A DNA stretch of 64,000 nucleotides from Shigella phage KNP5. This document shows, piece by piece, positions 1 to 64,000 of this stretch. Under the pieces are notes generated by a model. That model searched no databases, was not told the origin of the DNA, and saw only the letters and a list, made by a program, of their open reading frames with translations. Position numbers and translations under genes: made by a program. Within the stretch, counting starts at the first letter, position 1, and the number at the start of each line of letters is the position of its first letter. Location of the stretch: the sequence record KX452698; one strand, given 5' to 3'.

Positions 1-1007
1 TTTTTATAAATTACCTTAGCTTCATCTAGGTTATTTACTACCTGGTTTTCAATTAAAATTACTTTATCATATCCTGATGTCATTTGTTCTAGTTTAGAAA
101 AACGTACATCATATTTTAAACGAAACGCTGGAAGACCGTATATTTCTACCAACGGGACATAATCCCAGACCTGAAACTTCATGCATTTGGCTTCTTTTTC
201 TGAAATAGTTCCCTTTAAAGATTTATTGGCGATTCCATTAGAAGCAGTACGTGATTCAGCTACTTCGGCAAACTCTTTAACTTTACTATTTTCAGGAGTA
301 TCAAAAAGAAAATCTAGGCCTTCTGGCTCCTTTTCAACTTGCTCATGGTATACCAATTCGCCATCGATTAACACACCTTCTGGATGAATCTGGCGGGCTT
401 CTGCAGTCATTTTGATTAACTCTTCCTTAAGAAGATCTAATCCTAGATATTCATTACCAGCTCGTGATAAAAGACGAACATCATCTAATTCATCGCCTCG
501 GACTTCAGCAAAACACCGAGCTCCATCTGCTTTTAACTGTGCAAAGGCTGGAAATTTGATATTCTTACTAATGCCTTTTTCATCATAAGAACTTGCCAGC
601 ATTTGAGGTTGTTCAGGAATTAAACCTGGCCAAACTTTGTTTGCAATAGATACTGAAGCACCGCATTCAAGGTCTCGCATCATAACTCGACGCAAAACTT
701 CAACATCATCCTTTTTACCATCAGTGATATATCCAGTTAATTCCTCAATTGCAGCATTTCCAGTCAATTTCCGAGTAGCTAACGTGAATTCAATGAAGTC
801 AAGCATATCGGTAATAGTCAGCATTCCAAAACTCTGGGTAGCAATACCGGTCTTAGGCCATTTCTTGATATAATACTGTAACCCACGGGAATAAGTCAGA
901 CGATATACTCGTTTAAGCAATTCGTTATCTTTATTCTTTTCAAGAATTGCTTGCTTCTGCTTAGTTGATCCAATAGATGCTATTTCATTCAGAATTTTAA
1001 GAATCAT
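1..1007 (-). CDS. 30: ATP-dependent DNA ligase, N-terminal part; gene runs off the window start
   Basis: Minus-strand ATG at 1007 in ATGA overlap with the upstream ORF stop; hand translation begins MILKILNEIASIGSTK, the N-terminus of T4 DNA ligase. Absent from the ORF track because no stop lies inside the window; frame not verified to position 1. Confidence 0.8.
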   Translation of the reverse strand, partial: MILKILNEIASIGSTKQKQAILEKNKDNELLKRVYRLTYSRGLQYYIKKWPKTGIATQSFGMLTITDMLDFIEFTLATRKLTGNAAIEELTGYITDGKKDDVEVLRRVMMRDLECGASVSIANKVWPGLIPEQPQMLASSYDEKGISKNIKFPAFAQLKADGARCFAEVRGDELDDVRLLSRAGNEYLGLDLLKEELIKMTAEARQIHPEGVLIDGELVYHEQVEKEPEGLDFLFDTPENSKVKEFAEVAESRTASNGIANKSLKGTISEKEAKCMKFQVWDYVPLVEIYGLPAFRLKYDVRFSKLEQMTSGYDKVILIENQVVNNLDEAKVIYK

Positions 1008-1273
1008 TGTTCATCCTTCAGAGTTTGATTTACATTTCTATTATAAATCAATTCATCATTAAGCTCAGGCAAAGACCTGTGATATGTAGTTCTAACTTTA
1101 TTTCCTTGCATCCAGTGCTTGACGTAAATGAAACCTTGCTCTACGCATTTTTTAAAAATTCGTTCGTCTTTTTGAGCTCGGAATTCTGGATTGCATCTAA
1201 AGAATTGATTTACGTGACCGTAATCACGTGTAGTATTACCTTCATTTTCATAAATAGTGTGAACGACAAACAT
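1004..1273 (-). CDS. hypothetical protein (T4 30.1 position)
   Basis: 89-aa ORF, stop overlaps gene 30 start (ATGA); position between ligase and 30.2-like ORF. Confidence 0.55.
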   Translation of the reverse strand: MFVVHTIYENEGNTTRDYGHVNQFFRCNPEFRAQKDERIFKKCVEQGFIYVKHWMQGNKVRTTYHRSLPELNDELIYNRNVNQTLKDEQ

Positions 1274-2112
1274 TAGAATGCTCCTTGGAAAATATTATCA
1301 CCACAAGTAGGTCTATTATACAAATACTCTATGCCACCAGGTTTAATATAGTTCCATGTCTGAAATGGATGTGTCTGATATGGATGATATAGATGATTAT
1401 AAGGATTAAATCCAGGCGTTCTCCAGGTAGTGTTCCAAGGAAAAGAATCGTTTTTAACCATCTTCTCAATTAAATCTTTTATAGCTTTTTCACTATCAAA
1501 ACTTTCTTTATTTTCCTTCGGTGAAAAAAGCTTATTTTCTACATCATTCCATGTATAAACTCGCTGAGCAGTTTTTGGAATATTGTCACGCTCTCCTCGA
1601 GCCATCCAATAAACAGGAACATTTAATATTTCACTCGCGTGGTCGCAGTGGTGAGCGAGATCGTCAATATAACAAATTACGTTATATTTCTCTTTTGCCT
1701 TTTTAAACAACTCTTCTTTTGAAGAATCATGACCACACATCATTACTTCTGAGAAGGCACCAGGAAAAAGAGCATTCAAATTAAATTGACGATTCAGCAG
1801 AGCGTCAATAGAATCACCCAATGCTGTAACAGCCACAAAATTATAATCTTCTTTTAGTTTGTTAATTACACACAGGGCATCTTTATACGGAGACAAGTAA
1901 CGAATAAAATCTGATCGATTGTATTTTTCAATTAACTTGACGCCAAGTTCTTCATCACAATTAAAGAGTTTACCTGGAGAAATAAATTTCTCATCTTGGA
2001 TCATTTTTAAAATATGTTCTAACGGAAGATTATATTTCTGAGCAAAATAAGGAAGTCCTGATTGCCAGCTTAAACATACTCCATCAATATCAGTTAAAAT
2101 AGTAGGCTTCAT
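1273..2112 (-). CDS. 30.2-like protein with HAD-type N-terminal motif
   Basis: 279-aa ORF; N-terminus MKPTILTDIDGVCL resembles HAD-superfamily motif I (DxDG); abuts neighbours without gaps. Confidence 0.6.
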   Translation of the reverse strand: MKPTILTDIDGVCLSWQSGLPYFAQKYNLPLEHILKMIQDEKFISPGKLFNCDEELGVKLIEKYNRSDFIRYLSPYKDALCVINKLKEDYNFVAVTALGDSIDALLNRQFNLNALFPGAFSEVMMCGHDSSKEELFKKAKEKYNVICYIDDLAHHCDHASEILNVPVYWMARGERDNIPKTAQRVYTWNDVENKLFSPKENKESFDSEKAIKDLIEKMVKNDSFPWNTTWRTPGFNPYNHLYHPYQTHPFQTWNYIKPGGIEYLYNRPTCGDNIFQGAF

Positions 2113-2567
2113 AGAGAGTCTCTTAATAGGTTTAACACATCAATAAATTCAGCTTCGGTTAGTATTGTATCATCTTTTGTTAGACCACTAGCCACACTGT
2201 GCTTCAAAACTTTTCCTTTCGAGGCTTGTAATGCATCACGAAAGCCCTTGTTTTGGATCGCTGCTTCAAAATATGCATTTGTGTATAGCTCTTTCCACGC
2301 CAGTGAATATCTTGAAAACGGAACTCCAAGCCAGAAGAGGGTCCCACGGTCCTGAGCTCTAGCATAAGACCTTCCAGCTTGTTGAGCGACAAGCCCGGAT
2401 AACCCAAATATACGTCTTTGCTGTTCAACATTTTTCACCTTACACCCTTGGAGGAATCCTTCGAGACCTCCAAATTGGATACCATCCATAACAAAAGGCC
2501 ATTGGGCGAAATTACTTAGTGCACATGATGGCCATCTAAAATTGCTTCTTATCTCCAACTCAGACAT
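2109..2567 (-). CDS. hypothetical protein (T4 30.3 position)
   Basis: 152-aa ORF overlapping neighbours by 4 nt. Confidence 0.55.
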   Translation of the reverse strand: MSELEIRSNFRWPSCALSNFAQWPFVMDGIQFGGLEGFLQGCKVKNVEQQRRIFGLSGLVAQQAGRSYARAQDRGTLFWLGVPFSRYSLAWKELYTNAYFEAAIQNKGFRDALQASKGKVLKHSVASGLTKDDTILTEAEFIDVLNLLRDSL

Positions 2568-2775
2568 CTTTAATACTTATAATTTCAACATCAGCCCAAT
2601 GACCGTAACCCGGTAAACGGTCTTCAATAGATAATCCGCCATCATATTTAAGCATTTTAATTGTCATAATATACGGCTCTAAATGGTCTTCAGTGAGCGG
2701 AGAGACATCAGTCACGCGATAAGTAACTTCGACCATTTCCGTGCCAAGTAATTTCTGGATTAATTTCTTAAACAT
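2560..2775 (-). CDS. hypothetical protein
   Basis: 71-aa ORF in tight minus-strand array. Confidence 0.5.
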   Translation of the reverse strand: MFKKLIQKLLGTEMVEVTYRVTDVSPLTEDHLEPYIMTIKMLKYDGGLSIEDRLPGYGHWADVEIISIKDV

Positions 2776-2779
2776 TTCA

Positions 2780-3067
2780 TTAAAACCTCATCTGAAAACC
2801 GTGCGATTTAACATTACCGCCGCCAATATCAGAAATGTTAATTTCACGCGCAATTGAAGGGTCAATGTCAATTTCACGATTGAGTTTAGCGATAGCTAAA
2901 GTATCGCGCCCATTTACTGTACGGAACTCTAAAGGGCAGACTACATTAACGTAGTTTTTAATCGATTCACTGGTAGGTTGTAAATGAGCAGGAAGGTCTT
3001 TAGGCGCTTTAGAGAAAACTACTTCACAGAAATTTTTGCGGGTGTCAAAATAAGTAGTCATAAACAT
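2780..3067 (-). CDS. hypothetical protein
   Basis: 95-aa ORF; GAGG Shine-Dalgarno immediately upstream of ATG at 3067. Confidence 0.5.
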   Translation of the reverse strand: MFMTTYFDTRKNFCEVVFSKAPKDLPAHLQPTSESIKNYVNVVCPLEFRTVNGRDTLAIAKLNREIDIDPSIAREINISDIGGGNVKSHGFQMRF

Positions 3068-3084
3068 AGTATTTTCCTCAGTAA

Positions 3085-3098
3085 GGGGCCGAAGCCCC
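3085..3098. other. intercistronic GC hairpin (GGGGC-CGAA-GCCCC)
   Basis: Perfect 5-bp stem with CGAA tetraloop between two minus-strand ORFs. Confidence 0.5.
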
Positions 3099-3108
3099 TC
3101 ATTTTATT

Positions 3109-3486
3109 TTAAATATCAAATTCGTTAAGAACTACATCAAAGATTGCTTCAAGATGCTCAGGTTTAGCTCTGTTACTCAGAATATGACGAATCCAAGTTT
3201 TAACCAAAAGCTTGCGATTAACGCCATTCCAGCAAGGATGAGTCCCTAAATCGCGTTGACGAAAATCATCATCCAAAGCGATTTTGAAGTTGGAACCTTC
3301 CATTGTGATTGAAACCGTGATGCCATTTTCAAATCGCATATAAACGTAGTTAGGAGTCATGCACTGTTCAATTTCGCATACTGATCCATTTTGATGTTTC
3401 CAAAGGCAAATAGTATCAATAGAACCTGCAATACCATTAGAAACATATTTACGTTCAAAGTTGATGTAGTTCATTTTATTCTCCAA
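3109..3486 (-). CDS. hypothetical protein
   Basis: 125-aa ORF downstream of an early-promoter-like element. Confidence 0.55.
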   Translation of the reverse strand: MENKMNYINFERKYVSNGIAGSIDTICLWKHQNGSVCEIEQCMTPNYVYMRFENGITVSITMEGSNFKIALDDDFRQRDLGTHPCWNGVNRKLLVKTWIRHILSNRAKPEHLEAIFDVVLNEFDI

Positions 3487-3510
3487 GATGTTTAATTGCG
3501 GTACAGGTAT

Positions 3511-3539
3511 ATAATATCATATCCTGTACCAAAGTAAAC
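3511..3539 (-). promoter_or_regulatory. T4-type early promoter (GTTTAC -35, 17-nt spacer, TATTAT -10)
   Basis: Reverse complement reads GTTTAC-N17-TATTAT; same architecture recurs upstream of many minus-strand genes. Confidence 0.5.
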
Positions 3540-3541
3540 AA

Positions 3542-3874
3542 TTATTTTACTACTTTCCAGTGCTGCATGTCAAGTTTACCAACTTTTTTCATCTTCTCAA
3601 TTAAGCGTTCGGCACGTTGGCGAGCTGTAACATAATACCATTCACCTAATTCATTTTGTTCAATTTTTCCAACGATTACTGTATTCAATTCATAAATCCA
3701 ACCAGTAAAGAAATTATGAACTTGAACTGTAAAGGTGAAATCTGTTCCCATACCTTCTGTTGTTTCTACTTCAATAATATCACCTTCAACTGCCATTAAG
3801 AACCACATAGTTTCATCGTATTTACCATTGAAGCATTTAGTTTTAACTGTAGCGTTCAGATTAATCGTTTTCAT
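3542..3874 (-). CDS. hypothetical protein
   Basis: 110-aa ORF. Confidence 0.55.
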   Translation of the reverse strand: MKTINLNATVKTKCFNGKYDETMWFLMAVEGDIIEVETTEGMGTDFTFTVQVHNFFTGWIYELNTVIVGKIEQNELGEWYYVTARQRAERLIEKMKKVGKLDMQHWKVVK

Positions 3875-3950
3875 TTTATTCTCCTTTGTTTGTGTAAGAT
3901 AATACTATCACAAAGGAACCATACTGTAAACAACTTTGTGCAATCTTTGG

Positions 3951-3979
3951 AAAATAAAAAAGGACTCCCGAAGGAGTCC
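3951..3979 (-). terminator. rho-independent terminator (GGACTCC-CGAA-GGAGTCC + T-run on minus strand)
   Basis: 7-bp perfect stem with CGAA loop followed on the minus strand by TTTTTATTTTC; downstream of ORF ending at 3985. Confidence 0.7.
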
Positions 3980-3984
3980 TCAAC

Positions 3985-4203
3985 TTATGCTTTCTGCTTA
4001 CCAAAACGAGAAGCATCATCTCGAAGAACCGCACGTGCTCGGCGCATGATCTTCTCAACAGTTTGATTGATACGAGAGTTCGACCCACGCTTGTAACCAG
4101 CGCGTTTAGAATCACCAACTTTCTTTTCAACTGCTTTCTTTGCTTTAGCTTGTTTTGCCATTATAAATTCTCTTTTAAATGAAAATGCAGGACTTATTGG
4201 CAT
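3985..4203 (-). CDS. small basic protein (alternative ATG at 4161 gives 58 aa)
   Basis: Lys/Arg-rich ORF MAKQAKAKKAVEKK...; followed by terminator. Confidence 0.5.
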   Translation of the reverse strand: MPISPAFSFKREFIMAKQAKAKKAVEKKVGDSKRAGYKRGSNSRINQTVEKIMRRARAVLRDDASRFGKQKA

Positions 4204-4558
4204 TGCCTGCGAAAGCCCTCAAGGGGTACTTAGGTTTTGAATATTTACCGACAGGATAACCATAAACCTCGTCAACATACCTTATAGCTCTTATCTGTTG
4301 CACACCGTTAGCTTAAAGGTTCCGGGTTCGATTTCTCGAGGATAAGATATATACTGATGGATATATAGGCCTTGAGGCGTACTCCCGATTAGCCATCACC
4401 TCGGGGTAGCATGCACTTGCCGCTATAAGAATAACATTCAAGAGGTACACCGTAAAACTGCCGGGGTCTTAAAACTATAATGATTCGCAAATCATTAATC
4501 AGACAGTTCGACGGCTCCTCGTTTTAACTTCACACTAAGGCAGTGACTCTCCAATAAA

Positions 4559-4807
4559 TTACTTCAGTGTTACCACAAAGTGACGAACTGCTTTTCGTGC
4601 AGCAGAAGCCAGAGGCTTAGCATATTTAAGTTCATCTTTTTCCTGAAGCTCAGCGGCTAATGCAGTTTGAGCAGGATTCAGATGTTTGAAATAACGCAGG
4701 ATTTCAAGAGCTTCGGCTTCAACATCAATAGATGCGCCATAGTTTTCGTGACCATTATTCCATGCGTTTCGTTGCAGTTCAAGAGCGTGTTGTAATTGTT
4801 TAATCAT
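4559..4807 (-). CDS. rIII: rIII lysis-inhibition accessory protein
   Basis: 82-aa ORF MIKQLQHALELQRNAWNNGHENYGASIDVEAEALEILRYFKH..., matches T4 RIII in length and sequence as recalled; position before gene 31. Confidence 0.8.
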   Translation of the reverse strand: MIKQLQHALELQRNAWNNGHENYGASIDVEAEALEILRYFKHLNPAQTALAAELQEKDELKYAKPLASAARKAVRHFVVTLK

Positions 4808-4943
4808 TTAAAAATTCTCGTTAGAGATTAAAACTCGGTAGTCACGTTCTTCTGAATTTCATCTTCTTTCGACAGATCTCTCAGTTGTAGACTACCACGT
4901 AGAATTGTTCGGTTAACTTATTATTCCGACACCCAATTCATAT

Positions 4944-4951
4944 TATTATTT
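4944..4951 (-). promoter_or_regulatory. candidate late promoter (TATAAATA on minus strand)
   Basis: Plus strand tatttata = TATAAATA on the minus strand, 137 nt upstream of the rIII ATG. Confidence 0.35.
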
Positions 4952-4954
4952 ATA

Positions 4955-5290
4955 TCACTTATAAAGACACGGAATAGCTTTATAGTGACAGGTAACGAAT
5001 TTTTGTTTAATTTCTTTTGGCTGCTTAAGTCCCAAGGCTACAAAAGGATGCGGAACGTTTCGAATTTGACCAACTGGAAGAGAAGTCAAATCACCAACTT
5101 CGCAGAAACCTTCAGGAACATCAGGACCAACAGAGTGAACTACACACAGTTCAGGAACTTCACCTTGAACACGTTTACCGATAATAAGTCCTGATTCTGT
5201 AACTTCTTCATCACCGGCTTGTGCAGGTTCAGAAACTAAAATAACATATTCACCGACAGCACGAATTGGTAGCTGTTGTACTTCAGACAT
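4955..5290 (-). CDS. 31: gp31 co-chaperonin (GroES analogue)
   Basis: 111-aa [33 protein letters not shown]... identical in length and near-identical to T4 gp31 as recalled. Confidence 0.9.
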
Positions 5291-5346
5291 CGTTTTTCCT
5301 TTTTGTTAACAGATGAATTAATAATAACAAATAATTCTTAAAGCAT

Positions 5347-5655
5347 TTATTTACCAATAAATTGGAGCAAATGCTCAACTTTCATACCATTAACGGAAAT
5401 CAATTTGTCAATAGAAAAACCTCGCCATGCACCAAGCTCAACATCAAATACTGGAATCATATCAGTAGATTCTTTCCGAGCAGATTCAGTCAATTTACCA
5501 GTTTGCATGGTTGGCATAAAGTCCGCATCACGAGTGCCTTTCATAGTACGAATAGTACCATCAGACTTTTCAAAAACTACATTTGAAATACCCATGGACA
5601 ATTTAGTTTTCAAAATTTCACGAATTGCTACTTTTTGTTCAGTCGTTAGTTTCAT
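5347..5655 (-). CDS. hypothetical protein (T4 31.1 position)
   Basis: 102-aa ORF. Confidence 0.55.
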   Translation of the reverse strand: MKLTTEQKVAIREILKTKLSMGISNVVFEKSDGTIRTMKGTRDADFMPTMQTGKLTESARKESTDMIPVFDVELGAWRGFSIDKLISVNGMKVEHLLQFIGK

Positions 5656-5892
5656 TTATTTACCTATCACAGTTTTAATATGAGTTGTTCCACGTTCTTT
5701 AAGAGTGGAAAGCAATTTTTGGCATTTTTCTAAATCAGATTTCCAACTATACGGCCTATCAATACTAGTCCAATCAGTTTTATAATACTGTTTCCATTTA
5801 GAGAAAAAATATTTCTTATACTCTACAGCAAATGAAATGTTCTCGTTAGAATAAGAACTAATTGCTGTGAGCTGTACCAAACGAAATTTCAT
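5656..5892 (-). CDS. hypothetical protein (T4 31.2 position)
   Basis: 78-aa ORF, ATGA-coupled to cd. Confidence 0.5.
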   Translation of the reverse strand: MKFRLVQLTAISSYSNENISFAVEYKKYFFSKWKQYYKTDWTSIDRPYSWKSDLEKCQKLLSTLKERGTTHIKTVIGK

Positions 5893-6473
5893 TATTCACC
5901 ACAGAATTCGTTGATATTTTCCCAGTTTAACTTATTCAAGTTTTTCTTAGGAACATTAAACACTTCAATACCTGCATTTCGCAGAATATCATCCCAGCCA
6001 GGTTTATTTTTATCGTATGTTTCGCAATAAACCAGCTTTTTAATTCCAGATTGAGCTATCGCTTTTGCACAATCTGGGCAAGGAGAAAGTGTTACATACA
6101 TAGTAGCACCTTCAATTGAAGAACCGTTTCGTGCAGCAAACAAAATCGCATTTAGTTCAGCATGAATTTCATTTTTAGACGACCATTCAGAGTGAGCGCT
6201 ACGGTGTTCTTTCGCCAAGACAAAACGATCAGTTGAACCAAATGATACACATTCAGGCTTATGACCTTGAATGATAGTATGTTTAGGCTTATTCAGCAAC
6301 CAACCTTGCTCGGCAGCATAATCACAACAGTTCACACCCCCGGCAGGTGAACCATTATATCCAGTAGAAATAATACGTCCATTCTTTTCAATTACTGCTC
6401 CTACCTTCCAGGAGCAACATTTTGATTCTTGTGATACTAAATATGCAATTTGAAGTACTGTACTCGCTTTCAT
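5892..6473 (-). CDS. cd: dCMP deaminase
   Basis: 193-aa ORF with the zinc-binding cytidine/dCMP deaminase signature (HAELNAI ... SPCPDCAKAI); same length as T4 Cd. Confidence 0.9.
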   Translation of the reverse strand: MKASTVLQIAYLVSQESKCCSWKVGAVIEKNGRIISTGYNGSPAGGVNCCDYAAEQGWLLNKPKHTIIQGHKPECVSFGSTDRFVLAKEHRSAHSEWSSKNEIHAELNAILFAARNGSSIEGATMYVTLSPCPDCAKAIAQSGIKKLVYCETYDKNKPGWDDILRNAGIEVFNVPKKNLNKLNWENINEFCGE

Positions 6474-6808
6474 TTCATAATCACCAGATAAGCAGATTTA
6501 GCAGTTTCAACACGATAAATTTCGTGACGAAGTTTAGTTATACTTTTAATAACAGAACTAATTATATTCTGCCCATCTTTAAAGCGGTTTTTCTTATCAA
6601 TAAAAATTGCGCCAACCATCTTTTTGTGAAGCTCAACTGGATACTTCGTCACAATAATAGCATCATACACAGAAGGATGAATACTATTCACTAGAGTATC
6701 ATTCATTAAAGTTATTCTAATGAACTGTGCTGTTTCAGAATCAAGCGCTCTATGATCGCCAGTATCATTTTCAAGACAATTATCAATTATATCAGTTAAA
6801 TTCATCAT
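6470..6808 (-). CDS. hypothetical protein (cd.1 position)
   Basis: 112-aa ORF. Confidence 0.5.
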   Translation of the reverse strand: MMNLTDIIDNCLENDTGDHRALDSETAQFIRITLMNDTLVNSIHPSVYDAIIVTKYPVELHKKMVGAIFIDKKNRFKDGQNIISSVIKSITKLRHEIYRVETAKSAYLVIMK

Positions 6809-7041
6809 AGTACGCCATACACCCTTTGTGCTTCAACTAATCCATCAAAATCCAATTTGAGATGTGTTATTTGGTCACCATCACCTGGATTCACAATTAC
6901 TAATACTGAACGAGGAGTTTCGGTAATAACGCGAACCGATGTTTCTGGAAATCGTTCAGAAACCTTATTTACCAATTCCTGAGCAAATAGTTTAACTTTT
7001 TCTTGGAATTCTTTAACAGTAATTGGTTTTTCACTTAGCAT
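6805..7041 (-). CDS. hypothetical protein (cd.2 position)
   Basis: 78-aa ORF. Confidence 0.5.
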   Translation of the reverse strand: MLSEKPITVKEFQEKVKLFAQELVNKVSERFPETSVRVITETPRSVLVIVNPGDGDQITHLKLDFDGLVEAQRVYGVL

Positions 7042-7562
7042 GTTGATCCCAGCTCCTTACTTTCAACGTTTTTAACTAATTTGACAGAAACTAATTCGGC
7101 ATCTTGGGTAATCATTACCGGGCCTTCTTTATACTCTTCAAGATATTCTAGAGCTTTCTTTTTAGCTTCTTCCTTCGTATCAGTTTGAGCATAGATATAA
7201 AACATACAACCAGTAATACCTACTACTTTCCACTTAATTTCTTTATCAGTTTTAATTTCAAATTTACTGACAGAATCATCTTTTTGAACTTCTTCGAAAA
7301 AAGAATATTCTAACATATAAGCAATTGAAAATAACGGGCTAACTTTATAGGATTCGCCCATTACATCAACAGCTTTATACCAGCGGTCATCAATTTCGCG
7401 TTTAATGCTAATAACATTTTTCGCAGGATCTATTTTTACTTTAAATGAATTTTCCCCAATAAACTGAGCAATTCGTTTATTGGCCCCACAAGTTTCATTA
7501 AAAATATCTTTATATCCAGCTTTAAAACGATAAACCTTATCTTCTTCAAACCATTCGCTCAT
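7035..7562 (-). CDS. hypothetical protein (cd.3 position)
   Basis: 175-aa ORF. Confidence 0.55.
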   Translation of the reverse strand: MSEWFEEDKVYRFKAGYKDIFNETCGANKRIAQFIGENSFKVKIDPAKNVISIKREIDDRWYKAVDVMGESYKVSPLFSIAYMLEYSFFEEVQKDDSVSKFEIKTDKEIKWKVVGITGCMFYIYAQTDTKEEAKKKALEYLEEYKEGPVMITQDAELVSVKLVKNVESKELGSTC

Positions 7563-7589
7563 TTCAATTTCCTCATTTGTTTTGGTAGA

Positions 7590-7622
7590 GCTATAATATC
7601 ACAACTCTACCATAAAGTAAAC
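7590..7622 (-). promoter_or_regulatory. T4-type early promoter
   Basis: Plus-strand gtaaac (GTTTAC on the minus strand) with AT-rich -10 about 17 nt downstream; directly upstream of ORF starting at 7562. Confidence 0.5.
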
Positions 7623-7624
7623 CA

Positions 7625-7906
7625 TTAAATTGCTTTGAATTCTGATGTCTGTGATTCAAAGCGAATATCGCCTTTGATGACTAGCTCAGCATCAAGACCA
7701 AATACGACAATGATATGCGCGGAACCCGGATACAGCGTAATTGCAATAGAATCCACCTGGTCTGGAAGCAAAGTGTTCAATACATGAGTCACTTGAGCAT
7801 GAATTCGAAGCTCAGCTGCATTATCAAGCTTTTCAAACATATTATTAGCGATAATTTGACTAAACACTACTTCTACGATTTTAGAATAAGTCGGAAACAT
7901 ATTCAC
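7625..7906 (-). CDS. hypothetical protein (cd.4 position)
   Basis: 93-aa ORF. Confidence 0.5.
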   Translation of the reverse strand: MNMFPTYSKIVEVVFSQIIANNMFEKLDNAAELRIHAQVTHVLNTLLPDQVDSIAITLYPGSAHIIVVFGLDAELVIKGDIRFESQTSEFKAI

Positions 7907-8103
7907 CCCACATAATTTTCTTCAAGCCAATTAATAACATCCAACGCATTATCAAAAGTTGAACCATCTACTATGTCTTCTGTTTCATAATCAAGAATAT
8001 CTAAGTCTATTCTTCCATCAACAATAGGCCATAAACAAAATAGATATTTCTTTTCTTTTTCAATTTTATCGCAAAGTTGATAAATCTTTTCTATGTTATT
8101 CAT
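7903..8103 (-). CDS. hypothetical protein (cd.5 position)
   Basis: 66-aa ORF. Confidence 0.5.
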   Translation of the reverse strand: MNNIEKIYQLCDKIEKEKKYLFCLWPIVDGRIDLDILDYETEDIVDGSTFDNALDVINWLEENYVG

Positions 8104-8291
8104 AAGTTTTCCATGGTAAAGGCAGTTTAGTTTTCTTTACTGTTAGTTCAACATCAGGATTCTTTTCTCTTAATTTAAGGCATTCCTCCCAAGCTCTGAT
8201 TTCACTAGTGAATACACAAAATTGCCATTACTAGTACCAACTAAACCGCTATTTACAATAACAATAGACCAAGTTTCATGATGCCACGCCA

Positions 8292-9517
<1,226 letters not shown>

Positions 9518-9520
9518 TTA

Positions 9521-9751
9521 TTATTTCTCAACCAATGATTGAATATAATCATGCAGGTCTTTAGATGCTTTACCCCACTTATTTTGATATTCATTTTTAA
9601 GATTAGCACGTGATTGAGCTAATAAAACATCATTAGTTGGAGGTAAAGATTCTAACCGTTGAATCTGGCGTCCGTAAATCATTGCAGCCATCTCGGATTC
9701 ATAAATCAATCCTTTGAGATGTTCAAATTGGTGCCATGAAATCATTTGCAT
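9521..9751 (-). CDS. hypothetical protein
   Basis: 76-aa ORF. Confidence 0.45.
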   Translation of the reverse strand: MQMISWHQFEHLKGLIYESEMAAMIYGRQIQRLESLPPTNDVLLAQSRANLKNEYQNKWGKASKDLHDYIQSLVEK

Positions 9752-10041
9752 TTATCCTCTTTTAACTCTTGACGATAATAACATATCATAGTTTTCTGAT
9801 CATGTACATATCGTTTTACATCATTAAGCCAAATACGAAATTCCTGGGAATCTTCGAATGGCATACCGACCCAAGCTTTACCATCAATAACTTTAACTTG
9901 CCAAGATAGTTTAGCTTCATCGTATGACTTTATTTGTACTGGCCAATTAGGATGAACTGTTTCTTTCTTTACTTCTAGAGGCTTTGTCGAACAACCAACT
10001 AGAAGACCAATAGATAATATTACTGCTGATAGTTTAATCAT
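9742..10041 (-). CDS. outer-membrane spanin lipoprotein (PseT.2-like)
   Basis: 99-aa ORF with signal peptide and lipobox LLVGCS; immediately downstream of and overlapping the i-spanin-like ORF. Confidence 0.65.
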   Translation of the reverse strand: MIKLSAVILSIGLLVGCSTKPLEVKKETVHPNWPVQIKSYDEAKLSWQVKVIDGKAWVGMPFEDSQEFRIWLNDVKRYVHDQKTMICYYRQELKEDKCK

Positions 10042-10391
10042 TTAGAAAGGTCCTGGATGTCTTCTGCGAACTTGTTGAAGGAGTTGTTGATTTGTTTTTC
10101 AACCAATCCTGGCTTATGAGCCACCACATCCGCCTTCTTTGCGTCTTTGCGCAGTTTTTCATTTTCACGCTCAATAGCAGCAATTGCCTCACGATTTTTA
10201 TTATTCATCGCATCAATATAATTATACTGAATTCGCAAATTATTTAATGCTAAAGCGTTTTCATTGGCCGTTTTTGTAATTTCTACAACAGACGTTTCCA
10301 ATCTTTCAATTTTATTTTTTAAAATTAAAGAAGTTCCGCCCAATGCAATTACAATTAATAGCAAGCCTGCTGTTGTATTACTTAATTGCAT
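10038..10391 (-). CDS. inner-membrane spanin (PseT.3-like)
   Basis: 117-aa ORF with N-terminal transmembrane segment followed by a long charged helical region; paired with downstream lipoprotein. Confidence 0.65.
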   Translation of the reverse strand: MQLSNTTAGLLLIVIALGGTSLILKNKIERLETSVVEITKTANENALALNNLRIQYNYIDAMNNKNREAIAAIERENEKLRKDAKKADVVAHKPGLVEKQINNSFNKFAEDIQDLSK

Positions 10392-10888
10392 AAAGTTTTA
10401 ATAACCTCTATAATATCGTCTTGAGAAAGACCGTTAATTAAAATATGATGTTCAGCAGGAGATTTAGAAATTTTAAAACATGCCTCAACATCTTCTGCCA
10501 TATCCGATGCGCTACGATTTGGATTACTAATTCCAAGACGATGTTTTCCCGTTAAAGGATTGACGATGATATAGCATTTACAGTTGTTAATATGAACATT
10601 AGGTTGAGTCTGATTAATGAACACATCACAATCATATTTCGCAAGCTGATTTTCTAAAAAGACTTTCATCTCCTCAACCGCATCAGGAAGCATATCACGG
10701 GCTTGCTCAAGACGACGATTTCGATATTCTTTAATGGTCGTTTTCCGCTTTACTTGCTTAGCTAAATCTTTCTTAAGATCGGTGATATATCCAACTCGAC
10801 GATTTCCTTTAAATACAGAAATCCCATCTGTAGTATCACCGTATGCTTCAACGACCATCTCAGTAGTAATAAGCTGCAAATCCATCAT
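10382..10888 (-). CDS. alc: Alc, inhibitor of host transcription on cytosine DNA
   Basis: 168-aa ORF at the T4 alc position between pseT.x and rnlA; size matches (T4 Alc 167 aa). Confidence 0.7.
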   Translation of the reverse strand: MMDLQLITTEMVVEAYGDTTDGISVFKGNRRVGYITDLKKDLAKQVKRKTTIKEYRNRRLEQARDMLPDAVEEMKVFLENQLAKYDCDVFINQTQPNVHINNCKCYIIVNPLTGKHRLGISNPNRSASDMAEDVEACFKISKSPAEHHILINGLSQDDIIEVIKTLCN

Positions 10889-10909
10889 AAAGTCCTCATG
10901 TTATGTCAG

Positions 10910-10946
10910 TAATACTACTATAACACAACACGAGGGACTTGTAAAC
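10910..10946 (-). promoter_or_regulatory. T4-type early promoter
   Basis: gtaaac at 10941-10946 (GTTTAC on the minus strand) upstream of alc. Confidence 0.45.
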
Positions 10947-10949
10947 AGC

Positions 10950-12537
<1,588 letters not shown>

Positions 12538-12564
12538 AATAAAATGGGCCTTGCGGCCCACTCC

Positions 12565-13734
12565 TTAAAAATATTTTTTAAAACTCATCATAACTTTATC
12601 ATCAACATCATTATCAATCTGTGCTACAAGGTAAGATGACAGTTCTACTTCTTGTGGCGCGGATTGAACATTATCAGAATTAAGATATTCACGAATCCAA
12701 GGATACGGATGTTTAACCGGAGCATCGGTAATTGGGCATGGAAGACCGCACTGTTTCATACGAGATACAGTTAAGTAATCAATAAAGCTCCACATGCTAT
12801 TTGTATTTAATCCAGGAACATCGCCATCTTTAAATAAATGAACTGCCCAGTCTTTTTCTTGACGGTTAACTTCCATGAAAATATCAACTGCTTCTTGTTC
12901 ACACTCTTGAGCAATTTTAACCCATTCATCCCCATCAGTGCCAAGTTGAAGTTGACGAATAATATATTGGGTGCCTTTAAGGTGAAGCTGCTCATCACGA
13001 GCAATGAACTTCATAATCTTGGCATTACCTTCCATGATTTCCATGTTTTTATGGAAGTTAAAGGTACATGCGAAAGATACATAAAAACGAATAGCTTCCA
13101 ATGCGTTGATTACATGAAGGCAAAGATAAAGAGATTTCATTAGTGCTCGTTTAGTACATTCAACAACTTTGCCTAGCTCTTCTTTACGAAATCCTTCTGA
13201 TAAAATTCCTTCATAATCTTCAACCGCATTCTGATATTCACGAGTCTTAACTAGAACATCATCGTAATAGCGACCAATGGACTCGGCACGTTTCATAATA
13301 GCTTTATCTAATACAATCTCATCAAACACTTTTGACGGATCAGTATAAAGATTTCGCATAATATGAGTGTATGAACGGCTGTGAATAGTTTCACTAAAAG
13401 TCCATGTAGCAACCCATGTATCAAGGCTTGGGTCTGAAATTAATGACATAAGTACAGCAGAAGGTGCACGACCCTGAATGCTATCTAGAAGTGATTGATA
13501 CTTCAGGTTATTAGTAAAAATATCTTGCTGATGCTGAGGAAGCTTATTAAATTGTGCAGCATCCATCATCAAGTTTACTTCTTCAGGACGCCAGAAAAAT
13601 GACAACTGCTTTTCAGTTAAATCTTCAAAAACTTTATGACGTTGAATATCATAACGCGCAATACCAAGACCTGAACCGAAGAACATGGGTTCTTTTAAAA
13701 CATCAACTGGATTTGTATTAAAAACTGTGCTCAT
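12565..13734 (-). CDS. nrdB: ribonucleotide reductase small subunit (uninterrupted)
   Basis: 389-aa continuous ORF; no intron or homing-endonuclease ORF present. Confidence 0.9.
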   Translation of the reverse strand: MSTVFNTNPVDVLKEPMFFGSGLGIARYDIQRHKVFEDLTEKQLSFFWRPEEVNLMMDAAQFNKLPQHQQDIFTNNLKYQSLLDSIQGRAPSAVLMSLISDPSLDTWVATWTFSETIHSRSYTHIMRNLYTDPSKVFDEIVLDKAIMKRAESIGRYYDDVLVKTREYQNAVEDYEGILSEGFRKEELGKVVECTKRALMKSLYLCLHVINALEAIRFYVSFACTFNFHKNMEIMEGNAKIMKFIARDEQLHLKGTQYIIRQLQLGTDGDEWVKIAQECEQEAVDIFMEVNRQEKDWAVHLFKDGDVPGLNTNSMWSFIDYLTVSRMKQCGLPCPITDAPVKHPYPWIREYLNSDNVQSAPQEVELSSYLVAQIDNDVDDKVMMSFKKYF

Positions 13735-13785
13735 AAATTTTCCGCTTAGTTAATAGATAGTGACTCGTCCGTGAGTCAAATTATA

Positions 13786-16050
13786 TCATAATTTACAGGA
13801 TGAACAATCTTCAGCTTTTGGAGTTTCTATTTCATAATCATCAGTACCAGAACCGTCACGGGTATTATGATAATAGAAATTTTTTCCGCCAAAATACCAA
13901 AAATATAAAAGGTCATCAATCATTATTGACATTGGAACCTTTCCTTTTGGAAAAATCTGCGGGTCATAATATGTATTCGCTGAAGCTGATTGACACACCC
14001 ATTTAAGCATAATAGCTACTTGCGTAAGATAAGGTTTATTACCTTTCTTAGCTAATTTCCACGTATAATCATACAGGTCTATGTTATGTTCAATATTGGG
14101 CACGACTTGATTAAAGGAACCCTCTTTTGATTCTTTAACAGAGACTGGTCCACGTGGAGGCTCGATACCGTTTGTACTGTTAGAAACTTGGGAAGATGAC
14201 TCACATGGCATAAGTGCTGATAATGTGCTATTACGGATGCCAAAGAGCTTAAGGTCTTCCCGCAGCGACGACCAGTCACAAACGTATTTTGGAGCTGCGA
14301 TTTGGTCAATCTTTTTATTGTACCAGTCGATAGGTAATTCGCCTCGAGACCAACGAGTGTCTGAATAATATTCGCAAGGTCCTTTTTCTTTGGCGAGCTT
14401 AATGGATGCTTTAATGAGTCCATACTGCAATCTCTCAAATAGTTCATGTGTTAAATCGTTAGCATCTTCATAAGAAGCAAAATTACTTGCCAGCCAAGCT
14501 GCATAGTTAGTAACACCTACGCCGAGATTTCGACGCTTTTTAGCTTTTTCTGCTTCAGGAACTGGATATCCTTGGTAATCCAAAAGATTATCAAGAGCGC
14601 GAACTTGAACTTCTGCTAATTCATTAATTTTATCTTGGTCTTGCCAATCGAAGTTATCTAACACAAATGCAGATAACGTACACAATCCAATTTCAGCGTC
14701 AGGGCTATTCACATCATTTGTTGGAATAGCAATTTCACAGCACAAGTTACTCTGACGAATAGGTGCCTTTTCACGAATAAATGGAGTATAGTTATTCGTA
14801 TTATCAATGAACTGCACATAAATCCTTGCTGTTCCTGAGCGTTCAGTCATGAGTAATTCAAACAGTTCACGGGCTTTAATACGCTTTTTACGAATATTAG
14901 GGTCTTTTTCTGCGGCTTCGTATAATTCACGGAAACGGTCTTGGTCTTTAAAATAAGAATAATAAAGTTCGCCACCCATTTCATGTGGACTGAACAAAGT
15001 AATGTAATCATTCTTTCCGAATCGTTCCATCATCAAATCATTCAGCTGGACGCCATAATCCATATGACGGATACGGTTTTCTTCTACGCCTTTGTTATTT
15101 TTCAAAACGAGAAGATTTTCAACTTCCAAATGCCAAATAGGATAATAAGCAGTAGCAGCGCCGCCACGAATTCCACCCTGTGAGCATGATTTAACAGCAG
15201 TCTGAAAATGTTTCCAAAAAGGAATAACACCAGTATGGCGTACTTCACCTGTGCCAATCTTAGAACCTTCGGCGCGAATCATACCAACGTTAATACCAAT
15301 TCCAGCGCGTTTGGAGATATATTCAACAATTGAAGCGGAAGCCTTGTTGATAGACTTCAGCGAATCACCTGCTTCAATAACAACGCATGAACTAAACTGC
15401 CGAGTTGGAGTACGGCAACCAGCCATAATAGGAGTTGGCAATGAAATCTGTCGAGTAGATACTGCTTCATAAAAACGAATAACATGTTTTAATCTATCAA
15501 CAGGTTCATCTTGATGCAATGCCATTCCAATAGTCATAAATGCAAACTGTGGAGTTTCATAAATTTGACCAGTGGTTTTATCTTTAACTAGATATTTTTC
15601 TTTTAATTGCATCGCCCCAGAATAAGTAAATTCCATATCCCGTTCGTGCTTAATTTTTGATTCTAAAAATGTAATTTCTTCTGTTGAATATTTTGACAAC
15701 AATTCAGGGTCATATTTACCTTCATTTACACAGTAAGAAATATGGTCAATAAATGAACGTGGTTCATACTGTCCATAAACATGCTTACGAAGAGCGAACA
15801 TTAAACAGCGTGCAGCTACGTATTGATAATCAGGCTCTTCAACTGAAATAGAATTCGCAGCAGCCTTAATGACAATAGTCTGAATGTCATCAGTTGTCAT
15901 TCCATCACGGAGATATGATTTAATATTTTCATATAATTCATAAGGATCTACAGATGTTCCTTCAGCTGCCCAAGATAAAACTTTAATAATTTTTTGCGGG
16001 TCAAAGCTCTGAGAAACACCACTACTTTTGATAACATTAATTAATTGCAT
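13786..16050 (-). CDS. nrdA: ribonucleotide reductase large subunit
   Basis: 754-aa ORF with class I RNR features (active-site NLCCEI, C-terminal Cys pair); length equals T4 NrdA. Confidence 0.92.
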   Translation of the reverse strand: MQLINVIKSSGVSQSFDPQKIIKVLSWAAEGTSVDPYELYENIKSYLRDGMTTDDIQTIVIKAAANSISVEEPDYQYVAARCLMFALRKHVYGQYEPRSFIDHISYCVNEGKYDPELLSKYSTEEITFLESKIKHERDMEFTYSGAMQLKEKYLVKDKTTGQIYETPQFAFMTIGMALHQDEPVDRLKHVIRFYEAVSTRQISLPTPIMAGCRTPTRQFSSCVVIEAGDSLKSINKASASIVEYISKRAGIGINVGMIRAEGSKIGTGEVRHTGVIPFWKHFQTAVKSCSQGGIRGGAATAYYPIWHLEVENLLVLKNNKGVEENRIRHMDYGVQLNDLMMERFGKNDYITLFSPHEMGGELYYSYFKDQDRFRELYEAAEKDPNIRKKRIKARELFELLMTERSGTARIYVQFIDNTNNYTPFIREKAPIRQSNLCCEIAIPTNDVNSPDAEIGLCTLSAFVLDNFDWQDQDKINELAEVQVRALDNLLDYQGYPVPEAEKAKKRRNLGVGVTNYAAWLASNFASYEDANDLTHELFERLQYGLIKASIKLAKEKGPCEYYSDTRWSRGELPIDWYNKKIDQIAAPKYVCDWSSLREDLKLFGIRNSTLSALMPCESSSQVSNSTNGIEPPRGPVSVKESKEGSFNQVVPNIEHNIDLYDYTWKLAKKGNKPYLTQVAIMLKWVCQSASANTYYDPQIFPKGKVPMSIMIDDLLYFWYFGGKNFYYHNTRDGSGTDDYEIETPKAEDCSSCKL

Positions 16051-16367
16051 AAGTCCTCAACTTGAAAATCGTCTTTAAACAATCGGTTAACTATATGAGC
16101 TATTATATCACCATGACATGGCTTTGGTTTACATGTGCATCCTAGCCTCATTCCACGTAAAGGCTCTAAATGTGCTTTAGTTATTTCTCCGGATTTAATT
16201 CGACGTATAAAATCTTTTTTGAATAATTCAATGGCAGCCTCCCGGCTGCCAGCATCTTTACCGACGTAATTTCCCCAAAATGTACCACGGTGAATATTAA
16301 CATCAAAGTCGGATTTATATTTATTCACTACCTGGCATAGACGGCCCGCGCGGTGATAATTCGTCAT
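16041..16367 (-). CDS. hypothetical protein (nrdA.1 position)
   Basis: 108-aa ORF with conserved Cys/His cluster ([12 protein letters not shown]). Confidence 0.55.
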
Positions 16368-16596
16368 ATTGTTTTTCCGTTAAAACAGTAATATCATAAT
16401 AACAGTCAGAAGAAGTTTTAACTGTGGAAATTTTATTATCAAAATACTCACGGGTCATTTTATGAGTATAATATTTTTTGCCATAAATGATAATAGGCTG
16501 ATTTGGTCCTGGAACTTCTAACTCGCTTGGATTAGGAAGTGTAAAAAGAACGACACCAGAAGTATCTTTAAATCGTAAAATCATATATCCTCGCAA
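16321..16596 (-). CDS. hypothetical protein (nrdA.2 position)
   Basis: 91-aa ORF. Confidence 0.5.
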
Positions 16597-16607
16597 TTAA
16601 ATTAAAA

Positions 16608-17467
16608 TTATATCGCCATCTTTCCTTTAATTGGCGGGTGAGATACATAGTTGTTAAGAACAAAATTATGCGGCTTTGCGAATTGACTCAACCAAAATAC
16701 CTGCGATTCTGTGTCCCATTCATCAAATTCATCTGGAAATTTTAATTGTAATTCGCATAAATCCATAGGTTCACGACGCAAAATTTCTTTACATTGTTCT
16801 ACGTGATTCATATAGATATGAGTATTACCACCAGAAAATATCAAATCTCCTGGAATAAGATTACACATCTTAGCTACAATATGAACTAACGTAGCATATG
16901 ATGCAATATTAAATGGAAGACCGAGGAAAACATCTACCGAACGTTGATACCACTGCAGATCCAAATAGCCATTACGCACATTAAACTGATAGAACATATG
17001 ACAAGGTGGTAATGCCATTTGCTTAAGTTCTGCCGGATTCCATGCTGAAACAATTTGACGTCTATCATTTGGCAGTTTTTTAATACGTTCAACAACTTCT
17101 ATAATTTGGTCTACGCCACCAAAATCGCGCCACTGTTTTCCATAAATTGGACCAAGTTCACCGCTATGGTATCCTAAATCTTTTGCTTGATTTTCGTAAT
17201 TTTCATCCCAGACTGTTTTGCCTTGAATTAATGAATCATGTTGAATTAATCGCAAATCATTGACATTTGTGCTTCCCGATAAAAACCATATTAGCTCAGC
17301 AATACAGGCTTTCCATGCTAATTTTTTAGTTGTTACCGCAGGAAAACCTTTAGTTAAATCCCAGCGTAATTTAGTACCAAACAAAGCAATTGTTCCTGTG
17401 CCTGTTCGGTCATCGGTTTCGTAACCATTTTCCAGGATATCTTTAATTAAAAATTGGTATTGTTTCA

Positions 17468-17468
<1 letters not shown>
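16608..17468 (-). CDS. td: thymidylate synthase (uninterrupted)
   Basis: ATG at 17468 gives MKQYQ...; active-site region MALPPCHMFYQF; continuous ORF with no group I intron; C-terminal third diverges from T4 as recalled. Confidence 0.9.
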
Positions 17469-18497
<1,029 letters not shown>

Positions 18498-18507
18498 GTT
18501 ATTTTCC

Positions 18508-18750
18508 TTAAACAGACTTTTTCACAATTTTCCAATCAGCTTTAAACTGATCGACGTCAGAATGGTAAATCCAGAATCCTGCGCTTTCTCCATCTTCATA
18601 AAGAGGACATCCATCACATTCATCTTCCCATCCCATATCACGCAAAAGACGTTCAGCTTTTTCAATGAGTTCAGAATCTTTACCGATGATATTAAAATAC
18701 CATTTACCTCTAACTTCTGAATCTTTAATGCTCTGACGTTGTAATCTCAT
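18508..18750 (-). CDS. hypothetical protein (frd.2 position)
   Basis: 80-aa ORF. Confidence 0.5.
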   Translation of the reverse strand: MRLQRQSIKDSEVRGKWYFNIIGKDSELIEKAERLLRDMGWEDECDGCPLYEDGESAGFWIYHSDVDQFKADWKIVKKSV

Positions 18751-18804
18751 TTTATTCCCCTTAGTTGATAGGGTAATAGTATCACACTACTACCCTACTG
18801 TAAA

Positions 18805-19185
18805 CTACTTTTTGAATGTTTTTCGCAAAAGTTCAATGATTTCGTCGACGTTATTTTCGTCTACAATGCAGTGAATTTTTGTTACGCCAGAAACCTTGTC
18901 TTCGATTTCATCTTCTTCAGAAGTCGGTTCTTTATATTCACGAAAACAATGAAATTCATCTTCGCAAATTTCTAAAAGTCTATCTTTAAGGTAAAAATGC
19001 TTTCCATTTGCGCATTCAATGTGTTTTACTGCTTTATATCCATTAGCGACGGAAACTTCTTTAACTTCAAACCATCCGCCATTATCTCGAATAGCTTTAA
19101 CTATTGATGAATTGGAACGTGGGCTATAATTAATAAATGTATCAATAAGTCTTGGAACAAGTTCATACTTTTTGCCAATATACAT
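18805..19185 (-). CDS. hypothetical protein (frd.3 position)
   Basis: 126-aa ORF preceded by an early-promoter-like element. Confidence 0.5.
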   Translation of the reverse strand: MYIGKKYELVPRLIDTFINYSPRSNSSIVKAIRDNGGWFEVKEVSVANGYKAVKHIECANGKHFYLKDRLLEICEDEFHCFREYKEPTSEEDEIEDKVSGVTKIHCIVDENNVDEIIELLRKTFKK

Positions 19186-19229
19186 TACGTTTTCCTCATT
19201 TTAACGGGGCTGTAATAGCCCCTTGATAA

Positions 19230-19481
19230 TTATTGTTCAATCAATCCCATGTAAAATTCTGCGTCTTCAGAATCCATGCCATCACAGTATTCATTAGCCA
19301 TAAAGCGGGTGAGGTCTTCAAGAGGACCTTCAATGACAATAGAAAAATTGCAATAATTGGGATCATCGTGAATACTTGTGATACTAAGTTCAGGATAACG
19401 ATTACGAATAATTTCTTCAATATATTCAAAATCAACGATGTCAATATCAACTTTAGCCATATTATTTTCCTCTTTAATCAT
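19230..19481 (-). CDS. hypothetical acidic protein
   Basis: 83-aa ORF. Confidence 0.5.
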
Positions 19482-19503
19482 CAGCAGTATTGCCGATAGT
19501 TGT

Positions 19504-19533
19504 ATAGTACCATAAAGCTTTATGCTTGTAAAC
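19504..19533 (-). promoter_or_regulatory. T4-type early promoter (GTTTAC-N18-TACTAT)
   Basis: Read on the minus strand immediately downstream of the gene 32 terminator. Confidence 0.5.
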
Positions 19534-19555
19534 CGTTTTGTGAAAAAATTTTTGA

Positions 19556-19583
19556 AATAAAAAAGGGGACCTCTAGGGTCCCC
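19556..19583 (-). terminator. rho-independent terminator after gene 32
   Basis: Stem GGGGACC/GGTCCCC with 4-nt loop followed on the minus strand by TTTTTTATT; 22 nt after the gene 32 stop. Confidence 0.7.
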
Positions 19584-19605
19584 AATTAATTAGTAATATA
19601 ATCTA

Positions 19606-20514
19606 TTAAAGGTCATTCAAAAGGTCATCCAGGTCCGTGTCATCAGCACTAGATGAACTGCCAGAGCTTGAGCTCATAAAATCATCTTCAGTTTTTGTAT
19701 TGAAGTCATCAACATTGAATGCATCCAAATCATCAGCAACTTTATCAGCTTTCTTAGCGGCAGTCGCTGCGGCACCACCCATAGCAGCAGTTCCCATAAC
19801 TTGACTGAACTTAGTGCTCAGTTCTTCAAACGATTTGAATTTATCTTTAGAAGTCATTTCAGAAAGGTCAACCATTTGTTCGAACAGTTCTTTCTGGAAA
19901 GATTCATCATCAATGTTTGGAATCGCAGATTGATTCAGGAATTTAGATTCGTCGTAGTTACTAAAACCAGAAACTTGTTTAACTTTCAGTACAAAGTTAG
20001 CACCTTCCCACGGACAAGTTACATCAACCGGAGTTTCACCCATTTCAACATCAACTGCAATCATTGCATTGATTTTATCCCAGATTTTCTTACCGAAGCG
20101 GTATTTAAATACTTTACCTTCATTTTCTGGAGCAGCTGGGTCTTTTACTACAAGAATGTTAGCCCAGTAAGAAGTTTTACGTTTAACAAGACCGTATTCT
20201 TTATTGTCAGTATTGTACAAATCATTTTTACTGATGTACTGACATACTGGACAAGAATCGTAATCACCGTGGGTAGATGAACAGTTTTCAATATACCATT
20301 TACCATTTTTCTTGAAACCGTGATTTACAAGAATTGCGAATGGTGCTTGTTCATCATTTTTAGACGGAAGAAAACGAATTACTGCTTGACCATTACCCGC
20401 GTTATCGAGTTTCAGTTTCCACTCGCCTTTATCTTCAGAAGAAAAACCACCTTTATTTCCAGCCAGTTTAGCCATTTGTGCAGCGAGTTCAGCAGTAGAT
20501 TTACGTTTAAACAT
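19606..20514 (-). CDS. 32: single-stranded DNA-binding protein gp32
   Basis: 302-aa [56 protein letters not shown]... with acidic Ser/Asp-rich C-terminus; matches T4 gp32 as recalled. Confidence 0.92.
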
Positions 20515-20613
20515 TTTTATTTCCTTTTTAATTTAATTAACAGTTGGTGCTATGACGATGTATGACCTCATAGCTGGTCAGTGAGATAATTATAATCTAT
20601 TTATAATAAGCAA

Positions 20614-21267
20614 TTAATACTTGCAAGATTTCACAGTTTCAATGAAAACACTTTTAGCTTTCTGTGAATCAATATTTAAAATTTTTCTATAAGCCTTTAA
20701 CTTTATAGAATAATTATTCCAGACTAAATTATCAGTCTGTTCATCATGTTTATCGATTATATTTAAAAACGAATCAAGCAAGATAAACGTCTCAAACGAA
20801 ATTATATTCGATTGAAGTAGTTTAAAAATATAACTTGATTGGACTTTTGGATTATACTCAAAGATTTCTTTAAAAGCAGAAACTTCAACTTTTTTACTAA
20901 AATAATAAATGTTGCGAATATCTTCTTCAAACTTAAATTTAATTTGCTTTAAGCGTCCGATATATTCACGATAAAACACAAGTGCATCAGCGTCAGAGAT
21001 ATCACCAATCCAAGCATCTTGGTTAGCAACCAGATTGCTTATAAAGATTAAAGCAAGTTCCTTTAATTTATATTTTTCTGATAACTTCTGGAAAAAATAC
21101 TTATCCCTTCGCTTTTGATAAGCGGCATCAGACACCCGCATGCACCAATTATACTTAATTACATCATACTTTCCGTTCATATGTTGTTTTATCATTAAGT
21201 ATAATTTATAAACTGATTTACCATCAATATATCTTTCACCACCAGCAGGCATGCGGAGTTTAATCAT
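20614..21267 (-). CDS. 59: helicase-loading protein gp59
   Basis: 217-aa ORF directly upstream of gene 32; same size as T4 gp59. Confidence 0.8.
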   Translation of the reverse strand: MIKLRMPAGGERYIDGKSVYKLYLMIKQHMNGKYDVIKYNWCMRVSDAAYQKRRDKYFFQKLSEKYKLKELALIFISNLVANQDAWIGDISDADALVFYREYIGRLKQIKFKFEEDIRNIYYFSKKVEVSAFKEIFEYNPKVQSSYIFKLLQSNIISFETFILLDSFLNIIDKHDEQTDNLVWNNYSIKLKAYRKILNIDSQKAKSVFIETVKSCKY

Positions 21268-21602
21268 AGTAGAAAATCTAATGTATTAGTTTTTTCACAA
21301 CGAACAACAGAAGGACGTAAAAGATTTTCGTCGATAGCTTCTGACTGAATTTTTTCAATTATACCCGAAGGAATAAATTTAGCAAATTGAGTTTCAGGAA
21401 TAGAATTTTCTTCTAAGAATGCTGTTGTAGCTTCAAGATAACTCATTCCAAACTCTTCTACCATTTTTTCAATGATAAATCCATTTTCTTGACGATCAAG
21501 AAGCTTTGCAATTTCATCCTTTTCTTTCTTAATTGAAAGTTCTTTTTCTGAAAGACCGGTCTCATCGACCGGACGAATATCATTTAGAGAAAACTGTGTC
21601 AT
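21264..21602 (-). CDS. 33: late transcription co-activator gp33
   Basis: ATG at 21602 gives MTQFSLNDIRPVDETGLSEKELSIKKE... (112 aa), matching T4 gp33 as recalled. Confidence 0.8.
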   Translation of the reverse strand: MTQFSLNDIRPVDETGLSEKELSIKKEKDEIAKLLDRQENGFIIEKMVEEFGMSYLEATTAFLEENSIPETQFAKFIPSGIIEKIQSEAIDENLLRPSVVRCEKTNTLDFLL

Positions 21603-21849
21603 AAAGTTCAACTACCTCTTCAGTTTCAGCTTCAAACACATCACGGTTATCTTTATGATACAAAGCTAAAAGACGATTAAACATCTTACCATCAACACCA
21701 AGTTCATCTTTGGCGCGAATTCGAATATCTTTAATCAATTCATTATAACCAGAAATTTTCAGTTTATGATCAGATGCTTCTTTAATAAATTTAGCCAAGT
21801 CTTCGCCATGGATAGCTTCATCAAATTCAACCATTTCTTTTTTAGCCAT
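21580..21849 (-). CDS. dsbA: double-stranded DNA-binding protein DsbA
   Basis: 89-aa ORF at the T4 dsbA position between rnh and 33. Confidence 0.75.
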   Translation of the reverse strand: MAKKEMVEFDEAIHGEDLAKFIKEASDHKLKISGYNELIKDIRIRAKDELGVDGKMFNRLLALYHKDNRDVFEAETEEVVELYDTVFSK

Positions 21850-21857
21850 TATTCACC

Positions 21858-22775
21858 TCAAAATTCATTAATGCTATTAGTTAATTTAGAAAGACCCGCT
21901 TTTACAAAATATGAATAAATTTTGCCACGCGGTGGTAATTTATATGAATTATAATAATTCACAATGTTTGAAGCAATATTATCAGGAATATAATCAAAAT
22001 CAATTAGAACTAAATTTTCTTTATAACGATTATATTCAGATTCTGTGAGAAGCACCTTAGCTTGCTCACGGTCATTAGCAATAGCTTCAACAATAGAGGT
22101 TTTCATTGAAGGAGTTCGTTCACCTTCAACTCTGGTAAACCAGAAGTCAGATCGTACTTTAACTGAAGCAACGTTATCCTTTTTGTCGCCTTTAAGGATT
22201 TTAGTCATACAGTCAATTTCAGCAGAACCGCTTTTAATTTTAACCCACTTCTTGTGCATCGGTGACCATTGCTTAACATTTGGGTATTTGTGAAGTTGAG
22301 TAAAGTCACCATCCGATGAAATGATTAAAATCTTATGTCCTTCTAAAGAGAACTTTTTAACCAAAACAGCAATATGGTCATCTGCTTCATACTTATCAAT
22401 ATCCATAACGATGTATGGCATATAAGCTTTCAATTCATCTATAACTTTATGGCTGGATTCAAAATAACCTTCCCAGTCCCAAGTAGATTCTTCTCGTGCT
22501 TTTCCACGGTTTTTCTTATAATAATAAGCAAAATCACGACGCCAGTATCCAGATTTCGCGTTATCAATACACAATACAATTTTAGTGTATCCAAGAGTTT
22601 TTGCTTTTTTGACATTAAACTTAATTGAGTTCAATATCAAATGACGAACCATTGATAAATTAATTTTTTCTTTATCTGGAAAGTTTACCAAAGCAGTTGA
22701 AAGCGCAATTTGACTAAAGTCAATTAAGCAGATTCCTTCTTTGTAATCTTCATCCAGCATCATTTCTAAATCCAT
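21858..22775 (-). CDS. rnh: RNase H (5'-3' exonuclease, FEN family)
   Basis: ATG at 22775 with GAGG Shine-Dalgarno gives MDLEMMLDEDYKEGICLIDFSQIAL... (305 aa), matching T4 RNase H as recalled. Confidence 0.9.
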   Translation of the reverse strand: MDLEMMLDEDYKEGICLIDFSQIALSTALVNFPDKEKINLSMVRHLILNSIKFNVKKAKTLGYTKIVLCIDNAKSGYWRRDFAYYYKKNRGKAREESTWDWEGYFESSHKVIDELKAYMPYIVMDIDKYEADDHIAVLVKKFSLEGHKILIISSDGDFTQLHKYPNVKQWSPMHKKWVKIKSGSAEIDCMTKILKGDKKDNVASVKVRSDFWFTRVEGERTPSMKTSIVEAIANDREQAKVLLTESEYNRYKENLVLIDFDYIPDNIASNIVNYYNSYKLPPRGKIYSYFVKAGLSKLTNSINEF

Positions 22776-22837
22776 ATGAACCTCGTTCAATTAGTGAGAT
22801 TTCTATTATATACTATCCGAATCTTAAAGTAAACAAG

Positions 22838-22845
22838 TATAAATA
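22838..22845 (+). promoter_or_regulatory. late promoter TATAAATA (gene 34)
   Basis: Exact TATAAATA 35 nt upstream of the gene 34 ATG. Confidence 0.75.
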
Positions 22846-22879
22846 CTTATTATTGAAAACACAATAGGAGCCCGGGAGA

Positions 22880-25800
22880 ATGGCCGAGATTAAAAGAAAG
22901 TTCAGAGCAGAAGATGGTCTGGACGCAGGTGGCGATAAAATAATCAACGTAGCTTTAGCTGATCGTGCCGTAGGAACTGACGGTGTTAACGTTGATTACC
23001 TAATTCAAGAAAACACAGTTCAACAATATGATCCAACTCGTGGATATTTAAAAGATTTTGTAATCATTTATGATAACCGCTTTTGGGCTGCTATAAATGA
23101 TATTCCAAAACCAGCGGGAGCTTTTAATAGCGTACGTTGGAGAGCATTACGTACTGATGCAAACTGGACAACTGTTTCGTCAGGACCTTATCAATTAAAG
23201 TCAGGTGAATCAATTTCAGTTAATACTGCAGCAGGAAATGATATCACATTTACTTTGCCAACTTCTCCAATTGATGGAGATACTATCGTTCTTCAAGATA
23301 TTGGTGGAAAACCTGGAGTTAACCAAGTTTTAATTGTAGCTCCAGTGCAAAGTATTGTAAACTTTAGAGGCGAACAAGTACGATCAGTACTAATGACCCA
23401 TCCAAAATCACAGATAGTTTTAATTTTTAGTAATCGTCTGTGGCAAATGTATGTGGCTGATTATAGCAGAGAAGCGGTAGTTGTGACGCCAGCAAGTCTC
23501 TACCAGGCGCAGTCAAACGATTTTATCGTGCGTAGATTTACTTCCGCTGCGCCTATTAATATTAAACTTCCGAGATTTGCTAATCATGGCGATATTATTA
23601 ATTTCGTTGATTTAGATAAATTAAATCCTCTTTATCATACAATTGTTACTACATATGATGAAACTACATCAGTACAAGAAGATGGAACTCATTCCATTGA
23701 AGGCCGTACATCTATTGACGGTTTCTTGATGTATGATGATAACGAAAAACTGTGGAGATTGTTTGACGGGGATAGTAAAGCACGTTTACGTATCATAACG
23801 ACTAATTCAAATATTCGTCCAAATGAAGAAGTTATGGTATTTGGTGCGAATAACGGAACAACTCAAACGATTGAGCTTCAGCTTCCGACCGATATTTCTG
23901 TTGGTGATACTGTTAAAATTTCCATGAATTACATGAGAAAAGGGCAAACAGTTAAAATCAAAGCTGCTGGTGAAGATAAAATTGCTTCTTCAGTTCAATT
24001 GTTGCAATTCCCAAAACGTTCAGAATATCCACCTGAAGCTGAATGGGTGACTGTTCAAGAATTAGTTTTTAACGGTGAAACTAATTATGTTCCAGTTTTA
24101 CAGCTTGCTTATATAGAAGATTCTGACGGAAAATACTGGGTTGTACAGCAAAACGTTCCAACAGTTGAAAGAGTTGATTCTTTAAATGATTCTACTAGAG
24201 CAAGATTAGGCGTGATTGCTTTAGCTACACAAGCTCAAGCTAACGTCGATTTAGAAAATTCTCCACAAAAAGAATTAGCAATTACTCCAGAAACATTAGC
24301 TAACCGTACTGCTACAGAAACTCGTAGAGGTATCGCAAGAATAGCAACCACTGCTCAAGTGAATCAGGATACTACATTCTCTTTTGCTGACGATATTATC
24401 ATCACTCCTAAAAAGCTGAATGAAAGAACTGCTACAGAAACTCGTAGAGGTGTTGCTGAAATTGCTACACAGCAAGAAACTAACGCAGGTACTGATGATA
24501 CTGCAATCATCACTCCTAAAAAGCTTCAAGCTCGTCAGGGTTCTGAATCATTATCAGGTATTGTAACCTTTGTATCTACCGCAGGAGCTACTCCAGCTTC
24601 TAGTCGTGAATTAAATGGTACAAACGTTTATAATAAAAACACTAATAATTTAGTTGTTTCGCCTAAAGCTCTGGATCAGTATAAAGCTACTCCAACACAA
24701 CAAGGTGCAGTAATTTTAGCAGTTGAAAGTGAAGTAATTGCTGGACAAAGTCAAGAAGGATGGGCAAATGCGGTTGTAACGCCAGAAACGTTACATAAAA
24801 AGACATCAACTGATGCAAGAATTGGTTTAATTGAAATTGCTACGCAAAGTGAAGTTAATACAGGAACTGATTATACTCGCGCAGTCACTCCTAAAACTTT
24901 AAATGACCGTAAAGCAACTGAAAGTTTAAGTGGTATAGCTGAAATTGCTACACAAGTTGAATTCGACGCAGGCGTCGACGATACTCGTATCTCTACACCA
25001 TTAAAAATTAAAACCAGATTTAATAGTACTGATCGTACTTCTGTTGTTGCTCTATCTGGATTAGTTGAATCAGGAACTCTCTGGGACCATTATACCCTTA
25101 ATATTCTTGAAGCAAATGAGACACAGCGTGGTACACTTCGTGTGGCTACACAAGTTGAAGCTGCTGCAGGAACATTAGATAATGTTCTAATAACTCCTAA
25201 AAAGCTTTTAGGTACTAAATCTACTGAAGCGCAAGAAGGCGTTATTAAAGTTGCAACTCAGGTTGAAACTGTAGCTGGAACGTCAGCAAATACTGCTGTA
25301 TCTCCAAAAAATTTAAAATGGATTGTACAGAGTGAACCTACTTGGGCAGCAACTACTCTGGTAAGAGGTTTTGTTAAAACTTCATCCGGTTCAATTACAT
25401 TCGTTGGTAATGATACCGTTGGTTCAACACAGTCATTAGAATTATACGAAAAAAATAGCTATGCAGTATCGCCATATGAATTAAACCGTGTATTAGCAAA
25501 TTATTTGCCGTTAAAAGCAAAAGCTGCAGATAGTAATTTATTGGATGGTCTAGATTCATCCCAGTTCATTCGTAGGGATATTGCGCAGACGGTTAATGGT
25601 TCACTAACCTTAACACAACAAACGAATCTGAGTGCCCCTCTTGTATCATCTAGTACTGCTACGTTTGGTGGATCAGTTTCGGCAAATAGTACACTAACTA
25701 TTTCTAATACTGATGGAACAGCAACTCGTCTGATTTTTGAGAAAGGACCTCAAACTGGAACGAACCCGGCTCAAACGATGACAGTCAGCGTGTGGGGGAA

Positions 25801-26752
25801 TCAATTTAGTGGGGAATCAAACACAACACGTTCTACCGTATTTGAAGTTAGTGATGAAACATCTTATCACTTTTATTCTCAACGCGATAAAGATGGTAAT
25901 ATAGCATTTAGCATTAATGGTACTGTAATGCCAATAAATGTGAATGCTTTAGGTTCTTTGAACGCGAACGGCGTTGCAACATTCGGTAGTTCAGTTACTG
26001 CTAATGGCGAATTTATCAGTAAATCGTCGAATGCTTTTAGAGCAATAAACGGTGATTATGGATTCTTTATTCGTAATGATGCTGCTAACACCTATTTTAT
26101 GCTTACTGCATCGGGCGATCAGACTGGTGGATTTAATGGATTACGTCCATTAACTATTAATAATGCATCTGGTCAAGTAACGATTGGTGAAAGCTTAATC
26201 ATTGCCAAAGGTGCTACTATAAATTCAGGCGGTTTAACTGTTAACTCGAGAATTCGTTCTCAAGGTGTTAAAACATCTGATTTATATACCCGTGCGCCGA
26301 CATCTGATACTGTAGGATTCTGGTCAATCGATATTAATGATTCAGCCACTTATAACCAGTTCCCGGGTTATTTTAAAATGGTTGAAAAAACTAATGAAGT
26401 TACTGGACTTCCATACTTAGAACGTGGCGAAGAAGTTAAATCTCCTGGTACATTGACTCAGTTTGGTAACACACTCGATTCGCTTTACCAAGATTGGATT
26501 ACTTATCCAACGACCCCAGAAGCACGTACCACTCGCTGGACGCGTACATGGCAGAAAACCAAAAACTCTTGGTCAAGTTTTGTTCAGGTATTTGATGGAG
26601 GTAACCCTCCACAACCATCTGATATCGGTGCTTTACCATCTGATAATGCTATAATGGGGAATCTTACTATTCGTGATTTCTTACGAATTGGTAATGTTCG
26701 CATTATTCCTGACCCAGTGAATAAAACGGTTAAATTTGAATGGGTTGAATAA
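22880..26752 (+). CDS. 34: long tail fibre proximal subunit gp34
   Basis: 1290-aa plus-strand ORF heading the 34-35-36-37-38 operon; internal tail-fibre repeats; size matches T4 gp34 (1289 aa). Confidence 0.9.
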   Translation: MAEIKRKFRAEDGLDAGGDKIINVALADRAVGTDGVNVDYLIQENTVQQYDPTRGYLKDFVIIYDNRFWAAINDIPKPAGAFNSVRWRALRTDANWTTVSSGPYQLKSGESISVNTAAGNDITFTLPTSPIDGDTIVLQDIGGKPGVNQVLIVAPVQSIVNFRGEQVRSVLMTHPKSQIVLIFSNRLWQMYVADYSREAVVVTPASLYQAQSNDFIVRRFTSAAPINIKLPRFANHGDIINFVDLDKLNPLYHTIVTTYDETTSVQEDGTHSIEGRTSIDGFLMYDDNEKLWRLFDGDSKARLRIITTNSNIRPNEEVMVFGANNGTTQTIELQLPTDISVGDTVKISMNYMRKGQTVKIKAAGEDKIASSVQLLQFPKRSEYPPEAEWVTVQELVFNGETNYVPVLQLAYIEDSDGKYWVVQQNVPTVERVDSLNDSTRARLGVIALATQAQANVDLENSPQKELAITPETLANRTATETRRGIARIATTAQVNQDTTFSFADDIIITPKKLNERTATETRRGVAEIATQQETNAGTDDTAIITPKKLQARQGSESLSGIVTFVSTAGATPASSRELNGTNVYNKNTNNLVVSPKALDQYKATPTQQGAVILAVESEVIAGQSQEGWANAVVTPETLHKKTSTDARIGLIEIATQSEVNTGTDYTRAVTPKTLNDRKATESLSGIAEIATQVEFDAGVDDTRISTPLKIKTRFNSTDRTSVVALSGLVESGTLWDHYTLNILEANETQRGTLRVATQVEAAAGTLDNVLITPKKLLGTKSTEAQEGVIKVATQVETVAGTSANTAVSPKNLKWIVQSEPTWAATTLVRGFVKTSSGSITFVGNDTVGSTQSLELYEKNSYAVSPYELNRVLANYLPLKAKAADSNLLDGLDSSQFIRRDIAQTVNGSLTLTQQTNLSAPLVSSSTATFGGSVSANSTLTISNTDGTATRLIFEKGPQTGTNPAQTMTVSVWGNQFSGESNTTRSTVFEVSDETSYHFYSQRDKDGNIAFSINGTVMPINVNALGSLNANGVATFGSSVTANGEFISKSSNAFRAINGDYGFFIRNDAANTYFMLTASGDQTGGFNGLRPLTINNASGQVTIGESLIIAKGATINSGGLTVNSRIRSQGVKTSDLYTRAPTSDTVGFWSIDINDSATYNQFPGYFKMVEKTNEVTGLPYLERGEEVKSPGTLTQFGNTLDSLYQDWITYPTTPEARTTRWTRTWQKTKNSWSSFVQVFDGGNPPQPSDIGALPSDNAIMGNLTIRDFLRIGNVRIIPDPVNKTVKFEWVE
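24296..25330 (+). repeat. in-frame tandem tail-fibre repeats within gene 34
   Basis: Recurring roughly 40-residue units (..ITPKKL..TATETRRG(I/V)A.IAT.. / ..SLSGI..IATQ..) read from the translation. Confidence 0.6.
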
Positions 26753-26760
26753 GAGGTATT

Positions 26761-27876
26761 ATGGAAAAATTTATGGCAGAGTTTGGACAAGGATATGTCC
26801 AAACGCCATTTTTATCGGAAAGCAATTCAGTAAGATATAAAATAAGTATAGCGGGTTCTTGCCCGCTTTCTACAGCAGGTCCATATGTTAAATTTCAGGA
26901 TAATCTTGTTGGAAGCCAAACATTTAGCGCGGGTCTTCATTTAAGAGTTTTTGACCCTTCCACCGGAGCATTAGTTGACAGTAAGTCATATGCTTTTTCG
27001 ACTTCAAATGATACTGCATCAGCTGCTTTTGTTAGTTTCATGAATTCTTTGGCGAATAACAGACTTGTTGCTATATTAACTAGCGGAAAGGTTAATTTTC
27101 CTCCTGAAGTAGTATCTTGGTTAAGAGCAGCAGGAACGTCTGCTTTTCCATCTGATTCTTTATTGTCAAGATTTGACGTATCATATGCTGCCTTTTATAC
27201 TTCTTCCAAAGGAGCTATTGCATTAGAACATGTTAAACTAAGTAATAGAAAAAGCACAGATGACTATCAAACTATTTTAGATGTTGTATTTGACAGTTTA
27301 GAAGACGTTGGAGCTACAGGATTTCCTAAAAGAACATATGAAAGCGTGGAGCAATTTATGTCAGCAGTCGGTGGAACTAATAACGAAATTGCACGTTTAC
27401 CAACTTCATCTGCGATAAGTAAACTCTCTGACTATAATTTAATTCCTGGCGATGTTCTTTATCTTAAAGCGCAGTTATATGCTGATGCAGATTTACTTGC
27501 GCTTGGAACTACAAATATATCTATCCGTTTTTATGATGAATCGAATGGATATATTTCTTCAACACACGCTGAGTTTACTGGACAAGCTGAGTCATGGGAA
27601 TTAAAGGAAGATTATGTAGTTATTCCAGAAAATGCAGTAGGATTTACGATATATGCACAAAGAACTGCACAAGCAGGTCAAGGCGGCATGAGAAATTTAA
27701 GCTTTTCTGAAGTATCAAGAAATGGTGGAATTTCAAAACCTGCTGAATTTGGCGTTAACGGTATTCGAGTTAATTATGTCTGCGAATCTGCTTCACATCC
27801 GGATATAATGGTACTTCCTACACAAGCATCGTCTAAAACTGGTAAAGTGTTTGGACAAGAATTTAGAGAAGTTTAA
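26761..27876 (+). CDS. 35: long tail fibre hinge connector gp35
   Basis: 371-aa ORF 9 nt after gene 34; T4 gp35 is 372 aa. Confidence 0.85.
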   Translation: MEKFMAEFGQGYVQTPFLSESNSVRYKISIAGSCPLSTAGPYVKFQDNLVGSQTFSAGLHLRVFDPSTGALVDSKSYAFSTSNDTASAAFVSFMNSLANNRLVAILTSGKVNFPPEVVSWLRAAGTSAFPSDSLLSRFDVSYAAFYTSSKGAIALEHVKLSNRKSTDDYQTILDVVFDSLEDVGATGFPKRTYESVEQFMSAVGGTNNEIARLPTSSAISKLSDYNLIPGDVLYLKAQLYADADLLALGTTNISIRFYDESNGYISSTHAEFTGQAESWELKEDYVVIPENAVGFTIYAQRTAQAGQGGMRNLSFSEVSRNGGISKPAEFGVNGIRVNYVCESASHPDIMVLPTQASSKTGKVFGQEFREV

Positions 27877-27881
27877 ATTGA

Positions 27882-27906
27882 GGGAGCCTTCGGGTTCCCT
27901 TTTTCT
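27882..27906 (+). terminator. rho-independent terminator after gene 35
   Basis: Hairpin GGGAGCC-UUCG-GGUUCCC (one G-U pair) followed by TTTTTCTTT. Confidence 0.6.
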
Positions 27907-27907
27907 T

Positions 27908-27915
27908 TATAAATA
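27908..27915 (+). promoter_or_regulatory. late promoter TATAAATA (gene 36)
   Basis: Exact TATAAATA 24 nt upstream of the gene 36 ATG. Confidence 0.75.
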
Positions 27916-27938
27916 CTATTAAAATAAAGGGGCATACA

Positions 27939-28595
27939 ATGGCTGATTTAAAAGTAGGTTCAACAACTGGAGGCTCTGTCATTTGGCATCAAGGAAATTT
28001 TCCATTGAATCCAGCCGGTGACGATGTACTCTATAAATCATTTAAAATATATTCAGAATATAATAAACCACAAGCTGCTGATAATGATTTCGTTTCTAAA
28101 GCTAATGGTGGCACGTATTTAAATAAAGTAATTTTTAATAAAGGAATGACTGTTCCTGGCGCAGGGTCAGGTGACAACGGTATTTTTGCTGGTCCTGGTG
28201 ATAATGCCACGTATGATACTACAAATATGGATATTGTTTCGTGGTATGGTATTGGTTTTAAATCATCACAGGGTTCAGCGGGTAGAACTGTAGTAATTAA
28301 CACGCGAAATGGAGATATTAGCTCAAAGGGTGTAATTGAAGCGTCACAAATACGCGCAACTTCATTATCCCCAGTAAATAATTATGACCTTACACGGAAA
28401 GATTATGTCGATGGAGCAATAAATATTGTTACAGCAAACGCAAACTCTAGAGTATTACGCTCTGGAGATACTATGACAGGAAATTTAACTGCGCCAAACC
28501 TTTTTTCACAGAATCCTGCATCTCAACCTTCGCATGTTCCACGATTTGATCAAATTGTTATTAAGGATTCTGTTCAAGATTTCGGCTATTATTAA
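27939..28595 (+). CDS. 36: long tail fibre distal connector gp36
   Basis: 218-aa ORF; position and size (T4 gp36 221 aa). Confidence 0.85.
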   Translation: MADLKVGSTTGGSVIWHQGNFPLNPAGDDVLYKSFKIYSEYNKPQAADNDFVSKANGGTYLNKVIFNKGMTVPGAGSGDNGIFAGPGDNATYDTTNMDIVSWYGIGFKSSQGSAGRTVVINTRNGDISSKGVIEASQIRATSLSPVNNYDLTRKDYVDGAINIVTANANSRVLRSGDTMTGNLTAPNLFSQNPASQPSHVPRFDQIVIKDSVQDFGYY

Positions 28596-28603
28596 GAGGA
28601 CTT

Positions 28604-32726
<4,123 letters not shown>

Positions 32727-32756
32727 TTTGAATAAATATCCTTAAAAGGAGGGTCT

Positions 32757-33413
32757 ATGGCAGCACCTAGAATATCATTTTCGCCCTCTGATATTCTGTT
32801 GGGTGTTCTAGATCGCTTGTTCAAAGATAACGCTACCGGGAAGGTTCTTGCTTCCCGAGTAGCTGTCGTAATTCTTTTATTTATGATGGCGATTGTTTGG
32901 TATAGGGGAGATAGTTTCTTTGAGTACTATAAGCAATCAAAGTATGAAACATACAGTGAAATTATTGAAAAGGAAAGAAATGCACGCTTTGAATCTGTCG
33001 CCCTGGAACAACTCCAGATAGTTCATATATCATCTGAGGCAGACTTTAGTGCGGTGTATTCTTTCCGCCCTAAAAACTTAAACTATTTTGTTGATATTAT
33101 AGCATATGAAGGAAAATTACCTTCAACAATAAGTGAAAAATCACTTGGAGGATATCCTGTTGATAAAACTATGGATGAATATGCAGTTCATTTAAATGGA
33201 CGTCATTATTATTCCAACTCAAAATTTGCTTTTTTACCAACCAAAAAGCCTACTCCCGAAATAAATTACATGTACAGTTGTCCATATTTCAATTTGGATA
33301 ATATCTATGCTGGAACAATAACCATGTACTGGTATAGAAATGATCATATAAGTAATGACCGCCTTGAATCAATATGTGCTCAGGCGGCCAGAATATTAGG
33401 AAGGGCTAAATAA
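32757..33413 (+). CDS. t: holin T
   Basis: 218-aa ORF with a single N-terminal transmembrane segment and large periplasmic domain; matches T4 holin as recalled. Confidence 0.9.
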   Translation: MAAPRISFSPSDILLGVLDRLFKDNATGKVLASRVAVVILLFMMAIVWYRGDSFFEYYKQSKYETYSEIIEKERNARFESVALEQLQIVHISSEADFSAVYSFRPKNLNYFVDIIAYEGKLPSTISEKSLGGYPVDKTMDEYAVHLNGRHYYSNSKFAFLPTKKPTPEINYMYSCPYFNLDNIYAGTITMYWYRNDHISNDRLESICAQAARILGRAK

Positions 33414-33686
33414 TTATTTGTTTGTATACATCTCTAGATATCGATATACACCCTCAAAACCCTCGTTGAATTCGTCGATGAGGGTTTTCTTATCTTCTTG
33501 AGTTAATTCAGAAACAATTTTACGGAATGAATTCTGATTCAACTTTCTACCTTCATGCGTTACTCCAATCTCATTCAGAAATGCAATAAAATTAGCACGA
33601 TTCTCAACAATATCTTCTCGGGAAAATTTAATCAAAATAGACGCAACAGTAATAATTTCACGAACTGTATCAATATTTTTATTCAT
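33414..33686 (-). CDS. asiA: anti-sigma70 factor AsiA
   Basis: 90-aa ORF MNKNIDTVREIITVASILIKFSREDIVENRANFIAFLNEIG... identical in length and essentially in sequence to T4 AsiA as recalled. Confidence 0.9.
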   Translation of the reverse strand: MNKNIDTVREIITVASILIKFSREDIVENRANFIAFLNEIGVTHEGRKLNQNSFRKIVSELTQEDKKTLIDEFNEGFEGVYRYLEMYTNK

Positions 33687-33698
33687 TAACTATACCAC

Positions 33699-33851
33699 TC
33701 AATTAGTTGACTTTGCTATAATATCATCAGACGTTTGATTTGTAAACTGGTCTGTGTTATTTTCTTCAAAAATTTTTTCTACGAATTCCTTGAACGACTC
33801 ACGTTCCTGAGCTACATTATGCTCGATTACTTTTTCAAGATTATGACTCAT
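33699..33851 (-). CDS. small ORF (50 aa) coupled to arn
   Basis: Hand-translated MSHNLEKVIEHNVAQERESFKEF...; its ATG overlaps the arn-frame TGA (ATGA). Below the track threshold. Confidence 0.4.
   Translation of the reverse strand: MSHNLEKVIEHNVAQERESFKEFVEKIFEENNTDQFTNQTSDDIIAKSTN
33725..33754 (-). promoter_or_regulatory. T4-type early promoter for asiA
   Basis: GTTTACA on the minus strand (plus gtaaac 33749-33754) with -10-like TATAGC/TATTAT downstream. Confidence 0.45.
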
Positions 33852-34126
33852 TCGAAATAATCTTCAATTTCATAATCAAGAACATAAATCATTATAGTTT
33901 TTAATACATCATCAATACTTTTTCCTGGAGCTGGAATTACGTAAAAATATCCCGCCTTTGAATTATCTTTATAAGTTCCAACCAAGAAATCATTATTCTC
34001 AAGATGCAGTTCTTCAACTAATTAATTAACAATTGAGTGGTATAAATTTGGTAGTAACTTGTATAGCTTTTCTAGAATATCAATTTTGATTGTGTATTGA
34101 ACCACAGACTGAGAATCAATAATCAT
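33848..34126 (-). pseudogene. arn: arn (anti-restriction nuclease, McrBC inhibitor) interrupted by in-frame TAA at codon 35
   Basis: Hand translation from ATG 34126: MIIDSQSVVQYTIKIDILEKLYKLLPNLYHSIVN, then TAA (plus tta 34022-34024), same frame continues LVEELHLENNDFLVGTYKDNSKAGYFYVIPAPGKSIDDVLKTIMIYVLDYEIEDYFE to TGA; 92 codons in total. Confidence 0.6.
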
Positions 34127-34209
34127 AGACCTTCCCCTTATGTTTCTGTTTGCGATTAGATTCTTTAAACGCTTTCTTCTTATCTTTATGGACAGAAGCT
34201 TTATTAAAA

Positions 34210-34428
34210 TTATGTTTTGCGACTAAATTGTTCATAGTGCTGAATTACCTCTCTCAAACATTTGCATGTGAATGAAAACTTTTTAGCTACACCACATTCA
34301 AATATATGTTCTCTTAAATCACGTGTGTCAGTATATCCCATCTCAACAATAAAATGCCGTATTAGATTTTTATCTTTATCATTGAGAGAATTGAAATAAT
34401 CGGATTTTGAATTAATTTCCCTGGCCAA
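34210..34428 (-). CDS. hypothetical protein
   Basis: 72-aa ORF with Cys-x2-Cys pairs. Confidence 0.45.
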   Translation of the reverse strand: MAREINSKSDYFNSLNDKDKNLIRHFIVEMGYTDTRDLREHIFECGVAKKFSFTCKCLREVIQHYEQFSRKT

Positions 34429-34708
34429 ATTGAATCACCTTCAGTTGACGTTTTAATTCTTTTATCATTTCTTCGTTCATCGCAATGTAAAGATCGCGTA
34501 AAGCGGGTTTTAGCATTCCATTTACTGGAGAACTAAATGGACATACATAATCTTTTCCTACGAGCTTTTTGGTGAATTCCATATTACAGAATTGAAATGC
34601 CGGTTCATTGGTATAAATTCCCCAATTAGTTGACATCATTTTATTGGCATATTCTAGTGCCTGGATTTGATTCATAATTCCATCAATTTGAAACTTTTTA
34701 ATATTCAT
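34412..34708 (-). CDS. hypothetical protein
   Basis: 98-aa ORF. Confidence 0.5.
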   Translation of the reverse strand: MNIKKFQIDGIMNQIQALEYANKMMSTNWGIYTNEPAFQFCNMEFTKKLVGKDYVCPFSSPVNGMLKPALRDLYIAMNEEMIKELKRQLKVIQFGQGN

Positions 34709-35169
34709 TAGTAAAGGTCCTCAGAGTAAAGTTCTTTTTCACTACCACCGCGTTCAATACGTACTTGTCCAGCATAAGTTGCAATAATCATTGCTTCTTC
34801 ACGTGTCCAATAATTACTATATTGGTCAATAAACCCTTGGTCATCATCGCAAACTTGCTGAGTAACTAATTGAGGTTTAACTACATCTAAAACTTCTGCC
34901 ATATCTTTAGAATAATGACGAGCACCTGGAATAACAAGAGTTCGTCCATCTTTTAATTTAAAACGGTTGGCTGCGCAAACAATTCGTCGTTGATACTTTT
35001 GGTTTTCGTCCCAATACGCAGTCTGCCAACAGATTTCAGGAACTTCTTTCAGAATATCTTCTTCTGTGCATTTATAACCGTGCGCTTTAAATTTTTCAAC
35101 AAGACTTTCCGGAGTTTCACGAGATAAAGGAACATTCAGCATTTTTAAACGATTAATAAATGGATTCAT
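34708..35169 (-). CDS. hypothetical protein
   Basis: 153-aa ORF, ATGA-coupled. Confidence 0.5.
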
Positions 35170-35495
35170 TTAAACCATCCTTTAATACGCTGCCACAAAG
35201 TTTTCTGTTGAGCTTTGTTAACACCAATTGAGCGAATAACTGGCTGAGATTCCTGGAATTCTTTATAATCAGCAAGGTAAATTTCGTAAGCTGCATCTGT
35301 AAATGAACTTATCGCTGCCATAAAATTATTGCGAATACCTACTGGAGCATCTTTACTTTCACGAATAATCATGTATTTACCAGTCTTAATCTTTACGATA
35401 GTTCCAAGATAAGCTCCGTGGTACCAGATGTCCCACCCCTCTTGAGTGGGTTCTGCACAACGACGAAGTTCATTAACAATTTCTAACTTGTTCAT
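35166..35495 (-). CDS. hypothetical protein
   Basis: 109-aa ORF. Confidence 0.5.
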
Positions 35496-35505
35496 TATTT
35501 ATTCC

Positions 35506-36141
35506 TCACAGTTCAGATGCTACGGTGATTACTGCTTCAATGTTTTCTGCCGAGCGTTTAATGTCAAGATACACATTACCATTTTTAGCGATTTTACATG
35601 ACATTCCGATATCAGTAAATTTCTGAATATGATGTTCCATCATTTTGTATCCAAAAATTCGCATATTTCCATTGTTGTTAATTTCAAAATTGCGAATTCC
35701 ATGAGTGCGTTTTTCTAAAATAGCAAGATAGTTACTGCGGTAAGTTTCAACCTTTTTAAGAACAAATCCATTTTCATCTAAAAGTTTTAACATGAAGTCT
35801 TTATCTTCTTCCATATCGGAAGTAATCTCACGAGCTTTACGAGTTGCTCGTTTTTTCAGCAGTTCAGGAGCATTTTCCTGCGCATATAAAGTTGCTGCAT
35901 TTGAAATAATATCCTGAGCTTCACCTGTAATGATTAATCCATCACCAGATTTCTCCACCAGGCCTTTTTTAATCAATACCCCAATATTACTATTAACTAC
36001 TGCGTTACCTAAATCTGGATGCACCTCACGAACTTCTGCAGCTGTAATGAAATCTTTCTTAGCAATGGTAATTAAAATCGCAGCAGTTTTTTCATTCAGA
36101 ACATCGTTAGAAGCTTTGATGATGTAAGTTACTTTAGACAT
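35506..36141 (-). CDS. motA: middle-transcription activator MotA
   Basis: 211-aa ORF at the T4 motA position; same length as T4 MotA. Confidence 0.8.
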   Translation of the reverse strand: MSKVTYIIKASNDVLNEKTAAILITIAKKDFITAAEVREVHPDLGNAVVNSNIGVLIKKGLVEKSGDGLIITGEAQDIISNAATLYAQENAPELLKKRATRKAREITSDMEEDKDFMLKLLDENGFVLKKVETYRSNYLAILEKRTHGIRNFEINNNGNMRIFGYKMMEHHIQKFTDIGMSCKIAKNGNVYLDIKRSAENIEAVITVASEL

Positions 36142-36182
36142 TTTCTAATCTCCGTAATTCTGTATCAGTAGTTGATAGTTGT

Positions 36183-36212
36183 ATAATACCACAGTATGCT
36201 TTGGTTGTAAAC
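36183..36212 (-). promoter_or_regulatory. T4-type early promoter (GTTTACA-N17-TATTAT) for motA
   Basis: Verified on the minus strand; shares a roughly 35-bp identical upstream segment with the promoter at 19504-19560. Confidence 0.55.
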
Positions 36213-36235
36213 CGTTTTGTGAAAAAATTTTTGAA

Positions 36236-36264
36236 ATAAAAAAAGGGAGAGCCAAGGCTCTCCC
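36236..36264 (-). terminator. rho-independent terminator
   Basis: 9-bp stem GGGAGAGCC/GGCTCTCCC followed on the minus strand by a T9 run. Confidence 0.7.
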
Positions 36265-36269
36265 TAAAA

Positions 36270-36419
36270 TTACTGCATGACTGTGATAACTGTCATGATA
36301 ACACGTTGAATTCCGAACGCAAGAAGACCTCCTGCTACGGCAGGAACAACACCTAAACCCGCTAGTAAAATGCTACCAGATACTAATGCAGCGCTTGTAA
36401 TACCTATGAATGGACTCAT
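36270..36419 (-). CDS. small hydrophobic protein (49 aa)
   Basis: Hand-translated MSPFIGITSAALVSGSILLAGLGVVPAVAGGLLAFGIQRVIMTVITVMQ; ATG overlaps the gene 52 stop (ATGA). Below the track threshold. Confidence 0.45.
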   Translation of the reverse strand: MSPFIGITSAALVSGSILLAGLGVVPAVAGGLLAFGIQRVIMTVITVMQ

Positions 36420-37744
36420 TTGATTTCCTCTAAATCTTTAGTGTATTCTGTAACTACATCAGTAGTTTTCCAATATTCGTTTTCTTCTTTTTTAGCTTTA
36501 GCTTCTTCAGCAAGTTTCTTTGCTTCGTCGGAAGTCATATGAAAAATGTTCATTCCAACTAGTTTATCAACATAAGAAGAATACATATCAATTTTAGAAA
36601 GTTCTTCGGTCAGTTCTTTACGAGTTTTACCCTGCACAACAATTTCACCCGAAATTACTTTCTTAATGAAATGTGCCTTGGCAAAGGCTAAACGAAATGC
36701 TGATTCAGTTTCTTTGATTTTGTTATCAATTCGTTTTTGGACATAAGTTTTACGAACTTCAACGAAGTCTTTGATTAAATCAACTACGTTATCGTAAACT
36801 TGCAGTTTTCCTTTCTCATTAATAACGGTAATATTCTGGGAACGCCGCTCAATCAACCCGAAGTCTTTCATAATTTTTGCGTGTCGTTCTTCTTCATTAT
36901 CGCTCAAAGAGTATTCTTTACGGAATTTAACTTTGAAGCCAAAACCGTGCTCACCGCAAGCATCATCCCACGTAATGAAGCCTTTATCTTCAAGCGGGTC
37001 TAAGATTTTACTCACGTAAGTTTCACGATCATACTTATACGGAATCTCAGTGATATGCATTTGAGTTCGTGAAGTAAACTTGTACGTTCCACGAATTTCA
37101 TATTGACCGTCAATTTCAACGACTTCACCGCGAAATTCTGGGAATTCTACCTTCGGTTTAGTTACTTTCTTTCCTTGAAGAGCTTGCAATACAGCTTTCT
37201 TGACAGAAGAAACGCTATGAGGAAGAATGTAAGTTGCATAACCAGTTGCAATACCGGAAACACCGTTAAGAAGAACAGTAGGAATAATAGGCAAATAGAA
37301 AGCAGGCGGAATGTGTTCTTTATCTTGATGTACCGGAGCATATTCAGTATCTTTATATACGTTATAGAAATTTTTACTTACACGAGCAAAAATATAACGA
37401 CTTGCCGCTGCTTTTTGAACGGTACGAGAACCAAAGTTTCCTTGACCATCTAACAAAGGAAAGTTATTATTCCAAGTGTTAGCCATCAAAGCGCCCGCGT
37501 CTTGTGCAGAGTTTTCACCATGATGATATCCAAGGTCCGCTACACCACCTGCAATAGAAGCGAGTTTGTGAAACTTATCTTTATTTCCTCGTGCCAAATC
37601 AAGAGCTCGAGCAATAACAAATCGTTGAACTGGCTTAAATCCATCAATCATATTTGGGATAGCACGATTTTCAACCGTGTACATAGCATAAGCCAATGCT
37701 TCATTATCAATGATACTTTTTAAATCGCGATTATTCAGTTGCAT
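36416..37744 (-). CDS. 52: DNA topoisomerase II medium subunit gp52 (GyrA-like)
   Basis: 442-aa ORF MQLNNRDLKSIIDNEALAYAMYTVENRAIPNMIDGFKPVQRFV... (GyrA-type active-site region); length equals T4 gp52. Confidence 0.9.
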   Translation of the reverse strand: MQLNNRDLKSIIDNEALAYAMYTVENRAIPNMIDGFKPVQRFVIARALDLARGNKDKFHKLASIAGGVADLGYHHGENSAQDAGALMANTWNNNFPLLDGQGNFGSRTVQKAAASRYIFARVSKNFYNVYKDTEYAPVHQDKEHIPPAFYLPIIPTVLLNGVSGIATGYATYILPHSVSSVKKAVLQALQGKKVTKPKVEFPEFRGEVVEIDGQYEIRGTYKFTSRTQMHITEIPYKYDRETYVSKILDPLEDKGFITWDDACGEHGFGFKVKFRKEYSLSDNEEERHAKIMKDFGLIERRSQNITVINEKGKLQVYDNVVDLIKDFVEVRKTYVQKRIDNKIKETESAFRLAFAKAHFIKKVISGEIVVQGKTRKELTEELSKIDMYSSYVDKLVGMNIFHMTSDEAKKLAEEAKAKKEENEYWKTTDVVTEYTKDLEEIK

Positions 37745-37881
37745 AAATTTACCATACTAGTGAATGTAGTGCCATAATAACATCAGAAATGAAAAGCACG
37801 ACTTGAATTAATCCGAACATTACTCCATAATATAGTGCTACCAATAAAGTAGCAAGGGCTAATGAATAGCCCAAGATTTTC

Positions 37882-38040
37882 TTAATCATTAGTAAATAAC
37901 AACACAAATGTTAAATATGCACACATACCCTGGGCTAAAGCTTGTGAAAACACACTGCTAGCATCAATACAGATAGTTAAAACACATGCTACTATCCAAC
38001 AAACAAATGAAATAACTCCTAATAATTTTGCGATATTCAT
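37882..38040 (-). CDS. small membrane protein, paralogue of Ac (52.1 position)
   Basis: ATG at 38040 gives MNIAKLLGVISFVCWIVACVLTICIDASSVFSQALAQGMCAYLTFVLLFTND, similar to the neighbouring ac product. Confidence 0.5.
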   Translation of the reverse strand: MNIAKLLGVISFVCWIVACVLTICIDASSVFSQALAQGMCAYLTFVLLFTND

Positions 38041-38050
38041 AATATTCTCC

Positions 38051-38206
38051 TCAACTATTTTTAGAACCAATGTACGCGAATAATGATAAAATCGCTAATA
38101 CGCCCTGAGCTGATGCTTGCAAAAATACTGAAGTTTCTCCAGTTATTACTGTTCCGATGCATAAAAAGAACCAACAGAAAAAGGCTATACCGTGAACAAA
38201 TTTCAT
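38051..38206 (-). CDS. ac: Ac (acridine sensitivity) small membrane protein
   Basis: Hand-translated 51-aa ORF MKFVHGIAFFCWFFLCIGTVITGETSVFLQASAQGVLAILSLFAYIGSKNS; size and position match T4 ac. Confidence 0.65.
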   Translation of the reverse strand: MKFVHGIAFFCWFFLCIGTVITGETSVFLQASAQGVLAILSLFAYIGSKNS

Positions 38207-38213
38207 ATTTTCC

Positions 38214-38294
38214 TCACTGGCGTCCGAAGACGCCTTTGGTTTTAAGATTATTACGATAGAACTGCATCACGTGTTCGTTATGGAAATTACTCAT
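38214..38294 (-). CDS. stp: Stp peptide (activator of host PrrC anticodon nuclease)
   Basis: Hand-translated 26-aa [29 protein letters not shown], matching T4 Stp as recalled; ATG overlaps the ndd stop. Confidence 0.8.
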
Positions 38295-38749
38295 TAGTAT
38301 GCCTGCAAAACAAATTTAAAGTTATCAGACAACATACGGTTCATTTCTTCAAGCGTTTGATATTCAGAATGATGATTACGAGTAAACGCTAAAGCTAACT
38401 GGCCTTTTCCAAATCCTGTCGTCAGAGGTTTCATCTTAGAAGCAGGTAGATAAAATACTGCGTATGGAACATTATTATTTGCAATAGTACGCGCAAGCTG
38501 AGACCGACGTTGACGAATATGACTTAGAACTGCACTGAATCCTTGCTTAGAACGCTGATTACCTACATAAAATCGTGCAGATACACACGGACTATCAAAT
38601 GGACCACCAAATTTGCTCACTAAAAAGTAAAATCCAGGGTTAGACAAAATGTCTTTATGCGGAGTTCCAAAAACCCATTCACCGCCCTTGATTGTACCAA
38701 TAACAGTAGCACCTGCATTATTCAGATCAGTAACAGTCATGTATTTCAT
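38294..38749 (-). CDS. ndd: nucleoid disruption protein Ndd
   Basis: 151-aa ORF at the T4 ndd position; same length as T4 Ndd. Confidence 0.8.
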
Positions 38750-38808
38750 ATTAATTTCCTCTAATTATTTTCTACTCCAAGGCCGCATGAATACACACGG
38801 CCAATAAA

Positions 38809-39024
38809 TTAATCGTCGCAATCGACGCTCAATTCCCAGAACTCTTCTACAGTATAAGTTTCAGTATCATTTTCAATACAGAAACGTTCATTACTGTTGT
38901 TTGCTAAAGTAGCGTTAACTGTCATTTTCTCGCTAGTGCTCTTAAGAGGTGAAATACGAATTAACTGATCACCACTATCCAAGCAAAAAATTTCGCCAAC
39001 TTTTACATCTTTAAAAATTTTCAT
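38809..39024 (-). CDS. hypothetical protein
   Basis: 71-aa ORF. Confidence 0.5.
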   Translation of the reverse strand: MKIFKDVKVGEIFCLDSGDQLIRISPLKSTSEKMTVNATLANNSNERFCIENDTETYTVEEFWELSVDCDD

Positions 39025-39139
39025 AATTCACCTCAGGGAGTATAAAATCCAAATGCAGTTGTTGACCATCCCATCCAATACGGAAAATTTGCACCAACGT
39101 AAAACATGAGAATATAAAACCAACCACTCAGCAAATTTA

Positions 39140-39358
39140 TCATTTTACACCATTCCAAATTGTTTCAACCACAGATTTCAAACCATTTTGGTGAATGTCC
39201 ATTCCGACAACTACCATCAAATAAATTCCAACTACAACTGAACCTAAGGCAAAAATCAGCATGAAAATGAATAAAGCCGGAAAAATATTATCGAAAAACC
39301 ATTCAATAAATGTAAAAGCACCGCGTTTACGCTTCATATTTTCCTCACATAAATCCAA
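39140..39358 (-). CDS. small membrane protein
   Basis: ORF with one hydrophobic helix (FPALFIFMLIFALGSVVVGIYLMVVVG). Confidence 0.5.
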   Translation of the reverse strand: MDLCEENMKRKRGAFTFIEWFFDNIFPALFIFMLIFALGSVVVGIYLMVVVGMDIHQNGLKSVVETIWNGVK

Positions 39359-39593
39359 AGTAAGCGTTTAATACATCAATCATTAAAACGATTGGGAATA
39401 TACTCAAAACTACTAGTATTATAACTACATTCCATATAGCTTTAACAATCTTTTTCATTTTCTGTTCCTCCGTAGTTGATAGGATAATAATACCACAGAG
39501 GAACAGTCTTGTAAACAACTTTTTTAAAAATATTCGTAATAAATGTGAATACCAACTACTACCGCTGAAACTTGCGCAACCCACCATGCACAA
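39345..39593 (-). CDS. small membrane protein
   Basis: Hydrophobic C-terminal half (IVKAIWNVVIILVVLSIFPIVLMIDVL); true start probably an internal ATG. Confidence 0.45.
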   Translation of the reverse strand: MCMVGCASFSGSSWYSHLLRIFLKKLFTRLFLCGIIILSTTEEQKMKKIVKAIWNVVIILVVLSIFPIVLMIDVLNAYFGFM

Positions 39594-39701
39594 GCAATAA
39601 GTACAGAATTCAAAATTTTCATAATAACCTCATTACAAAAGTAAATGTTAAACAAATTAATGGAATACTAATTAACCAAATAAAACACCACCATAATGAA
39701 C

Positions 39702-40058
39702 TCATAGTTCAATCTCAGCGATTTTCATTTCATTACTATTAATAGCCGCTTTAAGACTATCTGAAAGAATTACATTCCAGTGGTCATTCATATGACCATT
39801 AACTAAGCGTGTAATTTCTTCGGGAGTTGAAAAATAAGGCGTATCAGACTCCCAATGCGATAGTCCCAAGCGAGTATAAATCATGCCTTCATCATCGCTA
39901 GAATATTCAACTGACACAAACTCATCAGTTATTTTATGTTTAGCGTAATAAAATTTAAATTTCATTTTTACTCCTCCGTAGCTGATAGTTGTATAGTACC
40001 ACAGTCCTTGTGGTATGTAAACCGTTTTGTGAAAATTTTTTAAATGGAAAGATACCAT
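39702..40058 (-). CDS. hypothetical protein
   Basis: 118-aa ORF downstream of an early promoter. Confidence 0.5.
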   Translation of the reverse strand: MVSFHLKNFHKTVYIPQGLWYYTTISYGGVKMKFKFYYAKHKITDEFVSVEYSSDDEGMIYTRLGLSHWESDTPYFSTPEEITRLVNGHMNDHWNVILSDSLKAAINSNEMKIAEIEL

Positions 40059-40597
40059 CCGTTGTAGTTGCTTTTTCTTACAACCTTACGAAGGTCTTCT
40101 CTATCACCGATGAACTTCGGAGTGTACTGGATGACACCTGGGTGAATTTCTTTAGTGTTGAATATAATTATACAGTCAGCGACCTGATGATTCAGAATGG
40201 GCCCTAGATTTATTCCAGAACCATATGGATACTCTCCGCTGCATCCTGTTGTTACAGAAATCCAACGTGAGTCAGTTTGATGTGTCTTAACTTCTACACG
40301 AAGCCCGCAGTATCTTGGATGCGCCAATACATCCCATGCGTATGTATACGGGTCATTAACGTCCTCTTGGCCTTTATTAACATACCCGCTTAGCCAATCT
40401 GCTACAAAAAACTCTGCGTACACCGCGATACGGCATCTTTCGATAACTTCTGCTTTATCCTGATTTGGATTTTGTTTTAAAGAGTATCTTGCTGTATCAG
40501 CAATTTTGACCTTCATTTCACTAGTCAAGTCACTGTTCGATAGGGTAAATGTCGGAATCTGAAATAGTCTCTGTAAACCCGGATTCGTTTTCTGCAT
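40040..40597 (-). CDS. denB: endonuclease IV
   Basis: 185-aa ORF at the T4 denB position; same length as T4 EndoIV. Confidence 0.8.
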   Translation of the reverse strand: MQKTNPGLQRLFQIPTFTLSNSDLTSEMKVKIADTARYSLKQNPNQDKAEVIERCRIAVYAEFFVADWLSGYVNKGQEDVNDPYTYAWDVLAHPRYCGLRVEVKTHQTDSRWISVTTGCSGEYPYGSGINLGPILNHQVADCIIIFNTKEIHPGVIQYTPKFIGDREDLRKVVRKSNYNGWYLSI

Positions 40598-40859
40598 TTA
40601 GACTTTCCTTTTTACCGCTGAGATAAGCGTTATATACTTTAAGAGTGCCGTAATAAATTCGGTCATTTTCATCTAAAGACTCATGGTCAAGTTCATCGAG
40701 TTCCTTTTTATCCATGACTATAATATCATTGCAGTAAAGAAACCCAAGTTTTTCGTGACCAAACTCAAATTTATTGCAGTACACAATATTAGCATGATGA
40801 TTTCCGTGCAGTTTAATCTCTTTTATGTCGGAATCACCGATATTCATACAATAAATCAT
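40530..40859 (-). CDS. hypothetical protein (denB.1 position)
   Basis: 109-aa ORF. Confidence 0.5.
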   Translation of the reverse strand: MIYCMNIGDSDIKEIKLHGNHHANIVYCNKFEFGHEKLGFLYCNDIIVMDKKELDELDHESLDENDRIYYGTLKVYNAYLSGKKESLNAENESGFTETISDSDIYPIEQ

Positions 40860-40897
40860 AATTTTTCCTTAAAACAAAAGGGCCGAAGCCCCTTATT

Positions 40898-41092
40898 TTA
40901 TTTGAATTGTGCAATTCTTTTTTCTAAACAGTCTGCGTAAGATTTCATTGAGATGAACTGTGAAAGCAGTAATTCTTGCTCAACTTCATTAACTGATAGA
41001 AACTTTGTGCTTTCTAAAAATTTGCTCAGTGCATTAATTTTGAGCATTAATTGATCGTATTCTTCTTTTACTCGTGCTTGATAACCTAACAT
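40898..41092 (-). CDS. hypothetical helical protein
   Basis: 64-aa ORF bracketed by GC tetraloop hairpins at 40880-40891 and 41109-41120. Confidence 0.5.
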   Translation of the reverse strand: MLGYQARVKEEYDQLMLKINALSKFLESTKFLSVNEVEQELLLSQFISMKSYADCLEKRIAQFK

Positions 41093-41120
41093 AATTTTCC
41101 TTAGTTAAGGGCCGAAGCCC

Positions 41121-42059
41121 TTATTTAAATTGTTCAGTAACGTCTTCAACTACTTCATATTGGCAGGTACGCATTTTAGCATCGTTGTAATCAATCGGAA
41201 TTGATACTACATCACGCGGATGCACTTTAACTTTTACAACTCGACTGGTTGAACTACCAAAGTGACGAATATAAGATTTAGAACACACATGCAGACCACG
41301 AGAACAAGTTTGTGTATCATCGTCATTCACACGAGTACGTGGCATTTTAACTACTTTACCAGGGCTGTTATCAAAAGTATTTGAATGACAGTCAAAGTAA
41401 TTACTGCGAACTACTTTCCAAGCATAGAAGTAGCCATCTTCTGTAATTTCAATATCGTTTGCTACCAAGAAATCAAAGAGTCGAGATACCGCTTTTTGGC
41501 TCGGGTTTTCCAACAGATTTTCCAAGAACGGAAAATAAAATTCAAAGTTTTCGCCTTTTTCCATCGAATCGAGAATACGATCAACTAAACCAGACCGCAA
41601 TTCAATATTTTGATAGAACAAGCTTCCACCTTCAATTCGAACATCACCGGAAATATATTTTTCAACAGCGCGACGAACGTTAATTTTTTGCGCCGCTTCT
41701 TCCAATTTATCTGCAACAAGCAGATTAAGAATTTCCTGGAAGTTTGAATGAGTATTAGGAGTTGCGTTATAAGTTACACCGTCAGCAGTAATTGAAATGA
41801 ATTTTTTAGATGCATTCCAAATAATGTCAGATTTAGCAACTGGAGCAATGGCTACATCACTCTTAACTTCAACTGTAATGTCACCGCTAATGGTAACTTT
41901 GGAACGCTCAGCTTCTTCAGCATTTTTCAAAACACGACGGATTGTGTCAACCGATACACCTTGCCAATCAGCCAATTCCTGTTGGGTGTAATTACCACTT
42001 GAATACAGTTTGACAATTTCAGCTTGTTCGTTTTTGGTCAGGCATTTAATATTGTACAT
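41121..42059 (-). CDS. rIIB: rIIB lysis-inhibition/membrane-associated protein
   Basis: 312-aa ORF immediately downstream of rIIA; length equals T4 rIIB. Confidence 0.85.
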   Translation of the reverse strand: MYNIKCLTKNEQAEIVKLYSSGNYTQQELADWQGVSVDTIRRVLKNAEEAERSKVTISGDITVEVKSDVAIAPVAKSDIIWNASKKFISITADGVTYNATPNTHSNFQEILNLLVADKLEEAAQKINVRRAVEKYISGDVRIEGGSLFYQNIELRSGLVDRILDSMEKGENFEFYFPFLENLLENPSQKAVSRLFDFLVANDIEITEDGYFYAWKVVRSNYFDCHSNTFDNSPGKVVKMPRTRVNDDDTQTCSRGLHVCSKSYIRHFGSSTSRVVKVKVHPRDVVSIPIDYNDAKMRTCQYEVVEDVTEQFK

Positions 42060-42070
42060 AATTTTCCTTA

Positions 42071-44248
42071 TTAGGCCGCAAGGGCCTTCATAGTTTTAGC
42101 GATTTGGGAAACTTCATCATCGCTTAAAGAGTTGCGATAACCGATGAAGTCGGAAACAATACGGAATTTCTTGGTAAACTCAGCAACCATTTTATCACTG
42201 TTTTTTGAAGCATTGTTTGATAATACATCAAAAAGATTAGTTACTGTCCAGATGTCATGACCGATGGTATCTTTTCCACAGTTGAAATATACACCCTGTA
42301 ATGAACTAACCATATTAGCGAGTCGTGTATATTCTTCGGAAACTTCATCTACACTGAAGTACTTCATCATAAAATCTAACTCAGGATACTTGATAATTTT
42401 ATCAATATATCGTTTAGCTGAACTTGAATAACCTACATACTTATCATAATCTACAGCATCAAAAGCATCTACATATAAATCACGCAGAGTTTCAAAAATA
42501 CATTGGCACTGACCAAGTTCTTTTACCTTTTTCTGTAAAAGTGGACGAATAACATAAAATTCATTAATGCCAATAAGATTAGCCATACGAGTCAAAATAC
42601 TCGTAGATGGATGACAAAGCGATGTAGTGCCATCCATAGAGAAAATATCAGAACGATGCATGTATGCTACATAACCAGTAATTTCATCTGCTTCTGACGT
42701 AAGTGTAAACAGTTCCTCTTTTTCCCAGCGCCCGTCTTTAATTTCAAACTTAAACGCAGTAGCAGCTTTAGGACGAGGAGCTTTACTTTTAACTGCCTTC
42801 GGAATATAACTTTTAACTAAAGCTTCAATTTCTGACAAATAATGAATGTTAACTTCATCACTTTCAAACATTGCCATAATATCAGGAAGTAAATCAATCT
42901 GCGATTCTACTTCCGGATTAATAAACAGAAGACGCTCATTATGATGAATATTCAAAGTGTTATTAAATTCACTATCATCTAACGCATGCGCTAATCCACG
43001 GACAATATTAACACGATTTTTAATATTATCAATAACGATATTGATTTTTGTTGTATTAATACCAAACAAACGATAACTTGATGCAACGGCTGAAGTTTCA
43101 TGGCTTTGCTTAATACGTTTCAGCCGAGGGTCAAGATTTACTTCATACACAACTCCTGCATTGCATAACTTACTGTCAGGTTCAAACATGCTTTGCATCT
43201 TCTTATATGACAGATTTTTAGTCGTAAATTTGACTGAATTACTAATCATATAATCTCGAGCAGAATATCCCATCTTCATCAATTCACGGTATGTATGACG
43301 AGGAGATGTAGATTCTTTAAATCGTTTTACATCTTCATTGAATGCTTTCTCACTAAGCTCTTTAACACGCTCAATAATATTTTTACGAGTACGATCATCT
43401 AGTGAAAGAGCTTCGCGTGATGGAGCAATATCCAGTGAACCCATTGGAAACTTAATGTAATTCACTTCATTGCGGATGCTTAACCAGTTACGGTCTCTAA
43501 TAACACCATCGATAGGATAAACAATACCGCCATAGATAGCATACAATCCACCACGATCTGGCCAGTATCTTTCTGGATTTACGCCGTAATAGTCATCAAA
43601 ATCCGGAAAATAATCAATTTCGCGGTCAAGACCATTAATGATAGCTAAATCTTTGAATGGTCGCATGATATAAGAAACTTCATAAGCAAAGTTTCTAAAG
43701 TCTTTTTCTTCAACTGGAACTACGATTTCAATACCAGTTTTATCATCTGGACCCATTTCTTTTACGAATGTAGGTTTAATTTGCGGACCATCACCATCCA
43801 TGTAAGCTACATAACCGCGAATTTCACCTTTATGGTATGAAGTGATACTAAACGTATCAGTATAGCTAAACGGAGATTTAGAACCTAAACCAAATCCGCC
43901 AATGAAATCGTTAGATTCAGCCTTAGATGAACTGAAGTATGAATTATACAGCCCAGGAGAATTATCATCACCCTGAATATCAAAATCGCTCATACCTGGA
44001 CCAAAATCTCGACAAACAAATCGCGGATCTAATCGTCCTGGAACTTGAATGATAAATTTTTCAGGATTTCCATTAAGAGCATGGGCATCAATCATGTTGG
44101 TAATCAATTCACGGACAACTGCGCGAATCTTGTTTGTATACAAATCAGATGACAGAATTTTAAATACTTTAGGAGATGCTGTGATGCTAAATGCCTTTGA
44201 TTTAGAACCATTACCAAGAATTGTTTCTTTTTCAGTGGTGATAATCAT
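42071..44248 (-). CDS. rIIA: rIIA protein
   Basis: 725-aa [35 protein letters not shown]... with GHKL-ATPase-like N-terminus (ELITNMIDA, GxGxG); length equals T4 rIIA. Confidence 0.9.
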
Positions 44249-44258
44249 AATTTCCTCA

Positions 44259-44462
44259 TTAATTCATATTGCGTTTAATAACTTCAGCAACTTCTAGTAG
44301 TTCATCTTTAGTTGCGGTGTCGGATTGAATTTTATCTCTAATATTCTTAAAGCGGTTTTTAAACTCTTCAGCTTCTCCCATATCGAAAAAGCGTTGGATG
44401 ATTCTATATTCTCGATGAACTGCTTTATCAAAAAGTTCTAAATTTACTTTATATGATTTCAT
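44259..44462 (-). CDS. hypothetical protein (rIIA.1 position)
   Basis: 67-aa ORF. Confidence 0.55.
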
Positions 44463-44516
44463 TTCAATATCCTCATTTGCCCAATTAATTATACCACATC
44501 CTTGTGGTAAAGTAAA

Positions 44517-46334
44517 CTACTGGCTCATCCATTCTTTACGAAGGTCAGCATTATCCCCCATGAGCATTTCAAAAAGCTCTTTCCAGTTCTCAGGAAGTTT
44601 AACAACATCATATACCGGATTTTGAATCATCTCACGATATTCAGATTTTTCCAAAGAGCCAAGTCCCTTAATATAACGGATGCTATGTTTAGGTAGAGCA
44701 TCTTTGGCACTCTCATATTCAGCGACTGTATAAAACCATTCTTGTTTTTTACCGACCTGAGCGATGATTACGGGAGTTTTGACGAAGCGAATTCTTCCTT
44801 GTTCAAACAGTTCCGGCCAATTACTAAAAAATCCGAGCAGAGAAGGATAAATGCTTCCTAGACCATCGTGGTCAGCATCAGTCATAATAGCAATATTATG
44901 ATAATTCAAGTTTTCAGCTTTTTCACCAAGAACTAATCCAGTGATTGCGCAAATATCAAACAGTTCTTTGTTTTTAAGCATATCAGCATATGACATACCC
45001 CAACTGTTGAGAACTTTACCACGCAATGGATAACCACCGTGAAGTTCTTTATCACGAACATCAATAAGATATCCGATAGCAGAATCACCCTCAGTCAAGA
45101 AAAGAGTAGTATCAGCATCTTTACCACAAAGATTCGCTTTAATATGTTTATGAACCTTAGCTTTAGAAGCCTTTTTAGCTGCTTTAGTTTCTGCTGCCTT
45201 TTCTGCCGCTAATTTACGAGCCAAGGCAGCTTCAATAATTGGCATTAAAATTGCTTCATTGTTTAAAATAGCGCGTGAAATCTTTTTAGCATCAAGCTGA
45301 ATATGACTACGAATTTCACCAAATGGAGAAGTCAAACGCTCTTTAGTTTGAGAATCAAATCGCATGTTTTTCATATCACGAACAAACATAACGATAGTCA
45401 AGCATTCTTTAACACGTGCTTTAGTTACATCAATTTTGAACTTGCGTTTAATTTGTGGAATAAGGTCTTCACAAATATCATCCATAACGCAGTCAATGTG
45501 ATGGCCGCCATTCTTAGTATGAATGTTATTGACATATGTTAATTGACGAAAACCATCCGGTGAACGACCAACCGCAATAGAACAATTTTCCTGTTCTTGA
45601 ACTATAGCATGCTCATCATATTGGCGTGCGTATTTCTTAAAATTACCCTGAACCTTTTTACCGTTAAAGGTAAATTGAATATCAGGATAAACTACTGCAA
45701 GTGTCTGGAGACGATCCAGTGTAATGTCAAGATAAACTTGAGATAGCTCATTAGTTTCAAATGACATAAAATCAGGAATGAAAGTAACACGAGTTCCTTT
45801 CCATTTTCCAGGAATATCTTCCCATGATTTATTTTCCATGCCATTTGAACAACGAACTACAATATTATTTTGACCATCGCCAGTTTCACCAACAAACATT
45901 ACAGAAAAAATGTTAGTTAAACTAGAACCAACACCGTTCATACCGCCAGTGACGCGTTCTTTATCATCACCGAAGTTACCACCTGCTTTTGGAATAGTCC
46001 AGGCGGCAACAGGACCAGGAATTTCTTCGCCAGTAGGTGTTTTAACCATCGCTTGTGGAATACCACGACCGTTATCTTCAACAGTTACTTGATTGTTTTT
46101 GATAGTAACATTAATTTTATTCGCGAATTTAAACTTAGTACGAATACCTTCATCTACTGAGTTATCGATAATTTCATCAATAAGCTTAACAAGACCAGGT
46201 ACATACTGAACACTTTCCCATTTACCAAACAGAAAGCGCTCATGCATTTCATTAGCAGAAGAGCCAATATACATGCCGCTACGCTTTTTGATATGTTCAA
46301 TATCGCTCAGAATTTTAATTTCATTCTTAATCAT
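44517..46334 (-). CDS. 39: DNA topoisomerase II large subunit, contiguous 39+60 form
   Basis: ATG at 46334 gives MIKNEIKILSDIEHIKKRSGMYIGS...; C-terminal ~150 aa (...AIMTDADHDGLGSIYPSLLGFFSNWPELFEQGRIRFVKTP...KEWMSQ) correspond to T4 gp60 as recalled, in one uninterrupted ORF. Confidence 0.9.
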   Translation of the reverse strand: MIKNEIKILSDIEHIKKRSGMYIGSSANEMHERFLFGKWESVQYVPGLVKLIDEIIDNSVDEGIRTKFKFANKINVTIKNNQVTVEDNGRGIPQAMVKTPTGEEIPGPVAAWTIPKAGGNFGDDKERVTGGMNGVGSSLTNIFSVMFVGETGDGQNNIVVRCSNGMENKSWEDIPGKWKGTRVTFIPDFMSFETNELSQVYLDITLDRLQTLAVVYPDIQFTFNGKKVQGNFKKYARQYDEHAIVQEQENCSIAVGRSPDGFRQLTYVNNIHTKNGGHHIDCVMDDICEDLIPQIKRKFKIDVTKARVKECLTIVMFVRDMKNMRFDSQTKERLTSPFGEIRSHIQLDAKKISRAILNNEAILMPIIEAALARKLAAEKAAETKAAKKASKAKVHKHIKANLCGKDADTTLFLTEGDSAIGYLIDVRDKELHGGYPLRGKVLNSWGMSYADMLKNKELFDICAITGLVLGEKAENLNYHNIAIMTDADHDGLGSIYPSLLGFFSNWPELFEQGRIRFVKTPVIIAQVGKKQEWFYTVAEYESAKDALPKHSIRYIKGLGSLEKSEYREMIQNPVYDVVKLPENWKELFEMLMGDNADLRKEWMSQ

Positions 46335-46403
46335 CACTTATCCTCGTTTGGTTTCGGGAATATTATACTCCGGTAATCATAAAGCTAAAGGCCCGAAGGC
46401 CTT

Positions 46404-46676
46404 TTATTTAAAACGGATAGTCGAATCCTTGAAGAATAGACCAGAACATACGGTTCCTTCTACTTTCTGCCCGGTAGGTCCAATAGCACGAAATCCAGTA
46501 TGTTGGAAATCATTTTCAGAGCAACCGAACCAATTGTATCCAGTGATTTCAATATTAGTAAACCCACTTGAAGACAAAACTTTGGTTGCATTATCAGCGT
46601 CAGTACATCCTACTAAAGATACTGCTAATACTAATGCCGCGATAGAACGATTAACATATTTCATAATTTCACTCAA
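46404..46676 (-). CDS. small lipoprotein (39.1 position)
   Basis: 90-aa ORF with signal peptide and lipobox LVGCT; GC hairpin with flanking A/T runs at 46390-46401 just downstream. Confidence 0.55.
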   Translation of the reverse strand: MSEIMKYVNRSIAALVLAVSLVGCTDADNATKVLSSSGFTNIEITGYNWFGCSENDFQHTGFRAIGPTGQKVEGTVCSGLFFKDSTIRFK

Positions 46677-47040
46677 ATTTAATGGCTTGAAGGAGACTAA
46701 TAATTCTCAAGCGGCTTCTTTCATCTTTAACCGTAAAAGAAAGAGGGTCGCCAGATTTCATAGTGATAGTGCATTCAAAACTAAAATCTTCAGGAACTTC
46801 TTCGAAGAAGTCAAATTCTTCATCATATATTAGAACATTACTCTGAAAACTGTGAAGAATTTTTCCGTCATTTCCAGATGCTGTACTAATCATTGTAACA
46901 TTATTACCTTTCATATCTTCAACGATAAATTCGCTTGTAGATATTACGGCATTAATAGAACCATTCCTATAAATAGAAGAAAGCAGATATTTCTTTTCTT
47001 CACCTTCACGAACACGATATTTCTTACCGATTTTAAACAT
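46669..47040 (-). CDS. hypothetical protein (39.2 position)
   Basis: 123 aa from ATG at 47040. Confidence 0.5.
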   Translation of the reverse strand: MFKIGKKYRVREGEEKKYLLSSIYRNGSINAVISTSEFIVEDMKGNNVTMISTASGNDGKILHSFQSNVLIYDEEFDFFEEVPEDFSFECTITMKSGDPLSFTVKDERSRLRIISLLQAIKFE

Positions 47041-47042
47041 AA

Positions 47043-47219
47043 TCACCCTTTAAGTAAGTCGTAAAATCCACCATTCACATGCTTAGGAGCAGAAGGCCGA
47101 CGAGTAGACAGACGATGACATTTAGGACAAACATCATTTTCTCGTTCAGAAATCTTTTTAATTTTTTCATATTCATGCCCGCAATCTTCGGATTGGCATT
47201 TATAATCATACATTGGCAT
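47043..47219 (-). CDS. zinc-ribbon protein (58 aa)
   Basis: Hand-translated MPMYDYKCQSEDCGHEYEKIKKISERENDVCPKCHRLSTRRPSAPKHVNGGFYDLLKG; two CxxC pairs; packed between neighbours. Below the track threshold. Confidence 0.5.
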   Translation of the reverse strand: MPMYDYKCQSEDCGHEYEKIKKISERENDVCPKCHRLSTRRPSAPKHVNGGFYDLLKG

Positions 47220-47221
47220 AA

Positions 47222-47641
47222 TTATTCCTTAAAGTGTGCTTTCAACATCTGATACAAGGACCATGCCTGTTCATTATTTTCAATAGTAACTTTCATGATA
47301 GGAAATTCTGTGAAATCTTCTATTTGTTCTTGCTCTTCCTGCTCTTGCTCTTCAGCTGCCTGATATGGATTTTCCACTTCATCAAAGAACCCAGCTTCAC
47401 TTTTTGAAAGCCAAATAAAGTCTTCATCCAAAACATCTTTATCAGGAGATAGTACTAAATTTCCAGTAGATGACAAAATTTTAATAGGACGCCCAAGAGC
47501 GTCCACATCTAAAATTTTAAAAGGATACATACCTAAACGGCGCGCATAGATTCCGTTATTAATATGGTCTTTAATAAAATTTTCTTGAGCTTGTTTATTT
47601 TTAAATTGATACCATTTATTAACTTCAAATCTAATAGCCAT
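47222..47641 (-). CDS. hypothetical acidic protein (goF position)
   Basis: 139-aa ORF with a poly-Glu/Gln tract ([14 protein letters not shown]); size close to T4 goF but not sequence-confirmed. Confidence 0.45.
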
Positions 47642-47856
47642 TAATAAATTTCCTTCCAGTAAGTTGTGCCATCTTCAGTAATTTCACGAAATACACCATA
47701 AATCGGTTGTTTATCACCAACCTTTTCATACACATAAACTGAAGTCAAGTGAGTAAACTTAGCAGTGTGTTCCTTTTGAACTACTACCAAATCTGGATCG
47801 AATAATACATCTTCAAATTCGTCATTAGTGCAGTTCTGAACAGTTTTACGTTTCAT
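47641..47856 (-). CDS. hypothetical protein (cef position)
   Basis: 71-aa ORF, same length as T4 Cef; not sequence-confirmed. Confidence 0.45.
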
Positions 47857-48029
47857 TACAATTTCCTCATTAATTGAACAGTGGAGCGATGCGTTTCAGA
47901 AGAGTGGCAGCACCTTTGGCAAATTTTCCATTTTATTCTCCAAGTTGTTTTCTGTATCAGTAGTTGATATTGATATAGTACCATAATCAACTACTGATGT
48001 ATATAGTTTATGAAAAAAAAAATTAAACT

Positions 48030-48527
48030 TTATGCATAGCGAGCTTTGCTATAGTGTTTAATCCAACTTTCAGGAATGACTTTGTATGTTCCTAAAAATA
48101 CCGCGTTGTACAACTTAACGCCATCTTCTACCCATTGATCGGTAATGTATGCACACATAGCGCGAGTACGATGTTTTTGAACAACCCCTTCTTCGTCTTC
48201 GGTAAATTCAAATTCATAAGGAGCAACGAACTTAATAGCTTGACCGAGTTTCCACTTAAAGTCTACACCTACGTGCGAAGTATCAATCGTTTCAATTCCT
48301 TTAGCAGGAACAGCTTTCAAAAACGCAGATTCAAGAAATTTCGCACGAACATAACCAAACTGAGGTTTAGACTTTCCATCTTTAGGAATGATACGCACTT
48401 TTACTTCAGAATCTTCATCTTTAACACCGTGTTTAAGCTGAATGCTTACAATTTCGACCAATTTTCCTGCTGCTTTAGAACGGGATTTATCAGATACACG
48501 AGCAATTTCACCAATATTAATAATCAT
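48030..48527 (-). CDS. motB: MotB-like protein
   Basis: 165-aa ORF at the T4 motB position (T4 MotB 162 aa); C-terminal motif CAYITDQWVEDGVKLYNAV shared with the next ORF. Confidence 0.55.
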   Translation of the reverse strand: MIINIGEIARVSDKSRSKAAGKLVEIVSIQLKHGVKDEDSEVKVRIIPKDGKSKPQFGYVRAKFLESAFLKAVPAKGIETIDTSHVGVDFKWKLGQAIKFVAPYEFEFTEDEEGVVQKHRTRAMCAYITDQWVEDGVKLYNAVFLGTYKVIPESWIKHYSKARYA

Positions 48528-48603
48528 AGTTATCTCTCACCTGTTAAAAAGATTTTATACTCCACAGGACCATTATACTCTGGTCCCAAGAGTTTGTAAA
48601 CTA

Positions 48604-49143
48604 TTAATTCAAAATAGCTACCACTGCACTACGAGGTACTACACTAAAATCACCTGCATGAACAACGTTCAGAAGTTCAACACCATCTTCAATCCACTGG
48701 TCTGTTACCCAACCACAGACCGAAATAAATGGGGTCTTGATAGCTACAGCACGAGTTAGAAGGTCAGTAGGATCGCATTCTTGGAAGAGGATAAGCTCTG
48801 CTTCAAAGACTATAGTTTTAATTACTTCATCATTATCTAAGCGTTGTGCTCGAATCACATAAGCTTTATTCTTATCATACCAATTACTTTTTGAAAAACT
48901 TTTAACCACAAACTCGCCTTCACCCAAAACACTGGTCAATGCTTTATAACCCAAACTTAGTTCAGTAGTTTTAATTTCAGTTTCAACCAGTTTGTAGGTT
49001 TTGCCGATTTCAATAGCGGTAGTCATAGTAGGTTCCTTAATTTCCAGTGGTTTAACAGGGCATACATAAGTGCTTACAACATCAAAATCAATCAGTTTAG
49101 CTACCGGATTTGGTGTGTATTCAGGATTATAATTAAATTTCAT
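48604..49143 (-). CDS. MotB paralogue (motB.1 position)
   Basis: 179-aa ORF; C-terminal CGWVTDQWIEDGVELLNVV parallels MotB. Confidence 0.5.
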   Translation of the reverse strand: MKFNYNPEYTPNPVAKLIDFDVVSTYVCPVKPLEIKEPTMTTAIEIGKTYKLVETEIKTTELSLGYKALTSVLGEGEFVVKSFSKSNWYDKNKAYVIRAQRLDNDEVIKTIVFEAELILFQECDPTDLLTRAVAIKTPFISVCGWVTDQWIEDGVELLNVVHAGDFSVVPRSAVVAILN

Positions 49144-49145
49144 AA

Positions 49146-49646
49146 TTATCTCATTTCAATAAAATCTATAAGTTCAGCATGGGATTTACGGAACATTACT
49201 TGATGTCCGCCAATGATAACTTGGTCATCTGGCACTTCGTATACAGCAAGATAAAATCCTTTAGAAGATAATTCTTCACGCTCTTCTCGTGTGAACCATC
49301 TCATCATATCATATTCACTAGCGAAAGCAAAATGATAAAGAGCTATAAACCATCCTGGAATATAGTGATCTACGCCTACATAATCTTTCTTGAACTTAGT
49401 ATTAATTACTGTATTAGCGTTTTTAACTAATAGTTTATCTTCGTGTGGTAAAGGAATTCTTTTATTATTATCGCTATGATGCATAAAATTAGGTCTGTCA
49501 TAACCTACGTGTAATAACCACTCTTCGCTCCATGAATCTATTATACTCCTGTATGGCGTTATTTGAACACAAAGATTTCGACGTATTGTTATAGCATCTT
49601 CATAATTAAGAATACTAAAAGATGATTCAACACGATAAATTTTCAT
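49146..49646 (-). CDS. hypothetical protein (motB.2 position)
   Basis: ATG at 49646 preceded by GAGGA gives MKIYRVESSFSILNYEDA... (166 aa); early promoter just upstream. Confidence 0.5.
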   Translation of the reverse strand: MKIYRVESSFSILNYEDAITIRRNLCVQITPYRSIIDSWSEEWLLHVGYDRPNFMHHSDNNKRIPLPHEDKLLVKNANTVINTKFKKDYVGVDHYIPGWFIALYHFAFASEYDMMRWFTREEREELSSKGFYLAVYEVPDDQVIIGGHQVMFRKSHAELIDFIEMR

Positions 49647-49673
49647 TTTATTATCCTCAGTAGCTATGGTGTT

Positions 49674-49703
49674 ATAATACCACAACTAACCGAGGAAGTA
49701 AAC
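49674..49703 (-). promoter_or_regulatory. T4-type early promoter (GTTTAC-N18-TATTAT)
   Basis: Verified on the minus strand between dexA and the downstream ORF. Confidence 0.5.
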
Positions 49704-49709
49704 AACTTT

Positions 49710-50393
49710 TTATCGTTTTGTTGGAAGAGAAAGAGGATCGCACTCTTCCTCTGACGGAGCATCTTCAAGACCCATAGCATATCGCAAAGCATACTTCATC
49801 ATCAGGATGTCTTTCGCACAGTCATGAATAGAATCATGTGCAACGAATCCATCTAAAGTTCCCTTTGGAAGAGGACATGTAGTCATATCACGAACAAGCA
49901 GAAGTGCTTCAATTCTTGTACGGATATCACGCTGATTCCAGAATTTACATGGTTCTAACTTAAATGTATCAAGCTCATTCTCGGAAACGCCGTTAAGACG
50001 CTGAATATCACGAATGAGATCAACTAAAATTGGAAAATCAAACGACATTCCACGGCACCAGCCTTGAGATTTCCAAGGATCGATGTTATGTGCATTGATG
50101 TAATCATTAAATTTTGCAATACCATCGATAGTGCTTACATCTTCATCTGATGGTGCAATATTTTTTCGAGCTTCAGGAGACTGATTTTTCCACCATTCGA
50201 TAGTGCTTTTAGTAAAAAGACGATGTCCTTTTTGGCTTTTTAAATCAAATTTGATTTTAATGCCGCGTGAAACTAATTCATCAAACGTTTCAACTACTTC
50301 TGGATTAGGGTCAAAGGCAATGACAGCCAAATCAATAACAGCTGCCTTTTCACCGCTTCCCATTGTTTCAAAATCTATAATAAAATCAAACAT
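49710..50393 (-). CDS. dexA: exonuclease A (3'-5' DEDD-type)
   Basis: 227-aa ORF MFDFIIDFETMGSGEKAAVIDLAVIAF... at the T4 dexA position; same length as T4 DexA. Confidence 0.85.
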   Translation of the reverse strand: MFDFIIDFETMGSGEKAAVIDLAVIAFDPNPEVVETFDELVSRGIKIKFDLKSQKGHRLFTKSTIEWWKNQSPEARKNIAPSDEDVSTIDGIAKFNDYINAHNIDPWKSQGWCRGMSFDFPILVDLIRDIQRLNGVSENELDTFKLEPCKFWNQRDIRTRIEALLLVRDMTTCPLPKGTLDGFVAHDSIHDCAKDILMMKYALRYAMGLEDAPSEEECDPLSLPTKR

Positions 50394-50668
50394 TAAATTT
50401 TCCTCGCTAAATCGCGAATTTGACCTACAGTATAATCTTGGATATAAACTTTATTAATGGGCTCATCAATAAATTTTGCCATAGATTCAATATCTTTTTG
50501 TATCTCTTCAAGACTGTATACTATCTTTAAAGCTTTTTCGCGAATAGTAACATTATCAGGTCCTGAATTTTCTTGAATGACAGCTTTAACATTTGCCATA
50601 AGAGACTTAAACTGATGCAAACTTAATTCAATCATTAATAACCGCCTTATAAAGATGGCTAATTTCAC
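50393..50668 (-). CDS. hypothetical protein (dexA.1 position)
   Basis: 91-aa ORF; first of three similar-sized ORFs. Confidence 0.5.
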   Translation of the reverse strand: MKLAIFIRRLLMIELSLHQFKSLMANVKAVIQENSGPDNVTIREKALKIVYSLEEIQKDIESMAKFIDEPINKVYIQDYTVGQIRDLARKI

Positions 50669-50888
50669 CTAAAACATAATCACTGATTGTAACAGTTTTC
50701 ACTTCACCGCAAAAGAATTCTAACGCAATCAAATCTCGTTCAATTTCTTCCAATTGAAGCATTAACTTGCCTGATTCAATTTTCACGTTTTTGCGATTTT
50801 TACTATAAGCTATTTCATAAATTTCGCTCACTTTATCTTGAAGTAGATAAAACTGGTCTTTAGTTATTTCCACGAATAGCTTCCTCAA
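50628..50888 (-). CDS. hypothetical protein (dexA.2 position)
   Basis: 86-aa ORF. Confidence 0.5.
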   Translation of the reverse strand: MRKLFVEITKDQFYLLQDKVSEIYEIAYSKNRKNVKIESGKLMLQLEEIERDLIALEFFCGEVKTVTISDYVLGEISHLYKAVIND

Positions 50889-51120
50889 ATTTAATCAGCA
50901 GCTTACAGACACTTTCATCTAACGTAATTACCGTCTCTGTATTACTGTGATATGATTGTTTTTCAATTCGTTTAATTGCTAGTATAGTATCACTTATAAG
51001 ATTAAGCTTATAAAGGAGCTCAGCTCCTGTTACCATAACACTGAGGTTATCTTGCTTATCAGTGTGCTTCTTTATACTATCTATTAGACGATTTAAATAT
51101 TTTGAATTGATGTTAATCAT
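50860..51120 (-). CDS. hypothetical protein
   Basis: 86-aa ORF. Confidence 0.5.
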   Translation of the reverse strand: MININSKYLNRLIDSIKKHTDKQDNLSVMVTGAELLYKLNLISDTILAIKRIEKQSYHSNTETVITLDESVCKLLIKFEEAIRGNN

Positions 51121-51126
51121 ATATCC

Positions 51127-52446
51127 TCACACATAAAACACATCATAACGACCACGAGTGACACCAACATAAAGAAGCTGCTGAGCTAGTTCAGCATCTG
51201 CATAATGAATACAAGGCGTATAGATGAAAGCACGGTCTACAGACATGCCCTGAGCTTTATGGAATGTTGATGCAGGAAGTGCTTTCACTTTACTAAACTG
51301 TGATTTAGCATCCCAAAAATCACTCCACGGAGCTTTTCCACCTTTATTCCAATTTTTATACGTTTCTGCCGTTTTACCTAAAAATAAGTTAAACTTATAC
51401 AGCTCTTCATCAGATGAAATTATTTTAATCTTTTCACGATAATATTCATCATCGCCGTAAGTTTCTACCGTTAAATCCCAATGACGAATTAGATATTCTC
51501 CAGAAACACCACGAGCTTTAACAAATGTTGATGTATACTCTGCTTCTATAATACGAACTAATTGTCCGTTATTAAAAATAATTTCTGACACAGGCTTTCC
51601 ATCAATTTTATATGTTTTAATTAATGGTTCCTGCATTACAATAATTTCGCCAACGATAAAATCTTTATCAGTTTCAAAAATCTTTTTGCGAATAATGTTA
51701 TTTAACTTATCAACAGATTTATTCGTAAATGCCATGACGCGATTTTCAAACAAATCATCTAGTGATTTTACGATTGAAAAATAATTTACCATAAAATCGC
51801 GTAAAGCGGCATCACCGGTAAATCCACGTACTCCATGCCCGTCAACAACTTTATCATAAATCCACTTACCGTTGCGAACATCAGTAGCTACATCAATAAT
51901 AGGAGCATTACTGCGTTTAACTTCAGTGAGTTCACACTGATAAAAATCTTTATGTGTAAAGAACGGACTGATATAAGCGGTGTTTTCTCCTGGGTCAACA
52001 GGTCTAATTTGCTTATTATCGCCTATTCCAATTATAGTACACCACGGCGGGATAGTTGAAAGTAGAATTTTGAATAGCTTTCTATCATACATTGACACTT
52101 CGTCGCAGATTAATACTCTGCATTTAGCTAAATCCGGTACTTCTTTTTGTTCAAAAAGAACGTTTTCTTCATATGTTACTGGGTTAATTTTGAGAATACT
52201 GTGAATAGTACTCGCTTCTTTCCCTGACAGTTTTGAAAGAATCTTTTTAGCTGCATGAGTAGGAGCTGCTAAAATAATGCCAGTTTCGCCTGTAGATATT
52301 AAGGCTTCAATGATGAACTTAGTAAGAGTAGTCTTACCAGTACCAGCAGGTCCATTAATAGTTACATGATGTTTCTTTTCTTTAATAGCCCTCATAACGA
52401 TGTTAAAGGCATTTTTCTGGCCTTCGGTCAAATCATCAAATGTCAT
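51127..52446 (-). CDS. dda: Dda DNA helicase (SF1B)
   Basis: 439-aa ORF with Walker A GPAGTGKT; length equals T4 Dda. Confidence 0.9.
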   Translation of the reverse strand: MTFDDLTEGQKNAFNIVMRAIKEKKHHVTINGPAGTGKTTLTKFIIEALISTGETGIILAAPTHAAKKILSKLSGKEASTIHSILKINPVTYEENVLFEQKEVPDLAKCRVLICDEVSMYDRKLFKILLSTIPPWCTIIGIGDNKQIRPVDPGENTAYISPFFTHKDFYQCELTEVKRSNAPIIDVATDVRNGKWIYDKVVDGHGVRGFTGDAALRDFMVNYFSIVKSLDDLFENRVMAFTNKSVDKLNNIIRKKIFETDKDFIVGEIIVMQEPLIKTYKIDGKPVSEIIFNNGQLVRIIEAEYTSTFVKARGVSGEYLIRHWDLTVETYGDDEYYREKIKIISSDEELYKFNLFLGKTAETYKNWNKGGKAPWSDFWDAKSQFSKVKALPASTFHKAQGMSVDRAFIYTPCIHYADAELAQQLLYVGVTRGRYDVFYV

Positions 52447-52754
52447 CGTAAATTCCCTGCAATTGGTATACTAACAATACGCCCAGTATCTAAAATTCGC
52501 CGATATAATCTTTGTGTGTCTATATCAGGCTTAACATGTTTAACTTCTATTTTATTAAACCAAAACTTGCGTGGAGTTTCAACTAATCTAGGAATTCCCA
52601 TACCTAAAGCTAGTAGATACTGCTCTTTAAGAGTTGTAAAAACTTTATCAGCAATCTCCCTTTCAAAAAATACAGCAGGACGATGTTCATCAAGAGGAAC
52701 AGGCACTGCAAATCCATCTTTGTCTCTATACACTATCGCATATACATAAAACAT
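52443..52754 (-). CDS. hypothetical protein (dda.1 position)
   Basis: 103-aa ORF, ATGA-coupled to dda. Confidence 0.55.
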   Translation of the reverse strand: MFYVYAIVYRDKDGFAVPVPLDEHRPAVFFEREIADKVFTTLKEQYLLALGMGIPRLVETPRKFWFNKIEVKHVKPDIDTQRLYRRILDTGRIVSIPIAGNLR

Positions 52755-52755
52755 A

Positions 52756-53502
52756 TTATCCTCGGATAAGTTTAAAAATTGAACAATTTAGCGGGTATCC
52801 TCTTTTCAGTTTAAGTTTATCAATAAAAGACAAGTTTTGATACCGCTCTACACCTTGAATAATTTTATCACACATATCATATTGCATTTCTGCTTCTGAC
52901 AACTTTTTCACAGTTTTCCAATCAGAGCCTTTAAGAAGAACGTTCAATTTAACAACTTCAGTGCCTTCTGCTATACGAGAACCATCAATACGAGCTTTGA
53001 GTGCTACAATCGTTAGCTTAATATCAGAGGTTTGTTTTGATTTAGAAAGCTGAGAAATGTGCTCAATTCGGTTTTCACGTTTTTTCTGTATAGCTTTAAT
53101 TTGATTATAAGTCTTTTTGATTTTAGCCCATTTCTTTTCATTTAAATTTAGTTTATGAACTTTTTTCGCAGATGAACGACCAATTCGCAAAGCAAATAAA
53201 TCACGCTTTTCAATCAACTCTTCTAAAGTATAATCAGAACGAAATGTATTGTACTTTTTCTTTACTGCAATAACATTCCCTTTAATGTATCCAACGTTAT
53301 TATCAAAACGTTCTAATGATAATTTCTCTCCTTCAATACGATTATCAAAAGGTTCTCCCGAGTAAGCGCAAACTTTCTGATCTAAAATGTTCTTAATATA
53401 ATTGAAGTCTAAGTTAAAATCTTTAGAACGTCTTTTAGCGGATGCCTGAGTGTGCTCTAGACGACGTGTAATTTTACGAATTTGATTTTTAGACAGTTTC
53501 AT
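52756..53502 (-). CDS. srd: Srd-like basic protein
   Basis: 248-aa Lys/Arg-rich ORF at the T4 srd position between dda.1 and modA. Confidence 0.6.
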   Translation of the reverse strand: MKLSKNQIRKITRRLEHTQASAKRRSKDFNLDFNYIKNILDQKVCAYSGEPFDNRIEGEKLSLERFDNNVGYIKGNVIAVKKKYNTFRSDYTLEELIEKRDLFALRIGRSSAKKVHKLNLNEKKWAKIKKTYNQIKAIQKKRENRIEHISQLSKSKQTSDIKLTIVALKARIDGSRIAEGTEVVKLNVLLKGSDWKTVKKLSEAEMQYDMCDKIIQGVERYQNLSFIDKLKLKRGYPLNCSIFKLIRG

Positions 53503-53617
53503 ATTTTTCTCACAGACGGGTTAACTACTTATATTATAACATTTTCACTTCAGCTTGTAAACAACTTTATGAAAATGCTTTAAAACTTTCATGGTATAAT
53601 GAATCTAAGTCCTTCCA

Positions 53618-54220
53618 TTATAGATTAAATCCTTCAAAATCAAGAGTATAGATAGTGTATGTTGAATACTTTTTATACTCATATCTATCCGCAATTCTAA
53701 ATACACTTCCAGCAGGTATCATTACTTCTTGTTCATCTGAAACTAATTCCATATTACGATAGCGATGGCTATCCGGAAATTTAAAACTCGGGCTATATTC
53801 TTTACAACGTAAAGCTTTTATAGCATACTCCTGGAAATTAAACACCATAGGAGCTTTGAATTCAAAAATAACTTGCGTGTTGTATTCTAATCCAGAAGCA
53901 AAATGTAGAGCTATATTTTTATCATATGAAGCTGATACTACTTTATCAAATGTAATAATATCAATTCCTTGATTTAACACCTGCTTAGTCTCAACTGGAA
54001 CACCTCTCCAAAGAGGTTTATCGTTTGGAACCAAACGAGATTTGATTATTTCATTTAACCAAGAATGATCGTCTGGCTTATTAGTAATACAATGAATTAA
54101 AAGTTCAATTTCGGATAAATTAAATCCTTCAGAAAGTAATTCTTCACGAATAGAAGCACGCACCGATGCATCCATTGATTTGATTTTAAAATCTTTTAAT
54201 TGCATTGCTGAATATTTCAT
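53618..54220 (-). CDS. modA: ADP-ribosyltransferase (ModA/ModB family)
   Basis: 200-aa ORF with R-S-ExE signature: LWRG, SAS, EQEVMIP. modA versus modB assignment is by size only. Confidence 0.75.
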   Translation of the reverse strand: MKYSAMQLKDFKIKSMDASVRASIREELLSEGFNLSEIELLIHCITNKPDDHSWLNEIIKSRLVPNDKPLWRGVPVETKQVLNQGIDIITFDKVVSASYDKNIALHFASGLEYNTQVIFEFKAPMVFNFQEYAIKALRCKEYSPSFKFPDSHRYRNMELVSDEQEVMIPAGSVFRIADRYEYKKYSTYTIYTLDFEGFNL

Positions 54221-54852
54221 TCAACTACCTCAATATCATACACTTTAAATGTTCCAAATGAATCGTGTAATTTTTCTTTTGAAATAGAAGTTATTTTATA
54301 CTTTCCAATTGGAATCATCCATTCTTGTTCACGTACAATCATCATTAAGTTATCAGTACGTTCTGAATCTAATCCATCAGTATCTTCATATGTATACTTA
54401 AACTCAGTATTAGGAGAAGAAAGTATAATATCGCTGATATGGTCAGAATAATTAAAAGCTTTATCAGTTTTTAAGCGAAATATTATTTCAGTGGAATATT
54501 CAACATAAGAAAAACCACATGCTGTATGCAAACTAGTAGTAAATGAATCTACTCTGTTCGTTGAAAACACTTCTCCGACTTGTAAATCTTTAATGAGTTC
54601 TTTTGTCGATTTTGATATACCACGATATAGCTGATAAGGCGATTTAGTTAAATGCTTTTTAACGATTTTATTCAACTGCTGATGAAGAGCTTCATTCTTT
54701 TTGGCTTCCATACATTGCCAAAGAACTGACTGTTCAAAGTCAGTAAATTTTTCACAGACCTTTTTATACATATCATATTGAAAATCAACACTTTCAGCTT
54801 TTATAGATAACTGTTCAACATCTGCAAGATTAATAATCATGATAGCCTCCAT
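54217..54852 (-). CDS. modB: ADP-ribosyltransferase (ModA/ModB family)
   Basis: ORF with LYRG, STN/SFTTS, EQEWMIP motifs; internal ATG at 54840 would give 207 aa. Confidence 0.75.
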   Translation of the reverse strand: MEAIMIINLADVEQLSIKAESVDFQYDMYKKVCEKFTDFEQSVLWQCMEAKKNEALHQQLNKIVKKHLTKSPYQLYRGISKSTKELIKDLQVGEVFSTNRVDSFTTSLHTACGFSYVEYSTEIIFRLKTDKAFNYSDHISDIILSSPNTEFKYTYEDTDGLDSERTDNLMMIVREQEWMIPIGKYKITSISKEKLHDSFGTFKVYDIEVVE

Positions 54853-54907
54853 ATACTTCAGAAGCTATCATATCATTGTTAGGAAGGAAAGTAAACAACT
54901 TTTTGAA

Positions 54908-55090
54908 TTATTTTGCCCAGGGAGCCCAAGGCGGAGGGTCAAGATGGTATGAAGCTAGTTCTTCTAGAAGAGCATCTGGGGCTTCAATTCCATAATTCTG
55001 TAATACTATACGGTACTCTTTCTTATAATCACTAGAATCATTCTGGTTATTTGTAGAATGATTATCTTCTAACATCTCAAATAAATCCAT
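54908..55090 (-). CDS. hypothetical acidic protein
   Basis: 60-aa ORF. Confidence 0.45.
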   Translation of the reverse strand: MDLFEMLEDNHSTNNQNDSSDYKKEYRIVLQNYGIEAPDALLEELASYHLDPPPWAPWAK

Positions 55091-55098
55091 ATTAATTC

Positions 55099-55569
55099 CT
55101 AGCGATAAAAACCAAAATGACGATTAGCTTCAATAATCTTTCTTTCTTCTTCGGACATTCTCCAGCGTAGTCCAACATCAAAATGAGCCCAGACCATCTT
55201 AACAAATGCATTTATATCTTTAATATCTTCAATAATGAATGTTTTACTTTTATAAGGTTGACTAGCTAATTTAACTTTATCGTCTTCAAACAGGTCAAAA
55301 AGACCATATTCATGAGCTCTTTTATAGCCTTTAATAGTTAAAGCTTCAGAAGAAGAAAACGGTGAATCAGTATTCTGTAAAATATCTTCAGTATGCTTTA
55401 TAATTAGAATAACATTTTCTGGATATTTTCTTTCTTTTATATCTTTAATTAAAAAATCCGGATTTTCTGCTAAAGGAATAATTAATGAGCAATTTTTATT
55501 AAGTGTATTTACTGATTTACCTTCTTTAGACATAAATTCTATTGAATATCGTTTTGCTACTTCAATCAT
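55099..55569 (-). CDS. hypothetical protein
   Basis: 156-aa ORF. Confidence 0.5.
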
Positions 55570-55722
55570 GTGATTTCCTTTTGCCTACTAATGGACCGTC
55601 AGGAATTTTGTTTTCCTGGATATATTTCTCATTTTCTTCCATCATTTTACTGCCAATTTTAAGAAGCAAATCCAGTGCTTCGTTTGCTTTAGCTTTAGCC
55701 TCTTCTAATGCCATATCTCTGT

Positions 55723-55926
55723 TCACGATTTATCCCCATAGATGTCTCTCATCAATTTAAGCGCTGAGCGTTCTAATTTCTTTTCTTTCTCAGCACTAAT
55801 CATTGATTTCATCCATTCTTCTGATTCGTTCTGCATTTCTTTATTTGCTTGTTCAACCCAACCATCGTCAATATACATTGAGTTTGGTCTATTGAACCAT
55901 TCAAGCATTTTCTTCAGAACTTTCAT
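55723..55926 (-). CDS. hypothetical protein
   Basis: 67-aa ORF. Confidence 0.45.
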
Positions 55927-56398
55927 TTGTTTTACCTAAAACAACAGTAGGAGCATCATCAAATTCATGAATTTTTAGCAAATTTGGATGTAAACTATTC
56001 CACACAGAAGAAATAAAGTATGATAAAGCATCTTCACTCGCAATTATAAATTTATTTCCTTTATCTATTTTCCAACTATATACTGAATCATACGAATAGA
56101 AAGATAAAGGATTATCATTATATTGTTCTGCGCTAACATTAATGTATTCTGATTTAGTAAATGCTTCAATTGCTCTAAATGGAATATTTGGTACAGTTTC
56201 AATAATACCAATCTTTTTAAGTTTTATTTCAGCATCTTCTGGAACTGGCATTGAAACGAAATTTTCTACGAGATACATTGGGTCACAATAACCCTTATCA
56301 ATCATTACTGCTACGGTAATTGGAACGTCTTTAGCAAACGACAAACTATTACTGCTAATATACATTTCAAACAAAATCGCTTCCATAATTTTCCTCAA
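55901..56398 (-). CDS. hypothetical protein
   Basis: 165-aa ORF. Confidence 0.5.
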
Positions 56399-56733
56399 TC
56401 ACAAGATGTAGATGAACAACTAGAATCACAAGAACTTCCACATGAATCGCCCGTCCATACATGAACAGGAACATTAGTATCATATGAATCAGAACTAGAC
56501 TGTGTATTCTGCGTATTAGATGATGTAGGTGTTGACCAGCGCCAAGGATTTTTATAATATTCCTGGGCTTCTTCATAAGTCATAGTAACTGCTTCTACTG
56601 TTCCATCTCCCATATAAACATATTCAACTACAGTTAAAGGGAGGTAGTCATTTGAAATAGGAACTACACCTTCTCCGGGAGTTGTAGAGAAAAAATCCGT
56701 AAAGAAACTTTTAAACCAATTAAAGATAAACAT
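56395..56733 (-). CDS. hypothetical protein with Cys/Ser-rich C-terminal tail
   Basis: 112-aa ORF ending ...[20 protein letters not shown]. Confidence 0.5.
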
Positions 56734-56945
56734 TACAAAAAGCCTCTTTGAAATTCGACTCTTTGAAATCCACCCCAGTCAGTGTATCGCATTTCAGCAT
56801 TGAACTCGACTGAACCATCTGCATGCATCATGAATGAATGCGTGACGATATCACAATCCCAGCTTTTCATACCCCATTTATCAGAGATAGCTTTATCAAG
56901 AACCTTCTGGAGGTCTTCATTTGGTTTAATCCAACGATTTAACAT
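56733..56945 (-). CDS. hypothetical protein
   Basis: 70-aa ORF. Confidence 0.5.
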   Translation of the reverse strand: MLNRWIKPNEDLQKVLDKAISDKWGMKSWDCDIVTHSFMMHADGSVEFNAEMRYTDWGGFQRVEFQRGFL

Positions 56946-57011
56946 AGTGCTCTCCTTTATAAGATAATTCTATTATACCATACTTGTTTTGGAAAGTAAA
57001 CCGGTAAAATG

Positions 57012-57036
57012 AAAAAAAGGACTCCCGAAGGAGTCC
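57012..57036 (-). terminator. rho-independent terminator after soc
   Basis: Hairpin GGACTCC-CGAA-GGAGTCC followed on the minus strand by a T7 run; hairpin identical to the one at 3962-3979. Confidence 0.7.
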
Positions 57037-57044
57037 TTAAATTA

Positions 57045-57281
57045 TTAACCACCTATTTGTGTAGGCGTAAACATTGCAGCATTCTTAGTTTTCCAATCAG
57101 CTGCATCAGAAACTACGGTAGAATATGCTGCCTTTTCAGAAGGAAAGATCTGATAATGAGAATCTGCGATACGATGCTCGTTAGAATAAATTTCAAACGG
57201 AACAGAAACTTCCATACCTTTAACTTCTTTGCCTTCACCTGCTGGATGAGTAAAGGTCTTGATGTTAACGAAACCACCCAT
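57045..57281 (-). CDS. soc: small outer capsid protein Soc (diverged from T4)
   Basis: 78-aa ORF with AAGGAG Shine-Dalgarno; shares ..VNIKTF..HYQ.FPSEKAAYSTV.. with T4 Soc as recalled; late promoter upstream and terminator downstream. Confidence 0.7.
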   Translation of the reverse strand: MGGFVNIKTFTHPAGEGKEVKGMEVSVPFEIYSNEHRIADSHYQIFPSEKAAYSTVVSDAADWKTKNAAMFTPTQIGG

Positions 57282-57312
57282 AATAAACTCCTTTATTGTT
57301 TAATTACAGGTG

Positions 57313-57320
57313 TATTTATA
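57313..57320 (-). promoter_or_regulatory. late promoter TATAAATA (soc)
   Basis: Plus tatttata = TATAAATA on the minus strand, 32 nt upstream of the soc ATG. Confidence 0.65.
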
Positions 57321-57323
57321 TCA

Positions 57324-57842
57324 TCAATAACCTCGGTCTTGACGAGCGAAGTTTTCAGCATTTTTCAGATAATAAAGTTTAAAGATTTCTTCAGCAGTAA
57401 GACCGAGACCTTGGAACATGTTCAGAACGAAATGAAGAATATCAATCATTTCGAATTTAATTTCCAACTGGTCTTGTGGAGACAAATCAGTAATTAAAGT
57501 TTCACGGCGTTCACCATGCTGTGACTTCCAAGGTTTCCATACAGCAGATGCATCTTTTTCACCATTACTCATACCACCAAGAGAAGTCAGTAGTTCGCGG
57601 AATTCATCATCAATATAATCTTTCTGATTACGCAACCAATCAACAACTTCACCTGCAGTAGCCAAATCATCAGGATGACGGTTATATTCAGGTTTATCTT
57701 TAGCTAAACGAACCTGTAGAGATTTCTGCATATCAAGCATAACCTGCAGCGGGTCTTTTTCATCACCGAGAATATCCCAGTATTCATTTTGAGCTTTATC
57801 AGCGCCTTCAATCAGTTGTGAACATTCATTAAAGTATGCCAT
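57324..57842 (-). CDS. 56: dCTPase/dUTPase gp56
   Basis: ATG at 57842 (AAAGGA Shine-Dalgarno) gives MAYFNECSQLIEGADKAQNEYWDILGDEK... (172 aa; T4 gp56 171 aa). The track ORF starts 31 codons upstream. Confidence 0.8.
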   Translation of the reverse strand: MAYFNECSQLIEGADKAQNEYWDILGDEKDPLQVMLDMQKSLQVRLAKDKPEYNRHPDDLATAGEVVDWLRNQKDYIDDEFRELLTSLGGMSNGEKDASAVWKPWKSQHGERRETLITDLSPQDQLEIKFEMIDILHFVLNMFQGLGLTAEEIFKLYYLKNAENFARQDRGY

Positions 57843-57913
57843 TATTTTTCCTTTCAATTCATGGGTTAGTAGATTAATTATACAATAAATATATAAAGCA
57901 ATAAGGAGGACAT

Positions 57914-58114
57914 ATGGTACAAAAATTAATGGCACTTGTTAATGCCATAAAAGGTAATAAGAAACGTATAGCTTTTACTATTTCTGCTATGGTAGGAATT
58001 TTACTCTGGAATTTTGTTTTATCGCCAATTGCTATTGCTCATGGCGTTAATATTCCAGTAATTACTCTTGATACATTCGTAGATTTAGCATTTGCTTTAG
58101 TTGGGTTAATTTAA
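57914..58114 (+). CDS. small membrane protein on the opposite strand
   Basis: 66-aa ORF with strong AGGAGG Shine-Dalgarno 4 nt before the ATG; one hydrophobic helix; stop codon overlaps the convergent gene 61 stop. Confidence 0.5.
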   Translation: MVQKLMALVNAIKGNKKRIAFTISAMVGILLWNFVLSPIAIAHGVNIPVITLDTFVDLAFALVGLI

Positions 58115-59139
58115 ATCTTAGCATATTTAGATAGCCGCATTTTAGCCATCAACCCTTGAGCAATATTATTTTTCATATATTCCATAATTTGTTTAGGGGT
58201 TGCACCTTCCTTTCTAATCATATCATTAACATCTTTTGATTTCCAGGGGGATTTATCCCAAAACATAACCCTTTCTCCTGCATCAACCAATTTAGTCATT
58301 CGTTTAATAGTGTCAGGGTGACGAGGTTCATTATCTAAAACCCATACACGTCTATCTTTAAATGGAACAATTTCTAGGTCTAATTGACCACCCGTAATAG
58401 CTATACCATTTTCAATAAAAAGTGAATCTATAGGTCCTTCTAGAACATATACATCACCATCTTTGACTCGTTCGACTCCATATATTTTTGTTGCCTCAGG
58501 ATAAGCTTTGATGGTGATATATTTTTGAGGAGCATCTTTCTTTAGTGCACGTCCTTGAAAAGACTCAGCTTTTCCGTTAGCATTATAAATTGGAATAACA
58601 AGACGAGGCTCAGGTATTTCCTTTTTATATGTTCCTGGCGCTATACTATTAACTAATTTAGGCCATTCGGTTGTAAACCAAAGATATTTCCATTTATCCT
58701 TTGGAATACAACGAGCTTTTACATATTTTATAATTGGATGGTCTTCCGCCAATTTATCTAATCTGATGCATGACGGAAGAGATTTAATTATTTTCTTCTC
58801 AGGTTGTTTAGGAAGTTCTTTAGGTTTTTCTACTGGACGACTTTTACCTTTTTCTTTTCTTATTTCAAAGATATACTCACGATATAAATCAGGTTCAAAC
58901 TCCTTTAAATATATTCCGATTGGTGCATGATAGTTGCAGTTATAACAATGAATATTTCCTTCATTATTATCACCATAATACCATCCACGGGCTTTATTTT
59001 GGTCGGTTTTTGAATCTCCACAAACAGGACATCTAAACCGTAATTTAAAAGTTGAACTATTATTTACTTGTGCAAATTTAGGTAAATGAGCCAATGCACG
59101 GTATGCAAACTCATTATCAATCCAAGGTATTGATGACAT
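58111..59139 (-). CDS. 61: DNA primase gp61
   Basis: 342-aa ORF with N-terminal zinc-ribbon cysteines (CPVCGDS...CYNCNYH) and TOPRIM-like region; length equals T4 gp61. Confidence 0.9.
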   Translation of the reverse strand: MSSIPWIDNEFAYRALAHLPKFAQVNNSSTFKLRFRCPVCGDSKTDQNKARGWYYGDNNEGNIHCYNCNYHAPIGIYLKEFEPDLYREYIFEIRKEKGKSRPVEKPKELPKQPEKKIIKSLPSCIRLDKLAEDHPIIKYVKARCIPKDKWKYLWFTTEWPKLVNSIAPGTYKKEIPEPRLVIPIYNANGKAESFQGRALKKDAPQKYITIKAYPEATKIYGVERVKDGDVYVLEGPIDSLFIENGIAITGGQLDLEIVPFKDRRVWVLDNEPRHPDTIKRMTKLVDAGERVMFWDKSPWKSKDVNDMIRKEGATPKQIMEYMKNNIAQGLMAKMRLSKYAKI

Positions 59140-59141
59140 TT

Positions 59142-59306
59142 TTACTCTTCTTTTTCTTTAGATTCCTCTTTTTTCTTTTTAGGAATCTGTTCAGGACCTT
59201 TATTTACTACAGCGCCTGACGTTGTTCCAGTGGAGATATTTTCAGGATTACCACCTGAATCTCCAGCGACCATATCTTCTTTAATAAATTCTTTAAACGT
59301 TTTCAT
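59142..59306 (-). CDS. hypothetical protein (61.1 position, 54 aa)
   Basis: Hand-translated MKTFKEFIKEDMVAGDSGGNPENISTGTTSGAVVNKGPEQIPKKKKEESKEKEE. Below the track threshold. Confidence 0.45.
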   Translation of the reverse strand: MKTFKEFIKEDMVAGDSGGNPENISTGTTSGAVVNKGPEQIPKKKKEESKEKEE

Positions 59307-59318
59307 ATTAGCCTCTAA

Positions 59319-59612
59319 TTATTCACCTACCACTTCAGCGATGATATTTTTATTATTAAAGTTTTTATCGCAATACAGAACATAATTATACTGCATTACA
59401 CCACCAGACTTAAGCTGTTTTTGCACTTCAGCTTTCATTTCAGGACGGTCACGCTCAACGATATTCATAATATCTGCTTCAATTTGAGTTTCAACTTCAG
59501 TCTGATCTGCAGTCATAGACCATTCACACAAATCTTTGTCATAACCCGCCATAGCAGGCTGAGCAGCACAAGAAGATAAAGCAAAAATTGTAGCAAAGAT
59601 AAATTTTTTCAT
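59319..59612 (-). CDS. sp: Spackle periplasmic protein
   Basis: 97-aa ORF with signal peptide MKKFIFATIFALSSCAAQPAMA; matches T4 Sp in length and sequence as recalled. Confidence 0.8.
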   Translation of the reverse strand: MKKFIFATIFALSSCAAQPAMAGYDKDLCEWSMTADQTEVETQIEADIMNIVERDRPEMKAEVQKQLKSGGVMQYNYVLYCDKNFNNKNIIAEVVGE

Positions 59613-59638
59613 GATAATCTCCTCAGTAGTTTATGTTT

Positions 59639-59668
59639 ATAGTATCTCAATTTCCAATAAAAGTAAAC
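59639..59668 (-). promoter_or_regulatory. T4-type early promoter (GTTTAC-N18-TACTAT)
   Basis: Verified on the minus strand upstream of sp. Confidence 0.5.
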
Positions 59669-59670
59669 AA

Positions 59671-59970
59671 TTATTTTAAAACTTCTGCATAATCACATGT
59701 TACAAACTGTTTCTCTAACTTGACGATTTTACGAAAGTATCTTTTGCATTGGCGAATCTGTCGCTTCGTAGGGCGCACAGCAAACTTAATAAATTCTACT
59801 CGACCAGATGGAGGACTTTCTTCTGGTGGAATATCTAATACCAATTCCCACGTATCTGCAATAAGTGCTTTGAATTGAGTATTTTTCCTGACGTTATACG
59901 GTGTAGGTTTAAATAAAACAATATGCATATTATCCTCGGCAATCCACTTCGCATACTTTCTTGTCATCAA
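59671..59970 (-). CDS. hypothetical basic protein (61.2 position)
   Basis: 99-aa ORF. Confidence 0.5.
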   Translation of the reverse strand: MMTRKYAKWIAEDNMHIVLFKPTPYNVRKNTQFKALIADTWELVLDIPPEESPPSGRVEFIKFAVRPTKRQIRQCKRYFRKIVKLEKQFVTCDYAEVLK

Positions 59971-60112
59971 TGAAAGCTTTAACTAATGCTTTATTAACTT
60001 CAGCATATTGAGTAGTAGCCCATTGAACGTCATCTTTCATCATTGTGATTTCTTTAGTAAACATGCTTTCATTCTTAAACCACCCCATAAAAACTACCTT
60101 TACCAATTCCAT
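59930..60112 (-). CDS. dmd: Dmd, antitoxin against host RnlA/LsoA RNase toxins
   Basis: 60-aa ORF MELVKVVFMGWFKNESMFTKEITMMKDDVQWATTQYAEVNKALVKAFIDDKKVCEVDCRG; matches T4 Dmd as recalled. Confidence 0.85.
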   Translation of the reverse strand: MELVKVVFMGWFKNESMFTKEITMMKDDVQWATTQYAEVNKALVKAFIDDKKVCEVDCRG

Positions 60113-60170
60113 AACAATCTCCTCATTTAACCAACAAGACTACTATACCATAGTCTTGTCGGCTTGTAAA

Positions 60171-61598
60171 CTAAAATTTTAATTCATTTGCCAAAGCATC
60201 TAACTGAGCTCGAGCAGATTCGTTTCTTTGATAGCGATTCTGCTCAGCCTGAATCTGCTGTGAACCTGCTACTTCGTTCACTTCAGTTGGAGTAGAATCT
60301 TGTTCAATTTCTACCCATTTCTGATTTCCTTTTTGAACACCCATCAAAAACTTATTCCATTTATTCTTATCACCGTATCGTGATTTGATTTGCTTAATGA
60401 GTTGTTGTTCAGCAGCTGCTAGCTCCTCGGTTTCAATGACCGCAAGCATAAAATCAGCTGTTGCTGGAAGACCGGCAGATTCTGCAATATCGCTCATGTT
60501 AACATCAGAAGAATCCCAAGCTTGCTTACCAACCTGTGCTGCGGTCCAAAGAACAGTTTCGGTTTCAACAGCCAGAGCGCGCAATTCCTCTGCAATAGCT
60601 TTAACAGTCGTGTAACTATTTTCTGAATAAACTCTAATGCGGCAAGATTTACAAATACCCAGATAGTCAACAATAATGATTGTTGGAACAAAATTCTTCT
60701 TGAGCTTCAATTCGTTCAAAAGCGACCGAAATGTATTAGCGTCTGCTCCACCAGTAGGATATTGCTTAACGATTAAACGACCGAGAGTAGATTTCTCACG
60801 CCATTTTTCCATTTTTCCTTTATACTCAGCGTAAGAAATATGCCCGTCATCAATGTCATCAAGAGAAACATCAAGCATATTAGCGTCAATACGCTTAGCA
60901 CAAACTTCTTCTGCCATTTCCATGGAAATGTAAAGAACATTATGTCCGAGCTGCAAATAATCTGCTGCCAATGAACACAGACCTAATGACTTACCGACGT
61001 TAACACCAGCCATTAAAACGTTCAGTGTTCCAGTTTCAGCTCCGCCTTTAGTAATTTTATTTAGAATTTTGAGTTTAAATGGAACCTTACGAGCTTTATT
61101 CATATAAGATAGCCAACGTGCTTCGTAGTCATCCATCCAATCATGACCAACGTAGCTATCAAATGAAATTGATAATGCTTGGCGCATGATGTCAGGAATA
61201 GCACCTACATCTGGCATTTTCTTATTTCGTTTTTCCGGAGGAAGCTCAGCATTAGTTTGAATTTCAATTATTTTAGACGTAGCATTAAACATCGCCCTTT
61301 GCTGAACATATTTTTCTGTTTCTTTTACTAACCAGCTGTGGTCTTCTGGAGAATCGGCTAGTTTCGAAATAAGTGTTTTTACACCAGAATATTCTGTTTC
61401 AGTAAATGAACTATTTTCTAATGCAACATTTAACGCATTAATAGATGGAACGCTATGGTACTCATTAACATGAGATTTAATTAATTTGAATGTATTTTTA
61501 GCTGGACCACTTTCAAAATATTCTGAATCCATATATGGCCAAACTTTTGAAAAATAAGCTTGATCAAATATGAGATGAGAAAGAATAATTTCTACCAC
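60171..61598 (-). CDS. 41: replicative DNA helicase gp41 (DnaB-like)
   Basis: 475-aa ORF with Walker A GVNVGKS; length equals T4 gp41. Confidence 0.9.
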   Translation of the reverse strand: MVEIILSHLIFDQAYFSKVWPYMDSEYFESGPAKNTFKLIKSHVNEYHSVPSINALNVALENSSFTETEYSGVKTLISKLADSPEDHSWLVKETEKYVQQRAMFNATSKIIEIQTNAELPPEKRNKKMPDVGAIPDIMRQALSISFDSYVGHDWMDDYEARWLSYMNKARKVPFKLKILNKITKGGAETGTLNVLMAGVNVGKSLGLCSLAADYLQLGHNVLYISMEMAEEVCAKRIDANMLDVSLDDIDDGHISYAEYKGKMEKWREKSTLGRLIVKQYPTGGADANTFRSLLNELKLKKNFVPTIIIVDYLGICKSCRIRVYSENSYTTVKAIAEELRALAVETETVLWTAAQVGKQAWDSSDVNMSDIAESAGLPATADFMLAVIETEELAAAEQQLIKQIKSRYGDKNKWNKFLMGVQKGNQKWVEIEQDSTPTEVNEVAGSQQIQAEQNRYQRNESARAQLDALANELKF

Positions 61599-61607
61599 AC
61601 TTACTCC

Positions 61608-61970
61608 TTAAAAGAATTTAAATTTTTTCTTTGACCTTTTATTAAATGCATCTTGTAGTTGCATTGTAATACATTTTTCTACATGAGGAGCTAACTCAGC
61701 TTTTCTTTCTTGGTCAAGAACAGCAAAGTCCATTACGACTTTTCCATCAACCCAATCTAATTTTGTCACATACACAATGTGTGTAGAACCGTCTTCTAGT
61801 TTAATGACAATCTCCTGGATAACATTTTCCATGGCAGATTTAATTATCTTAAGAGATTCATTAAAAAGACGTTCTTTTCTTTCTTCTTCCCCCTCCGAAG
61901 AGGGGGATTCGTCGATAATTTCTAGATCTAAATCTAAATCATCTTTATTCATTAAATTCTTCCATATCAC
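61608..61970 (-). CDS. 40: gene 40-like protein (head vertex assembly), by position
   Basis: 120-aa acidic ORF between 41 and uvsX. Confidence 0.55.
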   Translation of the reverse strand: MIWKNLMNKDDLDLDLEIIDESPSSEGEEERKERLFNESLKIIKSAMENVIQEIVIKLEDGSTHIVYVTKLDWVDGKVVMDFAVLDQERKAELAPHVEKCITMQLQDAFNKRSKKKFKFF

Positions 61971-63126
61971 TTAACTGATCTAGGTCAGTTTCTAAATCAG
62001 CTGCTGATTTACTTTTACTTTCTGGAGATTTAAATTTTTCAACCTTTGAGTTAATCAATTCATCAACTTCAGCTTCAACAATTTCATTACTATCAATAGC
62101 ACCTAACTGATAAGCACGTTTAATAGCATCTCGGAATGGTTGATGCTTAAATAAAGGACCCCAGAATGTAGTGCAGTTGGTATCTTTTGCACGCCAAGAT
62201 TTTTCTTCGCGAATCATCTCACCGGTTTCTTCGTCAAGAAATTCACGAGCATACCAGCCATTTTTAGGTTTTACCACAAATCCTAATTCAAGAGCCATAT
62301 CTAACAATCCAGAATAAGGATCGATACCACCGTCAAATTTAACATCAATAAAGAATTTACTTTTTTCTTTAACGGTACGAGATTTTTCTACATTTAGAAC
62401 AAATTGATACCCCTGAAGATCAGAACCATCTTTAATCTGGCGCTTACCGATAATGAATACAGTATCAGCCGAATACATTACGCCTGTACCACCTGTCATC
62501 ACGGTTTTACTAAACATTTCAATTGTTTCAATTGTATGGTTAACCGCAACACATGGAATGTTTTTAATACTAAAATAAGGAGTAACAATACGGAATAATG
62601 ACTTCAGTGATTTAGCACGAGTCATATCTGCCACAGATTTTTCATTCAAGGCATCTTCCGTTTCTTTCTTAGAAGCCATATTACCGATTGAGTCGATGAA
62701 TACAATAACTTTTTCACCACGCTCAATAGCTTCAAGCTGATTCACCATATCAATTTTCAGCTGTTCAACTGACTGGATTGGTGTATGAATTACTCGTTCC
62801 GGGTCAACTCCCATGGATCGCAAATAAGCTGGAGTAATACCAAATTCGCTATCATAAAATAGACAAACCGCGTCAGGATATTTGTTCAAATACGCCGCAA
62901 CCATAGTCAAAGACATATTTGATTTAAAGTGTTTAGAAGGACCTGCAAAAATGGTTAAACCAGACTGCATACCACCATCAATCGCACCAGAAATAGCGAT
63001 ATTAAGCATTGGAATTTTTGTACGGATTACATCCTTTTCATTAAAGAATTTAGATGTAGTCAGTTCAGCAGTCATTTTAGAAGTGGAAGCTTTAATCAAA
63101 CGGGATTTTAAATCTGCAATAGACAT
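61945..63126 (-). CDS. uvsX: UvsX recombinase (RecA-like)
   Basis: 393-aa ORF with Walker A GPSKHFKS; C-terminal 2/3 near-identical to T4 UvsX as recalled. Confidence 0.9.
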   Translation of the reverse strand: MSIADLKSRLIKASTSKMTAELTTSKFFNEKDVIRTKIPMLNIAISGAIDGGMQSGLTIFAGPSKHFKSNMSLTMVAAYLNKYPDAVCLFYDSEFGITPAYLRSMGVDPERVIHTPIQSVEQLKIDMVNQLEAIERGEKVIVFIDSIGNMASKKETEDALNEKSVADMTRAKSLKSLFRIVTPYFSIKNIPCVAVNHTIETIEMFSKTVMTGGTGVMYSADTVFIIGKRQIKDGSDLQGYQFVLNVEKSRTVKEKSKFFIDVKFDGGIDPYSGLLDMALELGFVVKPKNGWYAREFLDEETGEMIREEKSWRAKDTNCTTFWGPLFKHQPFRDAIKRAYQLGAIDSNEIVEAEVDELINSKVEKFKSPESKSKSAADLETDLDQLSDMEEFNE

Positions 63127-63203
63127 TCATTTTTTCCATAGGCAACATTATATTTTCCTCACTGGTTAAAGATAGAGTAATTATAACACAATAAATTTAG
63201 GCA

Positions 63204-64000
63204 TTAATCAACTGCTATTGGATGAATAGCATTAAACTTATGAAACGCTTCTGATTTTTCTTTGCGTGAAACACACATGCGAAGAACCTTTAATGGCTCG
63301 TCTTCTTCACCCAACGATTTTCTCTTTTCAATATTCGATGTTTTCCAACGAGCTTGCTCTGGAAACTCTCTATTGATTTGCTCAAGAGCTCTATTATGTT
63401 TTGAATTACTACGAATTGAACTACATCCGCCAGGAGCCTGTGCTTTTCCAGACACAACCAGATATTTGAACAAGGCCAAATGCGGATAACCTTGATTAAT
63501 TAAATTGAGAAATGCATACATATCTTCGCATAAATCAATTTTTCCATACCCAATTTGTTCTGTTGTAAGTTTCCCGAGGTCATACCAAGTATTCGTGAAT
63601 CCATATGAATTTTCACGATAATTACCCCAAGATGAAGTAATTTTAAAAATAGGTAGACGAGCATGACCGTGATAATACCCGCAATCCATGGCATCTTCAA
63701 CGTATTGAATCAATTCATAGAACTGTTCACGAGTTAACTGATTAATTTTATCTACGCAGCGACGATCATCTTTCTTTCGCATTGAACTCATACGAATAGT
63801 AGTATCATCATCAATCATCCAGATTCGTTGACCTGCATACATATCAGTAATTGCTTTACGAGTACCAGCAATTCCATTAACATCATCAGGAATAGTTATA
63901 ATTTTAGCTCTAGACCCATAAGCGTCATAATAAGCTTTTTCTTCATGTTCACGTACTACAATATGAGGTTCATAATCAGTCGGAAACATATCAAGGGCAG
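63204..64000 (-). CDS. putative DNA-modifying glycosyltransferase (partial; N-terminus beyond window end)
   Basis: ORF at the position of T4 beta-gt but unlike T4 beta-gt as recalled; contains a DxD-like motif (WMIDDDTTI). Frame stays open upstream of the ATG at 63989 to the window end. Confidence 0.45.
   Translation of the reverse strand, partial: ALDMFPTDYEPHIVVREHEEKAYYDAYGSRAKIITIPDDVNGIAGTRKAITDMYAGQRIWMIDDDTTIRMSSMRKKDDRRCVDKINQLTREQFYELIQYVEDAMDCGYYHGHARLPIFKITSSWGNYRENSYGFTNTWYDLGKLTTEQIGYGKIDLCEDMYAFLNLINQGYPHLALFKYLVVSGKAQAPGGCSSIRSNSKHNRALEQINREFPEQARWKTSNIEKRKSLGEEDEPLKVLRMCVSRKEKSEAFHKFNAIHPIAVD

What the first reader, a model, noticed from the sequence alone, without database searches (positions are those of the whole stretch)
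57843..58114. Plus-strand small membrane ORF in the 56-61 interval where T4 carries dam
Gene 56 (ATG 57842) and gene 61 (stop 58111) are 268 bp apart, and the interval holds a plus-strand 66-aa ORF with a near-consensus AGGAGG Shine-Dalgarno and one hydrophobic helix, oriented against all flanking early genes. My recollection, not verified, is that T4 has the dam methyltransferase between 56 and 61 and segF (gene 69) between soc and 56. Neither is present here. If correct, this phage lacks Dam at the canonical locus and has a different small gene instead.
Basis: partly seen in the sequence, partly recalled or inferred. Interest (0 to 1): 0.5.

Follow-up and report, generated by a model that had tools for sequence, protein, structure and literature searches.

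The report
Conserved small gene dam.1, not a dam replacement
The 66-codon gene between genes 56 and 61 is a small membrane-protein gene of unknown function, named dam.1 in some records, that T4 also carries right next to its dam gene, so it did not replace dam, and lacking dam here is the commoner state among T4's relatives.

Summary
Gene 56 (57324-57842, minus) and gene 61 (58111-59139, minus) are 268 bp apart. A plus-strand 66-aa ORF (57914-58114) with an AAGGAGG ribosome site lies between them. T4 does carry dam between 56 and 61, and segF between soc and 56; neither is here.

T4 has the same ORF (4 of 66 residues differ) between dam and 61. It is unannotated in the T4 reference records but named dam.1 in the T4T and T6 records, and RB69ORF029w in RB69. 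The identical protein occurs both beside dam and in dam-less loci. T6 has the window's exact arrangement. About 64% of Tequatrovirus records lack dam at this site.

dam.1 is a real gene:
- It belongs to PHROG 2024 (unknown function).
- It keeps its position against the primase stop codon in seven genera.
- dN/dS is 0.07-0.39.
- Gaprivervirus carries two tandem copies.
- Every lineage sampled keeps a late-promoter-like NATAAATA 15-22 nt upstream of the start codon.

It most likely encodes a late-expressed, single-pass inner-membrane protein. Its role is unknown. The dam slot is a variable insertion site. This is a known, uncharacterised gene, of low interest.

The parts
57914..58114 (+). dam.1 (also RB69ORF029w, RB32ORF030w; PHROG 2024): a 66-aa small membrane protein, coordinates including the stop codon
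   Evidence: ORF. PHROG 2024 match, E = 5e-31. 94% identical to the T4 ORF, which is named dam.1 in T4T and T6. dN/dS is 0.17 within Tequatrovirus, the lowest of the six frames. Homologues sit at the same position in seven genera.
57903..57909 (+). Shine-Dalgarno sequence AAGGAGG, 4 nt before the ATG
   Evidence: Read directly. A GGAG(G) motif occupies the same place in every lineage examined.
57884..57891 (+). Predicted T4-type late promoter AATAAATA (consensus TATAAATA, here with A at -13). The predicted transcription start is near 57897.
   Evidence: ATAAATA lies 15-22 nt upstream of the start codon in all 19 subfamily-A loci and 5 subfamily-B loci examined, even where the flanks are unalignable. 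The motif occurs only 14 times in the window against 34.8 +/- 5.5 expected. Other copies precede genes 34, 36, t and soc. A(-13) is the commonest natural variant, at 9 of 50 T4 late promoters (PMC2988020). Promoter activity has not been tested.
57877..57901 (-). Predicted MotA-dependent middle promoter for gene 56. On the minus strand the MotA box TTGCTTTA is at 57901-57894 and the -10 TATAAT is at 57882-57877. It is the counterpart of T4 P(M) 16.53, which makes the oriA primer.
   Evidence: Sequence. It aligns with the T4 region that record X01416 annotates as mot-box and -10 of P(M) 16.53. fPS-2 annotates a predicted middle promoter at the same place.
57919..57948 (-). Terminator-like hairpin on the minus strand (ATGGCATTAACAAGTGCCAT followed by TAATTTTTGT), inside codons 2-12 of dam.1. 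It probably attenuates transcripts coming from gene 61.
   Evidence: Consensus scan. The fPS-2 record annotates a terminator at the same place. It is not conserved in Mosigvirus, read by eye.
57324..57842 (-). Gene 56 (dCTPase), the left neighbour
   Evidence: 73% identical to T4 gp56 and 80-84% identical to the Mosigvirus and Gaprivervirus proteins.
58111..59139 (-). Gene 61 (DNA primase), the right neighbour. It converges on dam.1, and the two stop codons overlap by 4 nt.
   Evidence: 98% identical to T4 gp61.
57045..57281 (-). soc (small outer capsid protein), with its late promoter TATAAATA at 57313-57320 (minus strand). No segF lies between soc and gene 56.
   Evidence: tblastn with SegF finds nothing.

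Best explanation
The ORF is the T-even gene dam.1 (PHROG 2024). It is a genuine, conserved protein-coding gene that always sits on the late (clockwise) strand, with its stop codon against the stop codon of the primase gene 61. It is independent of dam.

What sits between the gene 56 promoter region and the dam.1 promoter differs between phages:
- nothing, in this window and in T6;
- dam alone, in T4;
- a restriction-endonuclease-like gene plus dam, in T2.

In fPS-2 a homing-endonuclease gene lies between gene 56 and the promoter region. The window therefore shows the plain, commoner arrangement rather than a replacement.

Inferred mechanism:
1. After replication starts, gp55-RNA polymerase initiates at AATAAATA (57884-57891), giving a leader of about 17 nt with a strong ribosome site.
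2. The 66-aa product inserts into the inner membrane. Its basic N-terminal segment (KGNKKR) stays in the cytoplasm, and residues 19-42 span the membrane.
3. The family-invariant residues W32, N33, P38, G44 and P48 lie in the outer half of the membrane helix and the loop after it. A short amphipathic C-terminal helix sits at the periplasmic face.
4. The transcript has no terminator and runs antisense into gene 61.

Status of each step: coding status, family membership, synteny and independence from dam are shown. The late promoter and the membrane topology are inferred from sequence. The biological role is unknown. My best guess, at about 20%, is a late envelope function such as control of lysis timing or superinfection, exerted by binding a membrane partner through the conserved motif.
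For: The same ORF is in T4 next to dam, and it is named dam.1 in T4T and T6. The identical protein occurs with dam (L034) and without it (L033, L035-L038).

Spread and family:
- tblastn finds it in 691 phage records, intact in 685. Of these, 190 records match at under 60% identity; the Mosigvirus and Gaprivervirus examples fetched lie against the primase gene.
- A second subfamily occurs in 130 records. Loci fetched from Dhakavirus, Marfavirus and Kanagawavirus, and a second tandem copy in Gaprivervirus, are all plus-strand and overlap the primase stop.
- All members tested match PHROG 2024.

Selection:
- dN/dS is 0.17 in Tequatrovirus, the lowest of six frames.
- It is 0.11-0.13 in Mosigvirus, 0.07 in Kanagawavirus and 0.39 in Gaprivervirus, with synonymous sites saturated between genera.
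- W, N, P, G and P are invariant across the family, while the first half of the membrane helix varies freely.

Promoter:
- NATAAATA is kept 15-22 nt upstream of the ATG in every lineage, and is a perfect TATAAATA in Marfa, Q7622 and CIP9.
- Homology between dam-bearing and dam-less loci resumes exactly at this motif.
- The motif is depleted in the window, and its other copies mark genes 34, 36, t and soc.
- The A(-13) variant is common (PMC2988020).

Membrane: hydropathy; AlphaFold2 helices 2-12, 16-42 and 52-65 at mean pLDDT 76.6; a transmembrane segment at residues 21-41 predicted for RB69ORF029w (PMC1524935 supplement).

Dam frequency: T4-type Dam is in about 182 records, against about 501 Tequatrovirus records with the ORF. 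The dam-less interval is covered in full in 333 records.
Against: - No transcript, peptide or phenotype for this gene was found in the searchable literature.
- The late-promoter HMM list of Nolan et al. 2006 for RB69 has no site upstream of RB69ORF029w.
- The first promoter position is A, G or C rather than T in most lineages.
- The family is narrow. A profile search of 1.84 billion representative proteins found only 7 hits. There are no Pfam, NCBIfam or PDB relatives, so nothing supports any specific function.
- Within Tequatrovirus there are only 25 variable sites, so that dN/dS estimate alone is weak.
- The C-terminal helix could instead re-enter the membrane, so the topology is uncertain.
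- The minus strand of the same DNA carries a promoter and a terminator-like hairpin, which also constrain part of the sequence.
Confidence: 0.8

Rival explanations
1. One reading: in this phage a different small gene has taken the place of dam at the canonical locus.
For: dam is absent from the 56-61 interval, and the ORF is the only coding candidate there. The T4 reference annotation shows no ORF beside dam, which makes the ORF look new.
Against: T4 carries the same ORF between dam and 61, annotated as dam.1 in T4T. The identical protein is found beside dam in L034. T2, HY03 and G3G7 have both genes. T6 has the window's arrangement, with dam.1 annotated.
Confidence: 0.01
2. The ORF is accidental. 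The interval would be conserved only for its non-coding roles: the middle promoter of gene 56 (the oriA primer promoter), a terminator after gene 61, or a late antisense RNA against the primase message.
For: A MotA-type promoter and a terminator-like hairpin lie on the minus strand of the same DNA. The plus-strand transcript must run antisense into gene 61, because the stop codons overlap and no plus-strand terminator follows. There is no experimental evidence for the protein.
Against: - The reading frame, the start codon and the ribosome site are kept in seven genera, at only 51-63% nucleotide identity and 23-55% amino-acid identity.
- dN/dS is 0.07-0.39 in four independent clades, and lowest in this frame.
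- The pattern of conservation is that of a protein: a variable lipid-facing helix and an invariant W-N...P...G...P motif.
- Gaprivervirus has two tandem paralogous copies.
- The hairpin is not conserved outside Tequatrovirus.
- No Rfam family matches.
Confidence: 0.05
3. The protein is a holin or pinholin-type lysis protein, as one UniProt entry for a family member is labelled.
For: - It is small and membrane-embedded with two hydrophobic helices, like class II holins.
- Its predicted late promoter and ribosome site are of the same form as those of the holin gene t in this window: AATAAATA then AAGGAGG.
- A member from phage OE5505 is labelled 'Holin' in UniProt.
Against: - No holin family in Pfam, NCBIfam or PHROGs matches.
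- The C-terminus is hydrophobic (ALVGLI), not the charged tail typical of holins.
- The gene is not near an endolysin or spanin gene.
- From established knowledge, T4 already has a complete lysis set: t, e, rI, rIII, pseT.2 and pseT.3.
- The UniProt label is unsupported by any paper found.
Confidence: 0.07

Closest known systems
dam.1 of T4T (HM137666, T4Tp032) and T6 (MH550421); RB69ORF029w; RB32ORF030w; PHROG 2024
   Same: It is the same gene: 94% identical to the T4 copy, same strand, same overlap with the primase stop codon, same upstream motif and ribosome site. The T6 locus (56, dam.1, 61, no dam) is the window's arrangement.
   Different: Nothing substantive. The window copy differs from T4's by four conservative substitutions. 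T6 is annotated from the internal ATG, giving 61 aa.
T4 dam (Dam family GATC adenine methyltransferase)
   Same: Only the map position: both lie between genes 56 and 61.
   Different: There is no sequence relation. dam is on the opposite strand, encodes 259 aa and is absent here. It occupies a variable slot next to dam.1.
soc, a T4 late gene embedded in an early region
   Same: Both are small genes inside the early gene block with a TATAAATA-type motif and a strong ribosome site just upstream. soc's motif is at 57313-57320 in this window.
   Different: soc is on the early strand and encodes a soluble capsid decoration protein with known function and structure. dam.1 is on the opposite strand and is predicted to be membrane-bound.
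Small T4 inner-membrane proteins (Imm, Ac) and class II holins such as S21
   Same: Similar size, one or two hydrophobic helices, and a basic cytoplasmic segment before the first helix. This resemblance is drawn from memory of those proteins.
   Different: No detectable sequence or fold relation. Imm is an early gene. The holin features (charged C-terminus, lysis cassette) are not met.

Membership tests
dam.1 / PHROG 2024 | Significant match to the family profile | tested here: met
   phrog_2024 matches at E = 5.4e-31 over residues 2-66. Subfamily B members also match it, at E = 1.7e-15 to 6.5e-28.
dam.1 / PHROG 2024 | Position and orientation: on the strand opposite the early genes, between gene 56 and the primase gene, with the stop codon overlapping the primase stop | tested here: met
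   Window ORF 57914-58114 against gene 61 at 58111-59139. The layout is the same in T4, T2, T6, RB69, ST0, VR25, JS98, Marfa, Q7622 and CIP9. In PEi26 the unannotated ORF overlaps the primase stop the same way.
dam.1 / PHROG 2024 | Length of 61-69 aa with a basic cluster, one hydrophobic helix, and the invariant motif W-N-x4-P-x5-G-x3-P | tested here: met
   Family alignment of 13 sequences from seven genera. The window has W32, N33, P38, G44 and P48.
T4 late genes | TATAAATA at -13 to -6, about 10 bp upstream of the transcription start, with no -35 element | tested here: inconclusive
   AATAAATA at 57884-57891 is a 7-of-8 match, with the commonest natural deviation, A(-13) (PMC2988020). It is conserved in all lineages, and the motif is depleted elsewhere in the window. 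However, the Nolan et al. HMM list did not call it in RB69, and activity is untested.
T4 late genes | Transcription that depends on gp55, gp33 and gp45 and appears after DNA replication starts | not testable with these tools
   This needs RNA from infected cells, with and without a gene 55 mutation.
Holins | Match to a known holin family, or a location in a lysis cassette next to an endolysin | tested here: not met
   No holin family matches in Pfam, NCBIfam or PHROGs. The neighbours are the dCTPase and primase genes.
Holins | A hydrophilic, charged C-terminal tail after the last membrane helix | tested here: not met
   The C-terminus is ...DLAFALVGLI, with no basic residue after position 18.
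Holins | Lethal membrane permeabilisation on expression | not testable with these tools
   This needs an experiment.
Dam (MethyltransfD12) at the 56-61 locus | An ORF homologous to T4 Dam with a DPPY motif | tested here: not met
   tblastn with T4 Dam gives a best E-value of 0.43 in the window and 0.98 in the KNP1 record. The few [DNS]PP[YFW] hits lie in unrelated frames, and the two inside the window lack an FxGxG motif.

The most novel reading that the evidence does not exclude
dam.1 may be an overlooked late-expressed inner-membrane protein of the T-even phages that acts on the cell envelope late in infection, for example on lysis timing, lysis inhibition or exclusion of superinfecting phage. 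Because it is absent from the T4 reference annotation (NC_000866, AF158101), studies that rely on that gene list would not include it.
Probability: 0.2. Interest if true: 0.5.

Novelty: already known. Interest (0 to 1): 0.17.

Why it matters
The practical value is a correction. The apparent 'new gene in place of dam' comes from the T4 reference annotation omitting dam.1, a gene that T4T, T6, RB69 and hundreds of other records annotate.

Two modest points follow:
1. A gene conserved under purifying selection across seven genera of T4 relatives, probably late-expressed and membrane-bound, is missing from the reference gene list of the best-studied phage. It has no published function that I could find.
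2. The DNA between the gene 56 promoter and dam.1 is a small insertion hot spot. It holds nothing, dam, or a restriction-enzyme-like gene plus dam. That fits dam being an accessory, mobile-looking cassette rather than a fixed part of the T-even genome.

Neither point would surprise a T4 specialist.

Tried and rejected
- Function by homology: Pfam, NCBIfam, Foldseek against the PDB and against viral models, and a profile search of 1.84 billion representative proteins gave nothing beyond the family itself. The 'Holin' label on one UniProt entry has no support.
- The AlphaFold database (afdb50) fold library was not available.
- Rfam gave only two sub-threshold snoRNA hits, which are noise.
- Literature searches for dam.1, RB32ORF030w, RB69ORF029w, T4Tp032, the protein accession numbers and phrog_2024 found no paper. 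Searches for T4 ribosome profiling or transcription-start maps found nothing relevant. Miller et al. 2003 (PMC150520) is not held.
- The search for related loci in the viral contig collection returned only 10 loci, so the dN/dS estimates rest on 12 distinct Tequatrovirus sequences plus pairs from other genera.
- Karamvirus CC31 was checked as a possible host of a remote homologue. It has no plus-strand ORF at the site; a 94-aa minus-strand gene sits there instead.
- I considered whether a dam gene could hide in the N-runs of the KNP1 record. The window fills all of the runs within its span and has no Dam. The remaining runs are each under 300 nt.
- No sigma-70-type promoter was found on the plus strand upstream of the ORF, so an early plus-strand transcript seems unlikely.

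Full report
**What is in the window**

- soc is at 57045-57281, gene 56 at 57324-57842 and gene 61 at 58111-59139, all on the minus strand.
- The 268-bp interval between 56 and 61 holds one plus-strand ORF, 57914-58114 (ATG start, 66 aa).
- AAGGAGG lies 4 nt before the ATG.
- The ORF's stop overlaps the primase stop by 4 nt.

The window is 99.9% identical to Escherichia phage KNP1 (KX452694, species Tequatrovirus pss1). It is not that record: it contains no N, and it fills the record's gaps within its span.

The recollection is right. In NC_000866, dam (16846-17625) lies between 56 and 61, and segF lies between soc and 56. Neither is here.
- The soc-56 gap in the window is 42 bp.
- tblastn with T4 Dam gives nothing better than E = 0.43 in the window and 0.98 in KNP1. 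SegF gives 0.53 in KNP1.
- The few [DNS]PP[YFW] motifs in long open frames lie in unrelated sequences. The two inside the window lack an FxGxG motif.
- The KNP1 gaps outside the window are each under 300 nt, too short to hide a 780-bp gene.

T4 has a 309-bp unannotated gap between dam and gene 61. That gap contains the same ORF at 17738-17938 on the plus strand, with 4 of 66 residues different, all conservative.
- The ORF is absent from the annotation of NC_000866, AF158101 and several other T4 records.
- It is annotated as 'dam.1' in T4T (HM137666) and T6 (MH550421), as RB69ORF029w in RB69, as RB32ORF030w by transfer in vB_SsoM_113, and as 'hypothetical protein' in hundreds of other records.
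- A look-up of the exact window protein found it both beside dam (L034: a MethyltransfD12 gene plus a 186-aa ORF) and in dam-less loci (L033, L035-L038).
- T6 has precisely the window's arrangement: 56, dam.1, 61.

Dam-less is the commoner state.
- About 501 Tequatrovirus records carry the ORF at 80% identity or more.
- T4-type Dam at 90% identity or more is in about 182 records.
- The dam-less 268-bp interval is covered in full in 333 records.
- T4's own dam-61 interval is covered in full in 180 records.

**The variable slot**

Alignments show two constant modules.
- The left module is the gene 56 ribosome site plus a MotA-type middle promoter. On the minus strand of the window, TTGCTTTA is at 57901-57894, followed by 11 nt and then TATAAT at 57882-57877. 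This is the counterpart of T4 P(M) 16.53, the oriA primer promoter, as annotated in X01416.
- The right module begins exactly at ATAAATA upstream of the ORF.

What lies between the two modules differs: nothing (window, T6), dam (T4), or a 181-186-aa gene plus dam (T2, HY03, G3G7, L034). In fPS-2 a homing-endonuclease gene sits between gene 56 and the promoter module. In the dam-less form the plus-strand ATAAATA lies inside the spacer of the minus-strand middle promoter. Two divergent promoters and two ribosome sites therefore share 71 bp.

**Is the ORF a real gene?**

Yes, for five reasons.
1. It belongs to PHROG 2024 (E = 5e-31).
2. tblastn finds it in 691 phage records, intact in 685. Of these, 190 records match at under 60% identity; the Mosigvirus and Gaprivervirus examples fetched lie against the primase gene.
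3. Gaprivervirus VR25 has a second, tandem, divergent copy. That copy defines a second subfamily, found in 130 records. Loci fetched from Dhakavirus (JS98, unannotated there), Marfavirus and Kanagawavirus have the same strand and the same overlap with the primase stop. The subfamily members tested (VR25, JS98 and CIP9) also match PHROG 2024.
4. dN/dS is 0.17 among 12 distinct Tequatrovirus sequences, the lowest of the six frames. It is 0.11-0.13 in Mosigvirus, 0.07 in Kanagawavirus and 0.39 in Gaprivervirus. Synonymous sites are saturated between genera, while amino-acid identity stays at 46-55% within subfamily A.
5. Conservation has the shape of a protein. The first half of the hydrophobic helix varies freely. 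W32, N33, P38, G44 and P48 are invariant across seven genera, and the basic cluster before the helix is kept.

The family is narrow. A profile search of 1.84 billion representative proteins found 7 hits. No Pfam, NCBIfam or PDB relative exists.

**Expression**

Every lineage keeps NATAAATA 15-22 nt upstream of the start codon, followed by GGAG(G). This holds even where the surrounding sequence cannot be aligned.
- It is AATAAATA in the window and in Mosigvirus and Dhakavirus.
- It is GATAAATA in T4 and T2.
- It is CATAAATA in Gaprivervirus and PEi26.
- It is a perfect TATAAATA in Marfa, Q7622 and CIP9.

The T4 late promoter is TATAAATA at -13 to -6. Of 50 listed sites, 32 are perfect and 9 have A at -13 (PMC2988020). 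The -13 position is poorly conserved in T4 relatives (PMC1524935).

In the window ATAAATA is strongly avoided: 14 copies on both strands against 34.8 +/- 5.5 in shuffles. Five of the 14 sit 18-34 nt upstream of ORFs: genes 34, 36, the holin gene t, soc and this ORF. The t gene has the same AATAAATA and AAGGAGG form.

I therefore infer a late, gp55-dependent transcript starting near 57897. Three points count against this:
- The RB69 late-promoter list of Nolan et al. has no site here.
- No sigma-70-like plus-strand promoter is present either.
- No expression data were found.

The transcript has no terminator before it enters gene 61 in antisense.

**The product**

Hydropathy gives one clear membrane span, residues 19-42. 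It is preceded by an amphipathic helix and KGNKKR, and followed by the loop HGVNIP and a 14-17-residue hydrophobic, amphipathic helix with two Asp residues. AlphaFold2, using the family alignment, gives helices 2-12, 16-42 and 52-65 at mean pLDDT 76.6. Nolan et al. predicted a membrane segment at residues 21-41 for RB69ORF029w.

By the positive-inside rule, the N-terminus is cytoplasmic. The invariant motif then lies in the outer leaflet and the periplasmic loop.

Function is unknown. The 'Holin' label on one UniProt entry has no support: no holin family matches, the C-terminus is hydrophobic, and there is no lysis cassette. My best guess is a late envelope-related role through binding a membrane partner, at about 20%.

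**Rivals**

- 'Replacement of dam' is refuted.
- 'Accidental ORF in a regulatory or antisense region' is unlikely (about 5%), given frame conservation at 51-63% nucleotide identity, the dN/dS values, the tandem paralogue and the protein-like conservation pattern. The minus-strand promoter and the terminator-like hairpin at 57948-57929 are real overlapping constraints.
- 'Holin' is about 7%.

**Verdict**

This is a known, uncharacterised gene in the commoner locus arrangement, and of low interest. The residual interest is that the T4 reference annotation omits a conserved, probably late, membrane-protein gene.

Noticed in passing
[not shown]
   Followed up: partly
L004 2995-3192 and 3201-3401 (VR25); also L015, L016: Gaprivervirus carries two tandem dam.1 paralogues, only about 23% identical to each other, 8 nt apart. 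The second has its own weak ribosome site and no promoter motif of its own. The second type is the only copy in Dhakavirus, Marfavirus and Kanagawavirus.
   Followed up: partly
window, whole; copies at 22839, 27909, 32732, 57313-57320 (minus) and 57885: ATAAATA is depleted about 2.5-fold in the window (14 copies against 34.8 +/- 5.5 expected). Five of the 14 copies sit just upstream of ORFs: genes 34, 36, t, soc and dam.1. The motif seems to be avoided where it is not used as a late promoter.
   Followed up: partly
window 57045-57842 (soc and gene 56): The window's Soc and gp56 are closer to those of Mosigvirus and Gaprivervirus (Soc 95% and 83%; gp56 80% and 84%) than to T4's (Soc 44%, gp56 73%). 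gp61 next door is 98% identical to T4's. T4 is the outlier, and it is also the one that carries segF between these two genes.
   Followed up: no
T4 NC_000866 17738-17938 (L001 4739-4939); T2 NC_054931 (L020 2501-2701); JS98 EF469154 (L026 1501-1701); PEi26 AP014715 (L030 1486-1671): dam.1 is left unannotated in several reference records (T4, T2, JS98, PEi26), although the ORF is intact there.
   Followed up: yes
L025 5821-6105 (minus), Karamvirus CC31: CC31 has no dam.1 at the site. A 94-aa minus-strand gene, labelled nucleoside triphosphate pyrophosphohydrolase, sits between 56 and 61 instead. Marfa, and the Kanagawavirus phages (76-97-aa genes not compared with CC31's), have a similar small minus-strand gene plus dam.1.
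   Followed up: no
window 57919-57948 (minus): A terminator-like hairpin with a T-run lies on the minus strand, inside the first 12 codons of dam.1, about 165 nt downstream of the gene 61 stop. The fPS-2 record annotates the same feature. The same bases can form a hairpin in the dam.1 message.
   Followed up: no
window against KX452694 (KNP1): The window is not the KNP1 record itself. It is 99.9% identical, has no N, and fills all of KNP1's N-runs within the overlap. KNP1 is flagged UNVERIFIED and has 13 N-runs totalling 2804 nt.
   Followed up: yes

What the first reader, a model, noticed from the sequence alone, without database searches (positions are those of the whole stretch)
63204..64000. 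Non-T4 glycosyltransferase at the beta-gt locus
The gene after uvsX is not the T4 beta-glucosyltransferase: its sequence (...GQRIWMIDDDTTIRMSSMRKKDDRR...ends SEAFHKFNAIHPIAVD) does not match T4 beta-gt as I recall it, and it has a DxD-like motif typical of GT-A fold enzymes. This suggests a different HMC-DNA sugar-modification chemistry, for example the beta-1,6-glucosyl-alpha-glucose transferase type, which would change restriction sensitivity. The gene is truncated by the window end.
Basis: partly seen in the sequence, partly recalled or inferred. Interest (0 to 1): 0.45.

Follow-up and report, generated by a model that had tools for sequence, protein, structure and literature searches.

The report
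Known T2/T6-type second-glucose DNA transferase
The gene next to uvsX is the well-known T2/T6-type enzyme that adds a second glucose to already glucosylated phage DNA; it is the usual gene at this position in T4-like coliphages, and T4's own beta-glucosyltransferase is the rare exception, so the finding is correct but ordinary.

Summary
A minus-strand reading frame runs from its stop at 63204-63206 to the window end. It contains both quoted peptides, and 264 of its 280 codons lie in the window.

It is not T4 beta-gt: BLASTP gives E = 3.4 and there is no PF09198 hit. The full-length protein, read from the nearest public record (phage KNP1, 100% identical DNA here), is:
- 99% identical to the T2 beta-glucosyl-HMC-alpha-glucosyltransferase (ba-gt);
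- 98% identical to the T6 ba-gt;
- 100% identical to the ime09 protein annotated with that name.

It matches Pfam PF20691 (TAGT) above the curated cut-off and phrog_842 at E = 5.6e-89. Gene order is the T2/T6 one: gene 42, ba-gt, uvsX, with no segA.

In the phage collection, 522 records carry this gene and only 29 carry T4-type beta-gt. Published papers already describe the gene, its fold, its position and its role, including a T6 ba-gt deletion that increases sensitivity to the Brig1 glycosylase.

How much of this phage's DNA carries the two-glucose unit (gentiobiose) cannot be read from sequence.

The parts
63204..64000 (-). 3' 797 nt of the 843-nt ba-gt (beta-glucosyl-HMC-alpha-glucosyltransferase, TAGT) gene. 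This covers codons 17-280 plus the TAA stop at 63204-63206. The true start would lie at about 64046, outside the window.
   Evidence: The protein is 99% identical to T2 ba-gt, 98% to T6 ba-gt and 100% to the ime09 protein. PF20691 scores 38.8 bits and phrog_842 E = 5.6e-89.
63804..63812 (-). GATGATGAT encoding D79-D80-D81. This is the DxD-type acidic motif. It sits immediately after a predicted beta-strand (RIWMI), which is the usual position of the metal- and nucleotide-sugar-binding motif in GT-A enzymes.
   Evidence: The motif is invariant in 10 homologues down to 34% identity. The model has a strand at fragment residues 58-62 followed by a loop at 63-65.
63127..63203 (-). 77-nt spacer between ba-gt and uvsX. 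No segA homing-endonuclease gene is present here, unlike T4.
   Evidence: T4 has segA between uvsX and b-gt. T2, T6 and ime09 have the same short spacer. tblastn with T4 SegA finds nothing in the window.
61945..63126 (-). uvsX, the RecA-like recombinase and downstream neighbour of ba-gt; a landmark for the locus.
   Evidence: 90% identical to T4 UvsX over 391 aa.
57327..57842 (-). Gene 56 (dCTPase/dUTPase), part of the pathway that replaces cytosine with hydroxymethylcytosine (HMC), the base that is later glucosylated. Included as context.
   Evidence: tblastn with T4 gp56: 73% identity over 172 aa, E = 4e-84.

Best explanation
The gene is the T2/T6-type beta-glucosyl-HMC-alpha-glucosyltransferase (ba-gt; Pfam TAGT, PF20691).

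It is a GT-A-fold glycosyltransferase with a DDD (DxD-type) motif. It most likely uses host UDP-glucose to add a second glucose in beta-1,6 linkage to glucose that the phage alpha-glucosyltransferase has already attached to 5-hydroxymethylcytosine (HMC) in DNA. The product is gentiobiosyl-HMC.

The phage therefore has T2/T6-type DNA (unglucosylated HMC, alpha-glucosyl-HMC and gentiobiosyl-HMC) and no beta-monoglucosyl-HMC as in T4.

Shown here: gene identity, locus, fold and conserved motif. Inferred from near-identical, experimentally studied orthologues: donor, acceptor, linkage and protective role. Not determinable from sequence: what fraction of cytosines carries the disaccharide.
For: - Sequence identity: the full-length protein read from the 100%-identical KNP1 record is 99% identical to T2 ba-gt, 98% to T6 ba-gt and 100% to the ime09 protein annotated with that name.
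- Family matches: PF20691 (TAGT) at 38.8 bits against a cut-off of 27.5, covering profile positions 2-205 of 205; phrog_842 'beta-glucosyl-HMC-alpha-glucosyltransferase' at E = 5.6e-89.
- Synteny: the order gene 42, ba-gt, uvsX matches T2, T6 and ime09. The ba-gt ATG overlaps the gene 42 stop.
- Motif: DDD is invariant across homologues of 34-99% identity.
- Partner enzymes in the closest relative KNP1: alpha-gt (90.5% identical to T4) and gp42 (97.6%). The gp56 dCTPase is in the window itself.
- Literature: in T2 and T6 this enzyme adds glucose to alpha-glucosylated HMC to give the gentiobiosyl base, and it has a GT-A fold by AF3 model (PMC13216743). Tequatrovirus phages with alpha-GT plus TAGT and no beta-GT contain alpha-glucosyl- and alpha-gentiobiosyl-HMC by HPLC/MS (PMC13390438). 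Deleting ba-gt in T6 makes the phage more sensitive to the Brig1 glycosylase and its DNA degradable by it (PMC11078745).
Against: Nothing found here argues against the identification. The limits are these.

- The first 16 codons, gene 42 and alpha-gt lie outside the window. They were read from a near-identical relative (99.88% over 14.6 kb), not from this genome.
- No biochemical data exist for this particular phage.
- T2 and T6 proteins are 98-99% identical, yet the phages are reported to differ greatly in gentiobiosyl content (5% against 72%). Presence of the gene therefore does not predict the extent of modification.
Confidence: 0.95

Rival explanations
1. The gene is a diverged T4-type beta-glucosyltransferase (GT-B fold, PF09198) that puts a single beta-linked glucose on HMC.
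For: Only its position: T4 b-gt occupies the syntenic slot between gene 42 and uvsX.
Against: BLASTP against T4 beta-gt gives E = 3.4. PF09198 hits T4 beta-gt at 325 bits but not this protein. The model matches GT-A enzymes, not GT-B. The lengths differ: 280 aa against 351 aa.
Confidence: 0.005
2. The gene is a TAGT-family enzyme with a different sugar or acceptor, for example arabinose or direct action on HMC, so that the phage carries a new modification.
For: The TAGT family is diverse. Distant members occur in phages that have no alpha-GT or beta-GT (PMC13216743).
Against: The protein differs from the T2 enzyme at only four of 280 residues. The nearest relative carries a T4-like alpha-gt. 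Tequatrovirus phages with this gene set contain gentiobiosyl-HMC by HPLC/MS.
Confidence: 0.02
3. The gene is the ba-gt orthologue but acts only weakly in this phage, as reported for T2 (about 5% gentiobiosyl). The DNA would then be essentially alpha-glucosyl-HMC plus free HMC, and the gene would barely change sensitivity to host defences.
For: T2 and T6 proteins are 98-99% identical, yet the reported disaccharide content is 5% against 72%. The window protein is marginally closer to T2 (99%) than to T6 (98%).
Against: All ten Durham Tequatrovirus phages with this gene set had substantial gentiobiosyl-HMC, about 40% to two-thirds of cytosines (PMC13390438). The reading frame, the DDD motif and the other invariant residues are intact in the window.
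Confidence: 0.25

Closest known systems
Phage T2 beta-glucosyl-HMC-alpha-glucosyltransferase (ba-gt; BBC14657.1 in LC348380)
   Same: 99% identical over 280 aa. Same length, same position between gene 42 and uvsX, and same overlap of its start with the gene 42 stop.
   Different: Four substitutions: R11H, K92R, I101V and P251S. None falls in an invariant column of the family alignment.
Phage T6 ba-gt / TAGT (YP_010067197.1 in NC_054907; AXN58083.1 in MH550421), the enzyme deleted in the Brig1 study and modelled as GT-A in PMC13216743
   Same: 98% identical, with the same locus, Pfam family and fold.
   Different: The window gene lacks both peculiarities of the public T6 records: the amber codon 10 of MH550421 and the one-codon deletion in DDD of NC_054907.
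T4 beta-glucosyltransferase (NP_049658.1; PF09198, GT-B fold)
   Same: Occupies the syntenic slot and also glucosylates HMC DNA.
   Different: Unrelated sequence and fold. It acts on bare HMC to make beta-monoglucosyl-HMC, is accompanied by segA, and is found in only 29 phage records.
Cellular GT2-type GT-A glycosyltransferases (for example WrtF 9omh, AvpGT 9jma, dolichyl-phosphate mannose synthase 5mlz)
   Different: Only 9-14% sequence identity, different acceptors (lipid or glycan rather than glucosylated DNA), and an extra C-terminal region in the phage enzyme.

Membership tests
T2/T6 ba-gt (beta-glucosyl-HMC-alpha-glucosyltransferase) = Pfam PF20691 TAGT | Sequence match to the family profile above the curated threshold | tested here: met
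   PF20691 scores 38.8 bits against a cut-off of 27.5, covering profile positions 2-205 of 205. The window-only fragment scores 35.4 bits. phrog_842 gives E = 5.6e-89.
T2/T6 ba-gt (beta-glucosyl-HMC-alpha-glucosyltransferase) = Pfam PF20691 TAGT | Orthology to the T2 and T6 enzymes (near-identity over the full length) | tested here: met
   99% identical to T2 and 98% to T6 over 280 aa.
T2/T6 ba-gt (beta-glucosyl-HMC-alpha-glucosyltransferase) = Pfam PF20691 TAGT | Genomic position between gene 42 (dCMP hydroxymethylase) and uvsX | tested here: met
   uvsX is adjacent in the window. Gene 42 lies immediately upstream in the 100%-identical KNP1 record and in T2, T6 and ime09.
T2/T6 ba-gt (beta-glucosyl-HMC-alpha-glucosyltransferase) = Pfam PF20691 TAGT | GT-A fold with a conserved DxD-type acidic motif | tested here: met
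T2/T6 ba-gt (beta-glucosyl-HMC-alpha-glucosyltransferase) = Pfam PF20691 TAGT | Co-occurrence with an alpha-glucosyltransferase that makes the acceptor (alpha-glucosyl-HMC) | tested here: inconclusive
   alpha-gt would lie about 12 kb beyond the window end, and none is present in the window. The closest relative KNP1 encodes one that is 90.5% identical to T4 alpha-gt, as does ime09.
T2/T6 ba-gt (beta-glucosyl-HMC-alpha-glucosyltransferase) = Pfam PF20691 TAGT | Catalysis: UDP-glucose-dependent beta-1,6 glucosylation of alpha-glucosyl-HMC in DNA | not testable with these tools
   Inferred from the literature on T2 and T6 and on Tequatrovirus phages with the same gene set (PMC13216743, PMC13390438, PMC11078745).
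T4 beta-glucosyltransferase (PF09198, GT-B) | Sequence similarity to T4 beta-gt or a PF09198 match | tested here: not met
   BLASTP E = 3.4. There is no PF09198 hit, while T4 beta-gt scores 325 bits. tblastn with T4 beta-gt finds nothing in the window.
T4 beta-glucosyltransferase (PF09198, GT-B) | GT-B two-domain fold | tested here: not met
RB69-type arabinosyltransferases | Homology to the RB69 or Mosigvirus arabinosyltransferase genes and their 5-hydroxycytosine pathway | not tested
   Not pursued, because 99% identity to the T2 glucosyltransferase makes it moot.

The most novel reading that the evidence does not exclude
The few residue differences among the T2-type, T6-type and this allele of ba-gt, or differences in its expression, might set how much of the DNA is diglucosylated (5% in T2 against 72% in T6). 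This phage's allele could then help map that determinant. The disaccharide fraction matters because gentiobiosyl-HMC resists defence glycosylases such as Brig1.
Probability: 0.1. Interest if true: 0.3.

Novelty: already known. Interest (0 to 1): 0.06.

Why it matters
It tells an annotator that this phage should carry T2/T6-type DNA (HMC, alpha-glucosyl-HMC and gentiobiosyl-HMC) rather than T4-type DNA. That bears on its sensitivity to modification-dependent defences:

- In the T6 study, gentiobiosyl-HMC DNA resisted the Brig1 glycosylase.
- GmrSD-type enzymes still target gentiobiosyl-HMC.

The result opens no new question. It corrects a bias that comes from using T4 as the reference: at this locus T4 is the unusual phage.

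Tried and rejected
- Sequence search of solved structures with the full-length protein found nothing meaningful (best E = 0.76, an unrelated RNA-binding protein). No close relative has an experimental structure, so the fold was tested with a model instead.
- The consensus promoter and terminator scan of 62900-64000 found fewer sites than in shuffled sequence (3 against a mean of 4.7, and no terminators). I draw no regulatory conclusion from it.
- A weak Pfam RNA_binding hit in the C-terminal part (E = 0.13-0.15, 13 bits against a cut-off of 26.9) was dismissed as chance.
- The first attempt to translate the T6 (MH550421) gene from the T2-equivalent start failed on an internal stop. This led to the side observation on the T6 records.
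- One word-indexed homologue search returned only 11 proteins.
- The literature library did not yield the original cloning paper for the T2/T6 genes. I recall it as Winkler and Rueger, Nucleic Acids Res 1993; that citation rests on my own memory only.

Full report
**Observation**

The plus strand of 63204-64000 is the antisense of a gene. On the minus strand a frame is open from the window end down to a TAA stop at 63204-63206.

The ORF tool lists 63204-63989 (261 aa) only because it starts at the first ATG inside the window. That ATG is an internal Met20. The downstream neighbour on the same strand is uvsX (61945-63126; 90% identical to T4 UvsX), after a 77-nt spacer.

**Source and full length**

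Megablast of 63100-64000 against the phage collection finds 522 records, 473 of them covering at least 80% of the query. Nearly all are Tequatrovirus phages of Escherichia, Shigella, Yersinia, Salmonella and Citrobacter.

- The best match is Escherichia phage KNP1 (KX452694): 100% identical over this stretch, and 99.88% over window 49354-64000.
- In KNP1 the CDS is 843 nt (280 aa). Its ATG overlaps the stop of gene 42, the dCMP hydroxymethylase.
- Mapped onto the window, the gene spans 63204-64046. So 264 of 280 codons are in the window and 16 N-terminal codons are missing.

**Identity**

The full-length protein is 99% identical to the T2 protein annotated beta-glucosyl-HMC-alpha-glucosyl-transferase (LC348380). 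It is 98% identical to the T6 protein (MH550421, NC_054907) and 100% identical to the ime09 protein.

- It has no detectable similarity to T4 beta-gt (BLASTP E = 3.4).
- Pfam gives PF20691 (TET-associated glycosyltransferase, TAGT) at 38.8 bits against a cut-off of 27.5, over the whole profile. T4 beta-gt instead hits PF09198 at 325 bits.
- PHROGs gives phrog_842, 'beta-glucosyl-HMC-alpha-glucosyltransferase', at E = 5.6e-89.
- Gene order (43, imm.1, imm, 42, ba-gt, uvsX, 40, 41) is the same as in T2, T6 and ime09. T4 has b-gt plus the segA homing endonuclease in that slot.
- tblastn with T4 beta-gt, SegA, SegF and Dam finds nothing in the window.

**Fold and motif**

One homologue search returned 11 proteins, with 33-99% BLASTP identity to the query. 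In the alignment of the ten full-length or nearly full-length ones, whose identity to the query runs down to 34%, D79-D80-D81 (window 63804-63812) is invariant. So are an E-D pair (E174-D175), the NSxGFTN segment and a GG.S..R segment.

**Mechanism**

This part is inferred from near-identical, studied orthologues.

- In T2 and T6 the enzyme adds a glucosyl group to already alpha-glucosylated HMC, giving the gentiobiosyl (beta-1,6-glucosyl-alpha-glucosyl) base (PMC13216743; PMC6024577).
- Tequatrovirus phages that encode alpha-GT plus TAGT and lack beta-GT contain HMC, alpha-glucosyl-HMC and alpha-gentiobiosyl-HMC by HPLC/MS, and no beta-glucosyl-HMC. [quoted passage not shown]
- Deleting ba-gt in T6 makes the phage more susceptible to the Brig1 glycosylase and makes its DNA degradable by it (PMC11078745).
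- The partner enzymes are present: gp56 dCTPase in the window (57327-57842), and gp42 and alpha-gt in the closest relative KNP1 (97.6% and 90.5% identical to T4).

Not shown here: the donor, the linkage and the fraction of cytosines modified in this particular phage. T2 and T6 proteins are 98-99% identical, yet the phages are reported to differ in gentiobiosyl content (5% against 72%). The extent of modification therefore cannot be read from the protein sequence.

**Comparison with what is known, and novelty**

The gene, its fold, its syntenic relation to T4 b-gt and its distribution are all published. An AF3 model of the T6 enzyme placed it in the GT-A superfamily as a sister group to GT2. 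[quoted passage not shown]

My own counts agree: 522 phage records carry this gene and 29 carry T4-type b-gt, most of those being T4 itself. The finding is correct and its interpretation is supported, but it is already known and ordinary.

**Side observations**

The two public T6 records each carry a different lesion in this gene.

- MH550421 has an amber codon 10 and is annotated from Met20.
- NC_054907 has a 3-nt deletion that turns the invariant DDD into DD.

The window also lacks dam, segA and segF, and its gp56 is only 73% identical to T4 gp56.

Noticed in passing
L004 (MH550421, T6) 3951-3953 minus strand; L010 (NC_054907, T6) about 1140-1145; equivalent to window 63804-63812 and to codon 10, which lies beyond the window end: The two public T6 genome records each carry a different, potentially damaging change in ba-gt. 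MH550421 has TAG (amber) at codon 10 where the other T6 record has CAG and the window's relatives CAA, so its CDS is annotated from Met20 and lacks the first beta-strand. NC_054907/AP018814 has an in-frame 3-nt deletion in GATGATGAT that turns the family-invariant DDD into DD. T2, KNP1, ime09 and the window have neither change. T6 is the classical high-gentiobiosyl phage, so these are either drift in laboratory stocks or sequencing errors. NC_054907's protein (YP_010067197.1) is the TAGT reference used in PMC13216743.
   Followed up: partly
window 63127-63203, compared with L003 (T4) 4563-5400: T4 has the segA homing endonuclease between uvsX and b-gt. The window, like T2, T6 and ime09, has only a 77-nt spacer. 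tblastn with SegA and SegF finds nothing anywhere in the window.
   Followed up: yes
window 57327-58114: The gp56 dCTPase is only 73% identical to T4 gp56, whereas the neighbouring primase gp61 is 98% identical. No dam methyltransferase gene lies between genes 56 and 61 as it does in T4; instead a short plus-strand ORF (57914-58114, 66 aa, hydrophobic) sits there.
   Followed up: no
window 49354-64000, compared with KX452694 (KNP1) 1-14654: The window continues to the left of the first base of the KNP1 record and differs from that record at about 0.12% of positions. It therefore comes from a very close relative, or from a differently permuted assembly, not from that record itself. KNP1 is an unannotated 'UNVERIFIED' GenBank entry.
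   Followed up: partly
H41, H42 (KM607002 RB55, KM607003 RB59): In these records a gene 100% identical to T4 b-gt is labelled 'beta-glucosyl-HMC-alpha-glucosyl-transferase', which is a mis-annotation. Conversely, some true ba-gt genes are labelled 'beta-glucosyltransferase' (for example Shigella phage SH7, KX828711). Product names at this locus are unreliable.
   Followed up: no
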